Shown: positions 1 through 61,488 of the stretch, one piece after another
Position numbering within the stretch: position 1 is the stretch's first letter
How the letters are laid out: the number at the start of each line of letters is the position of its first letter
From: a virus
Virus record (IMG/VR): IMGVR_UViG_3300031825_000010
Location: 1-61,488 of that record
DNA: 61,488 nucleotides
Reading direction: 5' to 3' (one strand)
Translations under genes and position numbers: made by a program
The notes under the pieces: generated by a model
The model's database searches: none
Seen by the model: the letters and a program-made list of their open reading frames with translations, nothing else
What the model was told of the DNA's origin: nothing

Positions 1-127
1 CGAACAACCTAACGCTTTACCCGCACAAGGAAGATGAGTTTTGGCTGTGGGTATCGACTTGGGCGCTTTTTATCACTAAGCCGTCAGACCTTGGATATGA
101 AGACACCGGCTACGATTTGCCGCCGCT
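1..127. repeat. Terminal duplication identical to 61362..61488 (circular-assembly overlap, or terminal redundancy)
   Basis: Read base by base: the first 127 nt equal the last 127 nt. A single ORF reads through the junction in frame. Confidence 0.95.
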
Positions 128-1895
128 GGATGTGCGCTATCACGAAATTCCTGTCGATCACGGAAAGGCCGGATTTGACCGCGATGGACAAGTCCTATTC
201 CTTCGGGAAGCGTCTGTCGGTCTGGCAGATGCCGCTAAAGAAAAACGGGACAGCATCGATGTTCGTGTGGCAAAAGCGAAGGAAATCATCGAATCTGATC
301 CAGATGCGCATTTCATCCTGTGGCACGATTTAGAGGACGAGCGCCACACGATCAAAAAGGCGATGCCGGAAGTCGTGGACATTTACGGGAGCCAGGATTA
401 CGACATTCGTGAACAGCGCGTGATCGACTTCTCGAATGGAAAGATCAAATACTTTGCTACGAAAAAAGAGTTGTCCGGATCCGGATGCAACTTCCAACGT
501 CATTGTCATCGGGCAATCTTTGTCGGCATCGACTATCAATTCAATGACTTCATCCAAGCCATTCACCGGATTTACCGCTTTCTCCAGACGGAGAATGTCA
601 TCATCGACATCATCTATATGGAGAGCGAGAAGGAAATACTGCAGACGCTCCTGCAGAAGTGGAAGCAGCACGAACACATGATTGAGAAGATGATCGAGAT
701 CATCCGGAAGTATGGTCTTTCCGGAACATCGGTTATCGACAAACTGGCCAGAAGCATAGGAGTTGAGCGTGTGAAGATCGAGACGGAATATTACACCGCG
801 GTCAATAACGATTGTGTTCTTGAAACGGCCGAGATGGAATCAGAAAGCGTAGGATTAATTCATACCTCCATCCCATTCGGCAACCATTACGAGTATTCAG
901 CGAGCTACAACGACTTCGGTCACAACGAGGATACAGAAAGGTTCTTCGAGCAGATGGACCACCTCACGCCTGAACTTCTTCGAGTTCTAGTGCCCGGCCG
1001 GGTGGCGGCGATACACGTCAAAGATCGAGTTCTCTTCGGTAACACGACCGGCGACGGCATGCCGACGATTGAAGAGTTTCACGCCGATTGCATAAAACAC
1101 TACAAGAAACACGGCTTCCGGTACTGCGGGATGATTACGGTTGTGACCGATGTCGTCCGCGAGAACAATCAGACCTATCGTCTCGGCTGGGGCGAGGTTT
1201 GCAAAGACGGATCGAAGATGGGTGTCGGTTGTCCGGAATATATTCTCCTATTCCGTAAGCTGCCGAGTGATACAAGCACGGCGTATGCGGACGTCCCGGT
1301 CGTCAAGAACAAGGAAGACTATACCCGAGCTCAATGGCAGTTGGACGCACATGCGTATTGGCGATCGAACGGTGACCGGCTGATGACGAAAGAAGAACTT
1401 GTTTCCCTGCCTGTCAGTAAGCTGCAGGCGGCTTATCGTAAGTTCTCGCGCAATTCAGTTTACAGCTATCAAGAGCATGTCGAACTTGCGAAAAAACTCG
1501 ATAAAGATGGAAAGTTGCCGGCCTCATTTATGGTTGTCGCTCCGGGTAGTTGGACGGATGAGGTATGGGATGATGTTAACCGGATGAAAACGCTGAACAC
1601 ATCACAGAGTCAGAAACGGCAGCAGATGCACGTCTGCCCTCTCCAGATCGACATCGTCGAGCGGATCATCAACCGCTATTCCAATCCTGGGGACGTTGTA
1701 TATGACCCTTTTGGTGGCCTTATGACAGTCCCGGTAACAGCGGTGAAGATGGGCCGAAAAGGTTTGGGATGTGAGTTGAATGTCGATTATTTCCGCGATG
1801 GTGTTGGATATCTGAAAGCAGCCGAAGCGGAAGTCGGAGTGCCGACATTGTTTGATCTTGAAGATTTGGTTGTCGGTACTGGAGGGTTGAAATGA
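1..1895 (+). CDS. SNF2-family helicase / DNA methyltransferase fusion, C-terminal part (continues from 60737..61361 across the junction)
   Basis: The frame is open from the window start (codons at 3, 6, ...). 625+1895 nt = 840 codons in frame. Helicase C-terminal motifs (QRHCHRAIF, QAIHRIYR) are followed by MTase motif IV-like TSIPF and motif I DPFGGLMT, the beta-class order. Confidence 0.85.
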   Translation, partial: NNLTLYPHKEDEFWLWVSTWALFITKPSDLGYEDTGYDLPPLDVRYHEIPVDHGKAGFDRDGQVLFLREASVGLADAAKEKRDSIDVRVAKAKEIIESDPDAHFILWHDLEDERHTIKKAMPEVVDIYGSQDYDIREQRVIDFSNGKIKYFATKKELSGSGCNFQRHCHRAIFVGIDYQFNDFIQAIHRIYRFLQTENVIIDIIYMESEKEILQTLLQKWKQHEHMIEKMIEIIRKYGLSGTSVIDKLARSIGVERVKIETEYYTAVNNDCVLETAEMESESVGLIHTSIPFGNHYEYSASYNDFGHNEDTERFFEQMDHLTPELLRVLVPGRVAAIHVKDRVLFGNTTGDGMPTIEEFHADCIKHYKKHGFRYCGMITVVTDVVRENNQTYRLGWGEVCKDGSKMGVGCPEYILLFRKLPSDTSTAYADVPVVKNKEDYTRAQWQLDAHAYWRSNGDRLMTKEELVSLPVSKLQAAYRKFSRNSVYSYQEHVELAKKLDKDGKLPASFMVVAPGSWTDEVWDDVNRMKTLNTSQSQKRQQMHVCPLQIDIVERIINRYSNPGDVVYDPFGGLMTVPVTAVKMGRKGLGCELNVDYFRDGVGYLKAAEAEVGVPTLFDLEDLVVGTGGLK

Positions 1896-2365
1896 AGCTA
1901 TTCAATTTTGCTTTAGGAATTATTATCGGAGCCGGGTTGATTTTCTTTCAACCTTCCGATGCCGCGCCGGATCCTGAAATCAAGACGGTCGTCCAGACAA
2001 AATACATTACCAAAACCGAATACGTGAAAGTCAACCAGACAGAGCCAATGGAGATGACGGTTACGGCTTACACAGCGGGGCCAGAGTCAACGGGGAAGCG
2101 TCCGGGGGATAAAGGATATGGCATCACTTTCACAGGTACTCAGGCTCGTCCTGGAGTGTGCGCGGTAGACCCCAACTACATTCCACTCGGCTCATCGCTC
2201 TACGTCGAGTCGTATGGTTACTGTCGGGCGGAAGATATCGGAGGGAAGATCAAAAAATGGCACATAGATGTATTTATGGAAAATGTTGACGAAGCCTTTG
2301 AGTTCGGCAGGGAAAAGAGAAAAGTTTGGATACTGAATGACTATGGAAAGGAAGAAGATTCATGA
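1892..2365 (+). CDS. Secreted/membrane-anchored 3D-domain (RlpA-like DPBB) cell-wall protein
   Basis: N-terminal hydrophobic segment FALGIIIGAGLIFF. The C-terminal region reads VTAYTAGPESTGK..GVCAVDPNYIPLGS..DIGGKIKKWHIDVF. ATGA overlap with the upstream gene. Confidence 0.7.
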   Translation: MKLFNFALGIIIGAGLIFFQPSDAAPDPEIKTVVQTKYITKTEYVKVNQTEPMEMTVTAYTAGPESTGKRPGDKGYGITFTGTQARPGVCAVDPNYIPLGSSLYVESYGYCRAEDIGGKIKKWHIDVFMENVDEAFEFGREKRKVWILNDYGKEEDS

Positions 2366-2844
2366 ATAATGCGGATTCGTTGCCTGAAAGATTCCGATTA
2401 AAAATTAATTTCACTGAATCTTGTTGGTTGTGGAAAGCGGGAAAAACAAGCGGCGGATATGGTTACTACAAGTCGAAAGGCAAACAATTTCCTGCTCACC
2501 GTTTTTCGTGGATACATTTTAAAGGTTCTATCCCAGAAGGGTTGTTCGTTTGCCATAAATGTGATGTGCGAACGTGCGTGAATCCGGATCATCTATTTCT
2601 CGGGAATAATCAAGAAAATACAGCAGATAGGCATAACAAAGGAAGAACTGCAAGCCTCGAACGAAATGGGAACTCCAAACTAACAAGTAAAGAAATAGAT
2701 GAAATAAGAAGGTTATATCGACCCGGACACGCCCCTTTCAAAAGTGAGTTTTCAACAAAATCGTTAGCAAAAAGATTTGGTGTAAGCCAAACACATATTT
2801 GTAGAATTGTAAATCAACAAAGTTGGAGGAGTGGTGTAATTTGA
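2362..2844 (+). CDS. HNH homing endonuclease
   Basis: CWLWKAGKTSGGYGYY..AHRFSW..VCHKCDVRTCVNPDHLFLGNNQENTADR, a typical HNH_3 pattern. Confidence 0.85.
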   Translation: MNNADSLPERFRLKINFTESCWLWKAGKTSGGYGYYKSKGKQFPAHRFSWIHFKGSIPEGLFVCHKCDVRTCVNPDHLFLGNNQENTADRHNKGRTASLERNGNSKLTSKEIDEIRRLYRPGHAPFKSEFSTKSLAKRFGVSQTHICRIVNQQSWRSGVI

Positions 2845-3014
2845 AGCGAATTCGCGGAATTAATCCAACACTCAAACAGGCCATGATCATTCAAGACAAC
2901 GGCCATGATTATCGAGACTATCTTGTTAAAAAGGTGTTGAGCGATCGTCTGGAGATCGTTCACCGATTTACCGGGGAAAGTAAAAACGCATTCTTCGAAA
3001 CGGTGAAAGTATGA
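2823..3014 (+). CDS. Hypothetical small protein (start uncertain; TTG 2841 possible)
   Basis: ORF packed between flanking genes with a stop/start overlap. No recognisable motif. Confidence 0.35.
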   Translation: MEEWCNLKRIRGINPTLKQAMIIQDNGHDYRDYLVKKVLSDRLEIVHRFTGESKNAFFETVKV

Positions 3015-3310
3015 GTCGCAGCCAAGCGATTATCGACTTCATCAGCCAGTATATTCAAAAGAATGGTTACTCACCGACAACCAGAGAAATTGCAGCTGCT
3101 GTCGGTTTGAGTTCACCGTCAACGGTAACAGGACACCTTAACCGCCTCAAGAAAAAGGGACTCGTTGATTTTGAACCTTATGAAGTTCGCACGATACGGA
3201 TAGTTGATCATACACATTCGGACGAGCTTCCCGTTGTACTGGAAAAGCAGCATGGCGTTCCAACATCAATAAAGTGGCAGGGAAGGATTTATAGATATGA
3301 TCCGGGGTGA
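3011..3310 (+). CDS. LexA N-terminal winged-helix DNA-binding domain protein (no peptidase domain)
   Basis: GYSPTTREIAAAVGLSSPSTVTGHLNRLKKKGLV matches the LexA_DNA_bind pattern. The protein is only 99 aa. Confidence 0.7.
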   Translation: MSRSQAIIDFISQYIQKNGYSPTTREIAAAVGLSSPSTVTGHLNRLKKKGLVDFEPYEVRTIRIVDHTHSDELPVVLEKQHGVPTSIKWQGRIYRYDPG

Positions 3311-4206
3311 AAAATGTGTCTGACATTAAGTGGATTAAGATAACCACCGACATGTTTGAAGATGAAAAAATAGACTTTATTTCAAGTCTTCCGGAAGCTG
3401 ATTCAATCGTTGTTATCTGGATTCGTCTTCTTACTTTAGCTGGAAAATGCAATGCCGGTGGCTATGTATTTCTTACCGAGAAAATTCCATATACAGATGA
3501 AATGCTTGCTCACAAGTTCAAAAAGCAGCTAAATACAGTGAAACTTGCCTTAGAAACATTCCGAAAATTGGAAATGATCGAGATGGACGAACACGGAATT
3601 TTCCTTTCGAAATGGGAGAAGCATCAGGAGGTAGACAAGCTCGAAAGAATCAAAGAACAAACCCGTGCTCGTGTTGCGGATCACCGAAACAGAAAGAAAC
3701 TTCAACTCATTGGCGGTAACGTTACAGTAACGGACGCGGTAACGGAAAGTAACGCAGTAGAACTAGAATTAGAACTAGATATAGATAAAGAAAAAGATAT
3801 TAAAAACACTATGTCTGATTTTGAGCAGTTTTGGGCTGCATATCCCAGAAAACTACGAAAACAAGACTCAATCAAAATCTGGGACAAAATCTTGAAAGAC
3901 AAAAAGAATCCCGCGAATCCTGTGGACATCATCACTGCGGCAAGTAATTACGCAGCAGAGTGCAGGCGAAAGGGAACGTTACCTGATTATATGATGCATC
4001 CGCCCACCTTTTTGAATAAGGATCGATGGAGAGATTACCTCACGATTGACGAGAGTGGTATATCGCCTGCTCAGAATAGACAAATTCGTCCAAGCGGTAA
4101 GCCGGATATGCCAGTTGTCAAGGACAACGGACCGACAAAAGAAATAACTCCCGAGGAACGTGAAAAGATGCGGGAACTGGCGAGGAAGTTGAAAGATGGT
4201 AAATGA
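3307..4206 (+). CDS. Phage replisome organizer
   Basis: The N-terminus IKWIKITTDMFEDEKIDFISSLPEADSIVVIWIRLLTLAGKCNAGG is the replisome-organizer N-domain pattern. Confidence 0.75.
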   Translation: MKNVSDIKWIKITTDMFEDEKIDFISSLPEADSIVVIWIRLLTLAGKCNAGGYVFLTEKIPYTDEMLAHKFKKQLNTVKLALETFRKLEMIEMDEHGIFLSKWEKHQEVDKLERIKEQTRARVADHRNRKKLQLIGGNVTVTDAVTESNAVELELELDIDKEKDIKNTMSDFEQFWAAYPRKLRKQDSIKIWDKILKDKKNPANPVDIITAASNYAAECRRKGTLPDYMMHPPTFLNKDRWRDYLTIDESGISPAQNRQIRPSGKPDMPVVKDNGPTKEITPEEREKMRELARKLKDGK

Positions 4207-4513
4207 CCTTTCTTACCTGTTGATAGATCCTCGGCCAAATCTTCCGGATACAAACTTATGGGTGAAACTGCTGCGGGCGATCCCTTCGCTTGAAAACCGT
4301 GATACTGCAGAAAAGCTTCACAAGCGCATATGGACTTTGCGGAGCATCGGTGTGTCGCTGAAATACATCGGCGGCGTATGGAGATTCGTTCCGATCTTGG
4401 ATGATACAGGCGGTTACAAGTCGGAGAAGGAGTTTGAAGAGGATAAAAAACTTTTCCTGACTCCGTTTGCTGCTGAAATATCTGATCTTCTCAGGAAGGT
4501 AACAGGACAATGA
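4196..4513 (+). CDS. Hypothetical protein
   Basis: ORF overlapping its neighbours in an operon. Confidence 0.5.
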   Translation: MVNDLSYLLIDPRPNLPDTNLWVKLLRAIPSLENRDTAEKLHKRIWTLRSIGVSLKYIGGVWRFVPILDDTGGYKSEKEFEEDKKLFLTPFAAEISDLLRKVTGQ

Positions 4514-4752
4514 ACAGATATCGATATGCCGAAATGGAGGACATCTATCAAAGCTATGAATGGATTATTCGGGAGCATCTAACCAAACTCGATTTCTTAT
4601 CTAGAAAGATTTTTTCCGACATGGGAGCAGAAGGCATAAAGCATTCAATCGCCGTGGAATACGTTCAGCGAAAAGTAGCTGAATTGGCAGAAGAGATCAT
4701 AAGGGAAGGAGATGCGTCAGATTGCGCTCCACGATCAAAATCAGGGAAGTAG
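4510..4752 (+). CDS. Hypothetical protein
   Basis: ORF with an ATGA overlap to the upstream gene. Confidence 0.45.
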   Translation: MNRYRYAEMEDIYQSYEWIIREHLTKLDFLSRKIFSDMGAEGIKHSIAVEYVQRKVAELAEEIIREGDASDCAPRSKSGK

Positions 4753-4913
4753 AGGCCAGCATAAAAGATTTGGCAAGGATTTATAAGCCGGCAGTTTCTG
4801 AGGTCGATCAGTTCGTTAAACGGTTCGTTCGAAAGTACAACATAACCAAGGGTTATGAGAACGATCTGAAGCAGATTGTGCTGAACGAATTGAAATCTAT
4901 CGGCCAAGCGTAA
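4722..4913 (+). CDS. Hypothetical protein
   Basis: ORF on the same strand, overlapping the end of the previous gene. Confidence 0.4.
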   Translation: MRSTIKIREVEASIKDLARIYKPAVSEVDQFVKRFVRKYNITKGYENDLKQIVLNELKSIGQA

Positions 4914-4979
4914 GGCACAAAATCATAACAAATTTACGGGACATACAGTGTTCCGGCGACAACGTATCATTCTGAAACA

Positions 4980-4991
4980 GAACATATGTTC
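4980..4991. promoter_or_regulatory. Cheo-type SOS box (GAAC-N4-GTTC)
   Basis: aGAACATATGTTCc is a perfect palindrome 29 nt upstream of the dnaN-like start codon. Confidence 0.6.
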
Positions 4992-5019
4992 CAAAAATCG
5001 ACATTCGAGGTGAAAAATC

Positions 5020-6123
5020 ATGAAATTCCAAATTGACAAGCACGTTCTTGTAAAACCTTTGAACCAAGTTTCCAAGGCTCTCCCCGGGAGAACAACCATT
5101 GAAATTCTGAACGGGATTCTGTTTGAAGTAAACGAAAAAGGATTATCTCTGACGGCCGGCGACTCCGCAACATCGATCATGGCGACAATCTCTCCGGATG
5201 ATTTCCAACTGGAGCAGCACGGAGCGATTGTTCTGCCTGGTAAAAAGATCGTCGATATCGTCACAAAAGCGCCGGAAGATATCAGCTTTGAAATCAACGG
5301 ATTGCAAGTTACCGTTCGAAGCGGAAAGTCAAAGTTTGAAATGACGGGACTTGATGCAGAAGAGTATCCGGCCTTTGATTATGGATCTGGAACGGAAATT
5401 ACAGTTCCCGGAGAAACGCTGCGGTCGATGATTAACAAAACCATCTTCGCTACATCGAAGAAAGAAGAAACGCCAATTCTAACCGGAATTAACTTCAAAT
5501 TTGAAGAAGGCAAACTAATTCTCACGGGAACAAACCGGCATCGTCTGGCCAGGAGCGCTGAGAACATTGAAAACGATTCTGTATTCTCGGTTGTAATTAA
5601 AAGCGATAGTTTGGCAGAACTGCTGAAGCTGATTGACGCCAAGGAGGAAGCGAAAATATCCTTCAACGGCCATAAGTTCGTTGTGAAAACGAGCGATTTC
5701 ACATTCGGCTCATCGATTCTGGAAGGTTCATTTCCGGATGTGGACAGGATTATCCCGAATGATTTTAACAGCGTTGTAACGGTGAATACATCAAAGTTAC
5801 TCGGCAGCTTGGAGCGAGTTCTGATCGTCGCCGCCGAAGAAAAGACGAATCAAATTTTGATCACGGTAGGCGAAGAAGTGCAGATTGATTCCAAAACAGG
5901 CAGCGGCTTTAACGCTTCAGAATCGCTGGAGATCAAGGAGAAGAAAGGTCCTGACTTCCGCTTTGCGGTTAACGCCAAGTACGTCCATGAAGCGCTGAAA
6001 ACCGTTGAATCCGAGGAAGTCTCTATCCACTTCATCCAAGATTTAAGCCCAATCATTTTCAAAGGCTCCCAAGAAAATGATGATCTGCAGCTTATCCTTC
6101 CATACAGGACTGGCGTTCAATGA
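5020..6123 (+). CDS. dnaN: DNA polymerase III beta subunit (sliding clamp)
   Basis: MKFQIDKHVLVKPLNQVSKALPGRTTIEILNGILFEV..LSLTAGDS, 367 aa. Typical DnaN N-terminus and length. SD GAGGTGA lies upstream. Confidence 0.9.
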   Translation: MKFQIDKHVLVKPLNQVSKALPGRTTIEILNGILFEVNEKGLSLTAGDSATSIMATISPDDFQLEQHGAIVLPGKKIVDIVTKAPEDISFEINGLQVTVRSGKSKFEMTGLDAEEYPAFDYGSGTEITVPGETLRSMINKTIFATSKKEETPILTGINFKFEEGKLILTGTNRHRLARSAENIENDSVFSVVIKSDSLAELLKLIDAKEEAKISFNGHKFVVKTSDFTFGSSILEGSFPDVDRIIPNDFNSVVTVNTSKLLGSLERVLIVAAEEKTNQILITVGEEVQIDSKTGSGFNASESLEIKEKKGPDFRFAVNAKYVHEALKTVESEEVSIHFIQDLSPIIFKGSQENDDLQLILPYRTGVQ

Positions 6124-6659
6124 GCAAATACGGCGCAAGGAAAGTCATTGTGACGGAAGACGGAACGATCTTTGATATGGAGACCATCAATAAATTCCAT
6201 TTGATTGTCGAAGGGAAAATCTTCGACAGCCGTATGGAGGGATCTTATTACCAAGAACTGCTCTGGATGAAACGGGATGGAGCGATTCGTGAAATTGAAT
6301 GCCAACCAGTTTTCATCCTGCAAGAAAATCCAAAGATCAAATACGTTGCGGATTTTCGGATCACATTCTCAGACGGCACTCAGATCATCGTGGATGTGAA
6401 AGGGTTTGAGACTCCTGCATTTAGGATGAAGGCCAAACTGTTCAAAGCGAAGTATCCCGACATCGAGCTGCGAGTCATTACAAAGTATTGCGGCCAATGG
6501 ATGACGGTCGCTGAGGTCAAGAAGCAGAAATCAGCAAATAAACGAGCATTCAACAAACTTATCAAACAAGCTGAGAAGAAAGGACAGATAACCAATGAGC
6601 GAAAACCAAAACATCGAACATCAACATCCGGAAGAAGATCCAAACCAAAGACGGTTTGA
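6120..6659 (+). CDS. DUF1064-family putative nuclease
   Basis: KYGARKV..DGTIFDSRMEGSYYQEL..YVADFRITFSDGTQIIVDVKGFETPAFRMKAKLFKAKYP. Confidence 0.7.
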   Translation: MSKYGARKVIVTEDGTIFDMETINKFHLIVEGKIFDSRMEGSYYQELLWMKRDGAIREIECQPVFILQENPKIKYVADFRITFSDGTQIIVDVKGFETPAFRMKAKLFKAKYPDIELRVITKYCGQWMTVAEVKKQKSANKRAFNKLIKQAEKKGQITNERKPKHRTSTSGRRSKPKTV

Positions 6660-6714
6660 TATCGACAATGACGTTCTTATCCTTCCGCCATTCCCGGAGA
6701 TTGGAGACTGATCT

Positions 6715-8880
6715 ATGAACGGATTAGCAGAAGTGAAAACTGAAAAGACGGTCGCCGTTCTTTATGGCGGAGCTGGTGGATACAGCAAGGGAATTACTCA
6801 GTCAAAGTCTGAAATGTACGGAAAAGTGTACAACTTCAGAATGCTTTGCAGCATCGATTACGATCCCGTAGCGAATCACAATCATGATCTTTTGCTTGGC
6901 GATAATCTATCGGTGACCATGGACCTTTTTGATAGGGAGCAGTACATAGCATTCCATGGTCAGGAGCCGCCAGCAGATTGGAAGGAAACAACTGGTTGGG
7001 AAATATGGAACGCGTTTGGCCAAGAAGTTCCGGACCTCATTTTTCTAAGCCCACCATGTAAGGGGTTCAGCGGACTGTTGCCTAAGAAGTCGGCGGAATC
7101 GATGAAATACCAGGCGCTCAACAGACTCACGCTGCGCGGGCTTGAGTTGGTGTTAAAAGCATGCATTCGATACGGCGAAGACTTGCCATCATTTATTCAT
7201 TTCGAAAATGTGCCAAGGATCCAAACCAGAGGGAAAGACCTTCTCTCAAAGATTCTTAGGCTGCTTAAACGGTTTGGTTTTGAAACCAACATGCGGGCTG
7301 ATCATAACCTTGGGGAAATTGGCGGACTCGGGCAGAGCCGCCCCCGTTTCCTCATCCTTGCCCGGAATAAACAAAAGATTCCGAACTTTACGTACTTGCC
7401 GCCAAAGAAACGATTACGAACGATCGGGGAAATTATCGGACCGTTACCAATGCCGGGGGACACGGTTAGAGGCGGGAAGATGAACAGGCTGCCAATGCTT
7501 ACTCGAAAATCATGGGAACGTCTGGCCGTCATACCTGCAGGTGGGGATTGGAGAGATTTGAATAAATCCGATTGGCAAAACCTCCGACTTTTTCATGAAC
7601 CAAGAGGTGGCGGAGCGTGGGGAGTGCAGGCTTGGAATGAACCGGGAAAAGCCGTTATCGGCAATGCCAAAATACACGGAAGCAATGCCAGTGCGGCGGT
7701 CAGCGACCCGAGGTTAGGGCTTGACGGAAACGGTATGGCGAACATTTACCGGATGCAAAGATTCGAAGAAACCGCAACGTGTGTCACCGGAGCAGTAGGA
7801 CCAAGTAATGGCGCTCCATGCGTCTCTGACCCACGATTAAAAGAACGTGAAGGCAGGCATCCTGCAGTATACCGTATTGTTCGAGTGGACGAGCCTGCTC
7901 CTTGTGTAACCGGCACACGATTCGGAAGCGGAGCAATTGCCATTGCTGATCCATGCACTCATACGAAATTTAACCATGCATTTAAAGTCAGCGACTGGAA
8001 TGAAACAGGTGGAACAGTGGCCGGGGGAACAGGGCCATCGAGCGGAGCGCACGTCATAGCTGATCCGAGGTTTGACGAAAACAGTTCGATGTACAATGGC
8101 GGGTACAAGGTGACTGAATGGGATGAGGTAGGGGGAACCGTTACGACCGGTGGCAGTCCGAGCAGCGGAGCACATGTGATTGCCGATCCGAGAGTTAAGA
8201 CAGACCTCATGCCCGACAGCTACGGCGTACAGGATTGGGATGATACTGCCAAGACGGTACGGGGAGCATCTCGAATTATGAACTCTCCAGCTTCTATAAG
8301 CGATCCGAGAGTTAACGACCGACCAGGACGGTATACCGATCAATACCGAATGCAGGCGTTTGATGAAACGGCAGCGACCGTAACGGGAGTAACGGACATC
8401 CAAGCCGGGGCGCAGTTAATCGCGGACCCTAGAATGAATTGCTCACCGAGATCCGGAACAATGGGTGTTCAGGATTGGAACGAGCCGTCCGTAACGGTTA
8501 CTGGGAGCATGGACATTCACGCAGGAGAAGCAGCTGTAGCCGATCCGCGCATCCCGGACGAGAATGAACGATGCGTCATGGTCATTATTGCGGAAGATGG
8601 GACCTGGCACAGACCGCTTACAACATACGAACTCAGTCAGCTTCAGGGGTTCCCGACACACTTACCAGATGGCCGTCCGTTCCAGCTTGAGAAATGCAGT
8701 GATTCCAAGGCAAGGGAATACATCGGAAATGCTGTTCCGCCTGCAGCTGCTGAAGCAATGGGGAATGTAATCCTGACTGCAATCGCCATGGCCGAGGCTG
8801 GCATCACTTTTGAATTTGGTCATGAAGAAGTATGGGTTATGCCTCAAGGGGAACAACCTGAAATAACGATTCTACATTAA
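6715..8880 (+). CDS. DNA (cytosine-5) methyltransferase with an expanded, eight-fold repeated variable region
   Basis: Motifs: I LYGGAGG, IV SPPCKGFS, VI ENV, VIII QSRPRF, X GNAVPP. Eight ~40-aa repeats ending in DPR lie between motifs VIII and IX. Confidence 0.9.
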   Translation: MNGLAEVKTEKTVAVLYGGAGGYSKGITQSKSEMYGKVYNFRMLCSIDYDPVANHNHDLLLGDNLSVTMDLFDREQYIAFHGQEPPADWKETTGWEIWNAFGQEVPDLIFLSPPCKGFSGLLPKKSAESMKYQALNRLTLRGLELVLKACIRYGEDLPSFIHFENVPRIQTRGKDLLSKILRLLKRFGFETNMRADHNLGEIGGLGQSRPRFLILARNKQKIPNFTYLPPKKRLRTIGEIIGPLPMPGDTVRGGKMNRLPMLTRKSWERLAVIPAGGDWRDLNKSDWQNLRLFHEPRGGGAWGVQAWNEPGKAVIGNAKIHGSNASAAVSDPRLGLDGNGMANIYRMQRFEETATCVTGAVGPSNGAPCVSDPRLKEREGRHPAVYRIVRVDEPAPCVTGTRFGSGAIAIADPCTHTKFNHAFKVSDWNETGGTVAGGTGPSSGAHVIADPRFDENSSMYNGGYKVTEWDEVGGTVTTGGSPSSGAHVIADPRVKTDLMPDSYGVQDWDDTAKTVRGASRIMNSPASISDPRVNDRPGRYTDQYRMQAFDETAATVTGVTDIQAGAQLIADPRMNCSPRSGTMGVQDWNEPSVTVTGSMDIHAGEAAVADPRIPDENERCVMVIIAEDGTWHRPLTTYELSQLQGFPTHLPDGRPFQLEKCSDSKAREYIGNAVPPAAAEAMGNVILTAIAMAEAGITFEFGHEEVWVMPQGEQPEITILH

Positions 8881-8897
8881 GGAAAGGCGGTACAGAA

Positions 8898-9896
8898 ATG
8901 AGTGATAAAAGCAAGATCGAATGGACAGATGCTACGTGGAACCCGGTCACCGGATGTACGAAGGTGTCGGAAGGCTGCCGGAATTGCTACGCTCTTACTT
9001 TTGCGGAACGGTTTCGCGGGACACCCGGGCATTATTTCGAAAATGGATTCGATATCACGCTTCGGCCTAATAAAATGCTGGAACCACTGAAGTGGCGAAA
9101 AGCGAAGAAAATTTTTGTGAACAGCATGAGTGACTTGTTCCATCCGGAAGTACCGGACGATTTCATTGATCAAGTGTTCGGCGTTATTCTCGCAAATCAT
9201 GTCCTAGACCGGCAAGCCGAACACACATTTCAACTATTAACAAAACGGCCCGAACGCATGCAAGAATATCTCGGAGCCGGACCGGACGTACTGCTCGAAC
9301 GCTGGGGAGAATCACTCGACGGCGTTGTCATCATGGATAATCCGGATGTTTGTTTCTCCGAATATGTGGACCATTTCTTGGACAAAGATGAATTTTTCCC
9401 GCTGCCTAATCTCTGGATTGGCACCAGTGTCGAGAACCAGAAGGCAGCTGTCGAGCGAATACCGCATCTACTTATGACACCGGCGGATGTTCGGTTCCTG
9501 TCATGTGAACCATTACTCGGATCAGTTGATTTTTGGGATGTACCTAGTCCGAGAGACGGCCAACCGTTCGAGGTGCTTCAGCCGCTCGGATCGGATTGGT
9601 CAGGCATCAACTGGGTCATTGCTGGCGGTGAGAGCGGCCATGGAGCTCGTCCGGTTCATCCGGACTGGATTAGGTCTCTACGAGATCAATGTCAGGCTGC
9701 AGGTGTGCCGTTCTTCTTCAAACAATGGGGGGAATGGTGGCCATACCCCGATGAGATCAACAAAATGACGGTCAATCGAAACACAAAAGAAGGTGGGAAG
9801 GTCAAGCGCTTTGAGAATTGGTACTTCGAACGGAACGGCAAGAAAGCGGCTGGACGCATACTTGATGGGCAAACGTGGGACGAGTTGCCCCAATAA
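8898..9896 (+). CDS. Phage Gp37/Gp68-family (DUF5131) protein
   Basis: KIEWTDATWNPVTGCTKVSEGCRNCYA at the N-terminus and IAGGESG..RP near the C-terminus. Confidence 0.8.
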   Translation: MSDKSKIEWTDATWNPVTGCTKVSEGCRNCYALTFAERFRGTPGHYFENGFDITLRPNKMLEPLKWRKAKKIFVNSMSDLFHPEVPDDFIDQVFGVILANHVLDRQAEHTFQLLTKRPERMQEYLGAGPDVLLERWGESLDGVVIMDNPDVCFSEYVDHFLDKDEFFPLPNLWIGTSVENQKAAVERIPHLLMTPADVRFLSCEPLLGSVDFWDVPSPRDGQPFEVLQPLGSDWSGINWVIAGGESGHGARPVHPDWIRSLRDQCQAAGVPFFFKQWGEWWPYPDEINKMTVNRNTKEGGKVKRFENWYFERNGKKAAGRILDGQTWDELPQ

Positions 9897-9939
9897 AAAC
9901 AAAAGGAGCATAGAGGGGAATATTTATCCCTCTTGCTCC
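9895..9939 (-). terminator. Intrinsic terminator of the minus-strand XRE operon (hairpin between convergent genes)
   Basis: 12-bp stem GGAGCA(T)AGAGGG / CCCTCTTGCTCC. The U-tract is present only on the minus strand (plus-strand AAAAACAAAA). Confidence 0.6.
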
Positions 9940-9956
9940 TCAACAATGAACTAAGA

Positions 9957-10157
9957 TCATGATCGAAAATGAATTGAGACAGAATCTACTTTTGCAATTG
10001 TTTCTCCAGTTGCTGCATTCGCAATTGAAACATCATGGCCGACAACGCACTTCGAATCCAAGATATTTGTTATTAGTGACATGGCATGATCGGCTCCAAT
10101 TAATCCGCCAACCCATCTTCTTTGAACATCTTGAATTTCGTCAAATTTAGTTTTCAT
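9957..10157 (-). CDS. Hypothetical small protein co-transcribed with the XRE regulator
   Basis: 66-aa ORF overlapping the XRE gene end by 11 nt and followed by the terminator. Confidence 0.5.
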   Translation of the reverse strand: MKTKFDEIQDVQRRWVGGLIGADHAMSLITNILDSKCVVGHDVSIANAATGETIAKVDSVSIHFRS

Positions 10158-10374
10158 TTACGTCCTCCTCGGGAATATATTCAACAAGTTCATCAATCGA
10201 TTTAACGTTGAGAGCCCTTGCTATTTTTTCGAGATTTTCCGGTGACCACTGTTTAGCTTTGTTATTGACCATATCGCTCACAGTATTCGGTCTAATGCCC
10301 GTTGCAATGTGAAGCTTATACATAGACCATTCCGGTCGTTTCTCAAGTATCTTATCAATCTTTAATCGGATCAC
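10147..10374 (-). CDS. XRE-family helix-turn-helix transcriptional regulator
   Basis: MYKLHIATGIRPNTVSDMVNNKAKQWSPENLEKIARALNVKSIDELV. GTG start with SD GGAGGAGG. Confidence 0.8.
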   Translation of the reverse strand: MIRLKIDKILEKRPEWSMYKLHIATGIRPNTVSDMVNNKAKQWSPENLEKIARALNVKSIDELVEYIPEEDVNEN

Positions 10375-10395
10375 GTTATTACCTCCTCCGTTTCT

Positions 10396-10424
10396 AATGT
10401 AACAAAAAAAGTTTAACGAATCAA
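10396..10424 (-). promoter_or_regulatory. Putative sigma-A promoter of the XRE gene
   Basis: Minus strand reads TTGATT-17 nt-TACATT, upstream of the SD and GTG. Confidence 0.45.
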
Positions 10425-10434
10425 GTTAAAAGTA

Positions 10435-10463
10435 TTGACGCTTAACGAAATTCGTTATATTAT
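10435..10463 (+). promoter_or_regulatory. Putative promoter of the small-ORF/ribozyme operon with an embedded palindromic operator
   Basis: TTGACG-17 nt-TATTAT. The spacer contains the perfect palindrome TAACGAAATTCGTTA (10443-10457). Further TTAACGAA half-sites are nearby. Confidence 0.55.
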
Positions 10464-10502
10464 TAGTACAGACGATAAACGTTAAACGAAATGAGTTATT
10501 AA

Positions 10503-10697
10503 GTGGAGGGAATGACGATGATCTCAAAAGCGCTGCAAGCCGCTGGATATGATTGTGAACCGACGAGAGAGAACCTGATCGAATGCTTCATGGATTACAT
10601 TGCTGCAGGTTACTGGTCGAACTCAGATGATCTGATGGACGATTACAATTGCGGGTTGTTGACGGACAATCAAATCTGCCGGGCATTGATGCAGTAA
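10503..10697 (+). CDS. Hypothetical small protein (start 10503, 10512 or 10518)
   Basis: First ORF after the promoter, with SD GGAGGG. Confidence 0.5.
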   Translation: MEGMTMISKALQAAGYDCEPTRENLIECFMDYIAAGYWSNSDDLMDDYNCGLLTDNQICRALMQ

Positions 10698-10735
10698 TTA
10701 ATAAGCCTATAAGGGCAGGGAGGTATAAGGGGATT

Positions 10736-10957
10736 ATGGTCATAAAAGAAGATGGATATCAGCCCTACTTCCGCGCCTTCATATTACATCAGAGATTGAA
10801 GATAGGGGACGAGGTTACGGGTCATGAATACATCACCTGGAACATGAATAAATGGAGTGAGTGGCGGAAGCTAAATGGCATACCACAGCATTTCCCAGCA
10901 ACACCAGAACATCATCGCGCTTTTGGAAAATGGCTATTTGAGACAATCCCCGCCTGA
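10736..10957 (+). CDS. Hypothetical small protein (73 aa) whose stop codon lies in a hammerhead core
   Basis: ATG 10736 follows SD GGGAGG. The ORF ends ..ETIPA-TGA-TGA inside CUGAUGA. Confidence 0.55.
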   Translation: MVIKEDGYQPYFRAFILHQRLKIGDEVTGHEYITWNMNKWSEWRKLNGIPQHFPATPEHHRAFGKWLFETIPA

Positions 10958-11024
10958 TGATGACCGGAGGGAAACCGGTCGAAACCATCTCGTTGACTTC
11001 AACGAAATGGTCGCGGATATCCGC
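10947..11024 (+). ncRNA. Hammerhead ribozyme motif, type I topology (copy 1)
   Basis: CCGC-CUGAUGA(10954-60)-U-GACCGG/CCGGUC-GAAA(10981-84)-11-bp stem III-GUC|GCGG. Predicted cleavage is after 11012. Confidence 0.85.
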
Positions 11025-11047
11025 AAAAAAACTTGGGAGTGATAACA

Positions 11048-11191
11048 ATGCAAATAACATTCAAAGTTTCAATGGAAACCAAATCCGGGAAAGTGGTTTC
11101 GGGGATCGTGAAAGCAACCAATGAAAAGATGGCCCAGCTTATCGCCTCTAAGAAGTTTAAAGGGAACAAGAACATCACCGTTTCCGCCTGA
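11048..11191 (+). CDS. Hypothetical small protein (47 aa; absent from the ORF track because it is under 60 aa)
   Basis: SD GGGAG, then ATG 11048. MQITFKVSMETKSGKVV..NITVSA-TGA-TGA, with the stop inside the copy 2 core. Confidence 0.5.
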   Translation: MQITFKVSMETKSGKVVSGIVKATNEKMAQLIASKKFKGNKNITVSA

Positions 11192-11258
11192 TGATGGCTG
11201 GATGGACACCAGCCGAAACCATGTCGTTGCTTCTAACGATATGGTCGCGGATATCCGC
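11181..11258 (+). ncRNA. Hammerhead ribozyme motif, type I topology (copy 2)
   Basis: CCGC-CUGAUGA(11188-94)-U-GGCUGG/CCAGCC-GAAA(11215-18)-10-bp stem III-GUC|GCGG. Predicted cleavage is after 11246. Confidence 0.85.
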
Positions 11259-11280
11259 AACAAACAGAGGAGGGAATCAA

Positions 11281-11454
11281 ATGTACAATGTATCTTTCGA
11301 TGGCATTCAAACCAAACTGCAACGCGCATCGGAGAAAGAGGTTAAAAATTTCCTTTCGCTCTTCAACTGCAAACCGAGAGTCGAGGAAAATGTAGGCATC
11401 GTCGGAAAATGGATCAGCAAAGGTGGAAGGTATATTGATGTAACGTCCGCCTGA
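11281..11454 (+). CDS. Hypothetical small protein (57 aa)
   Basis: SD GGAGGG, then ATG 11281. Ends ..IDVTSA-TGA-TGA inside the copy 3 core. The upstream part of track ORF 11191..11454 overlaps ribozyme 2. Confidence 0.55.
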   Translation: MYNVSFDGIQTKLQRASEKEVKNFLSLFNCKPRVEENVGIVGKWISKGGRYIDVTSA

Positions 11455-11513
11455 TGAGTCTGGAGGGACACCGGACGAAAGACCGTCGTGATGACGGACT
11501 CGCGGATATCCGC
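11444..11513 (+). ncRNA. Hammerhead ribozyme motif, type I topology (copy 3, canonical core spacing)
   Basis: CCGC-CUGAUGA(11451-57)-GUCUGG/CCGGAC-GAAA(11477-80)-stem III-CUC|GCGG. Predicted cleavage is after 11501. Confidence 0.8.
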
Positions 11514-11617
11514 TTAACGTTCGCCAAGCACGGTGGACGCTATGATGGCCCGGTGCAATTCGGCCACTTTACATAGATGCTCTATGAAAATCAAATAAGA
11601 TCACGGAGGCAGAGAGA

Positions 11618-11809
11618 ATGAAAGTATGGGTAACTGTCTATGAGTACAAGGGGTATAAAATCGAAGTCCTAAACGGTGCTGGAATCAACGATCCCATGAA
11701 TTACAGAACGAACCCTCCACTTCCCGGACAAGATCATGATTGCAATTGTTTGGCTTGTACTTTCTCAACGATCGGAAATGCAATCGAAGCCATCGACAAA
11801 TTGAATTAA
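11618..11809 (+). CDS. Hypothetical small protein
   Basis: SD GGAGG, then ATG; 63 aa. Confidence 0.5.
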   Translation: MKVWVTVYEYKGYKIEVLNGAGINDPMNYRTNPPLPGQDHDCNCLACTFSTIGNAIEAIDKLN

Positions 11810-11811
11810 GC

Positions 11812-11832
11812 TCAGGAAAATTTTCCTTACCT
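11812..11832. repeat. Conserved palindromic element, copy A (TCAGGAAAATTTTCCTTACCT)
   Basis: Near-identical 21-mers occur at 18796-18816, 30556-30576 and 42003-42023. The core AGGAAAATTTTCCT is a perfect palindrome. Confidence 0.8.
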
Positions 11833-11853
11833 CATATGAAGGGAGAGATAAGA

Positions 11854-12033
11854 ATGATTAACCTCTCAGAATTGGACAAGCAACCAGCAGAAGTACAAGA
11901 GGCTGCCGCGTTTTATGCATCGTTCGGGGTAACGACAACGGCCTACACCAAGGAAGAACGCGAACACTTCTACACGATCCTGGAGAACGCCGGATTGATT
12001 GAGAAGGTCGGTGAGTTCTATGGAACAAACTAA
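11854..12033 (+). CDS. Hypothetical small protein (59 aa)
   Basis: SD GGGAGAG, then ATG 11854, 22 nt after palindrome copy A. Confidence 0.5.
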   Translation: MINLSELDKQPAEVQEAAAFYASFGVTTTAYTKEEREHFYTILENAGLIEKVGEFYGTN

Positions 12034-12199
12034 GGAACCAGATCATTCCCGCTGCCTAGTTTTCCGCCGAAAGCTTAAAAATCCGCACCACCGCCGGAGC
12101 GGAATAGGTCCAAAATGTAAGCAGAAACAACATGCACGCAGAGTTGAAAAAGCAACACAGATCGAATTCAATTTCTAAACGGAAGGGTGGGGCGAAACG

Positions 12200-12883
12200 A
12201 TGTCTCATCAAACATTTTGGAAGCCAGAAAAACAAGTGAAGGAAAAACCGCGTAATAGTCTCCTTAACCGGAAACCGAAGGAGAGAAAGGAAGTTCCAGA
12301 GTGGAAGAGGGGCATTCTTTCGCATCATCTCTCCAATCCATCGAGAGCAGATCGAGCAGAGTTCCCGAGAGATGTAATCGCGGCGGCTATCGAACGGTCG
12401 GGCGGAATCTGCCAGTACTGCAAGAAGGTTCCCTGCACAACGACGCATCACGTCAAGGGTCGCGGCGGGAGGGATGGACGGGGAGTCCTCTCCAATGCCT
12501 ATCGTGTTTGCGGAAAATGTCATATTGAGATCGAAGGGAGCGAAGAAAAGAAACAAGAGATCATCGAATTATATCGGCAATTATACGGCGAGTTCTTCTG
12601 GTTTGATCAGCAAGATTGGGATGAATACGGGCGCAAACAAGCGGCATCACGAACGGCAGAGGAAGAACAAAAACAACGCATGGAACGGATTAACCCTGTG
12701 ATTGATTTGTTGGCAGCGGCGGCTGGAAGAAGATTAAAAGCCGGAGAAATCCGTTTGATTGATGGGATGGACGATAGAGAAGTTGCAATATTCGCAAAAC
12801 TCATGTCCGATGTTGTTTCTGCTGGTTCAGATCCGGTTAAGCCAAAAGGTTCTGAAGCATATGGACATTATTTTGAAGATTAA
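12200..12883 (+). CDS. HNH-nuclease domain protein
   Basis: GGICQYCKKVPCTTTHHVKGRGG..VCGKCHIEIE shows the CxxC..HH..CxxCH arrangement. Confidence 0.7.
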   Translation: MSHQTFWKPEKQVKEKPRNSLLNRKPKERKEVPEWKRGILSHHLSNPSRADRAEFPRDVIAAAIERSGGICQYCKKVPCTTTHHVKGRGGRDGRGVLSNAYRVCGKCHIEIEGSEEKKQEIIELYRQLYGEFFWFDQQDWDEYGRKQAASRTAEEEQKQRMERINPVIDLLAAAAGRRLKAGEIRLIDGMDDREVAIFAKLMSDVVSAGSDPVKPKGSEAYGHYFED

Positions 12884-12899
12884 TGGCGGTGTGGATGAT

Positions 12900-13100
12900 A
12901 TGCCTAGTGGTTGCATACTTGACTGGTGTCCTTACTGTCGCGAGGCGGTATGGGAAGACCAATATTGGAAACTCACTCCGTCCAGACGTCTGGCGCATCA
13001 GGGGTGTCATCAACTGCCTGTGAGAGTACAAGGAGAAGTCATCTCGGACGAGTCGGATGGAACGGTCAGAACAATACGAATATTGGAGGATAGACCATGA
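12900..13100 (+). CDS. Hypothetical Cys-rich small protein
   Basis: MPSGCILDWCPYCREAVW..HQGCH. ATGA overlap with the downstream gene. Confidence 0.4.
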   Translation: MPSGCILDWCPYCREAVWEDQYWKLTPSRRLAHQGCHQLPVRVQGEVISDESDGTVRTIRILEDRP

Positions 13101-13591
13101 AAGCTATAACGATACATCAACCATGGGCGTCACTTATCGCTATTGGGGCAAAACGATTTGAGACGCGAGGGTGGAAGACGAATTATCGCGGGCCGATTGC
13201 GATTCATGCAAGCAATAAAGACCCGCACGATATGATGCAGTCGTTACCTCACAGGTTGCAGGTGTCGATTTACGATTCCTTTTATGATCATTTCAACATA
13301 GCATCTGGAGCGCTAAAACGGATGCCGACAGGAGTAATTGTGGCAACTGCAATTCTCACTGAATGTTATGAGGTGCATATCGACCATACAGGGGATATCA
13401 TGCTGCTGATCGGGGGAATCCCAAAAGTATGGATTGGGCAGGATTCTCCGGAAGCTAACTACGGTCATTACGCAAATGGTCGTTATGCATGGGCGCTGAC
13501 TGACGTTCAACGGCTACCGGAGCCAATGCCGGCCAAAGGGCAGCAAGGACTCTGGAACTGGACAAAGGAAGGTGAATCCAATGAGCATTAA
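13097..13591 (+). CDS. ASCH-domain protein
   Basis: MKAITIHQPWASLIAIGAKRFETRGWKTNYRGPIAIHAS is the classic ASCH N-terminus. Confidence 0.75.
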   Translation: MKAITIHQPWASLIAIGAKRFETRGWKTNYRGPIAIHASNKDPHDMMQSLPHRLQVSIYDSFYDHFNIASGALKRMPTGVIVATAILTECYEVHIDHTGDIMLLIGGIPKVWIGQDSPEANYGHYANGRYAWALTDVQRLPEPMPAKGQQGLWNWTKEGESNEH

Positions 13592-14075
13592 TAAACAAGC
13601 GTTGTTGGAATGGCTGCAAGGAGAAGTTCTGATAACTGTCTTCGGAAACGGTAACTTGAACACAATTAGGCAAACCGTTTTTTCAAACCTCGTCGATGAA
13701 ATTCAATCAGGTCGTTTCGACTCTCCATCCGATGATCTGGTGTGGTCGGCGTTGGAGGTCGTGAAAATCCACATTCAAGCCGGAAGAAACGATTTAGCCA
13801 TGATTGACATTGACGAAGCCATCTCTATCATAACCGAACAAATAGGTGCGCAGCGGGTGATGGAATCGATCGAGAATATTGAAGATGAAATGTGCGATGA
13901 CTTCTCTCCACGCGCACAACGCATTAACGAACAACTGAATAAACTTCGTCAAATTTTCGGCATCAACATACCGGATAATGGTGGATTACCGACAATGGAA
14001 GATGTCCTGATAGATGAACCTATGCCAATTACCTTGCCGGAAGGAAACGAGAACGCTGGAGTAAGCGCTGAATAG
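13572..14075 (+). CDS. Hypothetical protein
   Basis: 167-aa ORF in the operon. Confidence 0.55.
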   Translation: MNPMSINKQALLEWLQGEVLITVFGNGNLNTIRQTVFSNLVDEIQSGRFDSPSDDLVWSALEVVKIHIQAGRNDLAMIDIDEAISIITEQIGAQRVMESIENIEDEMCDDFSPRAQRINEQLNKLRQIFGINIPDNGGLPTMEDVLIDEPMPITLPEGNENAGVSAE

Positions 14076-14104
14076 TAGATCCATTTTGCGAAGGAGCAGA
14101 TTAT

Positions 14105-14410
14105 ATGTCAAATCAAACTGTTGTTGTGAACTACCAGACTCAAAAGCACTACTGCGCCTGCTGCAACCAAAAGTTGCCGGAAGCAGAAACGAGCAAGCCG
14201 AGGGAGTTTGAAATCAGCAAAGAAGACGCGTTGCACTGGGCAAACTGGAAGGATGCCGCAGAGTATCCCGAGGATTTGGAGAGCATGGTTGATGAATTTG
14301 TCTATGAAATCATCAAATTTCATGCAGTAGATTCAAATGTAAAACTTATCATCGAAGAAAGTGAAGTGGAGAAAGTCAGAGAGTTTATTTTGCGAGAAGT
14401 TGTTGCGTAG
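14105..14410 (+). CDS. Hypothetical protein
   Basis: SD GGAGCAG, then ATG; 101 aa. Confidence 0.55.
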   Translation: MSNQTVVVNYQTQKHYCACCNQKLPEAETSKPREFEISKEDALHWANWKDAAEYPEDLESMVDEFVYEIIKFHAVDSNVKLIIEESEVEKVREFILREVVA

Positions 14411-14527
14411 TTCGAACAAAGTATGAACTATGCCGCAGGCCCCCGAATCGACCGAATCATCATAGCGTCAGCGGAGTCCGTACAAGCCCTTTAAATCATC
14501 TCCCCAAGGGAGACAGGAGGATAGACA

Positions 14528-14791
14528 ATGCAGTTCGTGAAACTCGAAACGCGAGATCAATTCATGGATTTGAAAAAGGGAGATTGTGTAATCGTGGAAT
14601 GGAAGCCGGGATCGAAGGAATACAAGCTCGGAACACCGATCACCGCCAACAATATTCACGGAATGCACAACGGAAACGAACTTATCCTGAACAAAAAATC
14701 AAACTCATATTTCAACATCGACATGCTGCTGCGCGGAGAATCAAACGCATCACAAGCCTACTTGATTCAGACAGGAGGAACGATGGAATGA
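14528..14791 (+). CDS. Hypothetical protein
   Basis: SD AGGAGG, then ATG; 87 aa. Confidence 0.5.
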   Translation: MQFVKLETRDQFMDLKKGDCVIVEWKPGSKEYKLGTPITANNIHGMHNGNELILNKKSNSYFNIDMLLRGESNASQAYLIQTGGTME

Positions 14792-15051
14792 GTGATACAC
14801 TCTCCAGCAAAATTGTAATCACTCGCAAGACACATGCCTGTTTCGGATGTGCTCTCGAATATCCAGCAGGAACAAACATGCATGCCGTATCTGTTGCGGA
14901 TAGCGGGAAAGTCGAAACGAATTACTGGTGCGAGACGTGTCAAACGTATTGGGAACGAAACATGAAGCATGGTGACGAAATCGGTTTTGGTGAATTGCGC
15001 ATTGAAGATCGAGAAGGATGGGAAGCGATAAACAAGGAGGTATCCCCATGA
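14788..15051 (+). CDS. Hypothetical zinc-ribbon-like protein
   Basis: ATG 14788 (ATGA overlap). CFGC..WCETC Cys pairs. Confidence 0.5.
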   Translation: MSDTLSSKIVITRKTHACFGCALEYPAGTNMHAVSVADSGKVETNYWCETCQTYWERNMKHGDEIGFGELRIEDREGWEAINKEVSP

Positions 15052-15611
15052 CTAAACCTATAAGCAACACATCCCCTATGTCAGGGATAGCGGAAGAGAT
15101 ACGGAAGGCATTGGATGCGGCACATGAATACACACTTTTCGCAGATACGGAGCCGCACCCGGGAAATGAAAATTTGCAGTATTGGGTTGGAGACCATTAT
15201 GACGGTATCGGAGCTTACGTGTCATATGAAGATGCTTATTTAGCCGCCAACGCTCCTACATGGCTCCGTACTCTGCTAGAAGAGAACGAACGCATTATCA
15301 AAGAGAGGGATAAGTGGGAGGCGAAAGCGAGGATACAATACCGTCTGCATAACGAAATGATTGAAGAAGCAAGAAGTTATCGAGAAGAACTAGAACAGGT
15401 GAAGAAAGAACGGGACGCATGGGAAAACCACACAGCGAAAGCTACCAAGCAAATCGGTTCCCTCCGTTCCCAACTCGCAGAAAAGGATAAGGTACTGGAA
15501 TGGGCTTATAGACTAATCAATCAAAACAGCATAAGCGAAGTGGAAGGCATGACATGGATTAGGGAATACCGTTCCATCCTATCCCGGTACAAGGGGGAAG
15601 AAACGAAATGA
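15048..15611 (+). CDS. Hypothetical coiled-coil protein
   Basis: SD AGGAGG, then ATG 15048. The C-terminal half has heptad-like E/K-rich repeats. Confidence 0.55.
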   Translation: MTKPISNTSPMSGIAEEIRKALDAAHEYTLFADTEPHPGNENLQYWVGDHYDGIGAYVSYEDAYLAANAPTWLRTLLEENERIIKERDKWEAKARIQYRLHNEMIEEARSYREELEQVKKERDAWENHTAKATKQIGSLRSQLAEKDKVLEWAYRLINQNSISEVEGMTWIREYRSILSRYKGEETK

Positions 15612-15821
15612 ACAAAGACAAACTTTTAGGCTTTATACTTGGCTGTGGAATCGCTTGGTTGATAGTCGGAATCGTTACTATCGGAGGTTGGTGGGATGCC
15701 TAATATGCAGTCTATACTGGGAAAGTCCGACATGTCTATCGCGGCGTGGTAAAAAATCCGCAGTAAAAACGAAGATAATCCGAGTTAACATAATAGCAAG
15801 TTAGAAAAGGGGTGATTGTAA

Positions 15822-16541
15822 TTGAGTACGATCATCGAAAATAATCAAGAGATTGACCAGTTTACCGAACGAACTATAGCCGCACAGATTGTCCAGTTAA
15901 GCTTATTCGGGGATATCACGCAAGACGATGTTCGGAAAGTGCTTTGGTTGCTTCGGATGCGTTCAGAACATATGATCGAAGTCGTGACAAGTTATGAATA
16001 TGTCAAGCGGTCAACGTGTGGAGTGGTGTCGGAATACGATTTAGCCGCAGCTCACGGTGGGGCTAAACGAATATCCAGCCACGATCTTACGTCTGACCTT
16101 ACTGCAAACACTGTTGTTTTGAAGAACGGACGAGAACCAATTTATTTATTTTACAAGGCAATAATTAAAGACGTAGACAACGCTATTTCAAGTTTATTGA
16201 AGCCCCATCAGAAAAAGATTGCTGAATTACTGTGGAAAGAAGGCATGAAGGCCAAGAAAGCTGTCGAATATATGAGGCGGATCAAAGAAACCTACCTCAT
16301 CTGGCCCATCTCAGAAACGACATTTTTCGAAAATCGCCGTAAAGCAATTGAAAAAATAACCAAAAATTTGAAACTATATGAGACTCTCGATTGCATTATA
16401 ATTGATTATGGCAGTGGCAGAAGCAAAGACGGGGAATGTAGATTTGTTACTTTCGAAGAATTGGAACTAGCTTTACGAGGGGAAATTAGCGTCCTTCGCC
16501 CAGATCAAGCAGAACGAATTCTCAAGTTATTTCGCGGGTGA
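15822..16541 (+). CDS. Hypothetical protein; possible late-gene transcription regulator (ArpU/RinA/sigma-region-4-like), by position only
   Basis: It is the last sizeable gene before the packaging block. The segment LKPHQKKIAELLWKEGMKAKKAVEYM..ISETTFFENRRKAIEKI looks HTH-like. The function is a guess. Confidence 0.35.
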   Translation: MSTIIENNQEIDQFTERTIAAQIVQLSLFGDITQDDVRKVLWLLRMRSEHMIEVVTSYEYVKRSTCGVVSEYDLAAAHGGAKRISSHDLTSDLTANTVVLKNGREPIYLFYKAIIKDVDNAISSLLKPHQKKIAELLWKEGMKAKKAVEYMRRIKETYLIWPISETTFFENRRKAIEKITKNLKLYETLDCIIIDYGSGRSKDGECRFVTFEELELALRGEISVLRPDQAERILKLFRG

Positions 16542-16577
16542 AAATCCGTAGCGAAATGGAAACGCACGCGCAGTGGT

Positions 16578-16617
16578 ATCCCCTCACAATTGAGTTAAGA
16601 AAACATTGTGAGGGGAT
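16578..16617 (+). promoter_or_regulatory. 13-bp perfect hairpin sequestering the SD of the downstream HNH gene
   Basis: ATCCCCTCACAAT..ATTGTGAGGGGAT. The 3' arm contains GAGGGG 8 nt before ATG 16624. Confidence 0.5.
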
Positions 16618-16623
16618 ATTTGT

Positions 16624-17172
16624 ATGAAAAATGAATATGAGGTACGCGGGGATGTAACAGCCATTTTTATTAAATGCCATGGGAGAATATTTGAAACAAT
16701 AATTGATACGTGCGACTTACCGCTTGTGAAATCATATCCAACCAGATGGTATGGCTATTTACATCGTGATCGAGTGTATGTCGTAGGAAATATAAACAAA
16801 GGGAATGAAAAATCCAGGCAACTTCACCGTTTGCTAGTGGGTGATCCAAAAGGTTTAGTAATAGATCATATCAATCACGATACATTGGATAACAGAAGAA
16901 GTGTAAATCTTCGCGTTGTGACCAATGGAGAAAATTTGCAAAATCTTAAGATTAAGAAAAACAATACAAGTGGACATAGGGGAGTTGATTGCGTAAAAAC
17001 AAAAACAACATGTGTTAGATGGAGAGCGAGGGTTAAAATAAATGGACGTGTAATACAAAAGAATTGTCTTTCAAAAGAAGAAGCTATCGCCTTGACGATT
17101 GAATGGAGATCAAAGTATATGCCATATTCACAAGAGGCTATGCAATTGAAATCCGTAGTAACAACGAAGTAA
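16624..17172 (+). CDS. HNH endonuclease with AP2-like DNA-binding domain (homing endonuclease type)
   Basis: HRLLVG..VIDHINHDTLDNRRSVNLRVVTNGENLQN, then SGHRGV..RWRARVKINGR..EEA. Confidence 0.8.
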   Translation: MKNEYEVRGDVTAIFIKCHGRIFETIIDTCDLPLVKSYPTRWYGYLHRDRVYVVGNINKGNEKSRQLHRLLVGDPKGLVIDHINHDTLDNRRSVNLRVVTNGENLQNLKIKKNNTSGHRGVDCVKTKTTCVRWRARVKINGRVIQKNCLSKEEAIALTIEWRSKYMPYSQEAMQLKSVVTTK

Positions 17173-17483
17173 TAAGGATATATGCTTTAAATGTAACGTG
17201 GTGGCGGAAGAGAGACGACAGTAAGCGAAAGCCGAAATGGATTCACCAGTTCATGGGAGAATGGCCCATGACCACGTTTAACCCTTATCCCTTGTACAAT
17301 GTATTGTGTACAGACTGTATGTTTACAAGGGAGGGAACCATCCGGAGAATGTCCTATGAGGACAATAGTCCGAGGACGAGAAAGGCTCCATTCCGGGGCG
17401 CGGCGGATTGGCGGTAACCGTCATAATATAAATTACCGCTCTTCAATTATCGCGAATTCTAACCTTTTCATACCCCCTCCTTC

Positions 17484-17515
17484 AGTCCGCCATAGTGCGG
17501 GCTATTTTGTTTTTA
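17484..17515 (+). terminator. Intrinsic terminator ending the structured region downstream of the HNH gene
   Basis: AGTCCGC-CATAGT-GCGGGCT followed by ATTTTGTTTTT. Confidence 0.6.
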
Positions 17516-17702
17516 TGACAATTGCTTATCTCTCATTTTCGAATACTCCAGACCACTCCTGAAGTCCCAATCATCTTTCAGCCTGCTTGCCGGAGCGAAG
17601 GCAAGTTCGCGGGACTCCTCCTTTCGTGAGCGTTGACCATAGGCGCTATATGGTCTGGATCTTGGCGGCATGGGCGCAGCCGAAGAAATGCGCCTTCTTA
17701 AT

Positions 17703-17900
17703 TTAACGAACTTTAAATTCACAATTCCTTCGCATAAAGTAGGACCCATTGATCTTTACTGCAATATCATCATACTCCTGGATTGGCCCTCCATAGGAAA
17801 TTAATTGACCTTGCTGATAAACGCATACGTTAAGGTTATTTGCCTGAGCGGAACCGAACTTTTCATCGGTATCGAGGATATAGCCAGGTTTGAACATCAA
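17703..17900 (-). CDS. Hypothetical small protein (minus strand)
   Basis: 65-aa ORF with SD GGGAGGGATG upstream. It is isolated on the minus strand. Confidence 0.4.
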   Translation of the reverse strand: MMFKPGYILDTDEKFGSAQANNLNVCVYQQGQLISYGGPIQEYDDIAVKINGSYFMRRNCEFKVR

Positions 17901-17966
17901 TCATCCCTCCCATTGCAAATATAGCAGAAAAATGGAAGATGCTGTATAGTTGTGGAGGGAGGTGAT

Positions 17967-18236
17967 ATGGTGGATTTCAATAATTTAGATTTCTCAAATC
18001 TATCGTTTGTTGGGTTTGACGAATTATTTAATGATTTGTTTATGCAAAAGTACACCAAGTTCCAATCTGCTAAAGAATTTCAGGACACATCTCCGATGGA
18101 ATTAAGCAGCCCGACTCCAGACGACTTCAAGAACTACGATGTTGACAAATTAGACGAGTTCATTAAGGAAAACACATCGTTCAGTTCATGGATTGAAATG
18201 TTGAAAAAGGCATCAGAAGAGTACAACTCCAAATAA
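17967..18236 (+). CDS. Hypothetical acidic protein
   Basis: SD GGAGGGAGGTGA, then ATG 17967. Followed by a terminator. Confidence 0.5.
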   Translation: MVDFNNLDFSNLSFVGFDELFNDLFMQKYTKFQSAKEFQDTSPMELSSPTPDDFKNYDVDKLDEFIKENTSFSSWIEMLKKASEEYNSK

Positions 18237-18255
18237 GCACCTTCGGGTGCTTTTT
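18236..18255 (+). terminator. Intrinsic terminator
   Basis: AGCACC-TTCG-GGTGCT followed by TTTT. Confidence 0.75.
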
Positions 18256-18262
18256 AACTTGC

Positions 18263-18691
18263 TTGGAGGTGTGGATCGTGAAACATATCTTCCAGCCGCC
18301 GGGATCGAGCCTGTGCGGTCAAACGTGCGTAGCTATGATCGCTGGAGTAAGTCTGGAAGAATCAATCGCAGCGTTCGGAAAGAGAAGCGGAACAAGGACA
18401 AAAGAAGTTGTCGCGGCACTTCGAAAGCTTGGTGTTAATTGCGGCGATCCTCCATTAATGAGACTCCGTGAGCCTTGGCGGCTTACCAACTTACCCGAAA
18501 CCTGTATTGTAAAGATGCACTTTGATGGATCGAAAACGACTCATTGGGCAATATGGCACAACAAGCGGTTCTATGACCCGGACGAGCGAGGTCACCAATC
18601 ACTCTACGAAAACATAGCTTACCCTTCGGGAGTACGAATCACTTCGTATCTCCCTATTTTTATGTCCAAGGAGGTACATGGCCATGAATGA
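18263..18691 (+). CDS. Papain-like (C39-type) cysteine peptidase domain protein
   Basis: QPPGSSLCGQTCVAMIAG (Q..C pattern) and THWAIWHNKRFYDPD (His/Asp). Confidence 0.5.
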   Translation: MEVWIVKHIFQPPGSSLCGQTCVAMIAGVSLEESIAAFGKRSGTRTKEVVAALRKLGVNCGDPPLMRLREPWRLTNLPETCIVKMHFDGSKTTHWAIWHNKRFYDPDERGHQSLYENIAYPSGVRITSYLPIFMSKEVHGHE

Positions 18692-18795
18692 AGATCGAGA
18701 ACAAGCAGCATTTAAGATATTCACCGTTGCTATCGGATTCAGTTTTATCGCATTTGGGATCCTTGGACTCTTGGAATGTACTCAATAAATTAAGG

Positions 18796-18816
18796 TCAGG
18801 AAAATTTTCCTTAGCT
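18796..18816. repeat. Conserved palindromic element, copy B
   Basis: TCAGGAAAATTTTCCTTAGCT, 28 nt upstream of ATG 18845. Confidence 0.8.
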
Positions 18817-18844
18817 AAAAATAGACAGGGGGTGAAGATGAGAC

Positions 18845-19549
18845 ATGGGACGCCAAAGAGATCCGAATAGAGACAAAGCAAAAGAAATCTATATCGCATC
18901 AAAAGGCGAAATCAATCTCATTGACATCGCCGCTCAGCTTGGGGTATCTGATGGAACGGTAAGAGGGTGGAATGCGAAGGACAAGTGGGAGAACCTGATT
19001 TTCGAACAACCAAAAGTGACAATAAAGGAAAAGATGCATGCATTAAAGCAAGTTGCAATGCGTATAGGAATGATTGGACCTTTGAGAGAAATTTGCGATT
19101 CACTTGGGGATAAAGTTGAAATAAATAAGCCGTTAGTATTTCTGACGATTTGCCAGTACCTCAGAGATGATATATCAATATGGCAGAAATACGCTTGTGC
19201 AATGATCCTTGACTATTACATCCCAAAATGGAGAGAAATTGTACCGGAAGTACTCGGCCCAATCATAGATCGTGACTCAAAAGAAGTTAGGAAATGGCGC
19301 AAAAGAGTCCTCGAAAGAGATGGTTTCAAATGTGTTGAGTGCGGGAACAAAGAGAACTTAGAGGCGCATCATATCTTGCCATGGTCAACTTTTCCCGATT
19401 TAAGAACAGACATAAATAATGGGAAAACTTTGTGCAACGAATGCCATGCAGGAGAACATGAGCATGACGGCGTTGAACATCTCATATTGTCACGATCAAA
19501 CAAAACAAACAACACTAACCATAATTTGTCTGTGGGGTGTTGTGGATGA
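18845..19549 (+). CDS. TerS-like HTH / HNH endonuclease fusion (terminase-associated HNH)
   Basis: The N-terminus IDIAAQLGVSDGTVRGWNAKDKWE parallels the TerS N-terminus. The C-terminus reads GFKCVECGNKENLEAHHILPW..LCNECHAGEH. Confidence 0.75.
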   Translation: MGRQRDPNRDKAKEIYIASKGEINLIDIAAQLGVSDGTVRGWNAKDKWENLIFEQPKVTIKEKMHALKQVAMRIGMIGPLREICDSLGDKVEINKPLVFLTICQYLRDDISIWQKYACAMILDYYIPKWREIVPEVLGPIIDRDSKEVRKWRKRVLERDGFKCVECGNKENLEAHHILPWSTFPDLRTDINNGKTLCNECHAGEHEHDGVEHLILSRSNKTNNTNHNLSVGCCG

Positions 19550-20379
19550 AGAGCGGCAGCGAATTGAATAAAAAAGCGATACGTTCCGAATTCGAAAGGA
19601 CTGATATTTCATTAAAGAATCTAGCCGACAAATATTCCATCAACTACCAGACTATCAAGAGTTGGAAGTCACGCGAGAAATGGGATAAGGTTGCAACCGA
19701 ATCAAAAGAAGTTGCAACCAAAGCCGAGAAGTTGCAACCGAAGAAAGGTGCGCCTAGCGGAAATAAGAACGCCGTTGGAAATGAAGGTGGTGCTCCGTTA
19801 GGTAATAAAAATGCTGTCGGACACGGCGCTCCTCTTAGAAATTCAAATGCAGTTTCGCACGGGTTGTTCCGCAACTTTCTGCCAGACGACGATGAAACTC
19901 GGGAGATTTATGATGCAGCCGGAAGCATTAGCCCGATCGATATTTTATGGGAGAATATTCAGCTTAAGTTCACAGCTATCATCAGAGCCCAGAAGATCAT
20001 GTTTGTTAGTGACCATAATGACATGACGAAGGAAATCCGCAAAACGAAGCTTATCGACCAGGAAGGATTCGCAATGGATGAAAAGGAATGGGAAATTCAA
20101 TTCGCGTGGGACAAGCAGGCTACGTTCCTAAATGCTCAATCCAGAGCTATGAGCACTCTAACATCTATGATCGGTAAATATGAAGAGATGTGCCGGTTAG
20201 GATGGGCAGATGAGCAACAAAAACTACGGATTGAGAAGTTGAAGTTGGAGGTCCATAAACTTGCCAATCCTGATGATGGGGATGCAGACGAGGAACTTAT
20301 TCAAGATTGGGTTGGGGCGGTGTTAGGAGATGGCGACGGAGAGAGTGAAGTCGACGGAGACGAAGAAGGAGATACGTAG
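19537..20379 (+). CDS. terS: Terminase small subunit (ATG 19546 is the likely start)
   Basis: HTH YSINYQTIKSWKSREKWD plus repeats GAPSGNKNAVGN / GAPLGNKNAVGHG / GAPLRNSNAVSHG. Sits immediately upstream of terL. Confidence 0.75.
   Translation: MLWMKSGSELNKKAIRSEFERTDISLKNLADKYSINYQTIKSWKSREKWDKVATESKEVATKAEKLQPKKGAPSGNKNAVGNEGGAPLGNKNAVGHGAPLRNSNAVSHGLFRNFLPDDDETREIYDAAGSISPIDILWENIQLKFTAIIRAQKIMFVSDHNDMTKEIRKTKLIDQEGFAMDEKEWEIQFAWDKQATFLNAQSRAMSTLTSMIGKYEEMCRLGWADEQQKLRIEKLKLEVHKLANPDDGDADEELIQDWVGAVLGDGDGESEVDGDEEGDT
19690..19739 (+). repeat. Three phased GTTGCAACC repeats inside terS (candidate pac/TerS-binding site)
   Basis: GTTGCAACC at 19690, 19711 and 19731, spaced 21 and 20 bp. Each contains the palindrome GTTGCAAC. 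Confidence 0.4.
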
Positions 20380-21784
20380 GAGGTTTCTGGCGTTCAAGAA
20401 GCGAATACCGGAATACCGTAATAATCCAGTTCTCTTCTTCAAGGAAATCCTACAGTTTACTCCAGACCAATGGCAGGATGAAGTGGCAACGGATATTGCC
20501 GGTCATCGGCGCGTGTCCGTCCGCTCTGGCCAAGGTGTGGGCAAGACTGCTCTTGAAGCTGCTGTCGCCCTTTGGTTCCTCTGCTGCTTCCCCTTTCCTC
20601 GCGTTGTCTGCACAGCTCCAACGCGCCAACAATTAAACGATGTTCTCTGGGCGGAAATCAGTAAGTGGCAGTCAAAGAGTCCAATACTTAAACGGATCCT
20701 CAAATGGACAAAGACGAAAGTTTATATGCGGAAGTATGAGGAACGATGGTTTGCCACTGCCAGGACGGCAACGAAGCCGGAAAATATGCAGGGATTTCAC
20801 GAAGATCACATGCTATTTATCGTGGACGAAGCGTCTGGTGTTGCTGATCCGATAATGGCGGCAATATTCGGAACACTGTCCGGAGAGTTCAATAAGCTAT
20901 TCATGTGTGGGAACCCAACTAAAACAAGCGGGTTCTTTTTTGATTCGCACAATAAAGATAGGGCAGTTTTTAAGACTCATCAGGTTTCCTGCTTAAATAG
21001 TCCGAGGACAAGCAAAGAGAACATCGAAATGCTGAAACGAAAATACGGAGAAGATAGTGACGTTTATCGAGTTCGAGTTAAAGGTGAGTTTCCTCGCGGC
21101 GAATCCGATGCATTTATATCTCTCGAAATGGCGATGTTCGCTAAGGATGATGTCAAGGTTATTCCGGAGGGAGACATACTTTATATCGGAGCGGATATTG
21201 CCAGATTCGGCGACGATGAAACGGCTATTTATGCACGGCTGAATGGCGTTGTAATCGACTCTCATTTTCACCATAAGGAAGGTTTGATGGTAACGGCAGG
21301 ATGGGTGTTGAACATGGCAGCGCGATGCAAGAAATCTTACCCGAATATCTCACAAGTACAGATCAGAATTGATGATGATGGTTTGGGTGGCGGTGTGACG
21401 GATCGGGTGAATGAAGTGAACAATGAACAAGGGTTGGGTTATGAGGTCATACCGGTTCATAACGGAGGATCGACTGATGATGAACACTACGGGAACAAAG
21501 GATCTGAATTGTGGGGACAGATAAAAGAGCGACTGGATGAGAACATGAGCAATTACATTTTGGGGTTGCCTGGATATTTGCAGATCCCAGATGATGACAA
21601 ACTCATAACGCAGCTCACAACAAGGAAATGGCGAATGGGCAGCAGCGGAAAGATAGTCTTAGAACCAAAAAAGGAAATGAAAAAACGTGGACTGTCATCA
21701 CCAGACCGAGCCGACGCTTTTGTATTGGCGTTTGCGAACATTGAAGCAGAGTCCGGGTTTGTATTTGGTTCTTTATCTTCTTAA
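20330..21784 (+). CDS. terL: Terminase large subunit
   Basis: Walker A VRSGQGVGKT, Walker B LFIVDEAS, and nuclease-domain acidic residues (IGADIARFGDDET). 484 aa. Confidence 0.85.
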   Translation: MATERVKSTETKKEIRRRFLAFKKRIPEYRNNPVLFFKEILQFTPDQWQDEVATDIAGHRRVSVRSGQGVGKTALEAAVALWFLCCFPFPRVVCTAPTRQQLNDVLWAEISKWQSKSPILKRILKWTKTKVYMRKYEERWFATARTATKPENMQGFHEDHMLFIVDEASGVADPIMAAIFGTLSGEFNKLFMCGNPTKTSGFFFDSHNKDRAVFKTHQVSCLNSPRTSKENIEMLKRKYGEDSDVYRVRVKGEFPRGESDAFISLEMAMFAKDDVKVIPEGDILYIGADIARFGDDETAIYARLNGVVIDSHFHHKEGLMVTAGWVLNMAARCKKSYPNISQVQIRIDDDGLGGGVTDRVNEVNNEQGLGYEVIPVHNGGSTDDEHYGNKGSELWGQIKERLDENMSNYILGLPGYLQIPDDDKLITQLTTRKWRMGSSGKIVLEPKKEMKKRGLSSPDRADAFVLAFANIEAESGFVFGSLSS

Positions 21785-21839
21785 AATCCGTAGTAAAAGC
21801 GAACAATTCTGATGTTATTCTATACATGGATAAGAATGA

Positions 21840-21868
21840 GCGCTGACAACTGTCGGCGCTTTTCTTTT
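21840..21868 (+). terminator. Intrinsic terminator between terL and portal
   Basis: GCGCTGAC-AACT-GTCGGCGC followed by TTTTCTTTT. Confidence 0.7.
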
Positions 21869-21902
21869 GGTCGGAATGTCTCTTGGATGGAGGTGAAACC
21901 TT

Positions 21903-23237
21903 TTGGGACTGAGATCATGGGTAATAAACTGGCTTGAAGCTGGCCGTACAAAGAATGAACCGGATCGGCAGACGGATGCTTACCCGTTCCCTTATGGATG
22001 GTTCAGTGGATGGGGAAATAACCAGCCGACAAAGAAGCGAACACCAGCCAACCTTCGATCACTAAGCGAGTCGCCTATACCGCGCCGAGCAATAAACATC
22101 ATTAAAGATGGCATATCAAAGCTTGAATGGTCGGTTACGGCAATCAATGAAAACGAACAAGAACGATATCAGAATCTGTGTGATGTCGTTTCGAACGTTA
22201 TGCGGAAGCCGAATCAATCCGATTCATTCCGGCTATGGATCGAACAGATCGTAGAAGATATGCTTGTCGCCAGCGCAGGGGCAACGGAGATTGCGAAGGC
22301 TGGAGATTCACTCAGGCCGCTGAGATTGTTTCCGGTTGACGCGTTCTCAATCGAATTGTATCCGAACTGGGACGGAAAACGCGACTCGCTTAGGTATGCG
22401 CAGCGCAAGCCACAAGGCGGATATGTACCTTTAACCGATGCCGAATTGATGTATATCCGAATGAATCCGCGAACAAATACGCCATTTGGATTAGCGCCGT
22501 TAGAAACGGTTTGGGAATCGGTAAATAGCTTCATATCGGCACATAAATCAGCAGGGAAACAAGCGGGGAATAGCTTCATTCGGAAGATTCTAAACCTTGG
22601 CAAAAGCGCTGACTCGAAGGCTGTACAAGCCTATCGAGCATATTGGGAAAATGAAGTGCAAGGGCGAGGAATGATGCCGATTATCGGCGGCGAGAATCCG
22701 AGTGTCTTGGACCTCGGGGCAACAGATGATAAAGCACTATTTCTTGAGTGGCAGCGCTTCTTGATCGAGGTAATTGCGGTTGCATTCGGCGTCTCTCCTA
22801 AGAAGCTCGGGCAGACAAAGGATGTGAACCGCAGTACGGCAGACAGCGAGGATGACGATACCAACGCAACAATCCAAGCCATTGCCGATACCATAGCAGA
22901 GCACATCAACAACGAGATCATTGACGGAAGCTTTAACATGGGCGGAGTCATTCAGTTCAAGTTTAAATATGCTGTATCGCTCAAGGATCAAAAACTGAAG
23001 GCAGACATTGACGCTATCTATCTTGACCGGAGAGTAACCACGCCGGACGAAGTAAGAGATAGCCTCAACAAGAAAGCTTTGCCGAACAATCACGGTGAGG
23101 TCATTTTGCTGCCAAATAGCACGAACGTAATCGACATTAATAAGACAGCAGAGGAACAGGAGGTGCAGCAGACAACCGATCCGCCACCGACTGATCCGAA
23201 TCAACCAAATCCAAGTGATCCGAACGCCGCTGAATAG
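21903..23237 (+). CDS. Portal protein
   Basis: 444 aa, directly after terL, with an acidic/Pro-rich C-terminus. Called by position and size. Confidence 0.75.
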   Translation: MGLRSWVINWLEAGRTKNEPDRQTDAYPFPYGWFSGWGNNQPTKKRTPANLRSLSESPIPRRAINIIKDGISKLEWSVTAINENEQERYQNLCDVVSNVMRKPNQSDSFRLWIEQIVEDMLVASAGATEIAKAGDSLRPLRLFPVDAFSIELYPNWDGKRDSLRYAQRKPQGGYVPLTDAELMYIRMNPRTNTPFGLAPLETVWESVNSFISAHKSAGKQAGNSFIRKILNLGKSADSKAVQAYRAYWENEVQGRGMMPIIGGENPSVLDLGATDDKALFLEWQRFLIEVIAVAFGVSPKKLGQTKDVNRSTADSEDDDTNATIQAIADTIAEHINNEIIDGSFNMGGVIQFKFKYAVSLKDQKLKADIDAIYLDRRVTTPDEVRDSLNKKALPNNHGEVILLPNSTNVIDINKTAEEQEVQQTTDPPPTDPNQPNPSDPNAAE

Positions 23238-23266
23238 AAGGCGTTTTTAATTTGTTTTGAAAGAAG

Positions 23267-23491
23267 GTGAAGAGGTTGGAAGAGTTAAGAAAAGAGTTCC
23301 TTATCCAAGCTGGTATAGCTGGGTGGGAAGTTTTGGTTGTCGCTGTGCGTTTACCGAATGGCGCAATTGAAACAATCACCAACTATCAAGAAGTCAAGTG
23401 CAAAATCGATTATTACGTTAACGCATACGACGAAGAATTTAGATTGAAAGCAAATCCTGATGTTCGGATTGTCGGCTATATGCTCGTCTAA
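23267..23491 (+). CDS. Hypothetical protein
   Basis: 74-aa ORF between the portal and ferritin genes. Confidence 0.45.
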   Translation: MKRLEELRKEFLIQAGIAGWEVLVVAVRLPNGAIETITNYQEVKCKIDYYVNAYDEEFRLKANPDVRIVGYMLV

Positions 23492-23509
23492 CGAAAGCGT
23501 GGTGAGAAC

Positions 23510-24001
23510 ATGGGTAAAAACGTAAGCTCAAACCTCTTGCAGTTGCTCAATGAGCAAATATCGCATGAGGGGTACAATGCTCAACTGTACCTGAAGATCG
23601 GGACGTATCTCAGGAACAAAGGCTTAAACAAAATGGCAGCGCACTTTATCGGTCAGGTAGATGAGGAACACAGCCATCAGAAAAAGATTGCCGACTATCT
23701 GACAGATCGGAATGAAGAGGTTCTTGCGCTAACCATTCCAGAAGTGGCTTTGTCGTTTACCGGCATCAAACAGATTGCTTTCCTCTATTTGAAACAAGAG
23801 CAGGATACGACAGCCAAACTGAAGTCTATCGCTCGGGCGGCGTTTGAGGAAAATGATCTGCTGACATTCCGATTCCTCCAAGAGGTGCTTGAGTATCAGC
23901 GGAGCGAAGAGGATGAAGCCTTAACGTTCCAGGACAAGGCTGAACTGGCAAACGATGATTGGCAGACAATACTCTTGTGGGATGCTAACTTTTCGCTTTA
24001 A
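23510..24001 (+). CDS. Ferritin-like di-iron protein (bacterial Ftn type)
   Basis: LNEQISHEGYNAQLYL, VDEEHSHQKKIADY, LKQEQD and FLQEVLEYQRSEEDE match the four-helix ferritin ferroxidase pattern. Confidence 0.8.
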   Translation: MGKNVSSNLLQLLNEQISHEGYNAQLYLKIGTYLRNKGLNKMAAHFIGQVDEEHSHQKKIADYLTDRNEEVLALTIPEVALSFTGIKQIAFLYLKQEQDTTAKLKSIARAAFEENDLLTFRFLQEVLEYQRSEEDEALTFQDKAELANDDWQTILLWDANFSL

Positions 24002-24019
24002 AGGAGGTGAGAACAAAAG

Positions 24020-25039
24020 ATGCTTCTGAAAATGAGTAAGAAGATCGAACCTCGGCAATTCGCGCTGATGGACAGCGGGAACCAAGGGCATCCGAACAAA
24101 ATCCCGTTCAAATGCGGATTGTTCAAATGCGACACGCCTTCAGATGGATCGCCGGAAGGTGCGAACGGAAAGCTTATTCGAATCTCGTCCGAGGTTGCGA
24201 ACAAGTATTTGCAGACGTTTGTTGGTATGGCATTCAATATCAACTATACCGACGGAATGAGTTCGCACGATCAACGCTTCAAAGTGGCTGTCATGGAACG
24301 CTGTTACATGTCGATGGATGGTACGGCCATGGTTGAAGGCTACATCTACGGCAAGGACTTTCCTGACGTAGTAGCGACGATCCGTTATTACAACGGACTC
24401 GCTGCTGAATACGATTGGGAAGAGTACAGGTTCGGGGCAAGTTTGGAAATGGAAGCTGTCGTACAAATCGCAAACGATAACCCGAATGTACTGGATGTTG
24501 TTGAATTCTGTGGAACTGGAGCCGCAATCCTTTTTGCTGAGGATGCGGCTTTTAAAATGACCAGTTTTGCAGCTTCAAATAAGAACAAACAAACGGAGGT
24601 GTCCGAATTGGATGCAAAAGAATTGAAAGAAATGCTCGAAGGATTCAAAAAGGATATTTCGGCGGCAGTCGATGGCGTTAAGACCGAAGTCGGCGCTATC
24701 AAAACAGAAATTGACACGCTGAAAGCAGCGGCAACGAAACCGGAACCGACTCCGGCACCGGAAGAAAACGCCGAATTGAAGGCGGCGAAAGAACGCGCAG
24801 AGAAGCTGGAAAAGGAACTGGCTGATCTGAAGGCTGCTGCAAGTGAGCCGCAACGCAAAACACTTTCGGCATCTCAATTGCTGTCTAAGTACGGCAAAGG
24901 CGGCGCCGGTGAAGATGACGCAAAGGATTATCAAACCTTCTGCGCAACGGTTGACCGGATGAACCTGCAGGCCGGCGAATCACTAAAGCTGAAGCTTGAA
25001 GCGAAAGCTCTGTACCAAACTCAAAGGGATGGTGAATAA
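24020..25039 (+). CDS. Scaffolding protein (coiled-coil C-terminal half); the N-terminal domain has unknown function, possibly protease
   Basis: Sits just upstream of the capsid gene. The C-terminal ~150 aa is Ala/Glu/Lys-rich coiled coil. Confidence 0.5.
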   Translation: MLLKMSKKIEPRQFALMDSGNQGHPNKIPFKCGLFKCDTPSDGSPEGANGKLIRISSEVANKYLQTFVGMAFNINYTDGMSSHDQRFKVAVMERCYMSMDGTAMVEGYIYGKDFPDVVATIRYYNGLAAEYDWEEYRFGASLEMEAVVQIANDNPNVLDVVEFCGTGAAILFAEDAAFKMTSFAASNKNKQTEVSELDAKELKEMLEGFKKDISAAVDGVKTEVGAIKTEIDTLKAAATKPEPTPAPEENAELKAAKERAEKLEKELADLKAAASEPQRKTLSASQLLSKYGKGGAGEDDAKDYQTFCATVDRMNLQAGESLKLKLEAKALYQTQRDGE

Positions 25040-25042
25040 TCA

Positions 25043-26032
25043 ATGGCACAAGTGACCGACACGCAATTTATCGATCTTTCGGCAGCCGCGCAAATCGTTG
25101 CACCTGGTGCAATCATCGTTGAAGAGTACCAAAAGGAAATCACCGACGCGCTGCGCCGTAACTCGGTTCTGGACAGCCGCATCCGGTATGTACCGGCAAC
25201 GGGCGACTTCTCCAGCTACTTCGAGCAAAACACGATCAACGGCGGAGAATTCGTCGATCCGCGCAACCCTTCGGCAACGGCAATCAGCAACATCAGAACG
25301 CCGCATTCGCTGAAAATCAAGGCTATGACGAACCAAATCAATTACGGTCATTACGACCTGCAACTGGCTGCACAGCAAAACAACTGGCCGGAACTGCAAG
25401 CGAAAGACCTTTCTGACATGATCAGCGGCATCACGCTCTCACACGGCAAGGCACTTTGGAGAGGTTCAGACACAAGCTTGTCTGTTCCGACAACGTTGCA
25501 ATATGTTGGGCTTGCAAAGCAAATCACGAACACCTTCTCGGTAGCTTCAGGTTCGTCCATCGTCGCAGCACTTCGTGCGAAAGTTGCGGCTATGTGCGCA
25601 AGCGAACTGTACGAGCTTCGTCCGACCGCGATCTATATCCACCCGATCGGGTTGAACGGCATCGAAGAAGAGGAGCGCTTGGCAACGCACAACCAAACCA
25701 TTGTTCCGGGCCTTCAAAAGACGATGGTCGCCGGCATGGAAGTTCGCGCCATCATGACTGCTGCTGGTCTCTTGCCGCTGATCCCGGAACCGTTCATGAC
25801 TTCTGCTGTCAACGGTACGGACATCACCAAAACCGATTACGGCGTGGCAATCGTTACCGAGCCGATGATCGAGTACCACTATGTCGGTGAAAAAGGCATC
25901 TTCCTGTTCGAAATGGGACTCGTAACCGATCTGCAAAAGAAATACGTCGGCATCAAATACGGCGCACCGGTTGCCAAAGGTCCGTCCTATGCGCATGCAT
26001 ATGGAACGATCACGCTGCCGACTGCAAGCTAA
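25043..26032 (+). CDS. Major capsid protein
   Basis: 329 aa, following the scaffold and followed by a hairpin/terminator. Called by position and size. Confidence 0.7.
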   Translation: MAQVTDTQFIDLSAAAQIVAPGAIIVEEYQKEITDALRRNSVLDSRIRYVPATGDFSSYFEQNTINGGEFVDPRNPSATAISNIRTPHSLKIKAMTNQINYGHYDLQLAAQQNNWPELQAKDLSDMISGITLSHGKALWRGSDTSLSVPTTLQYVGLAKQITNTFSVASGSSIVAALRAKVAAMCASELYELRPTAIYIHPIGLNGIEEEERLATHNQTIVPGLQKTMVAGMEVRAIMTAAGLLPLIPEPFMTSAVNGTDITKTDYGVAIVTEPMIEYHYVGEKGIFLFEMGLVTDLQKKYVGIKYGAPVAKGPSYAHAYGTITLPTAS

Positions 26033-26097
26033 ATAACCTTGATGATATGAGGCGGTCTATATGATCGCCTCTATCGTCTTTTGAGGAGGTTTTCCAA

Positions 26098-26310
26098 TTG
26101 GCGACAAAGAAAGATACGGTCGAAACTAGCGCAAACGTCAGCCTTGTTCTTAAAGGCGTGGACAGCCAGAAAAATGGCATCCATACAATTTACGCTTACG
26201 GCGGCGCGGTGACCTTTAAAGATGGGCATGCCGAAGTCAACGCCGATATCGCAGCAAAGCTGGTTGCTGATGGATACGCGGAAGAAGGTAAACCGGAAGC
26301 CGGTGAGTAA
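26098..26310 (+). CDS. Hypothetical small head protein (possible decoration protein)
   Basis: 70-aa ORF after the capsid gene, with SD GAGGAGG. Confidence 0.45.
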   Translation: MATKKDTVETSANVSLVLKGVDSQKNGIHTIYAYGGAVTFKDGHAEVNADIAAKLVADGYAEEGKPEAGE

Positions 26311-26312
26311 AA

Positions 26313-26900
26313 ATGAGCAAGTATCTGCAGCTTACCGATACCGCTTATGTTCCGTCCGGCGTTACACTGGATGATTCGCTTATCCTGCGTGCATCCGCAA
26401 TCATCGACGGTTACTGCAAGCGGTCGCTAGACGTTACATCGTATACCGAGCGTGTACCTTTGACTGACTACCATAACATGAATAGCTATCAAAGAGGGCA
26501 TTTGTCTTATTACCCGGTAATAGATGTAACGGACTTGAAAGGCAGACCACTGTACAACGTCATAACCGGGAATATCTTCGGGCCGCCTCCGTTTGTGCCT
26601 ATTACCGATCTCTCCATTCTGAACATCGACAAGAACCTCGGAACATTTATCTGCGGGTTCAATATGTTCGGTGTACCTTATACAGAGTTGGAAGTGACGT
26701 ATACAAGCGGATGGGCGACGATACCGGATGCGGTGAAGGTTTCTTGTGGGATGATCGTCGCGCAACTGGCAAGCAATGCGAACTCGAACGTCAAGACGAA
26801 GAAAGACTTTGACTTTTCGATTGAGTATTTCGGGAACAGCATGATCACGCCAGAGATAGCCGGTCTGCTGAGTCCGTATGTTGTCAGATCGTTCAGGTGA
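26313..26900 (+). CDS. Head-tail connector (gp6-like)
   Basis: N-terminus YLQLTDTAYVPSGVTLDDSLILRASAIIDGYC. Called by pattern and position. Confidence 0.55.
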   Translation: MSKYLQLTDTAYVPSGVTLDDSLILRASAIIDGYCKRSLDVTSYTERVPLTDYHNMNSYQRGHLSYYPVIDVTDLKGRPLYNVITGNIFGPPPFVPITDLSILNIDKNLGTFICGFNMFGVPYTELEVTYTSGWATIPDAVKVSCGMIVAQLASNANSNVKTKKDFDFSIEYFGNSMITPEIAGLLSPYVVRSFR

Positions 26901-27191
26901 ATGGTGGTGAAATCAATGAATTTTGGACAAGCGATTGAAGCAATCAAAGAAGGTAAAAAGGTCGCACGCAACGGTTGGAACGGCAAGGGAATGTTCATTT
27001 ACTTAGTTCGTGGGGCTGACATTGAACGGGACAACCTGAGAAACGAAGCGGATAAGCATATCAGCAGAGAATATGGCCTCGTTAAAATCAATTCTCATGT
27101 GGACATGAAAGCCGCAGATGGTTCAATCGTTGTTGGTTGGCTAGCATCCCAAACAGACATGCTTGCGGAGGATTGGGAAGTTGTTGAATGA
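26901..27191 (+). CDS. DUF2829-family protein (Tad2-like)
   Basis: MNFGQAIEAIKEGKKVARNGWNGKGMFIYLV..WLASQTDMLAEDW is the hallmark DUF2829 pattern. Confidence 0.7.
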   Translation: MVVKSMNFGQAIEAIKEGKKVARNGWNGKGMFIYLVRGADIERDNLRNEADKHISREYGLVKINSHVDMKAADGSIVVGWLASQTDMLAEDWEVVE

Positions 27192-27202
27192 GGTGATAAC
27201 AC

Positions 27203-27775
27203 ATGTTCAATGACTTCTCTCACCGACACACTGGCTGCATGGTAGACGGACAAGCGAATAAGGTCATCCTATCACGCGATTCAAGAGCTTCGTCGGTTAT
27301 CGGAAAGGAGTATATGTACAATGGCGTATTTGCTCCTAACTCCCCGGTTCAGAATGGTTCGCTTGTGGAGACGGAGGATTCGTTCTTCGTGCAGACGCTT
27401 CGCTTGACGGTCGAAAAGGATAAATACTGTTCGCTTATCAAGACTAATGCGGCGGTAGATGTTCACAGACTGAGCAGAACGTATGACTCGAATGACAATC
27501 CGATTGGCGTGACGTTCCAAACGGTTCAGGTGAATGCAAAAGCGTTCGCTCAATACGTTACGGCCAGACTCCGGCAGGAAGATCCAGGCTTATTGCCGAC
27601 AACCGTTTATGTGTTGCAACTGCAAGCAAACGTTGATGTCCGCAAGCCACAGGATCCGACACTGATCTCTCCCGACAGAATCGTTATGAATGGCAGACCA
27701 TATCAGGTTGATGCCGTTGACGATGTGAAGTATCCGAATCTCCTGTATGTCCAGTTGTCGGAGGATCTACGATGA
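27203..27775 (+). CDS. Hypothetical head-tail joining protein
   Basis: Called by position in the neck module. Confidence 0.4.
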   Translation: MFNDFSHRHTGCMVDGQANKVILSRDSRASSVIGKEYMYNGVFAPNSPVQNGSLVETEDSFFVQTLRLTVEKDKYCSLIKTNAAVDVHRLSRTYDSNDNPIGVTFQTVQVNAKAFAQYVTARLRQEDPGLLPTTVYVLQLQANVDVRKPQDPTLISPDRIVMNGRPYQVDAVDDVKYPNLLYVQLSEDLR

Positions 27776-28356
27776 TCACCGATGTTATCTCCGGATACGA
27801 TGCCGCCAGAGCAAGCGCCGCATTGGAGCGAAGACTTGAAACGGAGATTCGGGGATTAACCGCGCTTGTGCTGCAAACCGCCAAATCGAACGTCCGCTAT
27901 TATCCCGAAGTTAGGAATCACCTGCATGCGCAGCTCTTTGTAGTCGCAAACAAGATGATCACCGGTGAAATAACGGCGGATTATTGGCAAGCATGGATGG
28001 AGCAGTTCGGTAAAGGTTCATTGATGGCCGGACCGGATCAAAACCCCGGACTCGTAAAGTATTTCAATTCCGATGCGTGGAACCGTCTGCGGTCGCGTAG
28101 CAGTCGCGTTGTGGTAGGTCGAGCGAGAGGGACATACCGGAGCATTGACGGTGTTATACGGCGATCTGGCGGCGGTTACGCTGGCGTTGATCTTGAAGAA
28201 TTGGCTGCAAGGGGCGACATCGACAAGAAGTTCGCTCCTACGCCGCCGACATTCTTCCTCCGGGTAGCTTTGCAGTCGAATAAAGACCGGATCCTGCAGG
28301 GCGTTGCCAGCGTGATCGAAGAGTTTCCGTATCACAAATACTTCGTGAAAGGGTGA
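27772..28356 (+). CDS. Hypothetical neck/tail-completion protein
   Basis: Called by position, with ATGA overlaps on both sides. Confidence 0.4.
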   Translation: MITDVISGYDAARASAALERRLETEIRGLTALVLQTAKSNVRYYPEVRNHLHAQLFVVANKMITGEITADYWQAWMEQFGKGSLMAGPDQNPGLVKYFNSDAWNRLRSRSSRVVVGRARGTYRSIDGVIRRSGGGYAGVDLEELAARGDIDKKFAPTPPTFFLRVALQSNKDRILQGVASVIEEFPYHKYFVKG

Positions 28357-28796
28357 TGCAGATGAGTTTAAAACTGATCGACGCTATTTATAACACACTC
28401 AAGAATGACGTAGAGTTCATGGCGTTGCTTGGTTTAACTCCTACATCACCTCCCGCGAGTATTACAGCCAAATTGGTGCGTGGTGCGGAAGCCGACTCTG
28501 CTATCAACGGAACGACTTGCCCCATGGTGCTGATGTACGTGAAGCCTGGTCGGTATGGAAGGAACTATCTCGTATTTGAGGGCAAGTTCTGCCTTGACTT
28601 CTACGGGAAAAACTCTTTCCAAGCCAAACAAATGGCAGAACTTGCATATAAGCTTTTTCACGATCAGACGATATCGGATGCAACCTTTCATTCATATCGC
28701 TGCTATCTTGCGTATGACGCTGACTTTGCAACCGGTATTTCTGGTGTAAAAGGATATGAGTCTATTTTCGATGTGGATTACTTCCGTGGGAATTGA
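28353..28796 (+). CDS. Putative tail terminator (DUF3168-like)
   Basis: Called by position before the major tail gene. N-terminus LIDAIYNTLKNDVEFMALLG. Confidence 0.45.
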   Translation: MMQMSLKLIDAIYNTLKNDVEFMALLGLTPTSPPASITAKLVRGAEADSAINGTTCPMVLMYVKPGRYGRNYLVFEGKFCLDFYGKNSFQAKQMAELAYKLFHDQTISDATFHSYRCYLAYDADFATGISGVKGYESIFDVDYFRGN

Positions 28797-28807
28797 GGTG
28801 AAGCATA

Positions 28808-28990
28808 GTGACCGATGAATCCAAATCTGACAAATCTTCGTCAGAGAAAGAAAAGCTGGTGAAAGAAAAGATTTCGCTGGCAAAGAAGATTCGCATTTGG
28901 GGAACGTTCGATCCGGTCGAGAATTATGAAACGACCGACGAATACAAACAGATCAAAGAGATCGACAAGCGCTTGGCCGAAATCGGTTAA
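28808..28990 (+). CDS. Hypothetical small protein
   Basis: 60-aa ORF. Confidence 0.4.
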   Translation: MTDESKSDKSSSEKEKLVKEKISLAKKIRIWGTFDPVENYETTDEYKQIKEIDKRLAEIG

Positions 28991-29023
28991 GCGACTTTTT
29001 ATTTTAAGGGAGGTTTTACGTCA

Positions 29024-29806
29024 ATGACACAACTTTCGACGAAACGATGGGTTGTAGACGATATTTCGAATGGCGCTCTGTTTGACCTGACGACTGGCGA
29101 TCCGGTCGGCATTTTCGAGAAACTGCAGCAAATGAACATCCAGATTCCGGCAACGCAAAACCGTGTATATGGCGGCACAAGTAAATACGCCTTCCACTTG
29201 ACGGAGCAAAACGCGGAATCCGCGATCACGATTCAAAACGCTATTCTCGATTTCAATCAACTGGTCGCAGCAACCGGCGCTGACTTGTCCACCGGGTCTG
29301 CTGTAGTTCCGGCTATGGAAAAGGCAACGGTCGATGCAGCGGGTACAGCTACATTGAAGCATGCGGCAATCATCGTGGCTGATTCCGAGAAAGTAGTGGT
29401 AGCTACCAAAGGTCTGACGAATTCCGGTAAAGTACTTGAGCGCGTAACGACTGCTCCGACTGCTGACCAGTATTCCATCGCTGCCGGTGTGATCACGTTT
29501 GGCGATACCAACCTGAAGGGCAAAGATGTGCGGGTGTTCTACGACTACACCGCAACACAGGCGGATGTCGCTTCGGTCAAAACGACGACAAAGAACAAAC
29601 CGTACAAGTTTGTCGCTTATGGCCGTGCATTTGATGACGAATTGAACCAATATTTCGACGTGGCAATCGTCATCTACAAAGCGCAAATGCTTGGCACGTT
29701 TGCAATCGACCAGCAACGCAAAACGGCAACGGCAAACAACCTGGAACTCGCTGTTCTGGATGCTGGCCGTTCCGACGAGAAGGTTATCGAGATTTACGCT
29801 GTGTAA
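29024..29806 (+). CDS. Major tail protein
   Basis: 260 aa with SD GGGAGG. Precedes the chaperone/TMP genes and is followed by a hairpin. Confidence 0.6.
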   Translation: MTQLSTKRWVVDDISNGALFDLTTGDPVGIFEKLQQMNIQIPATQNRVYGGTSKYAFHLTEQNAESAITIQNAILDFNQLVAATGADLSTGSAVVPAMEKATVDAAGTATLKHAAIIVADSEKVVVATKGLTNSGKVLERVTTAPTADQYSIAAGVITFGDTNLKGKDVRVFYDYTATQADVASVKTTTKNKPYKFVAYGRAFDDELNQYFDVAIVIYKAQMLGTFAIDQQRKTATANNLELAVLDAGRSDEKVIEIYAV

Positions 29807-29817
29807 TCAAAATAAAC

Positions 29818-29839
29818 AGAGGGGGCTTCGGCTCCCTCT
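29818..29839 (+). terminator. Hairpin / weak terminator after the major tail gene
   Basis: AGAGGGGGC-TTCG-GCTCCCTCT with a poor U-tract. Confidence 0.5.
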
Positions 29840-29857
29840 TCGAAAGGAAGATGAAGC

Positions 29858-30166
29858 ATGGAAAACAATGAATTGGATCTGATTATGGGAATCGGTCCCG
29901 AAATTCCGTTGTCTGCTGATATCAAAAAGAAGCTGCGCGTCGGAACAATTAAGCAAATCAAAGATGTCGGAGAGCTTTATCGGGATGGGCTTCTGAAGAT
30001 CAAATTTGCTATTCAGCAAAGCGATCCGGAGAAAGTGGAAGAACAAATCGGCAAATGGGTCGAAATCCTCAATTTGATTTTCATTGAAGGATTCACCCGA
30101 GAGGAGTTTGACGACAGCATTCCGGAGCAGATGGAAGCGACTGTCGATCGATTTCTTTTCGCTTAG
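29858..30166 (+). CDS. Tail assembly chaperone (G-like)
   Basis: 102 aa, acidic, between the major tail and tape measure genes. Confidence 0.6.
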   Translation: MENNELDLIMGIGPEIPLSADIKKKLRVGTIKQIKDVGELYRDGLLKIKFAIQQSDPEKVEEQIGKWVEILNLIFIEGFTREEFDDSIPEQMEATVDRFLFA

Positions 30167-30422
30167 TAAAGGACCGGAAAAGAAAAACAAGAACGCAGAC
30201 AGCAAGCCTCTAACAGAGGCTCAAATATATGGCCGTTTGTCGCGTAGAAAGCTTCATAAAGAATGGTATGACCATAATTATTACGAGCTGGACGCGATAT
30301 TCGAGGATATGAACGAAGAAATGAAAGAACAAGTAAGACTGCATGGCGGGGAAGTCGAAGAACCAGAAAAACTAACCCGTCAAGGAATAGCAGATATCAT
30401 GGGGTATTTCAACGGACGTTGA
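30084..30422 (+). CDS. Tail assembly chaperone frameshift extension (T-like); no start codon of its own is expected
   Basis: Overlaps the G ORF by 83 nt in the +1 frame (codon starts 0 mod 3 versus 2 mod 3). Confidence 0.55.
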   Translation: MKDSPERSLTTAFRSRWKRLSIDFFSLSKGPEKKNKNADSKPLTEAQIYGRLSRRKLHKEWYDHNYYELDAIFEDMNEEMKEQVRLHGGEVEEPEKLTRQGIADIMGYFNGR

Positions 30423-30514
30423 AATGCCCCGTTATTTTTGTTTATACCTAAAATCAGGAGTAAATACGCATAAAACTAGATTTACAATAAAGCTAGATAA
30501 ATATCGGAAAACCA

Positions 30515-30541
30515 AGGGACTCGCGGAGTCTCTTTTTATTT
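30515..30541 (+). terminator. Intrinsic terminator inside the chaperone-TMP spacer
   Basis: AGGGACTC-GCG-GAGTCTCT followed by TTTTATTTT. Confidence 0.65.
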
Positions 30542-30555
30542 TACCTAAAATGAGG

Positions 30556-30576
30556 TCAGGAAAATTTTCCTTACCT
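30556..30576. repeat. Conserved palindromic element, copy C
   Basis: TCAGGAAAATTTTCCTTACCT, 19 nt upstream of ATG 30596. Confidence 0.8.
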
Positions 30577-30586
30577 CCAAGATGAG

Positions 30587-33500
30587 GTGAGGATCATGGC
30601 TGATGAATTGAACAAAGACGTAGTTGGCGCAAGGATTAACCTTGATACGTCTAAGATTCTGCCTGCCTTCAAAGTGATCGATGAAGCGGCAAAAAAGAAC
30701 ACTGAAACTTTCAAGGGTCTTAATGCTGAACTGGCTGTTACAGCGAAAAGCTACGGAGAAATGACTAAGGCAGCGGATAAACTGGCATTAACGTCAGATG
30801 AACGTCGCAAAAAAATACTTGCAGAATCCGCCGCATTGGTCGCTCAACGCACAGCTCAGGCTGAATACTACAAGGCTAAGACACAGCAGTTAGACGTTGC
30901 TAATCAGGTTGTCGAATCAAAACTGAAGGCTCAACAAGCCATTCAGAAGAAACGCCAAAACGCTATCGAACAACAAGAGAAAGAACATAAACAAAGAATG
31001 GCAACACTTCAGCAAAAAACAGCGGCAGCTAGCGGACAAGAAAATTTAATTCAAGCTCGCTTGGACAGAGAGTTCATTGAAACAAGACGTTCCAACCAAC
31101 GCATGGAACAAGAAGCAGAAAGACATGCAGTCAAAATGGACAAATTACTAGCCCCTGGATCTACGATGATGCATGGTCATTCAGAGAATACAACTTTATC
31201 TACTGCTTTTAATCGAATGGCTCCATATATGTTAGCAGGAAATTTATATTTCAATGCCATACAAGGTGCAAAAGAAGCAATTACTGTACTGAAAGACTTT
31301 GAATCGACGCTTGTTGGCGTACAGCGCGTGATGGGTGCCAACGTCGACGTAGAACTTGTTAAAGAGTCGATGATTCAGGACGCAAAAGAATACGGATACG
31401 CATTAAAAGATGTAGGTGACGTATACGTCCAAATTGCCCAACAAGGCTTTAATGAGAAGGATACGGCGGCATTAGCAAAGACGGCAATGATGGCCGCAAA
31501 CGTTGAAGAATCTTTTAAGGGCGCGGCACAGGCGCAACAACTTCTCACCGGAGCAATCCTCAACTATAACATGGCGGCAACTGATTCTGAACGCCTGCTC
31601 GACCGCTTGAATCAGGTATCAAACGATTATGCTACGGACTCCAATAAACTGCTTCAGGGCATTAACCGTGTGGGCGCTGCGGCAAATAACGCCGGTGTCG
31701 ATATTAACACGTTGATTGGTTACTTGACAGTATTGAACGAAGCCGGATTCTCTGGATCAGTAGCCGGAAACGCCGTTAAATCGTTTATCTCCTTCTCCAG
31801 CAGAGACATTGCAATCGATAAGCTTGAAAAGTATGTCGGAACGATCAAACAAGCGACCGGAGAAATGATGCCGTTTAAGGAAATCTTGCAGCGTATTTCA
31901 GAAGTTTGGAATAAGGTATCGGATGCCGAACGTCACGAGATCACACAGGCCGTTGCCCGTGGTGATCAGGCCTCACGTTTCATTGCCTTGATGGACAACT
32001 ATCAGAAGGTCATGCAAGTGGCTTCGACTGCTGAGAACTCTTTCGGGTCGGCGCAACGGGAAAATGCTCTTGCGATGACAACTCTTGAAAAACAATCCAT
32101 GCAATTAAAGGCAGCTTGGGATGAGCTTGTTGTATCAATCGGTGATAACGGGCTTCTTGCCGTTTTGAAAGAGATGGTTCACACCGGAACACTGCTAATC
32201 GATGGATTTAACTCTCTCCCAGAACCAATACGAAATACATTGACCGCGACGTTACTTCTTGGCGGGGCTATTTTGACGCTTAATACCGGGATGCGGATGC
32301 TAACAGGTCAATCGCTTATTCAATTGGTCGTAGGACTCACAAACGGCGCAAGGGCAATGATGGGATTGAAGGTTGCAACAGATGCTGCCAACGTCTCACA
32401 AAAGGCGTTCGCAGCAACTCCAATCGGTGCAGTATTAACAGGAATTGCGCTTGCGATTGGCGCAGCAACTGCAGCATGGTCATACTTCAAAGGCGCTTCA
32501 AATGCAGCAAATGAAGCAACTATCCAGAATGAGCGAGATACCTATGCACTGGCTGAGAAATATAAAGAACTGAGGTCGATCGTCGACGATAACACCAAAT
32601 CGGATAAGGAAATTAAGCAAGCGAAAGATGAACTTGCCGTTGTTATCACCAAGATTAGCAGCCTTATGCCGGGATTGATTTCTCAATGGGATGCACACGG
32701 ACAAGCGATCGATGTCAATATTTCAAAGTTAGAAGCATTCAGGCAAGAATATGCTTCGAGCATGCGTATTGTCGCGATGGACGATCTTAAAAAGTCTCAG
32801 GATCGAATTAAAGAATTGGAATCAAAAAAGAAAGAAACACAATTCAAGCAAGATAACTTCGGTAAAAGCGATTTGAGTATCTGGGATATGGCAACAGGTA
32901 AGTCAGTTGATTCTTATCGAACCAAATACGCAAATGATATGTTGAACATCGGAAATGAACTCACAATCGAAGAACAGAAACTCAAGAACGCACAAGAAAC
33001 ACTGGACTTACTGGATGGGAAGAAAAAAGCAGAGTCTTATCAGTACGGAAATAAGAACCACGGCGGTCGTCAACAAACAGAAGAAGAGCTAAATGATGCT
33101 GCCAAACAGCGGAAGCAAGATTTCGATGACGCTATGTCTGCTTTCCGGCATCAAGTAAACATTGAAGCAAAAGGATATGCGGATGCAAAGTCTCAACTTG
33201 CTAAACTCCGCGCTATACGATCAGAGTTCAGCGGTTTGAATGACTCAGATTTGTATGGGATTGACGAGGAGATTTATCGGCTATCAACTGGAAAGAAAAT
33301 CAACGCTAAAGGACTTGGGAGCACCAAGAAAACCGAAGATCCACTTAAAAAATCGTTTGATGATTTCCGTGCTCAGCTTGAACATCTTAAAGCCATCGGG
33401 AAATTGACAACCGAACAAGAGCTCGCCGCTTGGAAGAAGGCTCAGACGGCGTATGGCTCACAGACTGAACTGAGGTGGCAAACAGAAGAGAATATCTACA

Positions 33501-34795
33501 ACCTAGAGAACAAACTTAGAGAAGATAGGATGAAGAAAGAACAAGATTCCTTCACCTTCTCTGAAAACTGGATCAATCACAAGAAGGCCATGGGCGAACT
33601 TTCTGCTAAGGAAGAACTTGCTGCATGGGAACGAGTTCAGAAACGTTATCTCCAAGGTACTGAACAACGCATCAAGGCAGATGAACAGGTTTATGCTGCC
33701 AAACAGAAGCTTGTGCAGGAAGAAGAAAACGGCCTTGACCAGTTAATCTCCAAAGAACGTTCATACTTACAAGATGCTAAACAACAAGCGCTACAGAGGA
33801 TTCAGGATGAACGTGACGCTTATGTTGCTGCCCAGGACGAAAAAATCAAGGCTATCGATCGCTTGTTAGCTGCCGAACAAAGTACAAACGACGACTCAGA
33901 CTATGAGAAGAAGTTAGCAGAGAAACAAGCGCGACAAGCTTTACTACAATCCGCTGTTGGTCCAGAAGGAAAGAAAGAACTTCGAGATGTAACAAAAGAA
34001 ATCGCGGATATGCAACTTGAACATTCTCGGGTTATTCGTAGACGTGACCTTGAAGCTCAGAAACAAGAGCTTGAAGATGAGAAGGCAGAGAAAGAAAAGG
34101 CATGGGAGAAAGAACGCCAAGACACCGAATCCCATTACGACGATCTCCTGAAAATATTTGACGGATTCAAAAACGATGTCGCCGGCCGTGCTGAACTGCT
34201 GAAGAACATCCAAATTCAGAAAGAAGCCGAGAAAAACGCAACTATACTTTCTAATCTGGATACGTTTATCTCGCAGTATAAAGCCAAAATGTCGGCAATA
34301 GCAGCTAACAAGACGCAAGCGGAGTTGGATTTTGAAAAGTATACCGAAAATCAGCGTATCTGGAACGATCCCAGAAGTACATCAGACCAGAAGAAAGCTG
34401 CGAACAAGGAAAACATAGACTTCCGTAACAAATACGGCATTTCTCAAACCAACTATTCCGGAATCCAACATTTCGCTGATGGAGGCGTCGTAAAAGGATC
34501 GAAGGGACAGGCCGTGCCGGTTGTCGCTCATGGCGGGGAAATGTACTTGAATGAACAACAGCAAGGGAACCTATTCCGGTTGCTGAATTTCAAGATGCCA
34601 AGCCTAAGTTTCTCCATGCCTCAATTTGCAATGGCTTCAGGATCTAATCAGAGCATCGTGAACAATCATTATTACACGGTATCAACTGGAAATGTAAATA
34701 TAGCAGATGAAGCTGATGCTAGGACATTCTGGAATGAACGCGACAATGTAGTAAGGAGATTTCAATCAAGAACGGGGGCGAAGCAAAGGTCATGA
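30587..34795 (+). CDS. Tape measure protein (ATG 30596 is the likely start)
   Basis: About 1400 aa with long coiled-coil stretches and central hydrophobic segments (LLLGGAILTLNTG.., IGAVLTGIALAIGAATAAW). Position fits. Confidence 0.9.
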   Translation: MRIMADELNKDVVGARINLDTSKILPAFKVIDEAAKKNTETFKGLNAELAVTAKSYGEMTKAADKLALTSDERRKKILAESAALVAQRTAQAEYYKAKTQQLDVANQVVESKLKAQQAIQKKRQNAIEQQEKEHKQRMATLQQKTAAASGQENLIQARLDREFIETRRSNQRMEQEAERHAVKMDKLLAPGSTMMHGHSENTTLSTAFNRMAPYMLAGNLYFNAIQGAKEAITVLKDFESTLVGVQRVMGANVDVELVKESMIQDAKEYGYALKDVGDVYVQIAQQGFNEKDTAALAKTAMMAANVEESFKGAAQAQQLLTGAILNYNMAATDSERLLDRLNQVSNDYATDSNKLLQGINRVGAAANNAGVDINTLIGYLTVLNEAGFSGSVAGNAVKSFISFSSRDIAIDKLEKYVGTIKQATGEMMPFKEILQRISEVWNKVSDAERHEITQAVARGDQASRFIALMDNYQKVMQVASTAENSFGSAQRENALAMTTLEKQSMQLKAAWDELVVSIGDNGLLAVLKEMVHTGTLLIDGFNSLPEPIRNTLTATLLLGGAILTLNTGMRMLTGQSLIQLVVGLTNGARAMMGLKVATDAANVSQKAFAATPIGAVLTGIALAIGAATAAWSYFKGASNAANEATIQNERDTYALAEKYKELRSIVDDNTKSDKEIKQAKDELAVVITKISSLMPGLISQWDAHGQAIDVNISKLEAFRQEYASSMRIVAMDDLKKSQDRIKELESKKKETQFKQDNFGKSDLSIWDMATGKSVDSYRTKYANDMLNIGNELTIEEQKLKNAQETLDLLDGKKKAESYQYGNKNHGGRQQTEEELNDAAKQRKQDFDDAMSAFRHQVNIEAKGYADAKSQLAKLRAIRSEFSGLNDSDLYGIDEEIYRLSTGKKINAKGLGSTKKTEDPLKKSFDDFRAQLEHLKAIGKLTTEQELAAWKKAQTAYGSQTELRWQTEENIYNLENKLREDRMKKEQDSFTFSENWINHKKAMGELSAKEELAAWERVQKRYLQGTEQRIKADEQVYAAKQKLVQEEENGLDQLISKERSYLQDAKQQALQRIQDERDAYVAAQDEKIKAIDRLLAAEQSTNDDSDYEKKLAEKQARQALLQSAVGPEGKKELRDVTKEIADMQLEHSRVIRRRDLEAQKQELEDEKAEKEKAWEKERQDTESHYDDLLKIFDGFKNDVAGRAELLKNIQIQKEAEKNATILSNLDTFISQYKAKMSAIAANKTQAELDFEKYTENQRIWNDPRSTSDQKKAANKENIDFRNKYGISQTNYSGIQHFADGGVVKGSKGQAVPVVAHGGEMYLNEQQQGNLFRLLNFKMPSLSFSMPQFAMASGSNQSIVNNHYYTVSTGNVNIADEADARTFWNERDNVVRRFQSRTGAKQRS

Positions 34796-35346
34796 TTGAA
34801 GCATGGATAGACGGAGTTTCGTTCTCGTCTCTTGGTATCGGGATCATCAGGAGGGACATACCAATCCTTCCTGATACCAGAGACTATACAGTTCAGATCG
34901 CCGGTCACAATGGGGAACTGGATTTCGGGTCAGAGTATGGAGCCAGAATCGTAACCCATGAATGTGTTTTAATGGCTGACGATCCGACAACAGACTATCA
35001 CGCAAAGGTTAGGCAATTGGCCAGAGTGTTCGATGCAAAACGGGGAGAACGAATTGTCACATATAGTGATCTCCCCGGAAAGCAGTATCGAATGCGGTAT
35101 GCCGGATCTCTCCCGATTGAGAAGATCATTTTTGATGGAAACTTTTCGCTTCCGATGAAAATGTACGATCCATTCCCCGAGAGCTCCACAGAGAGCATCC
35201 TTGAAACAACGTTTACTGATAATCCTCATATAGAAGTAGTCCAATCGGACGGCGATTTAAACGCTAGTCCGATTTTTGTTTTAACGAATACGGGTTCTAC
35301 CACAATCAACGGATTAACAATTCAAAACGAATATCAAATTGAGTAG
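34792..35346 (+). CDS. Distal tail protein (Dit), N-terminal-type, short
   Basis: Immediately after the TMP with an ATGA overlap. Ends at ..PIFVLTNTGSTTINGLTIQNEYQIE. Confidence 0.65.
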   Translation: MIEAWIDGVSFSSLGIGIIRRDIPILPDTRDYTVQIAGHNGELDFGSEYGARIVTHECVLMADDPTTDYHAKVRQLARVFDAKRGERIVTYSDLPGKQYRMRYAGSLPIEKIIFDGNFSLPMKMYDPFPESSTESILETTFTDNPHIEVVQSDGDLNASPIFVLTNTGSTTINGLTIQNEYQIE

Positions 35347-35359
35347 GAGATGACCAAAA

Positions 35360-35755
35360 ATGAACATTAGTAATTTTCTCGCAACTTCGCTGCTTAACCA
35401 AGTTTTCCGTAACATTGCGTACACTCGTCCAGCTACCGTTTACCTTGCGCTCTACACTTCCGATCCAACAGCAGCAGATACAGGTACAGAGGTTACGGGT
35501 GGTTCTTATGCGCGCCAGGCTATCACATTGTCTGCACCGGTAGTAGTCGGAGGAAAAGAAACAATCAAGAACAGCGCTGACATCGTATTCCCGGTCGCAA
35601 CAGCAGATTGGGGAAATGTCACTCACGTAGGAATCAGAGACGCAGATACCGGCGGAAACCTTCTTTATTTCGGATCGTGGGCATCGGCAAGGACTATCCT
35701 TTCCGGTGACCGCCCTCGTGTTCTGCAAGACTCACTCGTTCTCACATTGAGCTAA
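35360..35755 (+). CDS. Hypothetical tail-associated protein
   Basis: 131 aa. VYLALYTSDPTAADTGTEV..GGSYARQ..WGNVTHVGIRDADTGGNLLYFG, a pattern seen next to tail fibre genes. Confidence 0.45.
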   Translation: MNISNFLATSLLNQVFRNIAYTRPATVYLALYTSDPTAADTGTEVTGGSYARQAITLSAPVVVGGKETIKNSADIVFPVATADWGNVTHVGIRDADTGGNLLYFGSWASARTILSGDRPRVLQDSLVLTLS

Positions 35756-35767
35756 GGAGGATAACTC

Positions 35768-37702
35768 ATGACACAGCAAACTATGTATATCGGGCTAGCA
35801 AATAGCCCGGTAACTGAGCTCTCCGCAGCTATCGATAATATTCAAACGACAATCTCACTGGTTGATGCATCCAAACTTCCGGCAGCGCCTAATATCGCAA
35901 CTATCGGAAGCGATGAGACAGCAGAGACTGTGCTGTATACAGGAAAGACAGGAAATGATCTGACCGGTGTTACGCGCGGATTTGAAGGAGTGGCCAAATC
36001 TTGGGGTGTTGGATCGAAGGTCGCAAGGAACTTCACGGCATACGACCATGCCTCGTTCAAAGGAAACATTGAGGATCATGAGACAAGGATTGTTGCGCAT
36101 TTGGCGGAAGCTGTGACAGCAGTCAATGCGGTTGAGGGGCATAACGCTGACCCTTCAGGAGTTACTGATACTATTACTCAACTGACTTCAGCCGCAACTG
36201 CCGCCGCTGGGAAAACTCTATTTATCCAGCCGGGTAGCTACCAGATTGGATCGACGCTGGTGATACCGGACAACACGACGGTTTTCGCATACGGAGCAAG
36301 AATTTTTAACACCACTGCTCATATAACACTATTGTCTCTCGGTAATAACGTGAAGATATATGGACTTGAATTACAAGGTGTGGGGAATGCAAGCGCCGTA
36401 TCAACCGGAATCGGGATTGCGATGAAGGGCGCTGACTCCAGCAGTTACAAGGATACGGCAATCATCGAAGATTGCTATATTCATGATGTTGGGTTCTATG
36501 GGATTCACCTTGAATTTGCCAAAAACGTAATCATTCGATGTCCACGTATTGAGCATATTGGATATGCCGGAATTATGGGTATTTCTGCAACCAATGTGAA
36601 CGTCGATGGGGGCCACATTAAGGACGTTGCACCGGGAACAACACAATGTTATGGTGTCGCATTCACCCGGACATCTTTGACAAACAGTCTCGTAACATAC
36701 CCAAGAAGTAAAGATTGCACCGTATCTAATATGCTTCTTGAAGACATACCGCTCTATGAAGCACTGGATACGCACGGCGGGGAGAACATCGCTTTCATTC
36801 GCAACACGATCCGTAACTGCGGGCGCGGGATTTCTATTACTTCCAGCCATCTTTCAGGAGTCATTGACCACGCCGCTAAGGAATGCAAGGCGATTGGGAA
36901 TACGGTGTATGGTTCTGGTGGTGGATTTGGTATTCAAATCATCGGAGAAAAGACCGCCGAATATAACATGGGTGCAATCATTGAAGGGAATAACCTCTAT
37001 CAAAGCGGCATGCAAACCACGACAACCGGTGCAATTTATGCCTACGATACAATAGGCATGGTCATCAAGGGGAATAATCTCTATCAATGCTATGGCGGCG
37101 GTGCGATCGTCATAAACAATGACAATCAGGGCTTTGTTGCAGAGGGAAATACGATCGTAGACCCACAGGACAGCACACTAACCTACGCAGCAGGAATAGT
37201 TATTCTCGGTAACGATAATGTCGGCACGATCAACGGCAACACTTTTCTGAGAATCAATGATTCGTTAAATACGTATGTATCAGAACGCGGGATATACATT
37301 GCTGGAGCATCCAATAACCTCGTAATGATTGGGGATAATTACAATAATTTCGTCATCGAGCTTTCGGGTATCACGCTATCTAACTCCCTGTTCGGAAAAT
37401 TCGGCGGTACTGGCGTCAACGTATATTGCGGCATTAACAGCCCTGAAGGCGTGGTTACAGCTGGAGTGGGATCACTCTTTATCCGAACAAACGGAAGTGT
37501 GGGCGCGACTCTTTATGTTAAGCAATCCGGGACCGGAAATACAGGATGGACGGCTAGCAACGTTCTGGCTAGTGGTACGACAGCAAATAGACCGACGAGT
37601 GTACCGGTGGGGACGCCGTATTTTGATATGACACTAGGCAAACCGATATGGCTCAAGACCGCTCCGAGCACTTGGGCGGATGCAACAGGTACGACGGTGT
37701 AA
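35768..37702 (+). CDS. Tailspike / tail fibre with right-handed beta-helix (pectate-lyase-like, depolymerase candidate)
   Basis: Repeated beta-helix rungs: NVKIYGLELQGVGN, IIEDCYIHDVGFYGIHL, NVIIRCPRIEHIGYAGI, NVNVDGGHIKDV, NNLYQ x2. Confidence 0.7.
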   Translation: MTQQTMYIGLANSPVTELSAAIDNIQTTISLVDASKLPAAPNIATIGSDETAETVLYTGKTGNDLTGVTRGFEGVAKSWGVGSKVARNFTAYDHASFKGNIEDHETRIVAHLAEAVTAVNAVEGHNADPSGVTDTITQLTSAATAAAGKTLFIQPGSYQIGSTLVIPDNTTVFAYGARIFNTTAHITLLSLGNNVKIYGLELQGVGNASAVSTGIGIAMKGADSSSYKDTAIIEDCYIHDVGFYGIHLEFAKNVIIRCPRIEHIGYAGIMGISATNVNVDGGHIKDVAPGTTQCYGVAFTRTSLTNSLVTYPRSKDCTVSNMLLEDIPLYEALDTHGGENIAFIRNTIRNCGRGISITSSHLSGVIDHAAKECKAIGNTVYGSGGGFGIQIIGEKTAEYNMGAIIEGNNLYQSGMQTTTTGAIYAYDTIGMVIKGNNLYQCYGGGAIVINNDNQGFVAEGNTIVDPQDSTLTYAAGIVILGNDNVGTINGNTFLRINDSLNTYVSERGIYIAGASNNLVMIGDNYNNFVIELSGITLSNSLFGKFGGTGVNVYCGINSPEGVVTAGVGSLFIRTNGSVGATLYVKQSGTGNTGWTASNVLASGTTANRPTSVPVGTPYFDMTLGKPIWLKTAPSTWADATGTTV

Positions 37703-37720
37703 GACGAAAATTACTGTAAA

Positions 37721-37751
37721 AAAAGGGTGCCGATTGGCACCCTTTCGCTTT
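37721..37751 (+). terminator. Intrinsic terminator after the tailspike gene
   Basis: AAAAGGGTGCC-GATT-GGCACCCTTT followed by CGCTTT. Confidence 0.7.
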
Positions 37752-37784
37752 GGATTAATAACATGTAAAATGGAGGGGCAAAAG

Positions 37785-37934
37785 ATGACAGACCAAGAGA
37801 TCGAAAAAGAGATCGAAGTCGCTCGTCGCGAGGATGAAACATTCCCCATCGAGTGGGTAAAAAAGATGAACAATGCCGGTGTTTGGTTCGCGTTCATGAA
37901 GGATGGGATTCGATGGAGCAGGAAACCTTTTTAG
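37785..37934 (+). CDS. Hypothetical small protein (49 aa)
   Basis: SD GGAGGGG, then ATG 37785. Confidence 0.35.
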   Translation: MTDQEIEKEIEVARREDETFPIEWVKKMNNAGVWFAFMKDGIRWSRKPF

Positions 37935-38155
37935 GTGTCCTTGCCACGAAATCCGCCCTCATCAGCTCTGATTCTCATGTTTTCCTTATTGCACGGAGTC
38001 ATTTTACCGCAATGCGGACACTGAACATTGTTTCCGGCCAATGCTGAAGAATCAAATGATTCGAGATCCCCAATGAATATGGGTGATTTAAACCACTTTC
38101 CGCATTTTGGGTTTAGGCACTTTATCTCAACCGTTTTTGTTGGCAAGAGCAACAA
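37931..38155 (-). CDS. Zinc-ribbon small protein (minus-strand moron)
   Basis: CLNPKCGKW...CPHCGKM gives two CxxC pairs. It is the only minus-strand gene in the tail block. Confidence 0.55.
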   Translation of the reverse strand: MLLLPTKTVEIKCLNPKCGKWFKSPIFIGDLESFDSSALAGNNVQCPHCGKMTPCNKENMRIRADEGGFRGKDT

Positions 38156-38215
38156 CCTCCTCTCTACTCAAAATGACAATCATGACCAATTGTTATTTTA
38201 GCAGAGAGGATTTCC

Positions 38216-38246
38216 AAGAGTCTACCAGACGGTAGGCTCTTTAATT
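38216..38246 (+). terminator. Hairpin/terminator
   Basis: AGAGTCTACC-AGAC-GGTAGGCTCT followed by TTAATTT. Confidence 0.5.
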
Positions 38247-38272
38247 TCGCTTGAGGACGATTATACGCAACA

Positions 38273-38303
38273 AAGCTCCGAGCAATCGGGGCTCTTATTT
38301 TTT
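38273..38303 (+). terminator. Intrinsic terminator
   Basis: AGCTCCGA-GCAA-TCGGGGCT followed by CTTATTTTTTT. Confidence 0.65.
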
Positions 38304-38318
38304 TAAGGTGGTGATAAC

Positions 38319-38837
38319 TTGTTTAACCGAAACGCAGCATTAAATCGGATGCCATTCAGCCGACCATTTTCAGTTGATATTATGCTTTCTGCAATTCTTG
38401 AAGGTAAATCTGAGTTAATAGCATCGCTGACGATGGACTTAACAATGAATGCTCAAATGAACGGTGAAGGCGAACTAATTGCCGATCTCATTCGAGAATT
38501 TTTCATGTCAGCAGAGTTCAATGGCATCGCAACGATGGATGTGGAGATGATTCGGGAACGTCTGATTTTCGCCGCGTTAAACGGTCAAGGAAGTCTCCAA
38601 GGAAATTTAAGCAGATTTCATGTTGATTCAATCGCTATCAATAATCCGTTTGCTCCAGGAGACAAAATAGTAATCGATTCCGGAAAACTTCGCGTGATGA
38701 GAAATGGCCAACCAATTGGCTATACCGGAGATTTTTTCGATATTCATCCGGGACAAAATACAATCACATACACTGACTCGGCGACAGGGCGAACCGTTCA
38801 AATCCGGATCACATACCGGGACAAATACCTTTATTAA
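38319..38837 (+). CDS. Tail protein carrying a Dit C-terminal-type region after an N-terminal repeat region
   Basis: Four repeats of the pattern G.G.L.A.L, then PGDKIVIDSGKLRVMRNGQPIGYTGDFFDIHPGQNTITY..IRITYRDKYLY. Confidence 0.55.
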   Translation: MFNRNAALNRMPFSRPFSVDIMLSAILEGKSELIASLTMDLTMNAQMNGEGELIADLIREFFMSAEFNGIATMDVEMIRERLIFAALNGQGSLQGNLSRFHVDSIAINNPFAPGDKIVIDSGKLRVMRNGQPIGYTGDFFDIHPGQNTITYTDSATGRTVQIRITYRDKYLY

Positions 38838-38850
38838 AGGGGGATCCATT

Positions 38851-40905
38851 TTGAAAAGACTTCTTGTATATGATAAGAACTTTAATCAATTAGGCGCATT
38901 GCGTGATGCTGGAGACGTAGAACGTCATCGTCGCCTTAATTCAGATTACAACTTATCTTTTACCGTACCAATGTCTAGCGATGACTACGATATCATTCAG
39001 ATCAAAGGTCACATTAAGGACGAACGCGGACAATATTACGTCATCAATGATCGATCTCGAAAACGTGACGGCGTAAAGCGAATGGTTCAGTTTGATTGCA
39101 TGCACGTGATATTCAAACTGGCCGATTTCAAATTCCCTTATGACTCATACATTGAAGAAGCCTATGGTGTAAACATCGTCACGCTGCTCAACTCGATATC
39201 TACAGCTACTGGCGGTAAATTTACCTTCTCGGTTGACGATACTTTCGATCTGAAGGATATTAAAGACTTCGGGCGGGGGAATTGCCTGCAGGCGCTTAAT
39301 TTCGTTGTCGAGAAATATGGTTGTGAAGTTGAACCTGATAACTTCGTAATCCACCTGAAAAAACAGATCGGAATGGACAGGGGATACCAAGCAAGGATTA
39401 AAAAGAACATCATCAACGTAAATTTTAAAGACAGCTCTCGTGCTCTTGTTACCCGCATGTTTGCTCAGATGAAAGACGGCCTGACTTGGATAGGACAACC
39501 CGCATCGATCCTCACAAGCGAAGAATACGCGCTTCTGAACGCAGTTCCCGGAGCAATTGTCGGCGGCATAATTAAAGTAAACTATTTGATCTCTCCTTAT
39601 GCCGCATACTGGTCCAATACAACGAACACATACTTTGACGGTGAAATCATTGAATCGGATATTGAGGATCCGTTAGAACTCTTGGAAGCCACGAGAAAGG
39701 CGTTGCGGGAGCAGGAAGTGCCATCGATTGACGTTCCTCTTGATGTCGCTGATCTGCATAAGATAGATAACGAGGAACCAGAAATATTCCTCGGAGATAC
39801 AATCCGAATCTTTGACAGCGAAATGCAGATCAATGATATCTCGGCGCGTGTAATTGAGATTACAGAGTATCCGTTCCATCCGGGTAAGCAACCGAATATA
39901 ACACTGGCGAATTACTTCCTTCGAGATTATGAAGACATCATTGCAGACTTGGATAAGTCCAAGCATATTGTTGATCGGATTATTAGCGGTGGAAAGGTAT
40001 TAACATCATACTTTGAAAATTTCGCCGCTCAAGCCGTAAACGATATCAACAACTCAAAAACTGAAGTTATCTATGACCAGCGCGGCATCGTTTTAAGAAG
40101 CAAACTTAACCCGCAGCATATGGTTGTAGAGTCAGCAGAAGGCATTTACATCACGACAGACGGTGGCGCAACTGCTGACGCTGCTATTACTGCCAGTGGC
40201 GTTATTGCAGAGAAGGTTATCGGTAAGTTAGGCAATTTCGTAACAATCGAAGTAGGTACAGGTAATAACGTCTTCAAGATGGATAGCAACGGCATCTATC
40301 TTGGAAATCAGAATTTTTCCAGTGCGCCATTCAGAGTTGATATGTCCGGACACCTGAAAGCAACTGATGTTGATCTTACAGGGATTATTAATGCAACAGG
40401 CGGCGTATTCTCAGGCAATATATTCGCAACAGGAACAATTACTGGTGGTACTTTGATAGGTGCATATATTGCGACTTCATTAAACACATACCCTAGAGTT
40501 GAAATAGACCCAAGCGGGAACCTTATGTCAATTTACTTGAATGCCAATGATTACATGGTAATAAATTCGAATTATAGTGGAACTCCTTGTATGCAATTTT
40601 ATCAGAACGGATCTCTTGCTGGGCTAATCTTTCCATTTTCAGACAACCTTCAGATGAATGCTTTAAAGAGGTTAGTTTTGAAGGGCAACACGGGAATCAG
40701 CATGGATCCTGGTCCAGGGTTCTATGTATCCGTCCCCGATTGGTCGCAGGTATACAGCTCCGGAGATGTTCAAACACTTCAATCCGCTCTTGATTCAAAA
40801 GCTAATGTGTTTAGTGGATTTACCGGAACTATATACGTTGCAACATCAAGTGGTGGACCTGCAACTACAGCGAAAACATTCAATAATGGTATATGTACTT
40901 CTTAA
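38851..40905 (+). CDS. Tail-associated lysin / prophage tail endopeptidase-family protein (Tal)
   Basis: TTG 38851 follows SD AAGGGGGA. LKRLLVYDKNFNQLGAL..YNLSFTVP..GQYYVINDRSRKRDG is typical of the Prophage_tail family. Confidence 0.75.
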   Translation: MKRLLVYDKNFNQLGALRDAGDVERHRRLNSDYNLSFTVPMSSDDYDIIQIKGHIKDERGQYYVINDRSRKRDGVKRMVQFDCMHVIFKLADFKFPYDSYIEEAYGVNIVTLLNSISTATGGKFTFSVDDTFDLKDIKDFGRGNCLQALNFVVEKYGCEVEPDNFVIHLKKQIGMDRGYQARIKKNIINVNFKDSSRALVTRMFAQMKDGLTWIGQPASILTSEEYALLNAVPGAIVGGIIKVNYLISPYAAYWSNTTNTYFDGEIIESDIEDPLELLEATRKALREQEVPSIDVPLDVADLHKIDNEEPEIFLGDTIRIFDSEMQINDISARVIEITEYPFHPGKQPNITLANYFLRDYEDIIADLDKSKHIVDRIISGGKVLTSYFENFAAQAVNDINNSKTEVIYDQRGIVLRSKLNPQHMVVESAEGIYITTDGGATADAAITASGVIAEKVIGKLGNFVTIEVGTGNNVFKMDSNGIYLGNQNFSSAPFRVDMSGHLKATDVDLTGIINATGGVFSGNIFATGTITGGTLIGAYIATSLNTYPRVEIDPSGNLMSIYLNANDYMVINSNYSGTPCMQFYQNGSLAGLIFPFSDNLQMNALKRLVLKGNTGISMDPGPGFYVSVPDWSQVYSSGDVQTLQSALDSKANVFSGFTGTIYVATSSGGPATTAKTFNNGICTS

Positions 40906-40958
40906 ATCTCCCTAAAAGTGCTATACTGTAGGAAAAATTTAGGGAATGAGGGAGATTA

Positions 40959-41462
40959 ATGCGTAAATATGCGATAGGGTTCTTTATTGGTATATTTGTA
41001 GCATCGGCATTTCCTGTATACGGAGCAGTCACATCTTTGGTAGGTCAGAAAGTTCAGACAGAATATCCGGTTGTGGTAAACGGCAAGCAACTTGAAACTA
41101 AAGCAATATCAATAAATGGTGTTTCTTACACGCCCAACAGAGCGTTTTCTGATGCTACAGGAAGTCAAATTTCATTTGAAAACAAGACGGTGGTGATCAC
41201 TACAATGGTTGATCCAGTTACCCAAAAAGAATTAAACCTTACACCTGATGATGTTAAGTTTTTACTTGCTAGAACCAATGAACAAATAGAGGACTTACAA
41301 GCATATATTTTTGCGAATAATTCAGTTATAAACGATCCTCGTAGTAGTGATGAGGCCCAAAAAGAAAAACTAAGACAAACGAATGCAGAATATGAACAAA
41401 AAATTGCAGATTTAAAGGAAAGAATCAAGCAACTTGAAGCACAATTAACTACAACTCCATAA
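40959..41462 (+). CDS. Membrane-anchored protein with Cu-amine-oxidase-N-like stalk domain and coiled coil
   Basis: Signal/TM segment FFIGIFVASAFPVYG, then VVVNGKQLETKAISINGVSYTPNRAF. Confidence 0.55.
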   Translation: MRKYAIGFFIGIFVASAFPVYGAVTSLVGQKVQTEYPVVVNGKQLETKAISINGVSYTPNRAFSDATGSQISFENKTVVITTMVDPVTQKELNLTPDDVKFLLARTNEQIEDLQAYIFANNSVINDPRSSDEAQKEKLRQTNAEYEQKIADLKERIKQLEAQLTTTP

Positions 41463-41484
41463 GTGACTATAAGGGGGTGCCTAT

Positions 41485-41994
41485 TTGTCTTTTGCAGCGA
41501 GCATCACTGGTGTAATTTTAATAGTTTTGAGCGTAGTCTATGCTATCTATGAACAGACAGCAACACCGATGCTATTTTACTCGGTTCCCACAGGTGTTTT
41601 CTTCTTATCTTTAGCAAAAATCATAGATCTGCTTGTCAAAATAGAAGCGAGACTGTCTGGAAATCAACCTGCTTTACAGCAAGGCGAGTATCATTTCACC
41701 TCTACCGATTTTGAGGTCCATGAACAAAACAATGAGACCTATAGGTTAATTAAGGTTGACGGCCGTGATTTTGTTCAGGCGAGAATTTTCAAAAATTATC
41801 TTGATGTTCACGAGAACTCCATCACTTTCAGTTTACCAGGCAAAGAGAAAGTTGAGCTTACTCAGCAGCAGGCAAATAGTCAAGGTGCCAATCTCTTCAT
41901 GTTGGACGGTACGGCATACGTCAAACTTTCTGTTTTAGGAATAAACGCAGCCATAGTTGGCAATACAATTCGTTTAAAATATGTTCAGCAATAA
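41485..41994 (+). CDS. Hypothetical membrane protein
   Basis: Two N-terminal TM segments. TTG start. Confidence 0.5.
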   Translation: MSFAASITGVILIVLSVVYAIYEQTATPMLFYSVPTGVFFLSLAKIIDLLVKIEARLSGNQPALQQGEYHFTSTDFEVHEQNNETYRLIKVDGRDFVQARIFKNYLDVHENSITFSLPGKEKVELTQQQANSQGANLFMLDGTAYVKLSVLGINAAIVGNTIRLKYVQQ

Positions 41995-42002
41995 AAATAA
42001 GG

Positions 42003-42023
42003 TCAGGAAAAGTTTCCTTACCT
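42003..42023. repeat. Conserved palindromic element, copy D (one central mismatch)
   Basis: TCAGGAAAAGTTTCCTTACCT, fused directly to a TTAATCCGTAG motif. Confidence 0.75.
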
Positions 42024-42078
42024 TAATCCGTAGTAATATCGCATTAAACAACTGATAATCTATAACTGTAAAACATTA

Positions 42079-42110
42079 GGCGCTGGCTATTAGCTAGCGT
42101 CTTTTTGTTT
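42079..42110 (+). terminator. Intrinsic terminator
   Basis: GGCGCTGGCT-ATT-AGCTAGCGTC followed by TTTTTGTTTT. Confidence 0.7.
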
Positions 42111-42114
42111 TGCT

Positions 42115-42180
42115 CAGCGGATAGGTAGGCCAACCGAAAAGGAAATGCCACCGTCCTCATTTCCCTTCCGCTGTTTTATT
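42115..42180 (+). terminator. Long compound hairpin with U-tract (second tandem terminator or leader structure)
   Basis: CAGCGGA...TCCGCTG encloses GGAAATG...CATTTCC, followed by TTTTATT. Confidence 0.5.
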
Positions 42181-42224
42181 GAATTTAAGGGCGAAAAATA
42201 AACCAATAAGGTCGGTGTTTAGCG

Positions 42225-42965
42225 ATGGAACAAATGCAAGTTTTTACAAATGAGATTTTTGGGGAATTGCCAATTGTTGTCGTTGACGGAGTAGAGTGGT
42301 TCGGGACAACCGAGGCAGCGACGTCCCTATCTTTTTCAAACCCTTATGATGCAATTAAAAACCACGTTGATGAGGATGACCTAGCGGTCCACGAGGTCAT
42401 AGATTCTCTTGGAAGAAAGCAGAATAAGAAGTTTACAAACGAGTCTGGCTTGTATAGTTTGGTTTTCGGAGCTTCGCGGCAAGGCAACAATAAAGATATA
42501 AAAGACAAGGCTAAAGCGTATAAACGGTGGGTAACAAGCGAGGTTCTTCCTTCGATCCGCAAACACGGTATATACGCAACCGACAATGTCATTGATAAGA
42601 TTTTGAATAATCCCGATTTTGGAATTGAGCTACTTACAAAGCTCAAAGAAGAACGAGCGGCTAGAATTGAAGCCGAAAGAACAAACGCAATCCTGATGCA
42701 CGTCAACAAAACATATACGGCAACTGAGATTGCGAAGGAACTTGGATTCAAGTCGGCAATTGCTCTTAATAACGATCTGGAGCGCCGGAAAGTCCAATTC
42801 AAACAGAATGATACCTGGCTCCTATTCAGCAGATATGCCAATTGTGGTTATGTGGACATCAAACAGGAAGTATTGGACAACGGAAGAGTCATTTATCATC
42901 GCAGATTTACGCAGCTTGGTCGGGAATGGTTGTTAAAATTATATAATGTCGAACAAGCGATTTAA
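42225..42965 (+). CDS. Antirepressor (BRO-N + KilAC/ANT domains)
   Basis: MQVFTNEIFGELPIVVVDGVEWFG..SGLYSLVFGASRQ..AKAYKRWVTSEVLPSIRKHGIY. Confidence 0.85.
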   Translation: MEQMQVFTNEIFGELPIVVVDGVEWFGTTEAATSLSFSNPYDAIKNHVDEDDLAVHEVIDSLGRKQNKKFTNESGLYSLVFGASRQGNNKDIKDKAKAYKRWVTSEVLPSIRKHGIYATDNVIDKILNNPDFGIELLTKLKEERAARIEAERTNAILMHVNKTYTATEIAKELGFKSAIALNNDLERRKVQFKQNDTWLLFSRYANCGYVDIKQEVLDNGRVIYHRRFTQLGREWLLKLYNVEQAI

Positions 42966-43021
42966 CGGACATTCCCTTAAACAGGAGATGTCCTAATTTA
43001 TTTAGAGAGGAATTCGATCAT

Positions 43022-43237
43022 ATGGCAGCAATTAAAAGATTGTTAGAACTCACCGTTAATATTGAAACGCCGGTAGAAGAGATTAAGGAAATCGTAATTG
43101 CAATCTCTATCTGCCACGGTCCGAATCAAATGGCCATCTTGAAAGAGATCGAGTTATGGCTTGGAAAGACAATTGAAGATGCCGAAGCAAAGTCAAAACA
43201 ACCAGAAAAGACAGAAGAAACAGGAGGTTCTTCATAG
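43022..43237 (+). CDS. Hypothetical protein
   Basis: 71-aa ORF. Confidence 0.45.
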   Translation: MAAIKRLLELTVNIETPVEEIKEIVIAISICHGPNQMAILKEIELWLGKTIEDAEAKSKQPEKTEETGGSS

Positions 43238-43252
43238 GCGGGGATTATTATA

Positions 43253-43453
43253 TTGGGGGTGCGCGTCGTGGCGAAGGTTGTTTCATACAACTGGGCAGGA
43301 TCAAAACTCATTAATGATTGGATTGGAGTAACTGCCGAGACGACAGCGTGGCTAGCCTCACACACAACGCTTAACGATGGAAGTACGTATCGAGAACTGG
43401 ACGGCAGTAAGAGGATTTATCAACTATACAACGGAACGTGGTACGAATTGTAG
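43253..43453 (+). CDS. Hypothetical protein upstream of the tail fibre
   Basis: 66-aa ORF. Confidence 0.45.
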   Translation: MGVRVVAKVVSYNWAGSKLINDWIGVTAETTAWLASHTTLNDGSTYRELDGSKRIYQLYNGTWYEL

Positions 43454-43456
43454 GGG

Positions 43457-44884
43457 GTGCTGAGGGTGGACGTACTGGCGTACGCATTGGCTAAAAAATA
43501 TGCAGAAGGCGGGGGTAATACCACTTGGGCGAAGGTTGATAAAAGTGTGAGTAGCATTGCAGATATCACAACACGTAACGCTAGTGATTTAACACAAGAT
43601 ACTAACAATAGATTAGTTGCAGACAGTGAAAAATCCAACTGGAATGCTAAAGAAACGACGACCGGATCGCAAACTAAAGCGACTACAGCGGAAAATAATG
43701 CTAAATCATATGCTGATGGTCTATCTAATTCTGTAAATACGACAATCGGAAATCATACTGCGAGAGCAGACAACCCTCATTCGGTGACAAAGGCACAAGT
43801 TGGACTTGGAAATGTTACAAATGAATCAAAAGAAACCATGTTCAACAACTCAACGCTAACCGGTATGACTAATATAAACGGTGCAATGAATGTCAATGGC
43901 GGGACAATATTTTCCACAAATGCCGGTGTGATATTCGATGGGCTTGTAACCGTCAATAATCTGACATCGTTCACCAATATTACTTCGTTTCAGGAAAGAA
44001 CTGAATTTAATGACACGGCGATATTTAGCGGTGGACTTGCAGTCAACAACGGAAAGCAACTTGCTGTAAGCACATCGTCTTCTGTTTATATCGACAATAC
44101 GAGTAGTTTAACAACTGATGGAACGACAAATTTGCAAGGTGCCACAAATGTAATTGGAACTGCTACGTTTTCAAATTCAGCAAATTTTCAAGGCGATATA
44201 ACTCAATCTGCATTACATACGGCTAAATTTGGATTTGGAAACAATGCTGGCACATTGTACCTCGGTAATAACGGTGGGCAAAATACAGGCGGCGGATATA
44301 TGTTATATATTCCAAGTCCCGGCATGCCTAATCAACTTAATATTACGGGGCCGTCGGCTGGAAATTTGGATATCTTCCGCGTCAATGCTTTGAATTCGCA
44401 GTTTGGCGCGATAACAGCGGGCAATATCTCAGCAAGTGGAAACCTATCAGCAACAGGTACAATATCTTCATCGCAAGGTAAATTGGGCAATGCATCTGGT
44501 CGATGGACACCTTCGGCTGGAACGTTTAACGTACCTATTGGAACAGTAATTAATATCGCTAATGTTCCAACGTCTAATATCCATTATAAAGTACAATCAT
44601 TGATTGCATTCAACTCATTGTCTTTCGCTATTGATGGATTCATGACGAGCGCTTCCCCGAGTAATATCAATAACTGGACATTGCTGAAGCGAGATGCATA
44701 TGCAGGATTGGGCACATCTACACAGATGAGTGATACAAATGTTTTTGGAGTAATGCCTACGCTTGACGATGGGTCGCGTCAGGCTACAGGATACTTCCAG
44801 ATTAATAATGGACAATTACAATTTGTAGTGGTCAGCACGGATTTTGGTGCAGTACAAAACGATTATGTATGGATGACAAACTGA
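43457..44884 (+). CDS. Tail fibre protein
   Basis: SDLTQDTNNRLVADSEKSNWNAKET..HTARADNPHSVTKAQVGLGNVTNESK is the tail-fibre hallmark. The C-terminal region is repetitive and Gly/Asn/Thr-rich. Confidence 0.7.
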   Translation: MLRVDVLAYALAKKYAEGGGNTTWAKVDKSVSSIADITTRNASDLTQDTNNRLVADSEKSNWNAKETTTGSQTKATTAENNAKSYADGLSNSVNTTIGNHTARADNPHSVTKAQVGLGNVTNESKETMFNNSTLTGMTNINGAMNVNGGTIFSTNAGVIFDGLVTVNNLTSFTNITSFQERTEFNDTAIFSGGLAVNNGKQLAVSTSSSVYIDNTSSLTTDGTTNLQGATNVIGTATFSNSANFQGDITQSALHTAKFGFGNNAGTLYLGNNGGQNTGGGYMLYIPSPGMPNQLNITGPSAGNLDIFRVNALNSQFGAITAGNISASGNLSATGTISSSQGKLGNASGRWTPSAGTFNVPIGTVINIANVPTSNIHYKVQSLIAFNSLSFAIDGFMTSASPSNINNWTLLKRDAYAGLGTSTQMSDTNVFGVMPTLDDGSRQATGYFQINNGQLQFVVVSTDFGAVQNDYVWMTN

Positions 44885-44971
44885 TTGGGAGGTGAGGCTG
44901 TTGTTTAATGACGATAATGTGCAATAAGGGCTCCGCATAAGTGGGGCCTATTTTATTGGAGGTGAGGCGGG

Positions 44972-45199
44972 TTGGACGACGTACAAACGGAAATCTTGCA
45001 AAGACTCACGCGGGTTGAAACAAAATTGGACATGCAAATCAACGCGAAGGATATGGCTGCTGAAGCGTTGGACAAGGCAAAATCCGCTCATCACCGGCTA
45101 GACCGTATCGACAAGATTATTTTTTGGGCAGGCACAACCGTTATCGGATCGATAGTCGTAGGCGCAATCGCACTGCTGTATAAAAGCAAAGGAGGCTGA
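44972..45199 (+). CDS. xhlA: XhlA-family lysis-associated membrane protein
   Basis: ILQRLTRVETKLD..AHHRLDRIDKIIFWAGTTVIGSIVVGAIALL. Sits immediately before the holin and endolysin. Confidence 0.75.
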   Translation: MDDVQTEILQRLTRVETKLDMQINAKDMAAEALDKAKSAHHRLDRIDKIIFWAGTTVIGSIVVGAIALLYKSKGG

Positions 45200-45206
45200 A
45201 TGAATC

Positions 45207-45461
45207 GTGGAACAAGATATTCTCACACTGGCGGCCCTTGTGGCCGCTTTTGTTGGTGTCGCAAAGGGTTACGGTGTACCGGCAAAGCACAGCTCAGTTA
45301 TCGCGCTTATTGTGGCCGCCGTGATCGTCCTGGTACCTGCCGAAGTCCGAGACAAGATTATTCTTATCTCAACGATCGGACTGACCGCATCAGGGGCATA
45401 CAGCTACGTCAAAAATCGGGACGGTGGCGGTGGAAAAGATGGCAAAAATGATCAAGCTTGA
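45207..45461 (+). CDS. Holin
   Basis: 84 aa with 2-3 TM segments and a charged C-terminus, between xhlA and the endolysin. Confidence 0.65.
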   Translation: MEQDILTLAALVAAFVGVAKGYGVPAKHSSVIALIVAAVIVLVPAEVRDKIILISTIGLTASGAYSYVKNRDGGGGKDGKNDQA

Positions 45462-45786
45462 TGGAGTCCCGTTCCATCATGCATTCCAGTGTCCCGGTTG
45501 CGGAAGTCTTCACGGTATTAATGATCGCTGGACTTGGAACGGTGACACGGAAAGGCCTACAATTACTCCGTCCATTCTAGTGAGAGGTACGAAGATCACC
45601 GAAAAGGGATGGGCCGAGATCGATGCGTGGCGCGCATCAGGTAACCCAAAGCGCGAAGAGCCTTTTGATTCCACGCCAACTGTTTGCCATAGCTTCGTGA
45701 CGGATGGGCAGATTCAATTTTTGAATGATTGCACTCATGATCTGGCGGGCCAGACCGTTCCGCTGGCTGACGAAAAGGACTGGTGA
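45424..45786 (+). CDS. Small Cys/His-rich protein (DUF6527-like)
   Basis: FQCPGCGSLHG..RPTITPSILV..CHSFVTDGQIQFLNDCTH. Confidence 0.5.
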   Translation: MAVEKMAKMIKLDGVPFHHAFQCPGCGSLHGINDRWTWNGDTERPTITPSILVRGTKITEKGWAEIDAWRASGNPKREEPFDSTPTVCHSFVTDGQIQFLNDCTHDLAGQTVPLADEKDW

Positions 45787-46550
45787 TCAATATGGCAAAG
45801 GGAATTGATTGCGCTACGTCGCTGACATCCAAGACGGCCGCAGCGCTTGCCGCTGCCGGGCATAAGTTTGCTGCCCGGTATTTGGTGCCAGAGCGATATG
45901 GATGGAAGCGCCTGACGCGAGATGAGGCAGAAGTGATCACATCAGCCGGCATGCAGATCATCAGCGTGTTCGAGGCTGGCGCTAATAATCCTCTCGGTGG
46001 TGGGGCGGCGGGGGAAAATGATGGAGCAGCTGCATTTTACGAGGCTCGCTTGATTGGCCAGCCGAACGGCACTGCCATCTACTTTGCAGTTGACTTCGAC
46101 GCGCAGCCGGTGCATTACGAGGTGATCGAGGGGTATTTGCGGCACGCCAGCGCTGAAATATCCGGTTACGCTCTCGGCGTGTACGGCTCGTATGCGGTCG
46201 TCGAAGAGATGGCTCGCCGCATCCCCGGCATCCGGATCTGGCAGACGTACGCTTGGAGCAGGGGCAGGAAGTCTGCCAAGGCAAATATCTGGCAACATAA
46301 AAACGGCGTAAACGTAGCCGACCACCCCGTTGATCTGAACGAATCGTACGGCAACGAAGGCTGGTGGAACACTAAGCCGGTGGAGGTGAAACCGAAGATG
46401 CTCAAAGAGGATGCAGAGAAAGTGGTGGACGTGCTGCAGGAGGCGTGGAGGCTCGACATCCGGAATGCGGATGGCACGCCGCTGAACCGGGACGAGCTGC
46501 ACCGACTGGCCAATGAGGTGCGTAAGGCCGGCGGGTTGCCTGTATCATAA
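45783..46550 (+). CDS. Endolysin (glycoside-hydrolase-like, DUF1906/Rv2525c-type TIM barrel); ATG 45792 is the likely start
   Basis: GIDCATSLTSKTAAALAAAGHKFAARYL..IYFAVDFDA..GVYGSY..WQT. Last gene of the lysis cassette. Confidence 0.65.
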   Translation: MINMAKGIDCATSLTSKTAAALAAAGHKFAARYLVPERYGWKRLTRDEAEVITSAGMQIISVFEAGANNPLGGGAAGENDGAAAFYEARLIGQPNGTAIYFAVDFDAQPVHYEVIEGYLRHASAEISGYALGVYGSYAVVEEMARRIPGIRIWQTYAWSRGRKSAKANIWQHKNGVNVADHPVDLNESYGNEGWWNTKPVEVKPKMLKEDAEKVVDVLQEAWRLDIRNADGTPLNRDELHRLANEVRKAGGLPVS

Positions 46551-46557
46551 TTCATTC

Positions 46558-46589
46558 GCCCGGGGGCTTCGGCTCTCGGGCTTTTTTTG
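46558..46589 (+). terminator. Strong intrinsic terminator ending the late operon
   Basis: GCCCGGGGGC-TTCG-GCTCTCGGGC followed by TTTTTTT. Confidence 0.8.
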
Positions 46590-46677
46590 TTACAGCAAAT
46601 ACCATGTATCGCCAATATGTGACTTTTGTAGTAGAATACTCTCATGTCGTCTGATCCTAAAGAGATTCAGAGAAGGG

Positions 46678-47709
46678 ATGAACGACTTGAGCGCAATTCC
46701 TTATATTAATGAAGGCAAGCAATACTGGCTTATTCGAACCAATGGGGGAAAGTACTACAGATACTACAGAAGTGGCGGGTACATTGCAATCAACTGGGAT
46801 TTGATATCATTCGACGAGATAAATGAACTCTCGGTTGATGATCTTTCACTTCGAGTTAAGCGAGATTATCCAGAGGCACAACGACCAGGTAGAGCTGCAA
46901 ATCAGCTTAAAATATTCACGAATCAAATTAAAGCAGGAGATACCGTCCTGATAACCGGTCCTAGCTCTCATTTAATCAGTATTGGAGAAGTTGAAGATAC
47001 GATCCCGTACACGGCCCAACCTACATTGAATGAGGATGGAGAGATTGTCGGGTGTCCGTATATAAAACGAAAGCGTGTTCGGTGGCTGCATGAAGTTGAA
47101 AAGCTTGATCTCGGTAAGAAACTAATCAAGTTCGTTCAAAGGGCCGAGCATACAATTAGCGAGGCAAATGATTACGCAGACGAAATCGAAGGTTTATATC
47201 ATAGTTTCTTCATAAATGGCGACAGGGCTCAATTGATCCTTGAAGTTGAAAAAGAAGAGGCGATCCCAGCCGCAGCTTTCTTTGAGTTGGGTCACGAAAT
47301 ATTTCAACTCGCTCGTGAATTCAACGAATACTCCAATGGATTTAAAATAGATATCGCAGAACTGGCAACGCAGATTAATATTAACTCCCGCGGTAAATTT
47401 AAATTAGCTGGAATTGCAACGAGCGTCATTGCTATCGCCTTGCTTTTCGAGGGGCTAACAGGTGGCAAATCACATATTAAATTCCCTATCGTAGGTGGCG
47501 GGATTGACTTGGAAGTCGGGAGTATTATCCGAGATATAAGCGATTTTCTTGATCGTCGCGAAGAAAGAAAAGAAAAAAGTCTTATTATGCAAAAGTATAT
47601 AGAACAACTCGAAGTTAAATCTCCCGAGGAGCTAAAAGCATTACTTCAAGCAACCGAAACCGAAAATAAAGACAATGAAAATGAAGGAACCACTTCAGCG
47701 GAAAGGTAA
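46678..47709 (+). CDS. Accessory protein: N-terminal PUA/EVE-like domain (tentative), with a hydrophobic segment in the C-terminal region
   Basis: ATG 46678. YWLIRTNGGKYY..GGYIAINWD..AGDTVLITG..ISIGEVED..VRWLHEV, then LAGIATSVIAIALLFEGL. Confidence 0.5.
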   Translation: MNDLSAIPYINEGKQYWLIRTNGGKYYRYYRSGGYIAINWDLISFDEINELSVDDLSLRVKRDYPEAQRPGRAANQLKIFTNQIKAGDTVLITGPSSHLISIGEVEDTIPYTAQPTLNEDGEIVGCPYIKRKRVRWLHEVEKLDLGKKLIKFVQRAEHTISEANDYADEIEGLYHSFFINGDRAQLILEVEKEEAIPAAAFFELGHEIFQLAREFNEYSNGFKIDIAELATQININSRGKFKLAGIATSVIAIALLFEGLTGGKSHIKFPIVGGGIDLEVGSIIRDISDFLDRREERKEKSLIMQKYIEQLEVKSPEELKALLQATETENKDNENEGTTSAER

Positions 47710-47737
47710 AATATTGTATACTTAATCAAGGAGGTGT

Positions 47738-47947
47738 GTGATGAACGCGATATTGAATGTCATATCCGTCACAAGCGCATTCCTTGTAATATTCGGTCTC
47801 TTGTACCTGATACAACGTTTTACAATAGGCTTCATCCCTTTTTTTAACCGGCGCTTAGTTAAATGGATATCAATCGGGGACGCAACATTCTGTCTGACAT
47901 CAGTATTATATATAGCTTTTTATGTTAGTTTCACAGGACCGTGGTAA
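47738..47947 (+). CDS. Small two-TM membrane protein
   Basis: SD AGGAGGTG, GTG/ATG start. Hydrophobic segments VISVTSAFLVIFGLLYL and FCLTSVLYIAFYVSF. Confidence 0.5.
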   Translation: MMNAILNVISVTSAFLVIFGLLYLIQRFTIGFIPFFNRRLVKWISIGDATFCLTSVLYIAFYVSFTGPW

Positions 47948-47960
47948 TGAAGAACAAAAA

Positions 47961-47996
47961 AGAGCAGGAGCGATCACTCACACTGCTCTTTTTTGT
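47961..47996 (+). terminator. Intrinsic terminator (A-tract upstream, so possibly bidirectional)
   Basis: AGAGCAG..CTGCTCT followed by TTTTTTG. Confidence 0.75.
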
Positions 47997-48065
47997 TCGC
48001 ATTGACGAGAACGTTTGTTCTGTTTTATACTGTGGAAACCAGAACTCACCAGGAGGCGGTTTTCC

Positions 48066-48269
48066 ATGCCGGTCAAAATCGATAAGTATGTTGGACGCAG
48101 CGCGGAGATCATTTACCAGGACAGTAAGGGGCAGTTTACGCAGCGGAAAGTAACCGTTTACTCGGTACGTAACGGAAAAGTCCGTGTGCTGGACTGGAGC
48201 AAGCGATCATTCCGGACATTGATCGCGGATCGCATATATTCCGCGCTTCCAGTAGGTCGTGCAGTATGA
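48066..48269 (+). CDS. Stand-alone WYL-like mini-protein (67 aa)
   Basis: SD AGGAGG, then ATG 48066. AEIIYQDSKGQFTQRKVTVYSV..RSFRTLIADRIYS resembles the WYL-domain pattern. Confidence 0.5.
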   Translation: MPVKIDKYVGRSAEIIYQDSKGQFTQRKVTVYSVRNGKVRVLDWSKRSFRTLIADRIYSALPVGRAV

Positions 48270-48667
48270 ATCACGAAATGCCTGAAACATCCGGAACAAA
48301 TCCACGTGTCCCAACCAAAGAGGAACTGGTGATGATCCGGGACGCGGTTATGCTGCCGATGATGCTGGATATAGCTGACCGCAACCGGCAGCAGATCGAG
48401 CGAAGCTCTCATACGCTAAAGGCGCTGTATTCAAAAGCGGTACTCGTCGTGATGGACGAGATTAGCAGCGATCTGGCCAAGGTAAGAAAGGAACTTCGGC
48501 AGCGCAATATAAAAGTGATCGAGGACGGACAGAGGGATCAGGTAATATACAATCGTTTCATATGTCGTGGATATGAGGAACGTTTCGGGATGGTACGGGA
48601 GGTAGTAAAGGCGGAGATCGGAGTAAGATTTGGTGAGTATATTGGACGGGCTTTTAAAAAGGAATGA
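48266..48667 (+). CDS. Hypothetical protein, translationally coupled to the WYL-like gene
   Basis: ATGA overlap; 133 aa; followed by a terminator. Confidence 0.5.
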   Translation: MNHEMPETSGTNPRVPTKEELVMIRDAVMLPMMLDIADRNRQQIERSSHTLKALYSKAVLVVMDEISSDLAKVRKELRQRNIKVIEDGQRDQVIYNRFICRGYEERFGMVREVVKAEIGVRFGEYIGRAFKKE

Positions 48668-48695
48668 CTCCGGGCTTAGTGCTCGGAGCCTTTTT
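48668..48695 (+). terminator. Intrinsic terminator
   Basis: CTCCGGGC-TTAGT-GCTCGGAG followed by CCTTTTT. Confidence 0.7.
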
Positions 48696-48897
48696 GTCAC
48701 TAACGAGTTACAGTTACGTTAAAAAGAGATCATATGACCAAATACATATGAAATTGACTAGGGATTATTTTTACCTTCTAACAGGTACAGGATTCGACAG
48801 AGTATGACAAAACAACGGGATTATCATGGTACTTACCCATATTGTAATACTATTGGGTCACAATCCTTGCAGAGGGGGCGAGCGGAAAAATCCCACC

Positions 48898-49122
48898 CTA
48901 CCGATTTACCCAATTTAGCACATGGATGTCCTTTACGTCGCAATTAAGTATTATCGATGCATGTATGCCTTGGGCAAGCGTCAAGTTTCGTTCGCGCTTA
49001 TTTACCTTATAGATAAATTGGCGCGTTACACCTAGCCGTTTGGCAAGCTCAGATTGCGAAATACCGGCACGTCTGCACAAATCAGGTAATCGGCTTTCCC
49101 CCAACTGCAAAGAGGGAGCCAC
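48898..49122 (-). CDS. XRE-family HTH regulator
   Basis: LCRRAGISQSELAKRLGVTRQFIYKVNKRERNLTLAQG. Confidence 0.75.
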   Translation of the reverse strand: MAPSLQLGESRLPDLCRRAGISQSELAKRLGVTRQFIYKVNKRERNLTLAQGIHASIILNCDVKDIHVLNWVNR

Positions 49123-49175
49123 CGATTTGTCTCCTTTCGGAGTAGCAAATTTTCTTCATCATTATACATCAAAGG

Positions 49176-49382
49176 ATGCGAGGATGCATGATGGAACATG
49201 AAATCGCAATCGACAAAGATGTGCCAAGGCAGTACCAAGAAATATTTGCAAAGGCAGTCTTAATGGAGAAAAAAATAACGTCAACTGCGAGTGTACAAAT
49301 ATCAATGCCCGCAGGTATGGTGCGCGTGGCTGTTAAATACAACAAACACAATGAAACAATCCCTAATGAAAAACCAACCTGA
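49176..49382 (+). CDS. Hypothetical protein divergent from the XRE gene
   Basis: 68-aa ORF. Confidence 0.4.
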   Translation: MRGCMMEHEIAIDKDVPRQYQEIFAKAVLMEKKITSTASVQISMPAGMVRVAVKYNKHNETIPNEKPT

Positions 49383-49416
49383 AGTTAATTGCCACCTCCG
49401 TTTTTCCGACTTTACC

Positions 49417-49630
49417 TTGTCCGTTTTTTGTCCGGTTCAGTAAAATATAATATGAAGCGAAAAGAAAAGGTGATTGCCGAATTCCACGGAAAACCACAAA
49501 ATGATGGCAGTGTGAAATGTTATGAACGCCTTTATTAATTAAGCTCGAGATGGAAGGCAGCATCGGTTAAGGCTTGTGTAGCAATGGTTATCGGCTTCGA
49601 TATGGGCGTTTGTCCGTTTTTTGTCCGGTT
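49417..49630. promoter_or_regulatory. Candidate attP region bounded by two identical 21-bp direct repeats
   Basis: TTGTCCGTTTTTTGTCCGGTT occurs at 49417-49437 and 49610-49630, each with an internal TTGTCCG doublet. Adjacent to the int stop codon. Confidence 0.45.
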
Positions 49631-49631
49631 T

Positions 49632-50804
49632 TTAGAGACGGACATACCGCTCATATAGAGCCAATGCATCATTTTCAATTTTCTTCGTAACATGAAGATA
49701 CGTGTCCGCTGTGACTTTCACGCTTGCGTGCCCAAGTCGCTCGGACACGTATTTTATATTTGCGCCTGCTTCTAGCAGGTGCACGGCATGAGTATGTCTG
49801 AGAGCGTGCGGAGATAATACTGGGACACCGGCTCGTCTGCATTTCACCTTAAACAAGTCCCGGACGACATTCGTACGCAACCATCGACCGTCATGTTGGT
49901 GGAAAACAAGGTTAGTTGTGGATGGCTTGTAATTATCGTATGCCAACACGACTTCTTTTTGATTAATTCGGTGACTTTTCAGCAATTTAACTGTTGCATC
50001 GTCTAAAGCAATAACCCGGTCACTGTTTTTTGTTTTCGGAGTAGAAACGTATGGTGTAGAATTTAGCGGGTAAACAAGGGTCTTATTGACTGCAAGTGAC
50101 TTCCCCTTTTCGTCGAAATCGTCCCATGTTAACGCGAGCGCTTCGCCGATCCGCATTCCAGTTCGGGCTAATAGCGTAAACAAACAATATGGTTGCTTTG
50201 AGAGCTGGTACTTTGCATTTTTGTGCGGCGTTTTCAAGTGCTCAAGAAATTTATCTAACTGTTCTCTAGTAAAATAACTGACCTTTTCTTTTTTCTCGAC
50301 ATCCTTGGGAATTTTGATTCGTTCTATTGGATTATTCCGGACAATATTGAACTCGTGTACGGCGTCGTTAAGTGCCGAGTTCATGATGCTGTTGATTCGC
50401 CGAACCGTTCCCTCGCTGTAACTCTCGCGTAGTTCATTTATCCATTTCTGATACTCATTTCGTGTTAAGTCCTTCATGCGGTATTTACCCCACCGAGGAA
50501 TGATATTGAGCCTGACGTTTCGTTCTTGAACGGAATATGTTATCGGCTTTACAAATGGCCTCTTATACGTCTCTAGCCACTTACTGAAGTAACTTTCTAA
50601 CAATTCATTTCCGTCTTCAGCGAAGCCATAATAATGAATGTCTCGCTCAGCGGCAGAGGCAGCAATCTGCGCCTCTTTCTTTGTTTTAAACCCTCCTTTA
50701 GTTTTCTCTTTTTGTGTTCCAGATCGACGATCAATATAACTGATACGGTATTCCCACTTCTCTCCTCGCTTTCGATAAAAAGCCAAACCTACTACCCCTT
50801 TCAA
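49632..50804 (-). CDS. int: Tyrosine integrase
   Basis: TGMRIGEALAL.. and HALRHTHAVHLLEAGANIKYVSERLGHASVKVTADTYLHV give the R..HxxR..Y catalytic pattern. Confidence 0.92.
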   Translation of the reverse strand: MKGVVGLAFYRKRGEKWEYRISYIDRRSGTQKEKTKGGFKTKKEAQIAASAAERDIHYYGFAEDGNELLESYFSKWLETYKRPFVKPITYSVQERNVRLNIIPRWGKYRMKDLTRNEYQKWINELRESYSEGTVRRINSIMNSALNDAVHEFNIVRNNPIERIKIPKDVEKKEKVSYFTREQLDKFLEHLKTPHKNAKYQLSKQPYCLFTLLARTGMRIGEALALTWDDFDEKGKSLAVNKTLVYPLNSTPYVSTPKTKNSDRVIALDDATVKLLKSHRINQKEVVLAYDNYKPSTTNLVFHQHDGRWLRTNVVRDLFKVKCRRAGVPVLSPHALRHTHAVHLLEAGANIKYVSERLGHASVKVTADTYLHVTKKIENDALALYERYVRL

Positions 50805-50867
50805 TAAGAGAATATACGTTCTGTCATGAGCGTATAGGAAATAGCCCTCCGGCTATGCACCCCAGGA

Positions 50868-51284
50868 TTAACAGTATTTAGACATCTCTAGCGGAACACC
50901 ATTTCGAAGGCAATAATTTTCGTGCGATTCGTCTTCATACGGCAACTCGCGGCCAAGAATCAGTTTTGTCGCGAATGTGTTTGCTTGTCGCTCAAATTTA
51001 CCTGGATTGAACAAGGTATGCTGCTCGATGAAGTAATATCCCATCATTCCGGAGTGAAGTCGATCGTGGCCCAACTCATGTGCGCAAACAAAACGCTGCC
51101 AATCATGTGATAATGACGAATTTATCGCAATGTACCTTCTTCTTAATGTTCGTAAGTAGTATCCTCGGCAACTGTCTCCGAGATCCAAAAACCAAATGTT
51201 GATGTTAAGACGATCTGCCAGTTGGAATGGGCAGTTCGTCTTGTGTTTTTTAATTAAGTTTTTAACCCGAATATCGATGTTCAT
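50868..51284 (-). CDS. ImmA/IrrE-family metallopeptidase
   Basis: HEXXH motif (CAHELGHDRLH). Sits immediately downstream of the repressor gene. Confidence 0.85.
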   Translation of the reverse strand: MNIDIRVKNLIKKHKTNCPFQLADRLNINIWFLDLGDSCRGYYLRTLRRRYIAINSSLSHDWQRFVCAHELGHDRLHSGMMGYYFIEQHTLFNPGKFERQANTFATKLILGRELPYEDESHENYCLRNGVPLEMSKYC

Positions 51285-51328
51285 GAGTACCCCCGAAATG
51301 GAAACCTCGACTAAACAACTCGTTTAAG

Positions 51329-51958
51329 TTACTTTTTTCTCTTGTTTTGCCGTTTGGCATCCCAAAACATAGCTTCCATAAAACCACGTACTCTGGCTTT
51401 CTCTTCATCGGTCATCGGCACTCCGTCGAACATTATCTCTGACTGTTCCAAGAACTTGCTTAAATCTTTAATGTCCCTAGACTGGGCAAAGCTTGGGTAT
51501 CGATAATGCTCTTTAACTTTATCCAACTCATTTATAATTATTGACTTTTCTCCACTGGTCAACGACTCATCTTCGCGCGTTTCGTTAATTTTTTCATCTA
51601 ACGCTTTTTTAACGCTGTACTCTCTTTCGGCGATTGTGTCATCGACGACTTCCTCGTCCGTCATCTCTACTATATCACCATCCAAATTAAATCTTAGCGG
51701 TCGGCTTGTAGTGACTTTTCCCTCTATATATCCAGCAGCAATCATTAATTTTTCGTACGACTCATTCAGTGCTTCGGCAAGAATTTTTAGGGTTTCAGGA
51801 AAAGGTTTTTGCTGGTTATCTTCAATCCTTGACAAAGTCGCTTGCGACACTCTTCCTTCTGAAGCAATCGCTAAATCTTTCTGCGACTTGAAGCCCTTCG
51901 ACTTCCTTAATCTCCTGAAGTAATCCCCGAAGTTTTCTCCGACCAACATATCGACCAT
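51329..51958 (-). CDS. CI-like XRE-family repressor
   Basis: FGDYFRRLRKSKGFKSQKDLAIASEGRVSQATLSRIEDNQQKP plus a C-terminal domain. Divergent from the cro-like gene. Confidence 0.8.
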   Translation of the reverse strand: MVDMLVGENFGDYFRRLRKSKGFKSQKDLAIASEGRVSQATLSRIEDNQQKPFPETLKILAEALNESYEKLMIAAGYIEGKVTTSRPLRFNLDGDIVEMTDEEVVDDTIAEREYSVKKALDEKINETREDESLTSGEKSIIINELDKVKEHYRYPSFAQSRDIKDLSKFLEQSEIMFDGVPMTDEEKARVRGFMEAMFWDAKRQNKRKK

Positions 51959-52007
51959 TTTAAAAGATGCTCCTTTTCATTGACTATAGACAAATTATAC
52001 CCAAAAA

Positions 52008-52095
52008 ATTGCATGGATGCAATTATATTCGCTCAAGTATTGCAAACGAATATATATGCGTGCTATTTTAGATGTAACCAACGTATATATATGCG
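52008..52095. promoter_or_regulatory. Immunity-region operators and divergent promoters
   Basis: Palindrome ATTGCATGGATGCAAT (52008-52023). Direct repeats ACGAATATATATGCG (52046-52060) and ACGTATATATATGCG (52081-52095). Confidence 0.5.
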
Positions 52096-52121
52096 CCATG
52101 CATGAAAGGAGGGAATCATCA

Positions 52122-52382
52122 ATGCAAAAAAATGAAACGCAGAAAACCGTAATCCGCTTGAACACAAAGGAACTGATGAAGGCGCAGATTGATTTGGAAA
52201 TCAAAACAGACGCAGATTTGGCGGCCAGAATGGGGCTCTCACCGAGCCAAGTATCAAGAGCAAAGCTAAACCCGAAAGATGATCGTTATAGTACTCCGGG
52301 AAATCAATTTATTGCGGGCGTGTTGGCTGTCTTCAAACAACCGTTTGAAAAATTTTTTTACCTTGAAAATGTCGAAAAGTGA
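52122..52382 (+). CDS. Cro-like HTH regulator
   Basis: SD AAGGAGGG, then ATG 52122. DADLAARMGLSPSQVSRAKL. Confidence 0.65.
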   Translation: MQKNETQKTVIRLNTKELMKAQIDLEIKTDADLAARMGLSPSQVSRAKLNPKDDRYSTPGNQFIAGVLAVFKQPFEKFFYLENVEK

Positions 52383-52453
52383 AAAGAATGACGAATAGAC
52401 ATTCGTTTCACCATTCCGTAAAACCCCTACCTAGGGTTCAAGGAGACAACGAT

Positions 52454-52723
52454 ATGTTGAGTGTGAAAGTTGATGAATCTGAGGTGCGAAAGCTCTGTAA
52501 GGAAGCAATCTCCGCTCTTGTTAAAGAGGCAGATGCGGAGTTTGTTTTTTGGGACTCCTCCGAATTAAAGAAACGAACCTGCATGAGCTGGAACTTTTTA
52601 CAGGAAGCTTTCTTCTTCGACCCGAGATTTCCTAAATTTAAAGTCGGCAGTAAGTGGTACTTCCCGGCTCGCGAAACTCGACGCTTTCTAGAACAATGGC
52701 TATCTGAACAACCAAAAAGTTGA
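52454..52723 (+). CDS. DUF771-like small protein (possible excisionase/DNA-binding)
   Basis: SD AGGAG, then ATG 52454. FWDSSELKKRTCMSWNFLQEAFFFDPRFPKFKVGSKWYFPARETRRFLEQW. Confidence 0.5.
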   Translation: MLSVKVDESEVRKLCKEAISALVKEADAEFVFWDSSELKKRTCMSWNFLQEAFFFDPRFPKFKVGSKWYFPARETRRFLEQWLSEQPKS

Positions 52724-52736
52724 AAGGAGTAGAAAA

Positions 52737-53102
52737 ATGACTGAACAAATCATTCCAAACAAAGGCGAACAGGCTGGTAATCTTCCAAGTCGAGTCGCAA
52801 CTGAACTTGAGAAATTAGGCATTCCTAAGAATGTTTCCGGCTATGTCTATCTCAGAAAAGCAATTCTTCTGGCCTATGAAGATTTTAGCTGCGTTCACGC
52901 ATTAATGACTAGGATTTATTCTGCAATTGCAATGGAGTTTGATTCAACGCCGAAAAGAGTTGAGCGCTGCATTCGCCATGCAATTGATCTCGCATACATC
53001 CCGGGCAGTGAGATGACAAGGCAATTCGCTACTAAGCCCACCATTGGTTTGATCGTCGCGGATATAGCTGACCGATTGAGATTGGAAGATGGAATCATTT
53101 GA
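52737..53102 (+). CDS. Stand-alone Spo0A C-terminal DNA-binding domain homolog
   Basis: GIPKNVSGYVYLRKAI..RVERCIRHAIDLAY..LIVADIADRLRLED parallels B. subtilis Spo0A GVPAHIKGYLYLREAI..RVERAIRHAIEVAW..FIAMVADKLRLEH. Confidence 0.85.
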   Translation: MTEQIIPNKGEQAGNLPSRVATELEKLGIPKNVSGYVYLRKAILLAYEDFSCVHALMTRIYSAIAMEFDSTPKRVERCIRHAIDLAYIPGSEMTRQFATKPTIGLIVADIADRLRLEDGII

Positions 53103-53117
53103 GAGGGAGAGGATAGC

Positions 53118-53429
53118 GTGGGGAAATTCAAATCATTTATCAGCAATTTGTTTCGTCGTCGTTCATCTGTTGGACAAGCGGCTAAATCCAACACGAATGA
53201 ACCATCCATCAAAGAATCTCGCGAGGAAGCTTCCAAGGCCGCTCGATTCATTGTAATGCATTCGCTTCGGGCGAAGAAAAAGCGGAAACGCAAACACAAG
53301 AATCAGTTTTCGAAAAACCTTTCATATGTGTCGTCTGTGATCTTGGAGGATTACGGACAAATTCTTTCCCGGAGAGATCGTCGGCTGCTTACAAAGCAAG
53401 GTATTCCGTTCCGGCCAATTTACAACTAA
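53118..53429 (+). CDS. Hypothetical basic protein
   Basis: 103-aa Lys/Arg-rich ORF. Confidence 0.45.
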
Positions 53430-53445
53430 AGAAAGGAGAATCCAA

Positions 53446-54405
53446 TTGAGCACTACGGAAATTTCCTTATCCGATGACTTGGCGCAAATCACAACTGAGA
53501 TTAATACATACAAGCAAATCGCCGGCCAGTCTGTTTTTGAAATAGGAAAGCGACTAAAACATGTCCGAGACAACGATTTAGCACATGGGCAATGGGAAGC
53601 GTGGCTTGGCTCGGTTGACATCGGAAAGACGGCAGCATGGAACATGATTCAAGCTTTTGAGCAGTTTTCAAATGTTCAGACGTCGGAACGTTTGCCTACC
53701 GGGAAGATATTCGAAATGCTTTCACTTCCCCAATCTGTTGACCGTGCTGATTTCGTCGAGAAGCCCCACATTGTTCCATCAACCGGTGAAACGAAAACAG
53801 TTGATGAAATGACCGTTCGCGAGTTACGGGAAGTAAAGGCTGAATTACGGGAAGCCGAAGAGCGAGCGGAAAAGATCGACGCGGAACGGCGGCGACTTGA
53901 AAAGCAGCTCAAAGGTGCGATCCCTGCGGATCAATTGGAAGAAGCTATTTCTTATCGCCTTGAGCAATATCAAGAACAAATGGAGATCGAAAAGCAACGA
54001 GAACTCCGCGAGAAGGACCGGCAAATCCGTGAACTTGAATCGCGAAAGCCGGAAGTAAAAGAGATCATCCCTCAAAAAGTTAAGGATGAAATCGACGAAT
54101 TAAAAGGCTACATTCGCAAAATGCGGGATGAACGGAAAGAGTTGGAGCAAAGGCACAAAGAACTAAGCGACCTTGAATTCAAAGAGAAAAAGATGCAAAT
54201 CGAGGGCAGAGTCAGCATTTACGACATGCAGATCAAGATCAAACAATTTCTCGAAGATGCTGCCCCGACAATTTTTCTGCAAGGCGCTATCGCAACAAAT
54301 CCAATAATGAAACAAGATTTTGAAAAAAGTATTGTCGCCCTCGAAGAATTCTGTACTACGTTACGCGTCGTTCTGAATTCCAAAATCAATATTGTGGAGG
54401 CGTAG
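53446..54405 (+). CDS. DUF3102-like protein with coiled coil
   Basis: [44 protein letters not shown]. Confidence 0.55.
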
Positions 54406-54407
54406 GT

Positions 54408-54863
54408 ATGAAGGAATCAAACGTTATCGAGTTTGTTCAGAAGTCGATCCAGAATTCGGAAGATCAACTTTCCGCGATGAAGGCAATGCTTGAGCAGGTC
54501 GTCGCCGTCAGCAACGAGACCAAGGCGGTAAGAGAAGAGGTTGTAGTTCTCGCGAAAGATGTCCACGACACTCGCAATGAAATCTCTCAATTCGAAAAGG
54601 AATTTCGCGATACGAACCGGCTGTTGCCGAGTGAAGTGGACGATGTATACAAAGCCGTCGTCGATCGATCCATTGAAATTGCCAAGTTTCGGCACAAAGA
54701 AGATGATGAGAAGTTCAAAATCGCTGTCGGAAAATATCGCCGGATGATCTGGAGCAAATTGAAAAAGCGCTTCGGGACCAGCAAGTACATTCATATTAAG
54801 CGCATGGATTATGTGGCGGCCTTGATGTTCATTGAAACGTTTGATCCGGAGGATTACATCTGA
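54408..54863 (+). CDS. ORF6C-domain-like protein
   Basis: The C-terminal pattern KYRRMIWSKLKKRFGTSKYIHIKRMDYVAALMFIETF. Confidence 0.5.
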   Translation: MKESNVIEFVQKSIQNSEDQLSAMKAMLEQVVAVSNETKAVREEVVVLAKDVHDTRNEISQFEKEFRDTNRLLPSEVDDVYKAVVDRSIEIAKFRHKEDDEKFKIAVGKYRRMIWSKLKKRFGTSKYIHIKRMDYVAALMFIETFDPEDYI

Positions 54864-55111
54864 TGGAACTCACACCGGTTGTATCATCCAATATCGCTTC
54901 CGTAGGGTATGACGTGATCCAGAACATTCTGTTCATCCGATTCAAAGGGAAAGAGACGGTATATCCGTATTACGGTGTCCCAGTTGAAACTTACGAGGAA
55001 ATGATGTCCGCGCCGTCAATCGGTAGTTTTTACGCCAAAAACATCAAGGGTAGATTTCCGAACGAACCGCAAGAGGATAACGGAGGGAGTAAAGATGCGG
55101 GAAATGATTGA
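54863..55111 (+). CDS. KTSC-domain protein
   Basis: VSSNIASVGYDVIQNILFIRFKGKETVYPYYGVPVETYEEMMSAPSIGSFY. Confidence 0.75.
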   Translation: MELTPVVSSNIASVGYDVIQNILFIRFKGKETVYPYYGVPVETYEEMMSAPSIGSFYAKNIKGRFPNEPQEDNGGSKDAGND

Positions 55112-55192
55112 TCTCCTTAAATCTGGCGACCTTGAAGATTACGCCGCTGTGTTCCTAGCACTCCCTATGATTGCTGCTTTTCTCCTTATCGT

Positions 55193-55456
55193 ATGGGCGG
55201 TGTTCGGATGATAAAGGCAAAAGGCACGATTGAACTGGACGGAAACGAAATGGAAATGTATTCAATCGCTTGCTGGACTGTTGCTTATCTGATGGTAACG
55301 GAAGGTAAGTTTCTCGAAGCACAAAGATGGCTCGTATTGCGGCAAAAGATGAAGGCGGCAAAACGTGAGTTCCACGAAGAGGCGGGACGCGAACTTTCCG
55401 AAAAGTATCTCGGAAATGAAGAAAAGCCTGCTGGGGAGCAGACTTTTCAGGAATAA
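55193..55456 (+). CDS. Hypothetical protein (ATG 55208 possible)
   Basis: 87-aa ORF. Confidence 0.45.
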   Translation: MGGVRMIKAKGTIELDGNEMEMYSIACWTVAYLMVTEGKFLEAQRWLVLRQKMKAAKREFHEEAGRELSEKYLGNEEKPAGEQTFQE

Positions 55457-55515
55457 GCATATCGTTCTTGACGGTCCGATATGCCCAATTTTAACACGAA
55501 TTGGAGCGAAAGTGA

Positions 55516-56379
55516 ATGGAAATGCAGATGGTTGAATTACTGGACCCGAGCGAATGGATACCGGCAAACGTCCAGCATGGACAATTATTTGCCCGAGCGG
55601 ATCAGGTCGTCGGAACCGTCCGCCTAACGCATACCGAGGGGCATCTTTTTCAGGCGGAAGATGGCGAATGGATCATCGGCGCTGAAGGGTACCGCGCAAT
55701 CAACTTGGTCGCTGGAATCCGGAGCATCGAACAAAAAACCATGATCCTCCCGGATGGCCGGGAAGTCGGAAATCCATATATCGAATACGAAGAAAAAACG
55801 AACTCGCCGCAGAGAATCTGGGCTTACCACGTAACGGTCAGCAAGGGAGCGGACGGCAGACCATATGTCAGCGCCGCCACTGTGATGCATGATATCCGGC
55901 TGCTGTTCGTCATGGAATTGAACCACGCCATTAACTCAAATAGGGACGCTGGTCGCATCTGCACGATTGATCAGTTGTCTGATGAGGAACGGAGATCCGG
56001 ATATTTCGAGGCGTTCCATGGAGAAATGGGTGTCTATGCCAAGACAGATCATGCCGACATTATTCCGATCGTTACGAACTTCATCCGGCGAAAGAATTAC
56101 GGCGAACGTGAAGCAATGACGCTGGCTTGGAAATCTTCTATTAAAAAGCATCCATGCATGCCTCCAGCAAAGATTAAAGTTCAAAACGGCTTGGGTATTG
56201 CTAACGTACTTGTCGCCAATTATCAATTGGACTTGTCCGAGATCAATTTTGATGCTGCTACCCGAGAATTGCGAGAAACAGGAACCATTGAAGGTGCGAA
56301 CGTTGTCAACACGCTTGTGGATACACAGAACGATGAGGAAGTAAGTCTCTTATCTTATGAAGGAGGACCACGATTTTAA
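55516..56379 (+). CDS. Hypothetical protein; possible recombination partner of the downstream ATPase, by position only
   Basis: 287 aa. Its stop overlaps the ATPase start (ATGA). Confidence 0.5.
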   Translation: MEMQMVELLDPSEWIPANVQHGQLFARADQVVGTVRLTHTEGHLFQAEDGEWIIGAEGYRAINLVAGIRSIEQKTMILPDGREVGNPYIEYEEKTNSPQRIWAYHVTVSKGADGRPYVSAATVMHDIRLLFVMELNHAINSNRDAGRICTIDQLSDEERRSGYFEAFHGEMGVYAKTDHADIIPIVTNFIRRKNYGEREAMTLAWKSSIKKHPCMPPAKIKVQNGLGIANVLVANYQLDLSEINFDAATRELRETGTIEGANVVNTLVDTQNDEEVSLLSYEGGPRF

Positions 56380-58514
56380 TGATCAAATCAATTCGCGTAA
56401 AACAAATCAAAGGGAACTCGTTCGATCAACATCTTACCGGCCGCGATATCTTTATTGGACCGAACGGCGCGGGCAAATCAACCAGGTTGCAGGCCGTCCA
56501 ATTAGCAATGCTTGGGTATATTCCCGGCAAGGGAAGGAACATGTCCGATACATTCAAACTCAGCTCCGGTGATGAAATGACGGCTGGATTGAAATTGGAC
56601 AACTTCTCATTCGATCGTTCTATCATCCGGTCGGAAAAGCTTAAAGGTGACGGCAGCAAAGAAGTAAAGTACACAGAATCACTCGCTGTCTCTCCAAACA
56701 AAGGAGAGAAAAATCCCACTCAAATGAATGCGCGGGTAACTTCCGAAATCGGCAACTTCCCGGTAGTGTTCGATTTTCAAGAATTCCTCAACCTGTCCGA
56801 TGCCAAGCGGCGGGAATTCATCTACGGGCTGTCTCCAATTTCTAATGATGAATGGGACAAGCCCAAAGTAACCGCGCATCTTATCCAAAAACTCCTTACA
56901 CCCGGATTAAAGGAAACCAGCCCGGACCTTTATGAAACCACGCAAGAATTAATCAATGAAGCGCTTGCCGAATGGCCTGCCGATTATGACCTATCGGCAG
57001 GGCTTCAATCAATGCTCTCATGGATCACGAGCCGGCAGCAGTTTTGGAACAAGAAACAATCCGATGCAACAGGCGCTGTCCGTGAGTTGGCGGAAATGAA
57101 GAATCAACTTGAAGAAACGGATCGGGACATCGTTGCAAAGAAAGCCGAATTGCAATCAATCCGCAGTCAGTACACCGACATACACGGCCAGATCACTGCT
57201 GGGCGGGAGATCAAACGTCAGTGGGACGAGAAGCAACGCCGGATCTCTTTCCTTCGAGAAGAAATCGAGAAATTGCAAACGATCATCAACGCGGAGACCA
57301 CACGCGATTATGAAGCTGAAATAGCAGCGCTGCAAGCCAAGATCAAGCAAACCGATATCGGCGCTGAGTCCGAAAGTATCCAGATGGAAATCGATGCCCT
57401 TCGAAATCGACGGGCATCGAAGTCGAAGGAATTGAACGATACCAACGGACGACTATCTCTTCTTGAACGCGAGCTTTATACCATGAATACGGTTCTGAAA
57501 AATATTCAGGACAAAGGCGCGGGGGTTTGCGTTCTCCATCATCAAATATCTTGTGATAAGGACTTTTCGAAGTTTACTGGATTTGTCGGTGAGAAAGGAC
57601 CGGCGCTCCAGCAGCAGATCGACGAATTAACGGGCCTCATCGAAGGCTTGGAAAAAGAAATCAAGGATATCGGTAACCAGATGGACACACTTGAAGCTTC
57701 CAAACGGTCACTGCATCAAGCGTTCTTGGATGAAGCCAAGGCGAACGAACGGTTCAGATCGGAAATCGACTCCATCCGCCGGGAAGAGCAATCTGAGTTG
57801 AAATCCAAGCAGGAAGCGCAAAGCAAAGTAAACGTACTCCATGAAGAATTGACGCGGCTAACTGGTGAGAAGCCGCCGTCATTTGCTCCACTCGAAATTT
57901 TGGAGCCGCAGCATGCCGCGTTGGAGAATCAAATCGCAGAGTTGGAGCGCATTGTTGATGAAAAGGAGAAGGCAAAGATCACGCTCTCCAATGCTCAAAC
58001 CGCCATGATATCTGCCAGCAAGGCGCAATACTACCATACAGCCTGCAAGAACCTGTCTGCAGCGCTCGGACCCAAGGGAATCCAAGGAGAGCTGGTCAAG
58101 GGCATTCTTGGTCCGGTCGAACGGTCGATCAACGAAAATCTGCGGTTGATGGGAATCGAGTATCCAGCATTCTTCTCAACACAGTCCGAAACGGGGAAGG
58201 AAGTGTTCCAATTCGGATGGGTGAAGAACGGTTATGAAACAAACTTCGACGTTCTGTCTACCGGAGAGCAGTTGATGTTCCTATCGGCGTTCCTTGTCAC
58301 GCTGCTGGAACGTGCAAACCCGCCTCTGAAGGTTCTGGCCTTAGACAACATCGAGAACTTGGACAATAAGAATTTCCGGGGATTGCTGAACGGTCTGAAC
58401 GGATTGGCACACAAACTGGACAACATCCTTATTGCCGGCGTGGTTGATGAAGTCGACGTTGACGGATGGAAGGTATGGAACCTGTCTCCGAAGGAGGCGG
58501 AACCAGTTGCTTGA
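56379..58514 (+). CDS. SMC/SbcC/Rad50-like AAA ATPase
   Basis: Walker A GPNGAGKST, a long central coiled coil, a C-terminal signature LSTGEQ, and Walker B VLALDNIE. Confidence 0.8.
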   Translation: MIKSIRVKQIKGNSFDQHLTGRDIFIGPNGAGKSTRLQAVQLAMLGYIPGKGRNMSDTFKLSSGDEMTAGLKLDNFSFDRSIIRSEKLKGDGSKEVKYTESLAVSPNKGEKNPTQMNARVTSEIGNFPVVFDFQEFLNLSDAKRREFIYGLSPISNDEWDKPKVTAHLIQKLLTPGLKETSPDLYETTQELINEALAEWPADYDLSAGLQSMLSWITSRQQFWNKKQSDATGAVRELAEMKNQLEETDRDIVAKKAELQSIRSQYTDIHGQITAGREIKRQWDEKQRRISFLREEIEKLQTIINAETTRDYEAEIAALQAKIKQTDIGAESESIQMEIDALRNRRASKSKELNDTNGRLSLLERELYTMNTVLKNIQDKGAGVCVLHHQISCDKDFSKFTGFVGEKGPALQQQIDELTGLIEGLEKEIKDIGNQMDTLEASKRSLHQAFLDEAKANERFRSEIDSIRREEQSELKSKQEAQSKVNVLHEELTRLTGEKPPSFAPLEILEPQHAALENQIAELERIVDEKEKAKITLSNAQTAMISASKAQYYHTACKNLSAALGPKGIQGELVKGILGPVERSINENLRLMGIEYPAFFSTQSETGKEVFQFGWVKNGYETNFDVLSTGEQLMFLSAFLVTLLERANPPLKVLALDNIENLDNKNFRGLLNGLNGLAHKLDNILIAGVVDEVDVDGWKVWNLSPKEAEPVA

Positions 58515-60336
58515 TCTGACAACTGGATTAAATGACGAACAAGCGCAAGCCGTCATTTCCGAATCAAAACGAATTCTTATGCTGGCTGGGGCGGGGACGG
58601 GTAAAACCCGGACCCTTACCCATCGCCTGGCTCATCTGAACCTTAATTGCCGCGTTGGAACATCAAGTATCGTCGCCATCACCTTTACTCGGGCAGCGGC
58701 AAAGGAAATGAAAGATCGCCTCGGCCATCTGATCGGGGAGAAGGAAACGAAGAAATTAACATGCAGTACGTTCCATTCTCTGGCCGTCCGCATCTTGAAA
58801 GAGTGGGGGCAACGGCTGGGGTTGGACAAGCAATTCACGATATACGACCAAGAAGACCGGGAAGAGATCATCAAGTCGATTTTAACCGTTCATGGCTTGT
58901 CCGGTCGAACATCAGTCAGCAAGGTTATTGAGCAGATGGTAAGGGCAAATCCAAGAGAGCCGGAAGCGTCCGTGTTGCGGGAGTACGGCTGGCAGCTTAA
59001 AAGATACAATGCGGTCGATTTGGATCATTTGATTCGCAAGGTCAATGAGTTGTTCGTCCGTCATCCAGACGTTGCGGACTTCTACCGGCGGCAATGGAAA
59101 TATGTTTTTGTCGATGAGTTCCAAGACACAGACAGGGAACAACTGCAATTCATTTCGTTGCTGAATCCGGAAAATCTATTCGTGATCGGAGACGATTTTC
59201 AGGCGATATACGGTTGGCGTGGGGCGAGAGTGGAAAACATCTTGGAGTTTCCGAAAGAGTTCTCCGGAACTGAAACGATCAAACTTGAACAGAATTACCG
59301 ATCGACAATGCCTATTATCGAAGCGGCCAACAGGCTGATCAAGAAAAACGTTAACCAGACGGAAAAGAAACTGATCGCCAATAAAGACGGAAACCCGCTT
59401 GATATGTTCGTTCTGACGGATCCGGAGTCGGAAGCCAACATCATTTCCGGCCTGATCGAACAAAAGGCGCTCGGAGAAAGATTTTCTGACTATGCGGTAC
59501 TTGCCCGGACAAATGCACAGATCGAATTCGTTTATCACAAACTGCGGGCGAAAGGAATCCCTTGCACGATTCTAAGCAGTGCGGACGATCCGTTAAAGAA
59601 GCATGACATCCGGTATCTCCTCTCCCATTTGATCAGCATATTTAACCCGAGGGATGAGAAGAACTTCAAGCGATCGATGAATTTCCCGGAACAACACTTC
59701 ACAGATATGCAGATTAAACGTTTGGAGCAGATCGCTACCGATCAATCTACTTCGTTGATGGAGGCTATGACATATAGCGAGGACTTCTCTTTCCAGCAAT
59801 ATCATTTCAGTACGATCGCGGAGATTGTGCTTCAACAAGAAACCGTACTTAGCTCATTATCACGGCTCATCGAATTACTCGATCTTCGAAATTGGTACAC
59901 CGCACGCAGCCTGCACAACAGGATTCAAGACTTGGAAGAGGTAGAACGGTACATCTCCTACTGGATGGAACGACAGCAAAAGATTGGGGAGGACGTAGAC
60001 GTTCAAACGTTCCTCCGATGGCTGGCCATTCGAGATATCCAAGAAAAGCTGATCGAGGATCGAGACGCTGTAAAACTCATGACGATTCACGGAAGCAAGG
60101 GCTTGGAATTCCCTACCGTCTTCTTGATCGGTATGAATGAAGGGATCTTCCCAAGCAGAAATACGCGGGACATGGAAGAGGAACGACGGCTTGCTTATGT
60201 GGCCGTAACGCGGGCAAAGGACAACCTGATCATCTCTTCTACCCGGACATCATCGAGCTGGGGCAAGACAGAGGAATATGAACCAAGTCGGTTTATTGAG
60301 GAGCTGGGGGCAGTTGTCGAACCAATTAGACATTGA
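58507..60336 (+). CDS. UvrD/PcrA-family DNA helicase
   Basis: TTG 58507 follows SD AAGGAGG. LNDEQAQAV..LAGAGTGKTRTL, VFVDEFQDT, QNYRST, TIHGSKGLEFP and VAVTRAK. Confidence 0.88.
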   Translation: MLDLTTGLNDEQAQAVISESKRILMLAGAGTGKTRTLTHRLAHLNLNCRVGTSSIVAITFTRAAAKEMKDRLGHLIGEKETKKLTCSTFHSLAVRILKEWGQRLGLDKQFTIYDQEDREEIIKSILTVHGLSGRTSVSKVIEQMVRANPREPEASVLREYGWQLKRYNAVDLDHLIRKVNELFVRHPDVADFYRRQWKYVFVDEFQDTDREQLQFISLLNPENLFVIGDDFQAIYGWRGARVENILEFPKEFSGTETIKLEQNYRSTMPIIEAANRLIKKNVNQTEKKLIANKDGNPLDMFVLTDPESEANIISGLIEQKALGERFSDYAVLARTNAQIEFVYHKLRAKGIPCTILSSADDPLKKHDIRYLLSHLISIFNPRDEKNFKRSMNFPEQHFTDMQIKRLEQIATDQSTSLMEAMTYSEDFSFQQYHFSTIAEIVLQQETVLSSLSRLIELLDLRNWYTARSLHNRIQDLEEVERYISYWMERQQKIGEDVDVQTFLRWLAIRDIQEKLIEDRDAVKLMTIHGSKGLEFPTVFLIGMNEGIFPSRNTRDMEEERRLAYVAVTRAKDNLIISSTRTSSSWGKTEEYEPSRFIEELGAVVEPIRH

Positions 60337-60718
60337 CTCCTATATTGCTGAAATCGCTCGTTACAAGGAACTATCCGAAAACCTTTCGGAAGATAATCCG
60401 GCGGCTCTTCTCCAGAAAATCGAACTGCTTACGAAATGCCTTGTCCTGGTTGGTGACTTGTCCTCCGAATGTGACCGTCTATATAAAAGGTGGCACGTTC
60501 ATCGGGACACCGAATACGCCAAGGCTTACATCGCGGCAGACAAGCCAAAGAAGGAAAATGCAGAACTAGCCATCACGAGTGTTCGGCAAATGGAGGCTGA
60601 ATCATATGGTCGGATGCAGAAGTGGCGGAATGAGCTTGTCACAATGACAGAGACTCTTCATGGTTTACGGTTGAAGATGCGGATGAATTTCGCGGACGGA
60701 TCAGCCGGCAGCAGGTAA
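60278..60718 (+). CDS. Hypothetical protein (start uncertain; TTG 60314 possible)
   Basis: ORF overlapping the helicase end. Confidence 0.45.
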   Translation: MNQVGLLRSWGQLSNQLDIDSYIAEIARYKELSENLSEDNPAALLQKIELLTKCLVLVGDLSSECDRLYKRWHVHRDTEYAKAYIAADKPKKENAELAITSVRQMEAESYGRMQKWRNELVTMTETLHGLRLKMRMNFADGSAGSR

Positions 60719-60736
60719 TAGGAAGGAGGACATCTA

Positions 60737-61488
60737 TTGGATTACTTAAAATTTCTCAAATCGAAAATACAAATTGCTTCCGAATCGGGGTTCGTCATTG
60801 CACCTGAGCAAGTCAATCCGATCCTAAAGCCCCACCAACGCGATGCGGTTGTCTGGGCGGTACGTGGCGGAAGGAGAGCGATCTTCGCGGCATTCGGACT
60901 TGGCAAGACGCTCCAACAGCTTGAATTTTGCCGGATCGTCACTGAGTGTATGGGTGGAAAGGCGTTGATCGTCCTGCCACTCGGCGTGAAACAAGAATTC
61001 GTCAGGGATGCAGTTGAACTACTCGGCATTGAATCCCCGGAATACGTTCGCAATATGGAAGAGGTACGGCTTGCTTCCGGAACGATATTGCTTACTAACT
61101 ATGAGCGCGTGCGTGACGGGAATATCGACCCGACGCACTTCACGGCCACATCGCTCGATGAAGCTTCTGTCCTTCGTAGTTTCGGAAGTAAAACGTATCA
61201 GACATTTTTGGACAAGTTCGAAGGCGTTCCCTATAAGCTCGTATGCACCGCAACGCCCAGCCCGAACAAGTATAAAGAACTCATCCATTATGCTGGCTTT
61301 CTTGAAGTGATGGACACCGGACAGGCCCTCACGCGATTCTTCCAGCGCGATTCAACTAAGGCGAACAACCTAACGCTTTACCCGCACAAGGAAGATGAGT
61401 TTTGGCTGTGGGTATCGACTTGGGCGCTTTTTATCACTAAGCCGTCAGACCTTGGATATGAAGACACCGGCTACGATTTGCCGCCGCT
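60737..61488 (+). CDS. SNF2-family helicase / DNA methyltransferase fusion, N-terminal part (runs off the window end and continues at 128..1895)
   Basis: SD GGAAGGAGGA, then TTG 60737. HQRDAV..FGLGKT (motif I), SLDEAS (II) and CTATPSPN (III). No stop before 61488. Missing from the ORF track because it is open-ended. Confidence 0.85.
   Translation, partial: MDYLKFLKSKIQIASESGFVIAPEQVNPILKPHQRDAVVWAVRGGRRAIFAAFGLGKTLQQLEFCRIVTECMGGKALIVLPLGVKQEFVRDAVELLGIESPEYVRNMEEVRLASGTILLTNYERVRDGNIDPTHFTATSLDEASVLRSFGSKTYQTFLDKFEGVPYKLVCTATPSPNKYKELIHYAGFLEVMDTGQALTRFFQRDSTKANNLTLYPHKEDEFWLWVSTWALFITKPSDLGYEDTGYDLPP
61362..61488. repeat. Terminal duplication identical to 1..127
   Basis: Direct comparison of both ends. 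Confidence 0.95.

Follow-up and report, generated by a model that had tools for sequence, protein, structure and literature searches.

The 61,488-nt window analysed here, i.e., the whole stretch of viral DNA held under IMG/VR record IMGVR_UViG_3300031825_000010, encodes an orphan phage C5-cytosine DNA methyltransferase (C5-MTase) in which eight diverged, strongly conserved modules of 38–41 residues (aa 293–612) are arrayed between motifs VIII and IX, and such modules vary in number, type, and order among the relatives of the enzyme. On balance, we favour the view that the protein is an orphan, broad-spectrum anti-restriction methylase, in which eight miniature target-recognition domain (TRD) cassettes replace the usual single TRD; the modules probably read DNA, the enzyme probably has multiple targets, and its role is probably directed against restriction.

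The gene is complete (Table 1), and the identical 721-residue protein is also encoded by the ENA contig k141_570001. The preliminary description of this DNA had called the product a C5-MTase, and this assignment is borne out by its sequence and fold, methyl transfer itself being predicted. Pfam PF00145 matches aa 102–231 (1.1e-13), TIGR00675 matches at aa 623–684, and the C-terminal region (aa 613–721) matches positions 269–322 of the Pfam profile. Motifs I (LYGGAGG, aa 16–22), IV (SPPCKGFS, aa 112–119), VI (ENV, aa 164–166), VIII (QSRPRF, aa 207–212), and X (GNAVPP, aa 671–676) occupy exactly the residues previously given for them and, together with motif IX (TTYELSQLQGFP, aa 636–647), follow the canonical order. 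The catalytic cysteine, C115, is located within motif IV and is invariant, along with E164, R209, and R211, in 119 homologous sequences. The AF2 model built with the alignment of these 119 sequences has a pLDDT above 90 for aa 10–290 and 612–700, and of 85–97 over the C-terminal region as a whole (aa 613–721). With this confident core, Foldseek retrieved 1dct, DNMT1, MET1, and 2uyc (E ~1e-10), i.e., the folds of M.HaeIII, DNMT1, MET1, and M.HhaI, which identify the AdoMet-dependent MTase fold.

Table 1. Features of the methyltransferase gene and its module array (positions in the window; residues of the 721-aa protein).
Feature	Position	Residues	Strand	Remarks
Complete C5-cytosine DNA methyltransferase gene	6715..8880	721 aa	+	ORF translation; stop included
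Catalytic large-domain part	6715..7590	1-292	+	Motifs I, IV, VI, VIII; post-VIII segment ends IPAGGDWRDLNK
Module 1, type a	7591..7713	293-333	+	Constant first module of the family; leave-one-out 31.6 bits
Module 2, type g	7714..7836	334-374	+	Alternative second modules are f or g; leave-one-out 47.4 bits
Module 3, type c	7837..7956	375-414	+	Ends DPC; most conserved, most widespread type
Module 4, type i	7957..8070	415-452	+	Variable cassette; first of a duplicated pair
Module 5, type i	8071..8193	453-493	+	Variable cassette; second of the duplicated pair
Module 6, type d	8194..8310	494-532	+	Variable cassette; PDSYGVQ...RIM.S signature
Module 7, type e	8311..8433	533-573	+	Variable cassette; RYTD..R.Q...TD[IV]Q.GAQL signature
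Module 8, type b	8434..8550	574-612	+	Constant last module; adjoins motif IX
C-terminal region	8551..8880	613-721	+	Linker, WHRPLT-x-YE element, motifs IX and X, C-terminal helix, stop

All eight consecutive modules and their DP[RC] ends (aa 331–333, 372–374, 412–414 with DPC, 450–452, 491–493, 530–532, 571–573, and 610–612) were found at the residues reported in the preliminary description, and the three example sequences quoted there correspond to modules 5, 7, and 8. The end of the array likewise stands where it had been placed, whereas its start has to be moved from aa 300 (nt 7612) to aa 293 (nt 7591). The array is a repeat far beyond chance: an HMM built from the other seven modules scores each module at 25–55 bits in a leave-one-out comparison; across 500 shuffled versions of that module, the score never exceeds 13 bits. 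Pairs of modules share 24–58% identity in protein and 32–56% in DNA (58% and 56%, respectively, for modules 4 and 5), and Tandem Repeats Finder reported nothing in the array; the copies are therefore old, as had been stated of them, and an origin of the array by recent DNA duplication or slippage is rejected. Microhomology at the module junctions is present at the codon level only.

All modules are built on one scaffold, which runs from an aromatic residue and a succeeding V through T-V-T-G, a G, and a hydrophobic position to D-P-R, and the T-V-T-G element is common to all 11 module types that occur among the close homologs. The columns that are conserved within a type and differ between types (1–9/11/13 and 25–30/33–34) flank this element, so that the type-specific residues form two loops on either side of the T-V core. 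Searches of Pfam, NCBIfam, PADLOC, and PHROGs returned no repeat-family model over aa 293–612.

The family that carries this array is apparently undescribed and very large, comprising no fewer than 2,447 clusters when grouped at 90% identity and no fewer than 903 at 50%; a full-text literature search found no paper describing the repeat family, which is spread among phages and prophages of Firmicutes and Proteobacteria. The preliminary description had suggested that homologs be surveyed for module number, and the count does vary. The 120 closest homologs contain 4–8 modules each, with protein length tracking the module count, and 150 diverse representatives contain 0–11, i.e., 2–11 per full-length member. 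Eight modules, which had been regarded as extreme, are thus a high number but not the maximum, since relatives reach 11. Across the family, 1,524 modules fall into approximately 91 types. The architecture of the close homologs can be written as a-(f/g)-c-[i, d, e, h, k, j]-b, in which the bracketed types are present in any subset and in differing order; both orders of d and e, placement of j on either side of e, and placement of k either ahead of d or behind e were confirmed in the sequences. Type c is present in 77 of 144 diverse representatives. The mean identity to the modules of homologs is 71–78% for c, d, and e (78% for c) compared with 61% for the catalytic core, and natural variants have nevertheless lost, gained, and reordered well-conserved modules. 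Thus, the modules appear to behave like independent recognition cassettes, a conclusion that the sequences support in part.

Modules a, c, and b hold the same place in almost every close relative, which could mean a structural role, and the place of f or g is likewise fixed. Together with the single scaffold of all modules, as in structural repeats, these fixed positions can be counted in favour of an alternative that we consider rather unlikely, in which the whole array of eight folds, probably on DNA, into one composite DNA-binding domain. Such an enzyme would have a single short or degenerate specificity or would slide processively, i.e., it would be a "relaxed-specificity" methylase with no target per module. 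However, the internal modules of close relatives change in order and number without loss of conservation, which a single fixed fold would not readily allow, and the approximately 91 module types with their type-specific loops also argue against a composite domain. With the 119-sequence alignment, AF2 gave no packed repeat fold, the constant modules included, which can also be counted against the composite domain. The array has a pLDDT of 22–45 both in the window protein and in a four-module homolog (P0115), in which the core, as in the window protein, is confident; at such values the models favour neither DNA contact by the modules nor a solenoid or propeller, and the lack of structural support for DNA contact weighs against the cassette reading. 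Since the array lacks a confident AF2 model, the Foldseek comparison is informative for the core only.

The only experimental data on a similar design, those on two prophage enzymes of Paracoccus aminophilus with approximately eight tandem P-x-x-T-[IV] units (P0310 and P0328; JCM7686_0772 and JCM7686_2655), bear on the same alternative. These enzymes are termed of "relaxed specificity" by their authors, with partial protection everywhere, which favours the composite domain (PMC3925955, PMC5537653). Expressed in E. coli, they gave partial protection at 16 of 28 restriction enzymes/sites (PMC3925955). The protected sites, many of them unrelated to one another, include AGCT, GGCC, CCGG, CCWGG, GCGC, ACGT, and CTCGAG (PMC3925955, additional file 8), and CGCG, GATC, CATG, and CCATGG are unprotected (PMC3925955). 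GCGC is protected but CGCG is not, GGCC but not GGNNCC, and ACGT but not ACGCGT, and both CCGG and CCWGG are protected, in contrast to CCWWGG and CCATGG (PMC3925955). In our own reading, the pattern is not reducible to one short motif, as the composite domain with a single short specificity would have it.

Another alternative, which we regard as improbable, assigns DNA reading only to the core-adjacent module b, perhaps together with a, and treats the internal modules as spacers, as inactive "pseudodomains", or as segments that bind a protein or hold the enzyme at the replisome. In all 121 close family members, the array ends with module b, and a model of ordinary Type II MTases (PADLOC MTase_II, PDLC03272) aligns with aa 580–693, i.e., from module 8 through motifs IX–X. 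The smallest full-length type of relative (P0160) comprises an a-like and a b-type module only, the gene adjoins that of the pol III beta clamp, and inactive pseudo-TRDs have been described in the Bacillus phage enzymes; each of these points can be counted for this alternative. However, among the internal modules, c, d, and e surpass every other part of the protein in conservation, including the catalytic core, and they keep their type-specific loop residues, unlike spacers or decaying copies. In addition, searches of Pfam, NCBIfam, PADLOC, and PHROGs found neither a clamp-binding nor any other known motif in the array, contrary to a protein-binding or replisome-holding role.

The methylase gene is located in the replication module of a temperate siphovirus, and the homologous genes always lie in phage replication modules with changing neighbours; at the loci examined, no restriction endonuclease was found beside the gene or its homologs. 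A gene for a DUF5131 protein begins 18 bp downstream on the same strand, and DUF5131 has been classed in the radical SAM superfamily (PMC9477430). These two observations, along with the presence of the DNA cytosine C5-carboxymethyltransferase 8yf3 among the Foldseek matches of the core, would suit a pathway of hypermodification, in which the enzyme carries out the first step or transfers a group other than methyl, with the radical-SAM-type protein as its partner. We consider this highly improbable: 8yf3 does not outscore the ordinary methyltransferases among the Foldseek matches, no further hypermodification genes were seen near the gene, and DUF5131 is missing beside six homologs, namely those in PBC5, Dobby, H66, and three Firmicute prophages. 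On account of these six loci, DUF5131 as an obligate partner is rejected. The phage genome still under-represents GGCC, AGCT, CGCG, and AGATCT, and therefore these four may lack protection, which counts against the anti-restriction reading; the signal is modest, and its meaning depends on the host.

The cassette reading that we favour is supported in part by the conservation of c, d, and e above that of the core, by the type-specific loops, and by the Paracoccus precedent. In the proposed mechanism, the cassettes would be flexible without DNA and would act as alternative or cooperating DNA readers serving one catalytic core, such that a single enzyme would methylate a number of distinct short sequences; once the phage is induced or infects a cell, its replicating DNA would be protected against many host restriction systems at once. 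As a tentative extension of this proposal, which may well not hold, the modules of approximately 40 residues could be the smallest self-contained DNA readers of any methyltransferase, disordered until bound to DNA and drawn from a library of some 90 or more types that phages shuffle. Each module would dock in turn and have its own target, giving the window enzyme about seven sequences, and at least two phage lineages unrelated in sequence, the Paracoccus type being the other, would have converged on the design.

Phages and prophages of Firmicutes and Proteobacteria commonly carry the tandem-cassette design, and its units are much more regular in the window family than in the Bacillus phage enzymes; a protein contains as many as 11, and natural variants are distinguished by individual cassettes. 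Provided that each cassette recognizes one sequence, these natural variants would constitute a ready-made cassette-to-motif map, the cassettes would offer small building blocks for engineered methylation specificity, and the resistance of some temperate phages to many restriction systems would be explained. The label "DNA cytosine methyltransferase" and the absence of a domain model over the array suggest that databases under-describe such genes.

With respect to solved enzymes, the TRDs of M.HhaI and M.HaeIII contain two recognition loops that flank a conserved T-L dipeptide (PMC2790894). Each module of the window enzyme resembles these TRDs in its conservation pattern and in its layout of loop 1, T-L, and loop 2, but there is one TRD in the solved enzymes compared with eight modules here. 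Searches of all PDB sequences with module profiles built from 8 and 70 sequences gave no significant TRD match, the best hits being chance matches to NF-kB; the sole methyltransferase match falls inside the TRD of M.HaeIII (residues 227–242) and is non-significant (E = 1.9). The module HMM gave null or non-significant results with two ordinary phage C5-MTases, and when chimeras of a module and the C-terminal region were compared with Pfam, only motifs IX–X aligned, with scores that differed by less than 1 bit. The preliminary description had equated the module with a W-[DN]-E-P-x-x-T-[IV]-T...HP..R segment carried once by Dcm-type enzymes, and this comparison fails for E. coli Dcm. The core of that enzyme reads SVTRTLSARYYKDG, the W-[DN]-E-P-x-x-T-[IV]-T segment being absent from it, and the module HMM does not match it; furthermore, the D-P-R of the modules is not the counterpart of HP..R, an element that persists once, as WHRPLTTYE (aa 631–639), after the last module.

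A handful of Bacillus phages have been known since the 1980s to encode multispecific methyltransferases, and to our knowledge no structure of such an enzyme has been solved. In these enzymes, tandem TRDs confer several targets, so that one polypeptide protects against several restriction systems (PMC8936443, PMC12707154). M.SPRI, M.Phi3TI/M.SPBetaI, M.Rho11sI, and M.H2I are, like the window enzyme, phage-encoded orphan C5-MTases with several contiguous units between motifs VIII and IX and a T-[LVI] core in each unit, e.g., RVYSPEGLSPTLTT and RFKENGEPAFTVNT. The tandem layout of recognition units on which the preliminary description had based its analogy is indeed present, with eight contiguous modules, a T-V core, and type-specific flanks. 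Homology to the TRDs of SPR, SPbeta/phi3T, rho11s, and H2, however, is not detectable by sequence: the module HMM gave domain E values of at least 0.16 with the SPbeta, SPR, rho11s, and H2 sequences, hhalign of the modules with the Bacillus phage TRD cores gave a probability of 0.2%, and a simple search with the whole enzymes detected no relationship. While the Bacillus phage enzymes have 439–503 residues and, by eye, 2–4 T-[LIV] cores each, members of the window family contain 2–11 strictly periodic units of 38–41 residues, each ending in D-P-R, with a far larger repertoire of approximately 91 module types.

The Paracoccus-type enzymes, m5C MTases of approximately 700 residues, come closest in design. 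In the available portions of the papers, their size and relaxed specificity are described and no mention of a repeat architecture was found (PMC3925955, PMC5537653), and the relatives named by the authors include Sinorhizobium Phi2LM21_p23 and the Aeromonas ARM81 phage enzymes. The family is separate from that of the window enzyme, as whole-protein blastp with a P. siganidrum member gave E = 0.06 and 23% identity, and the Paracoccus type is absent among the matches of the window protein. The Paracoccus-type units are without the Y-x-V...D-P-R scaffold and end in [LIV]-[IV]-A-[PA]; they number 6–11, mostly 8, lie between motifs VIII and IX, and have 33–39 residues with a [DEA]-P-x-x-T-[IV]-[TV] core, their copy number tracking protein length (r = 0.93). 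The unit cores of the two families align weakly and in the same order (hhalign P = 5e-4, 17 columns), and the window module HMM matches a Paracoccus-type protein with a domain E of 3.5e-4. Both are families of large phage or prophage C5-MTases encoded in replication modules, and both are built of tandem short units with a T-[IV] core in variable copy number, 6–11 in the Paracoccus type and 2–11 in the window family.

The open reading frame of the C5-cytosine methyltransferase (C5-MTase) encodes canonical motifs that all lie exactly where the preliminary description had placed them, i.e., LYGGAGG at residues 16-22, SPPCKGFS at 112-119, ENV at 164-166, QSRPRF at 207-212, TTYELSQLQGFP at 636-647, and GNAVPP at 671-676. 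Its identification as a C5-MTase is upheld by PF00145, the sole Pfam match (residues 102-231 at 1.1e-13, plus the motif IX-X part), and by the invariance of the catalytic Cys115, Glu164, Arg209, and Arg211 in 119 relatives. AlphaFold2, given a 119-sequence alignment, models residues 10-290 and 612-700 with pLDDT > 90, and Foldseek groups this core with M.HaeIII, DNMT1, MET1, DNMT2, and M.HhaI at E ~1e-10. Since phmmer returned no match among solved structures, the enzyme is considered a divergent C5-MTase. Residues 293-612 are uncovered by any model of Pfam, NCBIfam, PADLOC, or PHROGs.

This stretch holds eight modules of 38-41 residues, whose D-P-[RC] ends fall between residues 333 and 612 as first reported, while the start of the array moves from nt 7612 to residue 293 (nt 7591). 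Tested against an HMM of the other seven, every module scores 25-55 bits, and 500 shuffles of the same module reach at most 13 bits; thus, chance does not account for the repeat. Pairwise identities of 24-58% (protein) and 32-56% (DNA), together with an empty Tandem Repeats Finder result, agree with the earlier statement that these are not recent DNA duplicates; judged by their sequences, the copies are old. Two proposed equivalences did not survive: the Dcm-type W-D-E-P-x-x-T-I-T segment is absent from E. coli Dcm (MG1655), where the module HMM has no match, and the module D-P-R is not the counterpart of the canonical HP...R-LT-x-E element, which occurs once, 3' of the array, as WHRPLTTYE. 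Three successive module junctions have in common, at their D-P-R codons, the 8-nt string GATCCGAG, a short microhomology that could favour unequal recombination between cassettes.

A wide homolog search returned at least 2,447 clusters, predominantly from Paenibacillaceae, with lengths stepping by ~40 residues. Among 121 sequences scanned with the module HMM, four modules were counted in 1, five in 28, six in 60, seven in 29, and eight in 3. An exhaustive search of 50%-identity representatives (E <= 1e-3) gave 903 clusters, the best 150 of which were counted and carry 0-11 modules each (mode 5). Module number therefore varies, from two in the smallest full-length members to 11 among the best 150 of 903; eight, previously described as an extreme version, is a high count and not an extreme one, since 20 of these 150 have at least eight. 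In the homolog P0100 (1028 aa), Pfam identifies LAGLIDADG/Hint (intein-like) domains within the methyltransferase, and N-terminal extensions of 470-700 residues precede the core in several representatives of 930-1200 aa (listed homologs: P0100, P0136, P0143, P0135, P0172, P0191, and P0259).

Clustering of 731 modules at 45% identity gave 11 types, lettered a-k, in the architecture a-(f|g)-c-[variable]-b. Its bracketed middle draws any subset from i, d, e, h, k, and j, in an order that varies, and in the window enzyme the array reads a-g-c-i-i-d-e-b. As checked in the sequences, d precedes e in homolog P0003 and follows it in homolog P0015, type j is found on either side of e, and type k lies before d or after e. 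A larger set of 1,524 modules from 268 proteins resolves into ~91 types, 47 with at least three members. By these sequence patterns, the modules behave as cassettes.

All types share twelve of the 39 aligned columns, among them 10, 12, 21-24 (T-V-T-G), 31, 35, and 37-39 (D-P-R). Columns conserved inside each type and different from one type to another form two blocks (1-9/11/13 and 25-30/33-34) flanking the T-V core, whereas columns 14-19, the 'W-D-E-P' stretch, lack conservation both within and between types. This layout is that of canonical TRDs, in which a conserved T-L dipeptide lies between two recognition loops (PMC2790894). Window modules c, d, and e share 78, 71, and 72% identity with their homolog counterparts, exceeding the 61% of the catalytic core of those homologs; spacers or decaying copies are accordingly rejected, and the alignments indicate that the modules are under strong constraint. 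It is improbable that the terminal module, constantly of type b, is the TRD and the internal modules, to which c, d, and e belong, are accessory.

The alignment to Bacillus phage TRDs, for which the true SPbeta, SPR, rho11s, and H2 genes were retrieved, did not yield the suggested correspondence: the module HMM aligns with their TRD cores only (RVYSPDGVSPTLTT, RFKEDDEPAFTV; domain E >= 0.16), and hhalign gives a probability of 0.2%. In the PDB, the sole methyltransferase match of the module profiles is to M.HaeIII residues 227-242, within its TRD, at a non-significant E = 1.9, so that neither these genes nor the PDB offers an experimentally defined TRD of significant similarity. In AlphaFold2 models of the window protein and of a 4-module homolog, pLDDT stays below 50 along the entire array, constant modules included, although their alignment depth equals that of the core. 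This low pLDDT would fit units that are flexible without DNA and proves nothing; the array may be a packed repeat fold.

The window corresponds, in rotated form, to a 61,502-bp metagenome contig (ENA ERZ27250632 k141_570001), and 50,697 phage records contain no close DNA match to it. Genes for terminase, portal, tape measure, and integrase denote a temperate siphovirus, of which the contig is probably the complete genome. The C5-MTase belongs to the replication module, where the genes run replisome organiser, pol III beta clamp, DUF1064, C5-MTase, and DUF5131. Homologs in Sinorhizobium phage PBC5, Pseudomonas phages Dobby and H66, and Brevibacillus, Paenibacillus, and Desulfitobacterium prophages likewise lie in replication or early regions. 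Because their neighbours differ and at these six loci never include a restriction endonuclease, the enzyme is regarded as an orphan phage methyltransferase. The DUF5131 gene matches the PADLOC candidate defence families PDC-M41B and PDC-M30B (~1e-82) and, weakly, TIGR04471 'radical SAM mobile pair protein A'. That the methyltransferase acts with DUF5131 in hypermodification is very improbable, as the DUF5131 gene does not adjoin the methyltransferase at the six homologous loci and is rejected as a conserved partner. In two very distant hosts, a PAPS-reductase-family gene follows the homologous methyltransferase, which could be a recurring association.

The phage has at least two methyltransferases, given a second DNA methylase (Pfam N6_N4_Mtase), whose complete gene on the parent contig codes for 839 aa, the N-terminal region being faintly SNF2-related. 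Across the window, short palindromes show modest avoidance, i.e., AGATCT (1 observed, 15.2 expected; z -4.6), GGCC (z -4.1), AGCT (-3.6), CATG (-3.4), and CGCG (-3.1), and CCGG is slightly commoner than expected (z +2.2).

Coordinates of the methyltransferase genes, their neighbours, and related features
Feature	Location	Strand	Remarks
C5-MTase ORF	6715..8880	+	721 codons
GATCCGAG at module junctions	8062-8070, 8185-8193, 8302-8310		
DUF5131 gene	8898-9896	+	radical-SAM superfamily; Cx6CxxC near N-terminus; 18 bp downstream of C5-MTase
Second DNA methylase	117-1895	+	truncated by window start; full gene at 2662-5181 of parent contig (L005)
Integrase	49632-50804	-	
PAPS-reductase-family gene, Pseudomonas phage Dobby (L007)	5806-7038		
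PAPS-reductase-family gene, Brevibacillus prophage (L009)	7336-8277		
Paracoccus siganidrum homolog of the Paracoccus enzymes (L016)	2061-4301	-	

A literature search found no paper on the family of the window enzyme. Decewicz et al. cite experiments on two Paracoccus aminophilus prophage enzymes, which bear on a similar design. In Dziewit et al. 2014 (PMC3925955), JCM7686_0772 and _2655 expressed in E. coli showed 'relaxed substrate specificity', and of 28 endonucleases tested, 16 were partially blocked. The sites protected comprise AGCT, GGCC, CCGG, CCWGG, CCSGG, CCNGG, GCGC, GCGCGC, ACGT, CAGCTG, CTCGAG, RGGNCCY, and GCN7GC, among others, and fully cleaved ones CGCG, TCGCGA, GATC, GGNNCC, CCWWGG, CTAG, CATG, GANTC, CCGCTC, ACGCGT, and CCATGG. 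The published primer sequence, used as a tag, led to a P. siganidrum homolog, and a protein search to the two P. aminophilus enzymes, P0310 and P0328, each of which starts with the primer-encoded MTYQPHLP. These enzymes form a separate sequence family (blastp E = 0.06) that shares the design of the window enzyme, i.e., ~8 tandem units of 33-39 aa with a core [DEA]-P-x-x-T-[IV]-[TV], a repeat architecture that the accessible text of the characterising papers does not mention. This family, too, is very large (at least 8,000 matches); its members carry 6-11 units (count versus protein length, r = 0.93), and the unit profiles of the two families align weakly over the core in the same order (hhalign P = 5e-4, probability 32%).

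In our own reading of the published table, the protected set seems irreducible to one short motif, since GCGC is protected and CGCG is not, CCGG is and CCATGG is not, and GGCC is and GGNNCC is not. A single composite domain of relaxed specificity, the term of the original authors, is thus rather doubtful for the window modules; several discrete specificities fit the Paracoccus pattern better, although the protection was incomplete and was not so interpreted by the authors.

On balance, we favour the prediction that the window enzyme is an orphan, broad-spectrum anti-restriction C5-methyltransferase, the recognition region of which is a mini-TRD cassette array that would broaden the range of sequences methylated. 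A stricter version, in which every module has a single target of its own, is less likely than not. The interest lies in the family size, the regularity and number of the cassettes, and natural variants differing cassette by cassette; with such variants, the mode of action of multispecific methyltransferases, a long-standing question, becomes directly testable. The window enzyme may be likened to the multispecific enzymes of Bacillus phages in its mode of working, while standing outside their sequence family.

Follow-up and report, generated by a model that had tools for sequence, protein, structure and literature searches.

The question raised by this locus is whether a phage may cut its own polycistronic mRNA into single-gene messages by ribozymes located between its small genes. 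The initial annotation of the window, which is the whole 61,488-nt stretch of viral DNA analyzed here, had claimed three tandem hammerhead motifs inside an operon of small open reading frames (ORFs) and had suggested a role in RNA processing.

Three type I hammerhead motifs on one strand

Three hammerhead copies are present on the same strand at 10950-11016, 11184-11250, and 11447-11505, and inspection of the sequence and the descriptor search agreed on the positions that had been claimed for them.

10950..11016, plus strand: copy 1, type I, cut predicted between C11012 and G11013; stem I 10950-10953/11013-11016, stem II 10962-10967/10975-10980, stem III 10984-11011 (11 pairs plus one C/A mismatch); core CUGAUGA 10954-10960, extra U 10961, GAA 10981-10983, C17 at 11012
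11184..11250, plus strand: copy 2, type I, cut predicted between C11246 and G11247; stem I 11184-11187/11247-11250, stem II 11196-11201/11209-11214, stem III 11218-11245 (12 pairs); core 11188-11194, extra U 11195, C17 at 11246
11447..11505, plus strand: copy 3, type I, cut predicted between C11501 and G11502; stem I 11447-11450/11502-11505, stem II 11458-11463/11471-11476, stem III 11480-11500; core 11451-11457 without an extra U, C17 at 11501

In all three copies, CUGAUGA (C3-U4-G5-A6-N7-G8-A9) joins stems I and II, and GAA followed by an A and later by U and C provides G12-A13-A14, A15.1-U16.1, and H17. Every conserved core nucleotide is thus present in each copy, as had been stated, together with the A15.1-U16.1 pair and a residue other than G at position 17; the G10.1-C11.1 pair is likewise intact. 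The elements follow each other in the order 5′ strand of stem I, core, stem II hairpin, GAA, stem III hairpin, UC, and 3′ strand of stem I. Stems II and III are closed by loops and stem I is open to the flanks in all copies, which is the type I topology assigned by the initial annotation. The predicted cut sites are 234 and 255 nt apart, and loop II reads AGGGAAA in copy 1, AUGGACA in copy 2, and AGGGACA in copy 3, both as annotated. All three motifs had been placed correctly, but an A/A mismatch at 11482/11498 in stem III of copy 3 had been omitted. Copy 3 is the weakest of the three. Another topology, in which the downstream CCGC would close stem I, was dismissed since this strand is not followed by a CUGAUGA.

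A relaxed hammerhead descriptor, with both strands scanned, yielded three sites in the window, compared to a mean of 0.035 sites and a maximum of 1 in 200 dinucleotide-preserving shuffles. The structure of minimum free energy (MFE) was the hammerhead fold in the case of copies 1 and 2, with z-scores of −3.3 and −4.7, respectively. For copy 3 as an isolated motif, the hammerhead fold had −19.1 kcal/mol and was 1.4 kcal/mol above the MFE of −20.5 kcal/mol.

Covariance models and the coverage of Rfam

A search of the whole window with Rfam 15 at gathering scores gave no hammerhead match (RF00163, RF00008, RF02275-7, RF03152). The initial annotation had proposed this search as a check and had counted a missing covariance-model match against the motifs; nothing was found at the curated thresholds. 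The best local scores, both for copy 3, were 19.1 bits with RAGATH-1-hammerhead (RF03152; gathering cutoff, 56.3 bits) and 14.9 bits with Hammerhead_1 (RF00163; cutoff, 34 bits). Both models share the core and the three-helix junction with the window copies, and RF03152 aligned copy 3 in the correct register, but the upstream hairpin of RAGATH-1 is missing at this locus. Weak Rfam matches to sR23, RNA-OUT, and ZFAT-AS1 were dismissed as chance.

Covariance-model support came instead from a purpose-built model trained on relatives from outside the window, which included no window or Paenibacillus sequence. It scored copy 1 at 52.5 bits (E = 2e-11), copy 2 at 58.4 bits (E = 7e-13), and copy 3 at 47.5 bits (E = 4e-10), with the sequence part of these scores being partly circular because the relatives had been gathered with a pattern derived from the window. 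The next site in the 61 kb, 12089-12114, reached only 13.4 bits (E = 0.18) and contained stem I-like ends without a core; a fourth copy or another ribozyme class was not found in the window. The same model recovered 116 copies in about 740 kb of DNA from phages, cyanobacteria, Paenibacillus, and Clostridia.

Fourteen related loci with dozens of canonical copies also gave no gathering-level match to any Rfam hammerhead model. Since about 40 canonical relatives were missed as well, the Rfam outcome reflects model coverage and is not a negative result. The type I clade of the window copies is effectively outside the Rfam seeds, and the locus exposes a practical blind spot of the Rfam 15 models at curated thresholds. 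With a whole clade missed, automated annotation probably undercounts phage hammerheads.

Conservation and covariation among relatives

In 106 distinct relatives, 96.5% of the helix cells were paired, compared to 68.1% in shuffles and 24 to 50% with slid partners, and compensatory double changes occurred at 15 of the 17 pairs, counted in an alignment that had been fitted to the model. The covarying stems of the initial annotation were thereby extended to the whole family. A15.1-U16.1 was present in 106/106 relatives and G10.1-C11.1 in 102/106. Position H17 was C in 87, A in 2, and G in none of the 89 descriptor hits. Twenty-three distinct array-mates, located on other contigs and not picked by the search pattern, were invariant at C3, G5, A6, G8, A9, G12-A14, A15.1, and U16.1; the only variable positions were N7 (U/C/A) and H17 (C/A), plus two copies with a U4-to-C change. 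This conservation pattern is the hammerhead consensus. The relatives form arrays of 3 to 11 copies in phage contigs, adjoining pistol and twister-sister ribozymes.

These data bear on the possibility that the hammerhead likeness is incidental and that the repeats encode a protein motif in another frame (…PPDD…RNH.V…MVADIR…) or act as regulatory hairpins or terminators. Second-frame ORFs do cross the copies and have the peptide MVADIR in common, and a consensus scan flagged two hairpins with T runs, albeit on the minus strand only. On the plus strand, no U tract follows stem III and no terminator was called. Copies 1 and 2 differ by changes that compensate each other in the RNA (GACCGG/CCGGUC versus GGCUGG/CCAGCC) but alter the peptide, and across the 106 relatives the stems covary and only the hammerhead core is fixed. 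Taken together with the low chance expectation of the full descriptor per window, this makes an incidental likeness extremely improbable.

A blastn search of phage GenBank with 10400-12000 gave no match. A pattern scan of metagenomes for window-like arrays yielded nine loci and no array; six of these loci were single Paenibacillus-type hammerheads and three were chance matches.

The extra U, the pseudoknot, and the 3′ tail

Copies 1 and 2 carry an extra U between A9 and stem II, which the initial annotation had regarded as tolerable. An insertion at this position was found in 45 of 89 descriptor hits, and the inserted base was U in 45/45 cases. As far as PMC3705267 describes it, the CChMVd(+) hammerhead tolerates an added A10 between A9 and G10.1 with a moderate loss of rate, and its A10U variant was 3- to 4-fold faster (De la Pena and Flores 2001, summarized there). 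Both the literature on CChMVd(+) and the uniform U in the family thus speak for tolerance. The likeness is the single extra nucleotide at the same junction. In contrast to CChMVd(+), the extra base is naturally a U in the window family, a large clade from bacteria and phages in which about half of the members carry it, and the window copies are type I motifs in the mRNA of a DNA phage, whereas CChMVd(+) is a type III motif in a circular RNA replicon.

A tertiary contact appears to connect loop II with the tail downstream of the cut. The longest Watson-Crick run between both had a mean of 4.18 in the relatives, compared to 2.86 ± 0.09 with permuted partners (0/500), and pairs such as GACAC/GUGUC, GGCU/AGCC, GGUU/AACC, and GGAUA/UAUCC covary. 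As judged from these sequences, the clade carries a covarying pseudoknot of loop II and the 3′ tail. In the window, it would consist of only three contiguous pairs, GGA/UCC, in the register of the five pairs GGAUA/UAUCC of the close Paenibacillus relatives. The tail itself is an exact 12-mer at all three copies.

11013..11024, plus strand: 12-nt tail GCGGAUAUCCGC, at the 5′ terminus of the 3′ product predicted for copy 1
11247..11258, plus strand: 12-nt tail of copy 2, as for copy 1
11502..11513, plus strand: 12-nt tail of copy 3, as for copy 1
11518..11590, plus strand: conserved leader with two hairpins, then CACUUUACAUAGAUG, between copy 3 and the next ORF

The tail contains the 3′ strand of stem I, the pseudoknot partner UCC, and then a CCGC able to pair back to GCGG. 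With the tail included, the nearest-neighbor MFE favored the competing tail hairpin over stem I, which has a length of only 4 to 6 bp, by 0.6 kcal/mol. A 5′-terminal hairpin of the 3′ product is encoded in 53/103 relatives (51%), compared to 14.3 ± 3.3 in controls, and in locus L009 it follows differing stem I sequences.

The leader downstream of copy 3 is homologous in L089, with five compensatory pairs, and a shorter version is located 3′ of the hammerhead in seven other Paenibacillus-type loci. A scan of viral contigs with the post-copy-3 motif CCACTTTACATAGATG yielded 11 loci, all unrelated chance matches. This motif was not accepted as a sigma-A promoter because the gap between TTTACA and the A/T-rich hexamer is 9 to 16 nt and a conserved −10 element at 17 nt is missing.

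The features of the tail need to be considered when asking if the copies are active at all. They could be derived from hammerheads but be weak or dead, and be kept as structured intergenic spacers, either as 3′ stabilizers or as recombination joints between gene cassettes. The weak pseudoknot with only 3 bp, the competition of the tail hairpin with the short stem I, and the mismatch plus alternative fold of copy 3 would agree with this, as would the decayed family members with U4 changed to C. Moreover, copies 1 and 2 have a homologous unit of about 85 to 90 nt in common, from CCGCC to about 20 nt past the cut, but are flanked by unrelated ORFs, which is compatible with a spread by recombination. 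However, all three copies keep every catalytic nucleotide plus A15.1-U16.1 and G10.1-C11.1, which neutral decay would strike first. The weak loops GGACA and GGAAA recur with intact cores in the independent contigs L003 and L067, and the inserted U is an activity-compatible base. Loss of activity is therefore unlikely.

Gene layout and phage context

The ribozymes and the surrounding small ORFs are on the same strand.

10147..10374, minus strand: small Cro/C1-type helix-turn-helix (HTH) gene (Pfam HTH_26, 1.7e-13)
10435..10463, plus strand: promoter-like TTGACG-17-TATTAT, 10/12 consensus matches, pattern match only
10736..10957, plus strand: 73-aa ORF; stop UGA 10955-10957 is U4-G5-A6 of copy 1
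11048..11191, plus strand: 47-aa ORF; ribosome-binding site (RBS) GGGAG 11035-11039, stop in the core of copy 2
11281..11454, plus strand: 57-aa ORF; RBS GAGGAGGG 11267-11274, stop in the core of copy 3
11618..11809, plus strand: 63-aa ORF, 116 nt after cut 3

In 3/3 copies, the core contains the stop codon of the ORF located upstream, a layout shared by 39% of the hammerhead family, and the 73-aa ORF has a second in-frame UGA after its stop. As in prophage arrays, the same-strand copies delimit single genes, the 47-aa ORF, which starts 35 nt after cut 1 and is listed as a gene in public data, and the 57-aa ORF, which starts 34 nt after cut 2. A homologue of the 63-aa ORF in Paenibacillus loci L017 and L059 (tblastn, 52% identity) starts about 23 nt after a hammerhead. 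The small ORFs had no Pfam or PHROG match and are singletons in a collection of 15 billion proteins.

The contig contains genes for replication, terminase, portal, tape-measure, and integrase. The array is positioned between the replication and packaging modules and far away from the integrase/CI/Cro switch at about 50 to 52 kb; the labels “early” and “XRE-controlled” of the initial annotation are not backed by the data. The promoter-like site at 10435..10463 is a candidate for the start of the transcription unit of the array; the number of promoter-like sites in the region was no higher than in shuffles. This site and the array are divergent from the small HTH gene. The order HTH, hammerhead, small ORFs, HNH, and ASCH is conserved in the Paenibacillus loci L089, L067, L050, L008, and L079, and synteny with L089, L067, L050, and L079 indicates a Paenibacillus-like host lineage.

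A proposed model for transcript processing

From the motifs and the gene layout, we infer with good confidence that self-cleavage by three type I hammerheads probably divides a polycistronic transcript of the phage into pieces with one cistron each. The layout, the covariation, and the precedent of prophage arrays support a processing role within a small-ORF operon, as had been suggested. Each ribozyme should fold during transcription. Stem I (4 to 6 bp, CCGC/GCGG) would close the three-way junction with stems II and III around the core, and contact of the loop II GGA with the UCC of the tail would hold stems I and II in parallel. The RNA would then cut itself 3′ of C17 at 11012, 11246, and 11501 and thereby set free two monocistronic units, with lengths of 234 and 255 nt. 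The upstream piece should retain its stop codon within the ribozyme core and end in a compact stem II/III body with a 2′,3′-cyclic phosphate, while the downstream piece would begin with a 5′-OH. After separation of stem I, the first 12 nt may refold to a GCGG-AUAU-CCGC hairpin just before the RBS. Such a refolding would practically prevent a reversal of the cleavage and would protect the newly formed 5′ end. Stabilization by 5′ stem-loops is known in Bacillus and is the basis for the protection of the 5′ end assumed here. The likely net effect would be that stability and translation of the adjoining small genes are uncoupled.

Free 5′-OH and 2′,3′-cyclic-phosphate ends are the substrates of RtcB. 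Alternatively, the ribozymes may cleave but the 234- and 255-nt units may subsequently be ligated, either by the ribozymes or by a ligase of the RtcB type, to yield circular or spliced RNAs. The ends of the units would be suited to RtcB, the stem I halves at both ends of one unit are complementary, and this possibility was raised for prophage arrays by Perreault et al. (PMC3088659), who sought such products but found none. In addition, the predicted 5′ hairpin would keep the 5′ end away from stem I, and no ligase gene was seen adjoining the array in Pfam and PHROG searches. Joining of the units is thus highly unlikely.

Processing into separate linear messages remains the preferred reading. 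A bolder and rather doubtful version of it regards the array as a built-in conformational switch that is widespread in the large type I clade undetected by Rfam, in its extreme variant with circularization of the 234- and 255-nt units. In this version, the ribozyme and the downstream hairpin would have the 3′ strand of stem I in common, cleavage would irreversibly convert the junction into a protected 5′-terminal stem-loop just before the RBS, and, with the upstream stop codon in the core, the passage of ribosomes and the folding of the ribozyme would control one another. If true, the dosage of each tiny phage gene would be set individually in this way.

Comparison with known systems

According to PMC6765202, the function of hammerheads in bacteria and phages is for the most part still unknown. 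The locus is a compact test bed for this question: three ribozymes delimit two tiny cistrons whose sizes are defined, their cores contain stop codons, and each downstream product is predicted to carry a 5′ hairpin. As in the glmS/RNase J1 system of Bacillus, a ribozyme is located in a Firmicute mRNA and the fate of the 5′-OH product would set expression; as far as PMC6765202 covers this system, glmS is ligand dependent and its 5′-OH product is degraded (Collins et al. 2007, cited there). In contrast, constitutive cleavage is presumed for the window locus, with a product whose 5′ end is able to form a putative protective hairpin.

The closest precedents are the tandem prophage hammerheads flanking single genes in Clostridium scindens, Azorhizobium caulinodans, and Agrobacterium tumefaciens (Perreault et al. 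2011, PMC3088659). In vitro, the predicted cleavage was observed for three such arrays, one of which also cleaved in vivo in Escherichia coli (PMC3088659); that hammerheads in prophages are known had been stated in the initial annotation. These arrays share with the window several coding-strand hammerheads between single genes or short blocks in phage DNA, the proposed cutting of a long transcript into gene-sized mRNAs, and a stem I-II pseudoknot, predicted in the case of the window, in place of a loop-loop contact. The window copies differ in being all of type I with the upstream stop codon in the cores, in the U inserted after A9 in two of them, in a predicted pseudoknot of only 3 bp, and in a 3′ product predicted to begin with a palindromic hairpin; shortening of the pseudoknot from 6 to 4 bp decreased the rate of a prophage hammerhead about 20-fold (Perreault et al., PMC3088659). 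The host lineage of the window, moreover, is Paenibacillus-like. Processing of prophage transcripts by tandem hammerheads is already established, and since such arrays were described in 2011 (PMC3088659), the window array is a new example and not a new system.

Identification of three hammerhead copies

Direct reading of positions 10500-12000 of the window yielded three predicted type I hammerhead ribozymes, and the coordinates assigned to them in the initial annotation were correct:

10950-11016, plus strand, hammerhead copy 1
11184-11250, plus strand, hammerhead copy 2
11447-11505, plus strand, hammerhead copy 3

All three share the pattern CCGC-CUGAUGA-(U)-hairpin-GAAA-hairpin-UC-GCGG, and the exact 12-mer GCGGATATCCGC follows each of them. 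In copy 3, stem III contains an A/A mismatch at 11482/11498, which the initial description lacked. A relaxed descriptor was applied to both strands. It demanded CUGANGA with or without one inserted base, GAAA, a position 17 other than G, and minimum lengths of 3 bp for stems I and II and of 4 bp for stem III, the latter closed by A-U. In the 61 kb window it matched 3 sites, exactly copies 1 to 3, at a chance level of 0.035 per shuffle (200 dinucleotide-preserving shuffles). The minimum-free-energy fold was the hammerhead structure for copies 1 (z −3.3) and 2 (z −4.7); for copy 3, a competing fold was better by 1.4 kcal/mol.

Relatives and covariance models

When the shared sequence was used as an exact search pattern, 19 viral contigs and 76 genomic loci were retrieved, the latter chiefly from Nostocales cyanobacteria, Paenibacillus and Cohnella, and Clostridia metagenome-assembled genomes (MAGs). 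The descriptor found 89 hammerheads in the collected loci, which are numbered with the prefix L, and arrays were frequent:

L009, 11 hammerheads in 13.5 kb
L005, L006, L016, and L091, 4 to 5 hammerheads each
L002, 3 hammerheads

A custom covariance model raised the count in L005 and L006 to 7 each and recovered 116 copies, 106 of them distinct, from all loci. In L009 (IMGVR_UViG_3300020577_004875, a 13.6 kb locus), all 11 hammerheads are on the same strand and several stem I sequences occur. Five tRNA genes are interleaved with the hammerheads of L091 at 5277-6148. Many Nostocales genomes (within L021-L095) carry a single copy, very similar between genomes, with the tail GCGGAUUGUGUCCAAAGCAAUC(CGC), for instance at L024 4182-4256 and L031 3870-3944, which resembles an independent dispersed element.

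The initial annotation had proposed the Rfam hammerhead models as a check. Rfam 15 gave no hit at gathering level in the whole window, which, taken literally, is the outcome the annotation had set against its own proposal. Permissive local scans gave two subthreshold matches, both at copy 3: RAGATH-1-hammerhead with 17-19 bits (cutoff 56.3) and Hammerhead_1 with 14.9 bits (cutoff 34). The same Rfam scan returned no hammerhead family from 14 related loci with dozens of textbook hammerheads, although pistol and twister-sister ribozymes were detected beside them. The negative result therefore reflects seed coverage and is not decisive. The pistol ribozymes (L005 1279-1355, L006 799-874) and the twister-sister ribozyme (L047 5419-5489) reached gathering scores within a few kilobases of hammerheads of the clade that did not. 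L047, a Paenibacillus medicaginis locus, also contains a BsrG-like type I toxin RNA at 865-1110.

The custom model was built from 33 relatives, none from the window and none from Paenibacillus. With filters off, it gave the window copies scores of 58.4, 52.5, and 47.5 bits (E 7e-13 to 4e-10), values that are partly circular because the relatives had been collected with a window-derived pattern. The next-best window site reached 13.4 bits and had no core. The window copies fit the model even though their stems II and III have no sequence in common with the training set.

Covariation and core conservation

In the alignment of the 106 distinct copies, 96.5% of helix cells held standard pairs, compared to 68.1 ± 0.8% with shuffled 3' partners and 24-50% with partners slid by 1-3 columns; because the alignment was fitted to the model, pairing is somewhat inflated, but the margin over the controls is very large. 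Both-sided changes occurred in 15 of 17 pairs, A15.1-U16.1 was present in 106/106 and G10.1-C11.1 in 102/106.

A fairer test of the core used 23 distinct array-mates outside the search-pattern selection. C3, G5, A6, G8, A9, G12, A13, A14, A15.1, and U16.1 were invariant, N7 was U, C, or A, position 17 was C or A and never G, and U4 was changed to C in two copies that are probably dead. Stem I covaried (CCCAC/GUGGG, CCUAC/GUAGG, CCCCG/CGGG, CCGU/ACGG). This variability profile is exactly that of the hammerhead consensus. Members with the core CCGAUGA instead of CUGAUGA and intact helices, L005:3389-3467 and L006:3942-4009, are probably inactivated copies within otherwise intact arrays.

Pseudoknot, inserted U, and tail hairpin

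Loop II is complementary to the tail directly 3' of stem I, and both covary across the relatives (GACAC/GUGUC, GACCC/GGGUC, GGCU/AGCC, GGUU/AACC, AGCU/AGCU, GUGGUG/CACCAC, GGAUA/UAUCC). The longest Watson-Crick run averaged 4.18, compared to 2.86 ± 0.09 for permuted partners (0/500). The same type of pseudoknot is critical for fast cleavage (Perreault et al. 2011, PMC3088659). In the window it comprises only GGA/UCC, 3 bp, compared to 5 bp in the same register in the closest Paenibacillus relatives. This is a real weakness. The window copies are quite probably active hammerheads that process this small-ORF operon; the main rival explanation is that they are weak or dead, with which the competing fold of copy 3 would agree.

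The base inserted between A9 and G10.1 was U in 45/45 family members having an insertion. CChMVd(+) tolerates an extra A at this position, and changing this A to U gives a 3-4 fold faster rate (PMC3705267).

The tail has a second feature: GCGGAUAUCCGC can pair with itself, GCGG with CCGC. In all three copies, the stem I and tail-hairpin conformers are only 0.6 kcal/mol apart, with the hairpin favored. The first four bases of the predicted 3' product had an exact complement 3-24 nt downstream in 53/103 distinct copies (random downstream windows, 14.3 ± 3.3; composition-matched permuted 4-mers, 22%), and this complement follows the differing stem I sequences within L009. Cleavage would make stem I intermolecular, so that the 3' product may snap into a 5'-terminal hairpin, which would disfavor religation. 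Stem-loop stabilizers at the 5' end are known in Bacillus. By analogy with these and with the fate of the glmS product, the hairpin might also protect the new 5' end. The 5'-OH product of glmS is assigned to an RNase J1 route (Collins 2007 as cited in PMC6765202).

Genomic context

The ribozyme array of this metagenomic phage contig of ~61.5 kb is located between the replication and packaging modules:

117-9896, replication module
10147-10374, minus strand, small Cro/C1-type HTH gene, followed by the array
10435-10463, promoter-like site, followed by the array
from about 18.8 kb, packaging and structural genes
about 49.6-52.4 kb, integrase, CI-like, and Cro-like genes

Due to this position between modules, after a minus-strand HTH gene and a promoter-like site and with the CI-like and Cro-like genes far away, the designations "early" and "XRE-controlled" in the initial annotation are unproven.

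All three ribozymes lie on the coding strand, and the upstream ORFs (73, 47, and 57 aa) end with U4-G5-A6 of the core as stop codon, followed by a second in-frame UGA; a strong RBS and an ATG are located at most 34-35 nt past predicted cuts 1 and 2. This stop-in-core layout, found in 39/101 family cases compared to 19% for random TGA triplets, is favored in the family but not obligatory. The small ORFs of the array matched no Pfam or PHROG family. Alternative-frame ORFs through the ribozymes (10875-11042, 11121-11345, 11454-11576) share the peptide "...MVADIR..."; they were rejected as coding evidence, since the peptide simply follows from the conserved RNA, and could mislead gene callers.

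Paenibacillus prophage loci with one hammerhead each keep the order HTH, hammerhead, small ORFs, HNH, and ASCH. This suggests a Paenibacillus-like host and a local amplification of the ribozyme unit in the window phage. The small terminase subunit gene appears split across 18845-20379: in ORF 18845-19549 a TerS N terminus is joined to an HNH nuclease domain, and the remainder of TerS is matched by ORF 19537-20379, which suggests an HNH insertion in terS. Two further HNH genes are at 12200-12883 and 16624-17172.

A conserved leader lies between copy 3 and the next ORF, directly 3' of the hammerhead tail:

11518-11590, conserved leader with two hairpins

Pairing in both hairpins is kept through five double changes between the window and L089, where the counterpart is at about 1700-1775 on the minus strand; the hairpins are followed by CACUUUACAUAGAUG. 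The element consists of a hairpin or palindrome with a TGCA center, followed by (C)CUUUACAUAKAU...CUUUGAAAAU. A shorter palindrome-plus-motif version is present just 3' of the hammerhead in seven other Paenibacillus-type loci (L028, L038, L069, L079, L109, L110, L115). The element resembles neither a canonical sigma-A promoter nor a terminator; candidates for its role are an operator, an unusual promoter, and an RNA leader.

Comparison with known systems

Multiple hammerheads in prophages often flank single genes or short gene blocks, and processing of long phage transcripts was proposed for them; three tandem arrays were shown to cleave in vitro and one of them also in vivo in Escherichia coli, and pseudoknots were described for all three topologies (Perreault et al. 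2011, PMC3088659). A 2019 review still called the biological purpose of hammerheads unresolved (PMC6765202). Because prophage arrays have been known since Perreault et al. 2011, the window locus is a further example of this arrangement. It is characterized by stop codons within the cores, an inserted U, a weak pseudoknot, a tail hairpin, and invisibility to Rfam.

Follow-up and report, generated by a model that had tools for sequence, protein, structure and literature searches.

Three small open reading frames (ORFs) of one viral genome each end on a UGA that also belongs to the catalytic core of a hammerhead ribozyme, which raises the question of whether this overlap couples translation to RNA cleavage or is a way of saving space. 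The window analysed here comprises the whole of IMG/VR virus record IMGVR_UViG_3300031825_000010 (61,488 nt) and belongs to a phage that is probably a Paenibacillaceae siphovirus, with the hammerhead array lying between the replication and packaging modules. The sequence CCGC-CUGAUGA was read at positions 10950-10960, 11184-11194 and 11447-11457, and the placement of the core nucleotides U4-G5-A6 at 10955-57, 11189-91 and 11452-54, made earlier in a sequence-only reading of this DNA, proved exact. We likewise found, as that reading had described, that all three ORFs end (C/T)CC GCC UGA UGA, that the stop of each is the core UGA, that U7-G8-A9 forms a second in-frame UGA in every unit, and that the three proteins are mutually unrelated apart from the C-termini given in Table 1.

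Table 1. Features of the small-ORF and hammerhead region, with positions in the window
Feature	Position	Strand	Details
Cro/CI-type HTH gene	10147-10374	-	divergent from the small-ORF operon
Sigma-70-like promoter TTGACG-17-TATTAT	10435-10463	+	likely drives the small-ORF/hammerhead operon
Operator-like palindrome TAACGAAATTCGTTA	10443-10457		within the spacer of the sigma-70-like promoter
First small ORF of the operon, 59 aa	10518-10697	+	own UAA stop, no ribozyme after it; codon score 0.18
ORF1, 73 aa	10736-10957	+	ends CCC GCC UGA (IPA); stop is U4-G5-A6 of hammerhead 1
Hammerhead 1, type I	10950-11024	+	covariance model 56.5 bits, E 3.7e-14; stem I 5' strand 10950-53; core C3-A9 10954-60; extra U 10961; stem II/loop 10962-80; GAAA 10981-84; stem III 10985-11010; U16.1-C17 11011-12; predicted cleavage after 11012 (GUC/G, 11012/13); stem I 3' strand GCGG 11013-16; tail AUAU-CCGC 11017-24
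ORF2, 47 aa	11048-11191	+	SD GGGAG 11035-39; ends UCC GCC UGA (VSA); stop is U4-G5-A6 of hammerhead 2
Hammerhead 2, type I	11184-11258	+	covariance model 62.1 bits, E 9e-16; CCGC 11184-87; core 11188-94; extra U 11195; stem II/loop 11196-214; GAAA 11215-18; stem III 11219-44; UC 11245-46; predicted cleavage after 11246 (GUC/G, 11246/47); GCGG 11247-50; AUAU-CCGC 11251-58
ORF3, 57 aa	11281-11454	+	SD GGAGG 11269-73; ends UCC GCC UGA (TSA); stop is U4-G5-A6 of hammerhead 3
Hammerhead 3, type I	11447-11513	+	canonical CUGAUGAG...CGAAA core; covariance model 47.5 bits, E 1.6e-11; CCGC 11447-50; core 11451-57; stem II/loop 11458-76; GAAA 11477-80; stem III 11481-99; UC 11500-01; predicted cleavage after 11501 (CUC/G, 11501/02); GCGG 11502-05; AUAU-CCGC 11506-13
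Conserved motif CTTTACATAGATGCTCTATGAAAAT	11567-11591	+	preceded by a hairpin; same module after this hammerhead type in Paenibacillaceae prophages
First gene 3' of hammerhead 3, 63 aa	11618-11809	+	

A covariance model trained on 59 hammerheads, all from viral contigs other than this one, recovered the three units with E values of 1e-15 to 1e-11 (bit scores in Table 1), the next-best match on either strand of the whole window scoring 10.5 bits. In the family alignment, stem II was paired in 98% and stem III in 93%, and compensatory changes were present at four of five stem II pairs and six of seven stem III pairs, values that none of 500 shuffles reached. The core (C3 U4 G5 A6 N7 G8 A9, G12 A13 A14 A15.1 and U16.1 H17) was complete in all three units, each with GAAA and A15.1-U16.1; stem II is 6 bp and stem III 7-12 bp, with compensatory changes between the units, and the layout is that of type I, in which stem I is open and stems II and III are capped. 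Stem I is short throughout the family (CCGC/GCGG, 4-5 bp) and has only 4 bp in unit 1. In units 1 and 2, A9 and G10.1 are separated by one additional U, a feature shared by 67 of 98 distinct family ribozymes. On the grounds of covariation and model scores, the three units were shown to belong to a large phage family of type I hammerheads, relatives of which carry arrays of up to 6 units.

Neither the window nor 14 related loci contained a hammerhead match that reached the Rfam 15 gathering threshold, and at E <=10 the sole match was that of RAGATH-1 to unit 3, at 17.1 bits against a gathering threshold of 56.3. We attribute this result to stem I, which is short and open, and to the extra U, rather than to absence of the motif. 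A blastn search of the region against 50,697 GenBank phages also returned no matches. Base-pairing between loop II and the tail immediately 3' to stem I was enriched across the family (mean 3.62 bp, versus 2.98 and at most 3.16 when tails were permuted among ribozymes), suggesting a pseudoknot with covarying partners; the candidate partners in the window, GGA:UCC, amount to just 3 bp, and those of the closest relatives, GGAUA:UAUCC or GCGGA:UCCGC, to 5 bp. A hammerhead core plus a pseudoknot is also found in RAGATH-1 (RF03152), for which a crystal structure is available (PMC11300833). In RAGATH-1, however, the pseudoknot replaces helix II and uses an extra upstream stem-loop, whereas helix II here is a normal 6-bp hairpin whose loop would pair with the 3' tail, and membership of RAGATH-1 was dropped because the architecture differs.

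One small ORF precedes each unit, the distances between units being 234 and 255 nt. We found that the UGA frame is the sole long open frame upstream of the units (108, 64 and 97 codons, with at most 27 in other frames) and that UGA is an ordinary stop in this phage, terminating 15 of its 34 long ORFs. The codon-usage scores of ORF2 (0.33) and ORF3 (0.28) match those of true genes (0.27 +/- 0.11; off-frames -0.4 to -0.7), and ORF1, at 0.11 (other frames -0.5), has weaker coding support than either. Each of the three ORFs is preceded by a Shine-Dalgarno sequence (SD) at 6-12 nt spacing. Collections of 5.8 billion and 1.8 billion proteins contained no homologues of ORF1-3 other than the proteins themselves, the small ORFs had no match in PHROGs or Pfam, and an automatic gene caller run on the identical public contig called ORF2 and ORF3 and skipped ORF1. 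This lack of homologues and the skipped ORF1, together with a chance of about 0.04 for three in-frame stops, might suggest that the small ORFs are not genes, but a non-coding ribozyme array or decaying copies in which the in-frame stops are coincidental. We consider this very unlikely, since, besides the SD before every ORF and the gene-like codon scores of ORF2 and ORF3, the hammerhead cores are intact and their stems compensated, ORFan mini-genes are typical of phage early regions, and the same architecture is seen at over 100 independent loci whose upstream genes are clearly coding. Two alternative ORFs that cross the ribozymes (55 aa, 10875-11042; 40 aa, 11454-11576) were rejected, as they have no SD and the 5' part is coding in the ORF1 frame only. 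In the annotation of the public contig, ORFs run straight through ribozyme 1 and start at an AUG within the core of ribozyme 3. With its promoter, operator-like palindrome and divergent HTH gene (Table 1), this operon of tiny genes with ribozymes in its gaps appears to be repressor-controlled. In Paenibacillus ginsengihumi and in a viral contig, a homologue of the 63-aa gene immediately follows the corresponding hammerhead.

From the three identical endings, the sequence-only reading had deduced that a ribozyme cassette was fused to different ORFs at a fixed register, and had named a survey of homologous phages as the check. We carried out this survey on the matches listed, up to 120 per scan, with the stem I sequence held fixed; the assignment of ORFs was heuristic, and some phylogenetic dependence remains after dereplication. 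Counted by upstream-protein cluster (n=132, matches listed), the stop was the core UGA in 35%, lay at -8 to -13 in 43%, lay further upstream (14-51 nt from U4) in 21%, and fell inside the ribozyme in 1.5%. A codon-usage frame call, which was trained on each locus and is independent of ORF length, assigned 40 of the matches listed to the core UGA and 60 to stops at -8 to -15; no gene ended within the ribozyme, and 2 ran through it. Across both counts, covering about 130 independent relatives listed, the core UGA therefore accounts for approximately 35-40% and an own stop 8-15 nt upstream for 43-59%, while 0-2 cases read into the ribozyme against 40-46 that stop on the core UGA (matches listed). 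Among the nearest relatives listed, which have the same AUAUCCGC tail, the offsets were 0, 0, 0, 0, -8, -8, -12 and -14, and the closest relatives, Paenibacillaceae prophages, thus divide 4:4 between core stop and own stop. Ribozymes of one phage differ in register, and both registers occur with homologous upstream genes.

Because the registers vary among relatives, the fixed-register reading fails. Selection for the tandem UGA, also part of that reading, was not borne out either: core-UGA stops showed no preference for U7 in the matches listed, where ribozymes with C or A at N7 used the core UGA at least as often (30/77) as those with U7 (13/63). Own stops showed no frame bias (25:20:25, one per upstream-protein cluster, matches listed), and an apparent excess of in-frame back-up stops (e.g. 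UAA CCC GCC UGA) disappeared when the same one representative per cluster was taken. Three of three units at offset 0 has a chance of 1/27 with random frames and of about 0.04 with the family frequency of 35%, and is thus somewhat above family expectation (p ~0.04), for units that are not independent because they are paralogous copies. The comparison of relatives shows that the overlap of stop and core is a common but optional arrangement with no fixed register, which probably saves space.

A second regularity was found on the other side of the cleavage site. The invariant GCGGAUAUCCGC follows each of the three units, a 12-mer in three exact copies being expected approximately 0.007 times in 61 kb, and among the matches listed a complement of the stem I 3' strand is present a few nucleotides downstream: after GCGG, CCGC was found in 100 of 162 (background rate of CCGC, 9%), and after GUGG, CCAC was found in 15 of 23 and CCGC in 2 of 23 (Fisher, 1.4e-6). 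These counts showed that, in the sequences compared, the stem I 3' strand and its complement downstream covary, and a 5'-terminal hairpin is therefore predicted on the downstream cleavage product. In both downstream products, GCGGAUAUCCGC is predicted to fold into such a hairpin at the 5' end (-6.7 kcal/mol). Target-site duplication was rejected as a source of the CCGC...CCGC flanks, since ribozymes with CCGC upstream and GUGG had CCAC in 4 cases versus CCGC in 1, although these numbers are small. In the matches listed of the family survey, the next start codon lies a median of 43 nt and the next SD a median of 29 nt after the cleavage site. The claim that the next SD sits 12-25 nt behind the new 5' end holds for units 1 and 2 (22 nt) and does not hold for unit 3, which is followed by a 103-nt conserved spacer rather than a close SD (SD 11605-11609).

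It had also been pointed out that a ribosome terminating at the core must sterically occlude stem I and the core, and this point stands. A stop within 13 nt upstream of U4 is close enough for the footprint of a terminating ribosome to extend that far. The stop is on U4 or at most 13 nt upstream in about 78-80% of the independent family members listed, and occlusion, if relevant, would accordingly be a property of roughly 80% of the family listed and not of a special register. Cleavage might then be gated by translation: a ribosome that terminates on the core or immediately upstream of it would melt the core together with the stem I 5' strand, the released GCGG would pair with the downstream CCGC to give an inactive form, and the RNA would refold and cut once upstream translation ends, so that the severing of cistrons would be timed by translation of the upstream neighbour. 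This possibility, which we judge unlikely, is consistent with the position of the stop in about 78% of the independent members listed and with the covarying alternative partner of the stem I 3' strand. The predicted energies of stem I and the alternative hairpin are also close, the minimum-free-energy fold of unit 2 showing the three-way junction with stem I and that of unit 1 favouring the downstream hairpin over stem I, for which reason cleavage of unit 1 might be slow. In addition, the ORFs have 47-73 codons, and ribosomes could reach the stop before a ribozyme that cuts at about 1 per minute (PMC3088659) has acted. However, stops lie 14-51 nt upstream in 21% of the members listed, indicating that coupling is not obligatory; no selection on register, frame or tandem UGA was detected in the matches listed; genome compaction in phages would by itself yield tight spacing between a stop and the next element; and RNA polymerase is faster than ribosomes in Bacillota (PMC13323073), leaving the nascent RNA free to fold and cut. 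Literature searches revealed no natural precedent for such gating.

The short stem I, the abutting stop and the covarying downstream complement could, in a further elaboration, form a three-state switch operated by ribosomes, which we regard as quite improbable. In the off state, terminating ribosomes would hold the stem I 5' strand and GCGG would be parked on the downstream CCGC; in the on state, after translation has ceased, stem I would form and the RNA would cut, upon which GCGG would flip back and cap the new 5' end. If this were true, the arrays would convert translation history into an ordered, irreversible severing of cistrons, and the units would represent a natural translation-sensing self-cleaving ribozyme.

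The repeated flanks might alternatively serve to produce circular or re-ligated RNAs, namely circles of 234 nt and 255 nt with one small ORF each. Since stem I and tail are identical in all units (CCGC/GCGG-AUAUCCGC in 3/3), the 5' end of a fragment (GCGGAUAUCC...) could dock at the hammerhead at its own 3' end, and hammerheads are known to catalyse the reverse reaction, ligation (PMC6765202). Tandem spacings of 230-580 nt are common in the family, and circRNAs arise from tandem ribozyme pairs in retrozymes and possibly in totiviruses. Both spacings here are multiples of 3, but a general tendency of neighbouring cleavage sites towards multiples of 3 was not significant (11 of 21 distinct spacings). 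Moreover, a search by Perreault et al. for spliced or circular products from clustered hammerheads of prophages was negative (PMC3088659), the in-frame stops of the ORFs leave no obvious gain from circular translation, and the conserved complement downstream would hold the 5' end away from ligation. We therefore regard circle formation as highly improbable.

The data are best explained by intercistronic mRNA processing together with genome compaction, a reading that we consider probable. The ribozymes would cut the polycistronic transcript after 11012, 11246 and 11501, giving rise to single-gene mRNAs. The upstream piece would keep its stop and have a blocked, structured 3' end made of stems II and III and bearing a 2',3'-cyclic phosphate; the intact stop of the upstream ORF and its structured 3' end had both been anticipated, and they follow from the type I topology, because the core and stems II and III remain on the 5' product. 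The downstream piece would start with a 5'-OH, and its freed GCGG would pair with the conserved CCGC a few nucleotides downstream, producing a 5'-terminal hairpin that precedes an A-rich spacer, an SD and a start codon. The hairpin would disfavour re-ligation and, in Bacillota, may stabilise the product by shielding its 5'-OH end from RNase J1, as the general behaviour of RNase J1 and of 5' stem-loops in Bacillus suggests. Under this same reading, the hard constraint would be that translation must not enter the ribozyme, the core UGA being the last possible stop position, and the overlap of stop and core would result from compaction under this constraint.

Phage T7 offers a precedent for such processing, as Dunn and Studier reportedly showed that RNase III processes its early polycistronic mRNA and that the retained 3' hairpins stabilise the mRNAs. 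In both cases structured intercistronic sites would yield monocistronic mRNAs; however, T7 depends for this on a host enzyme, which recognises double-stranded RNA, whereas the RNA here would cut itself independently of the host, with 2',3'-cyclic phosphate and 5'-OH ends. In Bacillus subtilis, the 5'-OH product of the glmS ribozyme, which needs a metabolite cofactor, is said to be degraded by RNase J1, turning the gene off (Collins and colleagues, 2007). Ribozyme cleavage in a Bacillota mRNA would, in both systems, create a 5'-OH end that decides the fate of the downstream RNA, but the phage product is predicted to be protected by the conserved 5'-terminal hairpin, and no ligand is implied.

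The order of hammerhead, hairpin, spacer, SD and start in units 1 and 2 also resembles, in layout, that of RiboJ-type insulators, in which a hammerhead and a downstream hairpin are placed before the ribosome-binding site and the cleaved mRNA is reportedly more stable than the uncleaved one (PMC7536230). RiboJ cleavage strips the upstream context and gives each cistron a standard 5' UTR, and by analogy the phage units may do the same. RiboJ, however, consists of an engineered type III satellite-RNA hammerhead and an independent 23-nt hairpin, whereas the hairpin here would be built from the stem I 3' strand, so that it and stem I would exclude each other and it could arise only after cleavage or in an inactive conformer.

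The closest counterparts are the clustered prophage hammerheads that Perreault et al. (2011) proposed to process long phage transcripts into gene-length mRNAs, three clusters of which cleaved in vitro and in E. coli (PMC3088659), so that cleavage around single genes both in vitro and in vivo has a precedent. As in those clusters, the hammerheads of the window are a few hundred nucleotides apart and flank small phage genes of varying identity, and the pattern by which the clusters were defined, several same-strand hammerheads flanking single genes or short gene blocks in phage DNA, is present here. In contrast to the present analysis, that study (PMC3088659) mentions neither stop codons nor ribosomes, nor any complement of stem I further downstream.

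Three rules can be formulated for the family: upstream genes end at or just before the 5' edge of the ribozyme and almost never enter it; the core UGA serves as the stop codon in about one third of cases; and the stem I 3' strand has a covarying complement a short way downstream. None of these was stated in the literature searched. On the practical side, gene callers mis-annotate these hammerhead regions, and Rfam 15 overlooks all members tried from this CCGC/GCGG subfamily. What phage hammerheads do has been a standing question since 2011, for which this locus supplies three clean members, and the family rules make the idea of mRNA processing testable in terms of RNase J1 protection, translation dependence and product trapping.

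Between positions 10950 and 11513, a hammerhead-shaped element occurs three times on the plus strand (units 1 to 3), each copy consisting, in order, of CCGC, the core CUGAUGA, a 6-bp hairpin with a 7-nt loop, GAAA, a 7-12-bp hairpin, U-C, GCGG and AUAUCCGC. Compensatory changes separate the units in stems II and III, stem I and a 12-nt palindrome, GCGGAUAUCCGC, are identical in all of them, and the inter-unit similarity starts sharply at CCGC and ends at ...CCGCA. The U4-G5-A6 positions assigned in the sequence-only reading proved exact, and the second in-frame UGA that it noted, from U7-G8-A9, is present in 3/3 units. The sequence GCGGATATCCGC (11013-11024, 11247-11258 and 11502-11513) is a perfect DNA palindrome with an EcoRV site; at the RNA level, it could conceivably pair two cleavage products with each other over 12 bp.

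Features of the hammerhead locus and its surroundings (window positions)
Feature	Position	Strand	Remarks
Cro/CI-type HTH gene	10147-10374	-	divergent from the sigma-70-like promoter
Sigma-70-like promoter (predicted)	10435-10463	+	operator-like palindrome in spacer; faces away from HTH gene
Operator-like perfect palindrome TAACGAAATTCGTTA	10443-10457		in promoter spacer
ORF1	10736-10957	+	73 aa, ends IPA, codon score 0.11
Unit 1	10950-11024	+	U4-G5-A6 10955-57; predicted cleavage after C11012; stem II GACCGG/CCGGUC
ORF2	11048-11191	+	47 aa, ends VSA, codon score 0.33
Unit 2	11184-11258	+	U4-G5-A6 11189-91; predicted cleavage after C11246; stem II GGCUGG/CCAGCC
ORF3	11281-11454	+	57 aa, ends TSA, codon score 0.28
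Unit 3	11447-11513	+	U4-G5-A6 11452-54; predicted cleavage after C11501; stem II GUCUGG/CCGGAC
Conserved hairpin and motif module	11514-11600		motif 11567-11591; also at compared loci L122, L123, L127, L129, L132 and L133

Rfam 15 gave no match in the window at the gathering threshold, and at a permissive threshold the sole match was that of unit 3 to the RAGATH-1 hammerhead (17 bits; threshold 56 bits). Pattern scans of IMG/VR, which mostly held the stem I sequence fixed and from which counts are given among the matches listed, returned at least 120 loci for CCGC-CUGAUGA...GAAA...UC-GCGG and at least 120 for a version in which position 7 is C or A. In an alignment of 59 diverse sequences from these loci, none from the window, stem II was 98% paired, with compensatory changes at 4/5 pairs, and stem III 93% paired, with compensatory changes at 6/7; none of 500 shuffles, nor any slid register, came near these values. 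A covariance model built from this alignment scored the units at 62.1, 56.5 and 47.5 bits, whereas everything else on both strands of the 61 kb, with filters off, scored at most 10.5 bits; the window therefore has three members, and no more, of a large family of phage hammerheads.

Members of this family are of type I topology with an open stem I, and units 1 and 2 follow the family norm in having an additional U between A9 and G10.1 (67/98 distinct sequences among the matches listed). In the family pseudoknot, loop II pairs with tail nucleotides immediately 3' of stem I: the best complement averaged 3.62 bp, versus 2.98 when tails were permuted among ribozymes (maximum 3.16), and the partners covary (UGGC:GCCA, UGGU:ACCA, GGUU:AACC, GAC:GUC). 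In the window this pairing is GGA:UCC only, and in the nearest relatives GGAUA:UAUCC or GCGGA:UCCGC. Perreault et al. 2011 (PMC3088659) reported hammerheads of all three types stabilised by pseudoknots, as well as prophage clusters in which they flank single genes. Arrays of 5-6 same-family hammerheads, 240-970 nt apart and with a stem I common to most members, are found in other viral contigs (L038, minus strand, 669-3265; L030, L069 and L226), and in L214 the stem I variants GUGG, GCAG and GCGG are mixed in one array. In the hammerhead at 8938-9008 of viral contig L189, stem II, loop II and tail are identical to those of unit 1, but position 7 is C, stem III differs and the upstream gene stops at a UAA of its own at -12 (counted from U4, negative being upstream); this comparison suggests that stem III and the upstream-gene junction are exchanged as modules or turn over rapidly.

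ORF1 to ORF3, the small ORFs preceding the units, all end in (C/T)CC GCC UGA UGA; their last two sense codons therefore supply the 5' strand of stem I, as the sequence-only reading held, and their coding sequences lack similarity to one another, in line with its view that the proteins are unrelated. This phage uses UGA as a regular stop codon (15/34 long ORFs). The locus could be non-coding, since all three are ORFans, with no homologues found in homologue searches and no match in Pfam and PHROG searches. Against this stand the SD motifs before each of them (spacers of 8 nt for ORF2 and 7 nt for ORF3), their codon-usage scores, obtained by training on the long genes of this phage (true genes 0.27 +/- 0.11, off-frames about -0.56), and the recurrence of the same architecture behind clearly coding genes; in the 5' two-thirds of ORF1, its frame is the sole coding-like one. 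Automatic gene calls in an ENA metagenome contig identical to the window (L287) include ORF2 and ORF3 with these stops. They also include a 55-aa ORF running through hammerhead 1 in place of ORF1 (L287 2258-2425; window 10875-11042) and a 40-aa ORF from an AUG inside the CUGAUGAG core of hammerhead 3 (L287 2837-2959; window 11454-11576), both probably annotation artefacts of unrecognised ribozymes.

A constant (P/S)A-UGAUGA register, as the sequence-only reading had proposed, was sought in related phages, and registers were found to vary. When the longest ORF ending near each ribozyme was taken, among the matches listed, U7 cores (CUGAUGA) used the core UGA as stop in 13/63 cases, with an own stop at -8 to -13 in 37 and a stop inside the ribozyme in 1; the corresponding figures for non-U7 cores, which lack the second UGA, were 30/77, 29 and 1, so that the tandem UGA is incidental. 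Counting once per cluster of upstream-protein C-termini (132 clusters among the matches listed), the stop was the core UGA in 35%, at -8 to -13 in 43%, further upstream in 21% and inside the ribozyme in 1.5%, and the frames of own stops were even (25:20:25). With coding frames assigned from locus-trained codon usage over the 50 codons before -15, ignoring ORF length, 40 ended at the core UGA, 60 at -8 to -15 and 0 inside the ribozyme among the matches listed, with 2 read-throughs, both low-scoring. Single phages hold several registers (L108: -26, -9 and 0; L218: -14, -9 and 0), homologous upstream genes show both arrangements (L048 at 0 versus L017 and L258 at -25; L093 at 0 versus L108 at -26), and the nearest relatives, with the same tail, have offsets of 0, 0, 0, 0, -8, -8 and -14, with L189 at -12. 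Variable registers in related genomes were the refuting observation named in the sequence-only reading itself, and by that standard this mixture, together with the minority share of the core UGA, refutes a fixed register. The regularity lies elsewhere: of the genes in the matches listed that lack a stop of their own, 40-46 end at the core UGA and 0-2 continue beyond it, whereas entry in random frames would carry two thirds of them into stem II, and translation into the ribozyme is thus avoided in a strongly non-random manner. Gene assignment in this survey is heuristic, and kinship among loci inflates its p-values. Stop-codon sharing is best explained by compaction, because no position for a stop is permissible beyond the core UGA.

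As had been claimed, a terminating ribosome covers the core and stem I, whether the stop is on U4-G5-A6 or 8-13 nt upstream; with the 5' strand of stem I and the core occupied, folding and termination are mutually exclusive at that moment, and this must hold for about 80% of the family, beyond this phage. That termination would also time cleavage, the mechanism proposed in the sequence-only reading, we regard as unlikely. The ORFs are so short that, at the rate of a pseudoknot hammerhead (>1.2 per minute at 0.5 mM Mg; PMC3088659), ribosomes could reach the stop before cleavage, and an alternative downstream hairpin would offer a defined off state; however, stops are distant in a fifth of members, no register or frame is favoured, and RNA polymerase runs ahead of ribosomes in Bacillus-like species (PMC13323073).

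Among the matches listed, the SD and the next start codon lie a median of 29 and 43 nt past the cleavage site (interquartile range for the start 35-55), so that ribozyme and tail fill the intergenic gap. A complement of the stem I 3' strand occurs 3-9 nt downstream far above chance, with CCGC within 16 nt in 72% versus 9% in background. Downstream of GCGG 3' strands we found CCGC in 100/162 and CCAC in 45/162, and downstream of GUGG, CCGC in 2/23 and CCAC in 15/23 (again among the matches listed), a covariation with Fisher values of 1.4e-6 and 6.5e-4 that kinship among loci inflates. A GCAG ribozyme has CUGC downstream, and where CCGC upstream accompanies a GUGG 3' strand, the downstream copy matches the 3' strand in 4 cases versus 1. 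In the window, the downstream products are predicted to begin with a hairpin of -6.7 kcal/mol, formed by GCGG-AUAU-CCGC. In folds predicted without pseudoknots, this hairpin and stem I differ little in energy in uncut RNA, the minimum-free-energy structure being the downstream hairpin for unit 1 and the full three-way junction for unit 2.

By type I topology, the 5' product retains the ORF, its stop, the core and stems II and III, which bears out the claim that cleavage leaves an intact stop and a structured 3' end. This product would end in a 2',3'-cyclic phosphate and the 3' product would start with the 5'-OH G of GCGG (product-end chemistry: PMC6765202). Most likely, monocistronic mRNAs would thereby be released from the operon transcript; with so short a stem I the products would be able to separate, and the freed GCGG would pair with the downstream CCGC, making the cut effectively irreversible and burying the 5' end. 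In Bacillota, RNase J1 acts on the 5'-OH ends that glmS ribozyme cleavage leaves, and mRNAs are stabilised by 5'-proximal stem-loops; a 5'-terminal hairpin is therefore a plausible protective cap. The synthetic RiboJ insulator has the same layout of hammerhead, hairpin, spacer and RBS (PMC7536230). Circularisation of the fragments between neighbouring cleavage sites (11013-11246, 234 nt; 11247-11501, 255 nt) is structurally possible, given the stem I and tail sequences common to all units, but Perreault et al. detected no such products in comparable clusters (PMC3088659), and the conserved downstream hairpin would oppose ligation. Both lengths are multiples of 3; in the family this applies to 11/21 distinct short spacings among the matches listed, which is not significant.

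The promoter is followed by a 59-aa ORF, the three ORF-hammerhead units, two mini-genes, an HNH endonuclease gene and, farther on, genes for terminase and portal; the upstream side encodes replication functions, a C5 methylase and a DUF5131 protein. Two half-matching copies of TAACGAAATTCGTTA (10414-10428 and 10484-10498) flank the palindrome, and the related CTTAACGTTCG lies 3' of hammerhead 3 at about 11513. Besides HNH genes at 12200-12883 and 16624-17172, the window has an ORF at 18845-19549 in which a terminase-small-subunit N-terminus is fused to an HNH domain; an overlapping full terS-like ORF (19537-20379) comes after it, and an HNH insertion may have split or duplicated terS. Hammerheads with the AUAUCCGC tail occur almost exclusively in Paenibacillus and Cohnella genomes, where the HNH endonuclease gene downstream of the units and the first gene past hammerhead 3 also have their best matches, and the host is therefore probably a member of Paenibacillaceae. 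In Paenibacillus and Cohnella prophages, this hammerhead type is followed by a conserved module, a covarying hairpin and then CTTTACATA(G/T)AT..TCTTTGAAAAT; the motif occurs once in the window, resembles a sigma-70 promoter poorly, with a spacing of about 12 nt, and could be a phage-factor late promoter, a packaging-related site or a further RNA element.

Prophage hammerhead clusters are already known, and units 1 to 3 add members. In the literature searched, we did not find descriptions of a stop codon shared with the ribozyme in about one third of family members, of the near-absolute avoidance of read-through into the ribozyme, or of the covarying complement of stem I downstream. Judged from sequence, these three traits would be modest, testable additions to what is known of the family.
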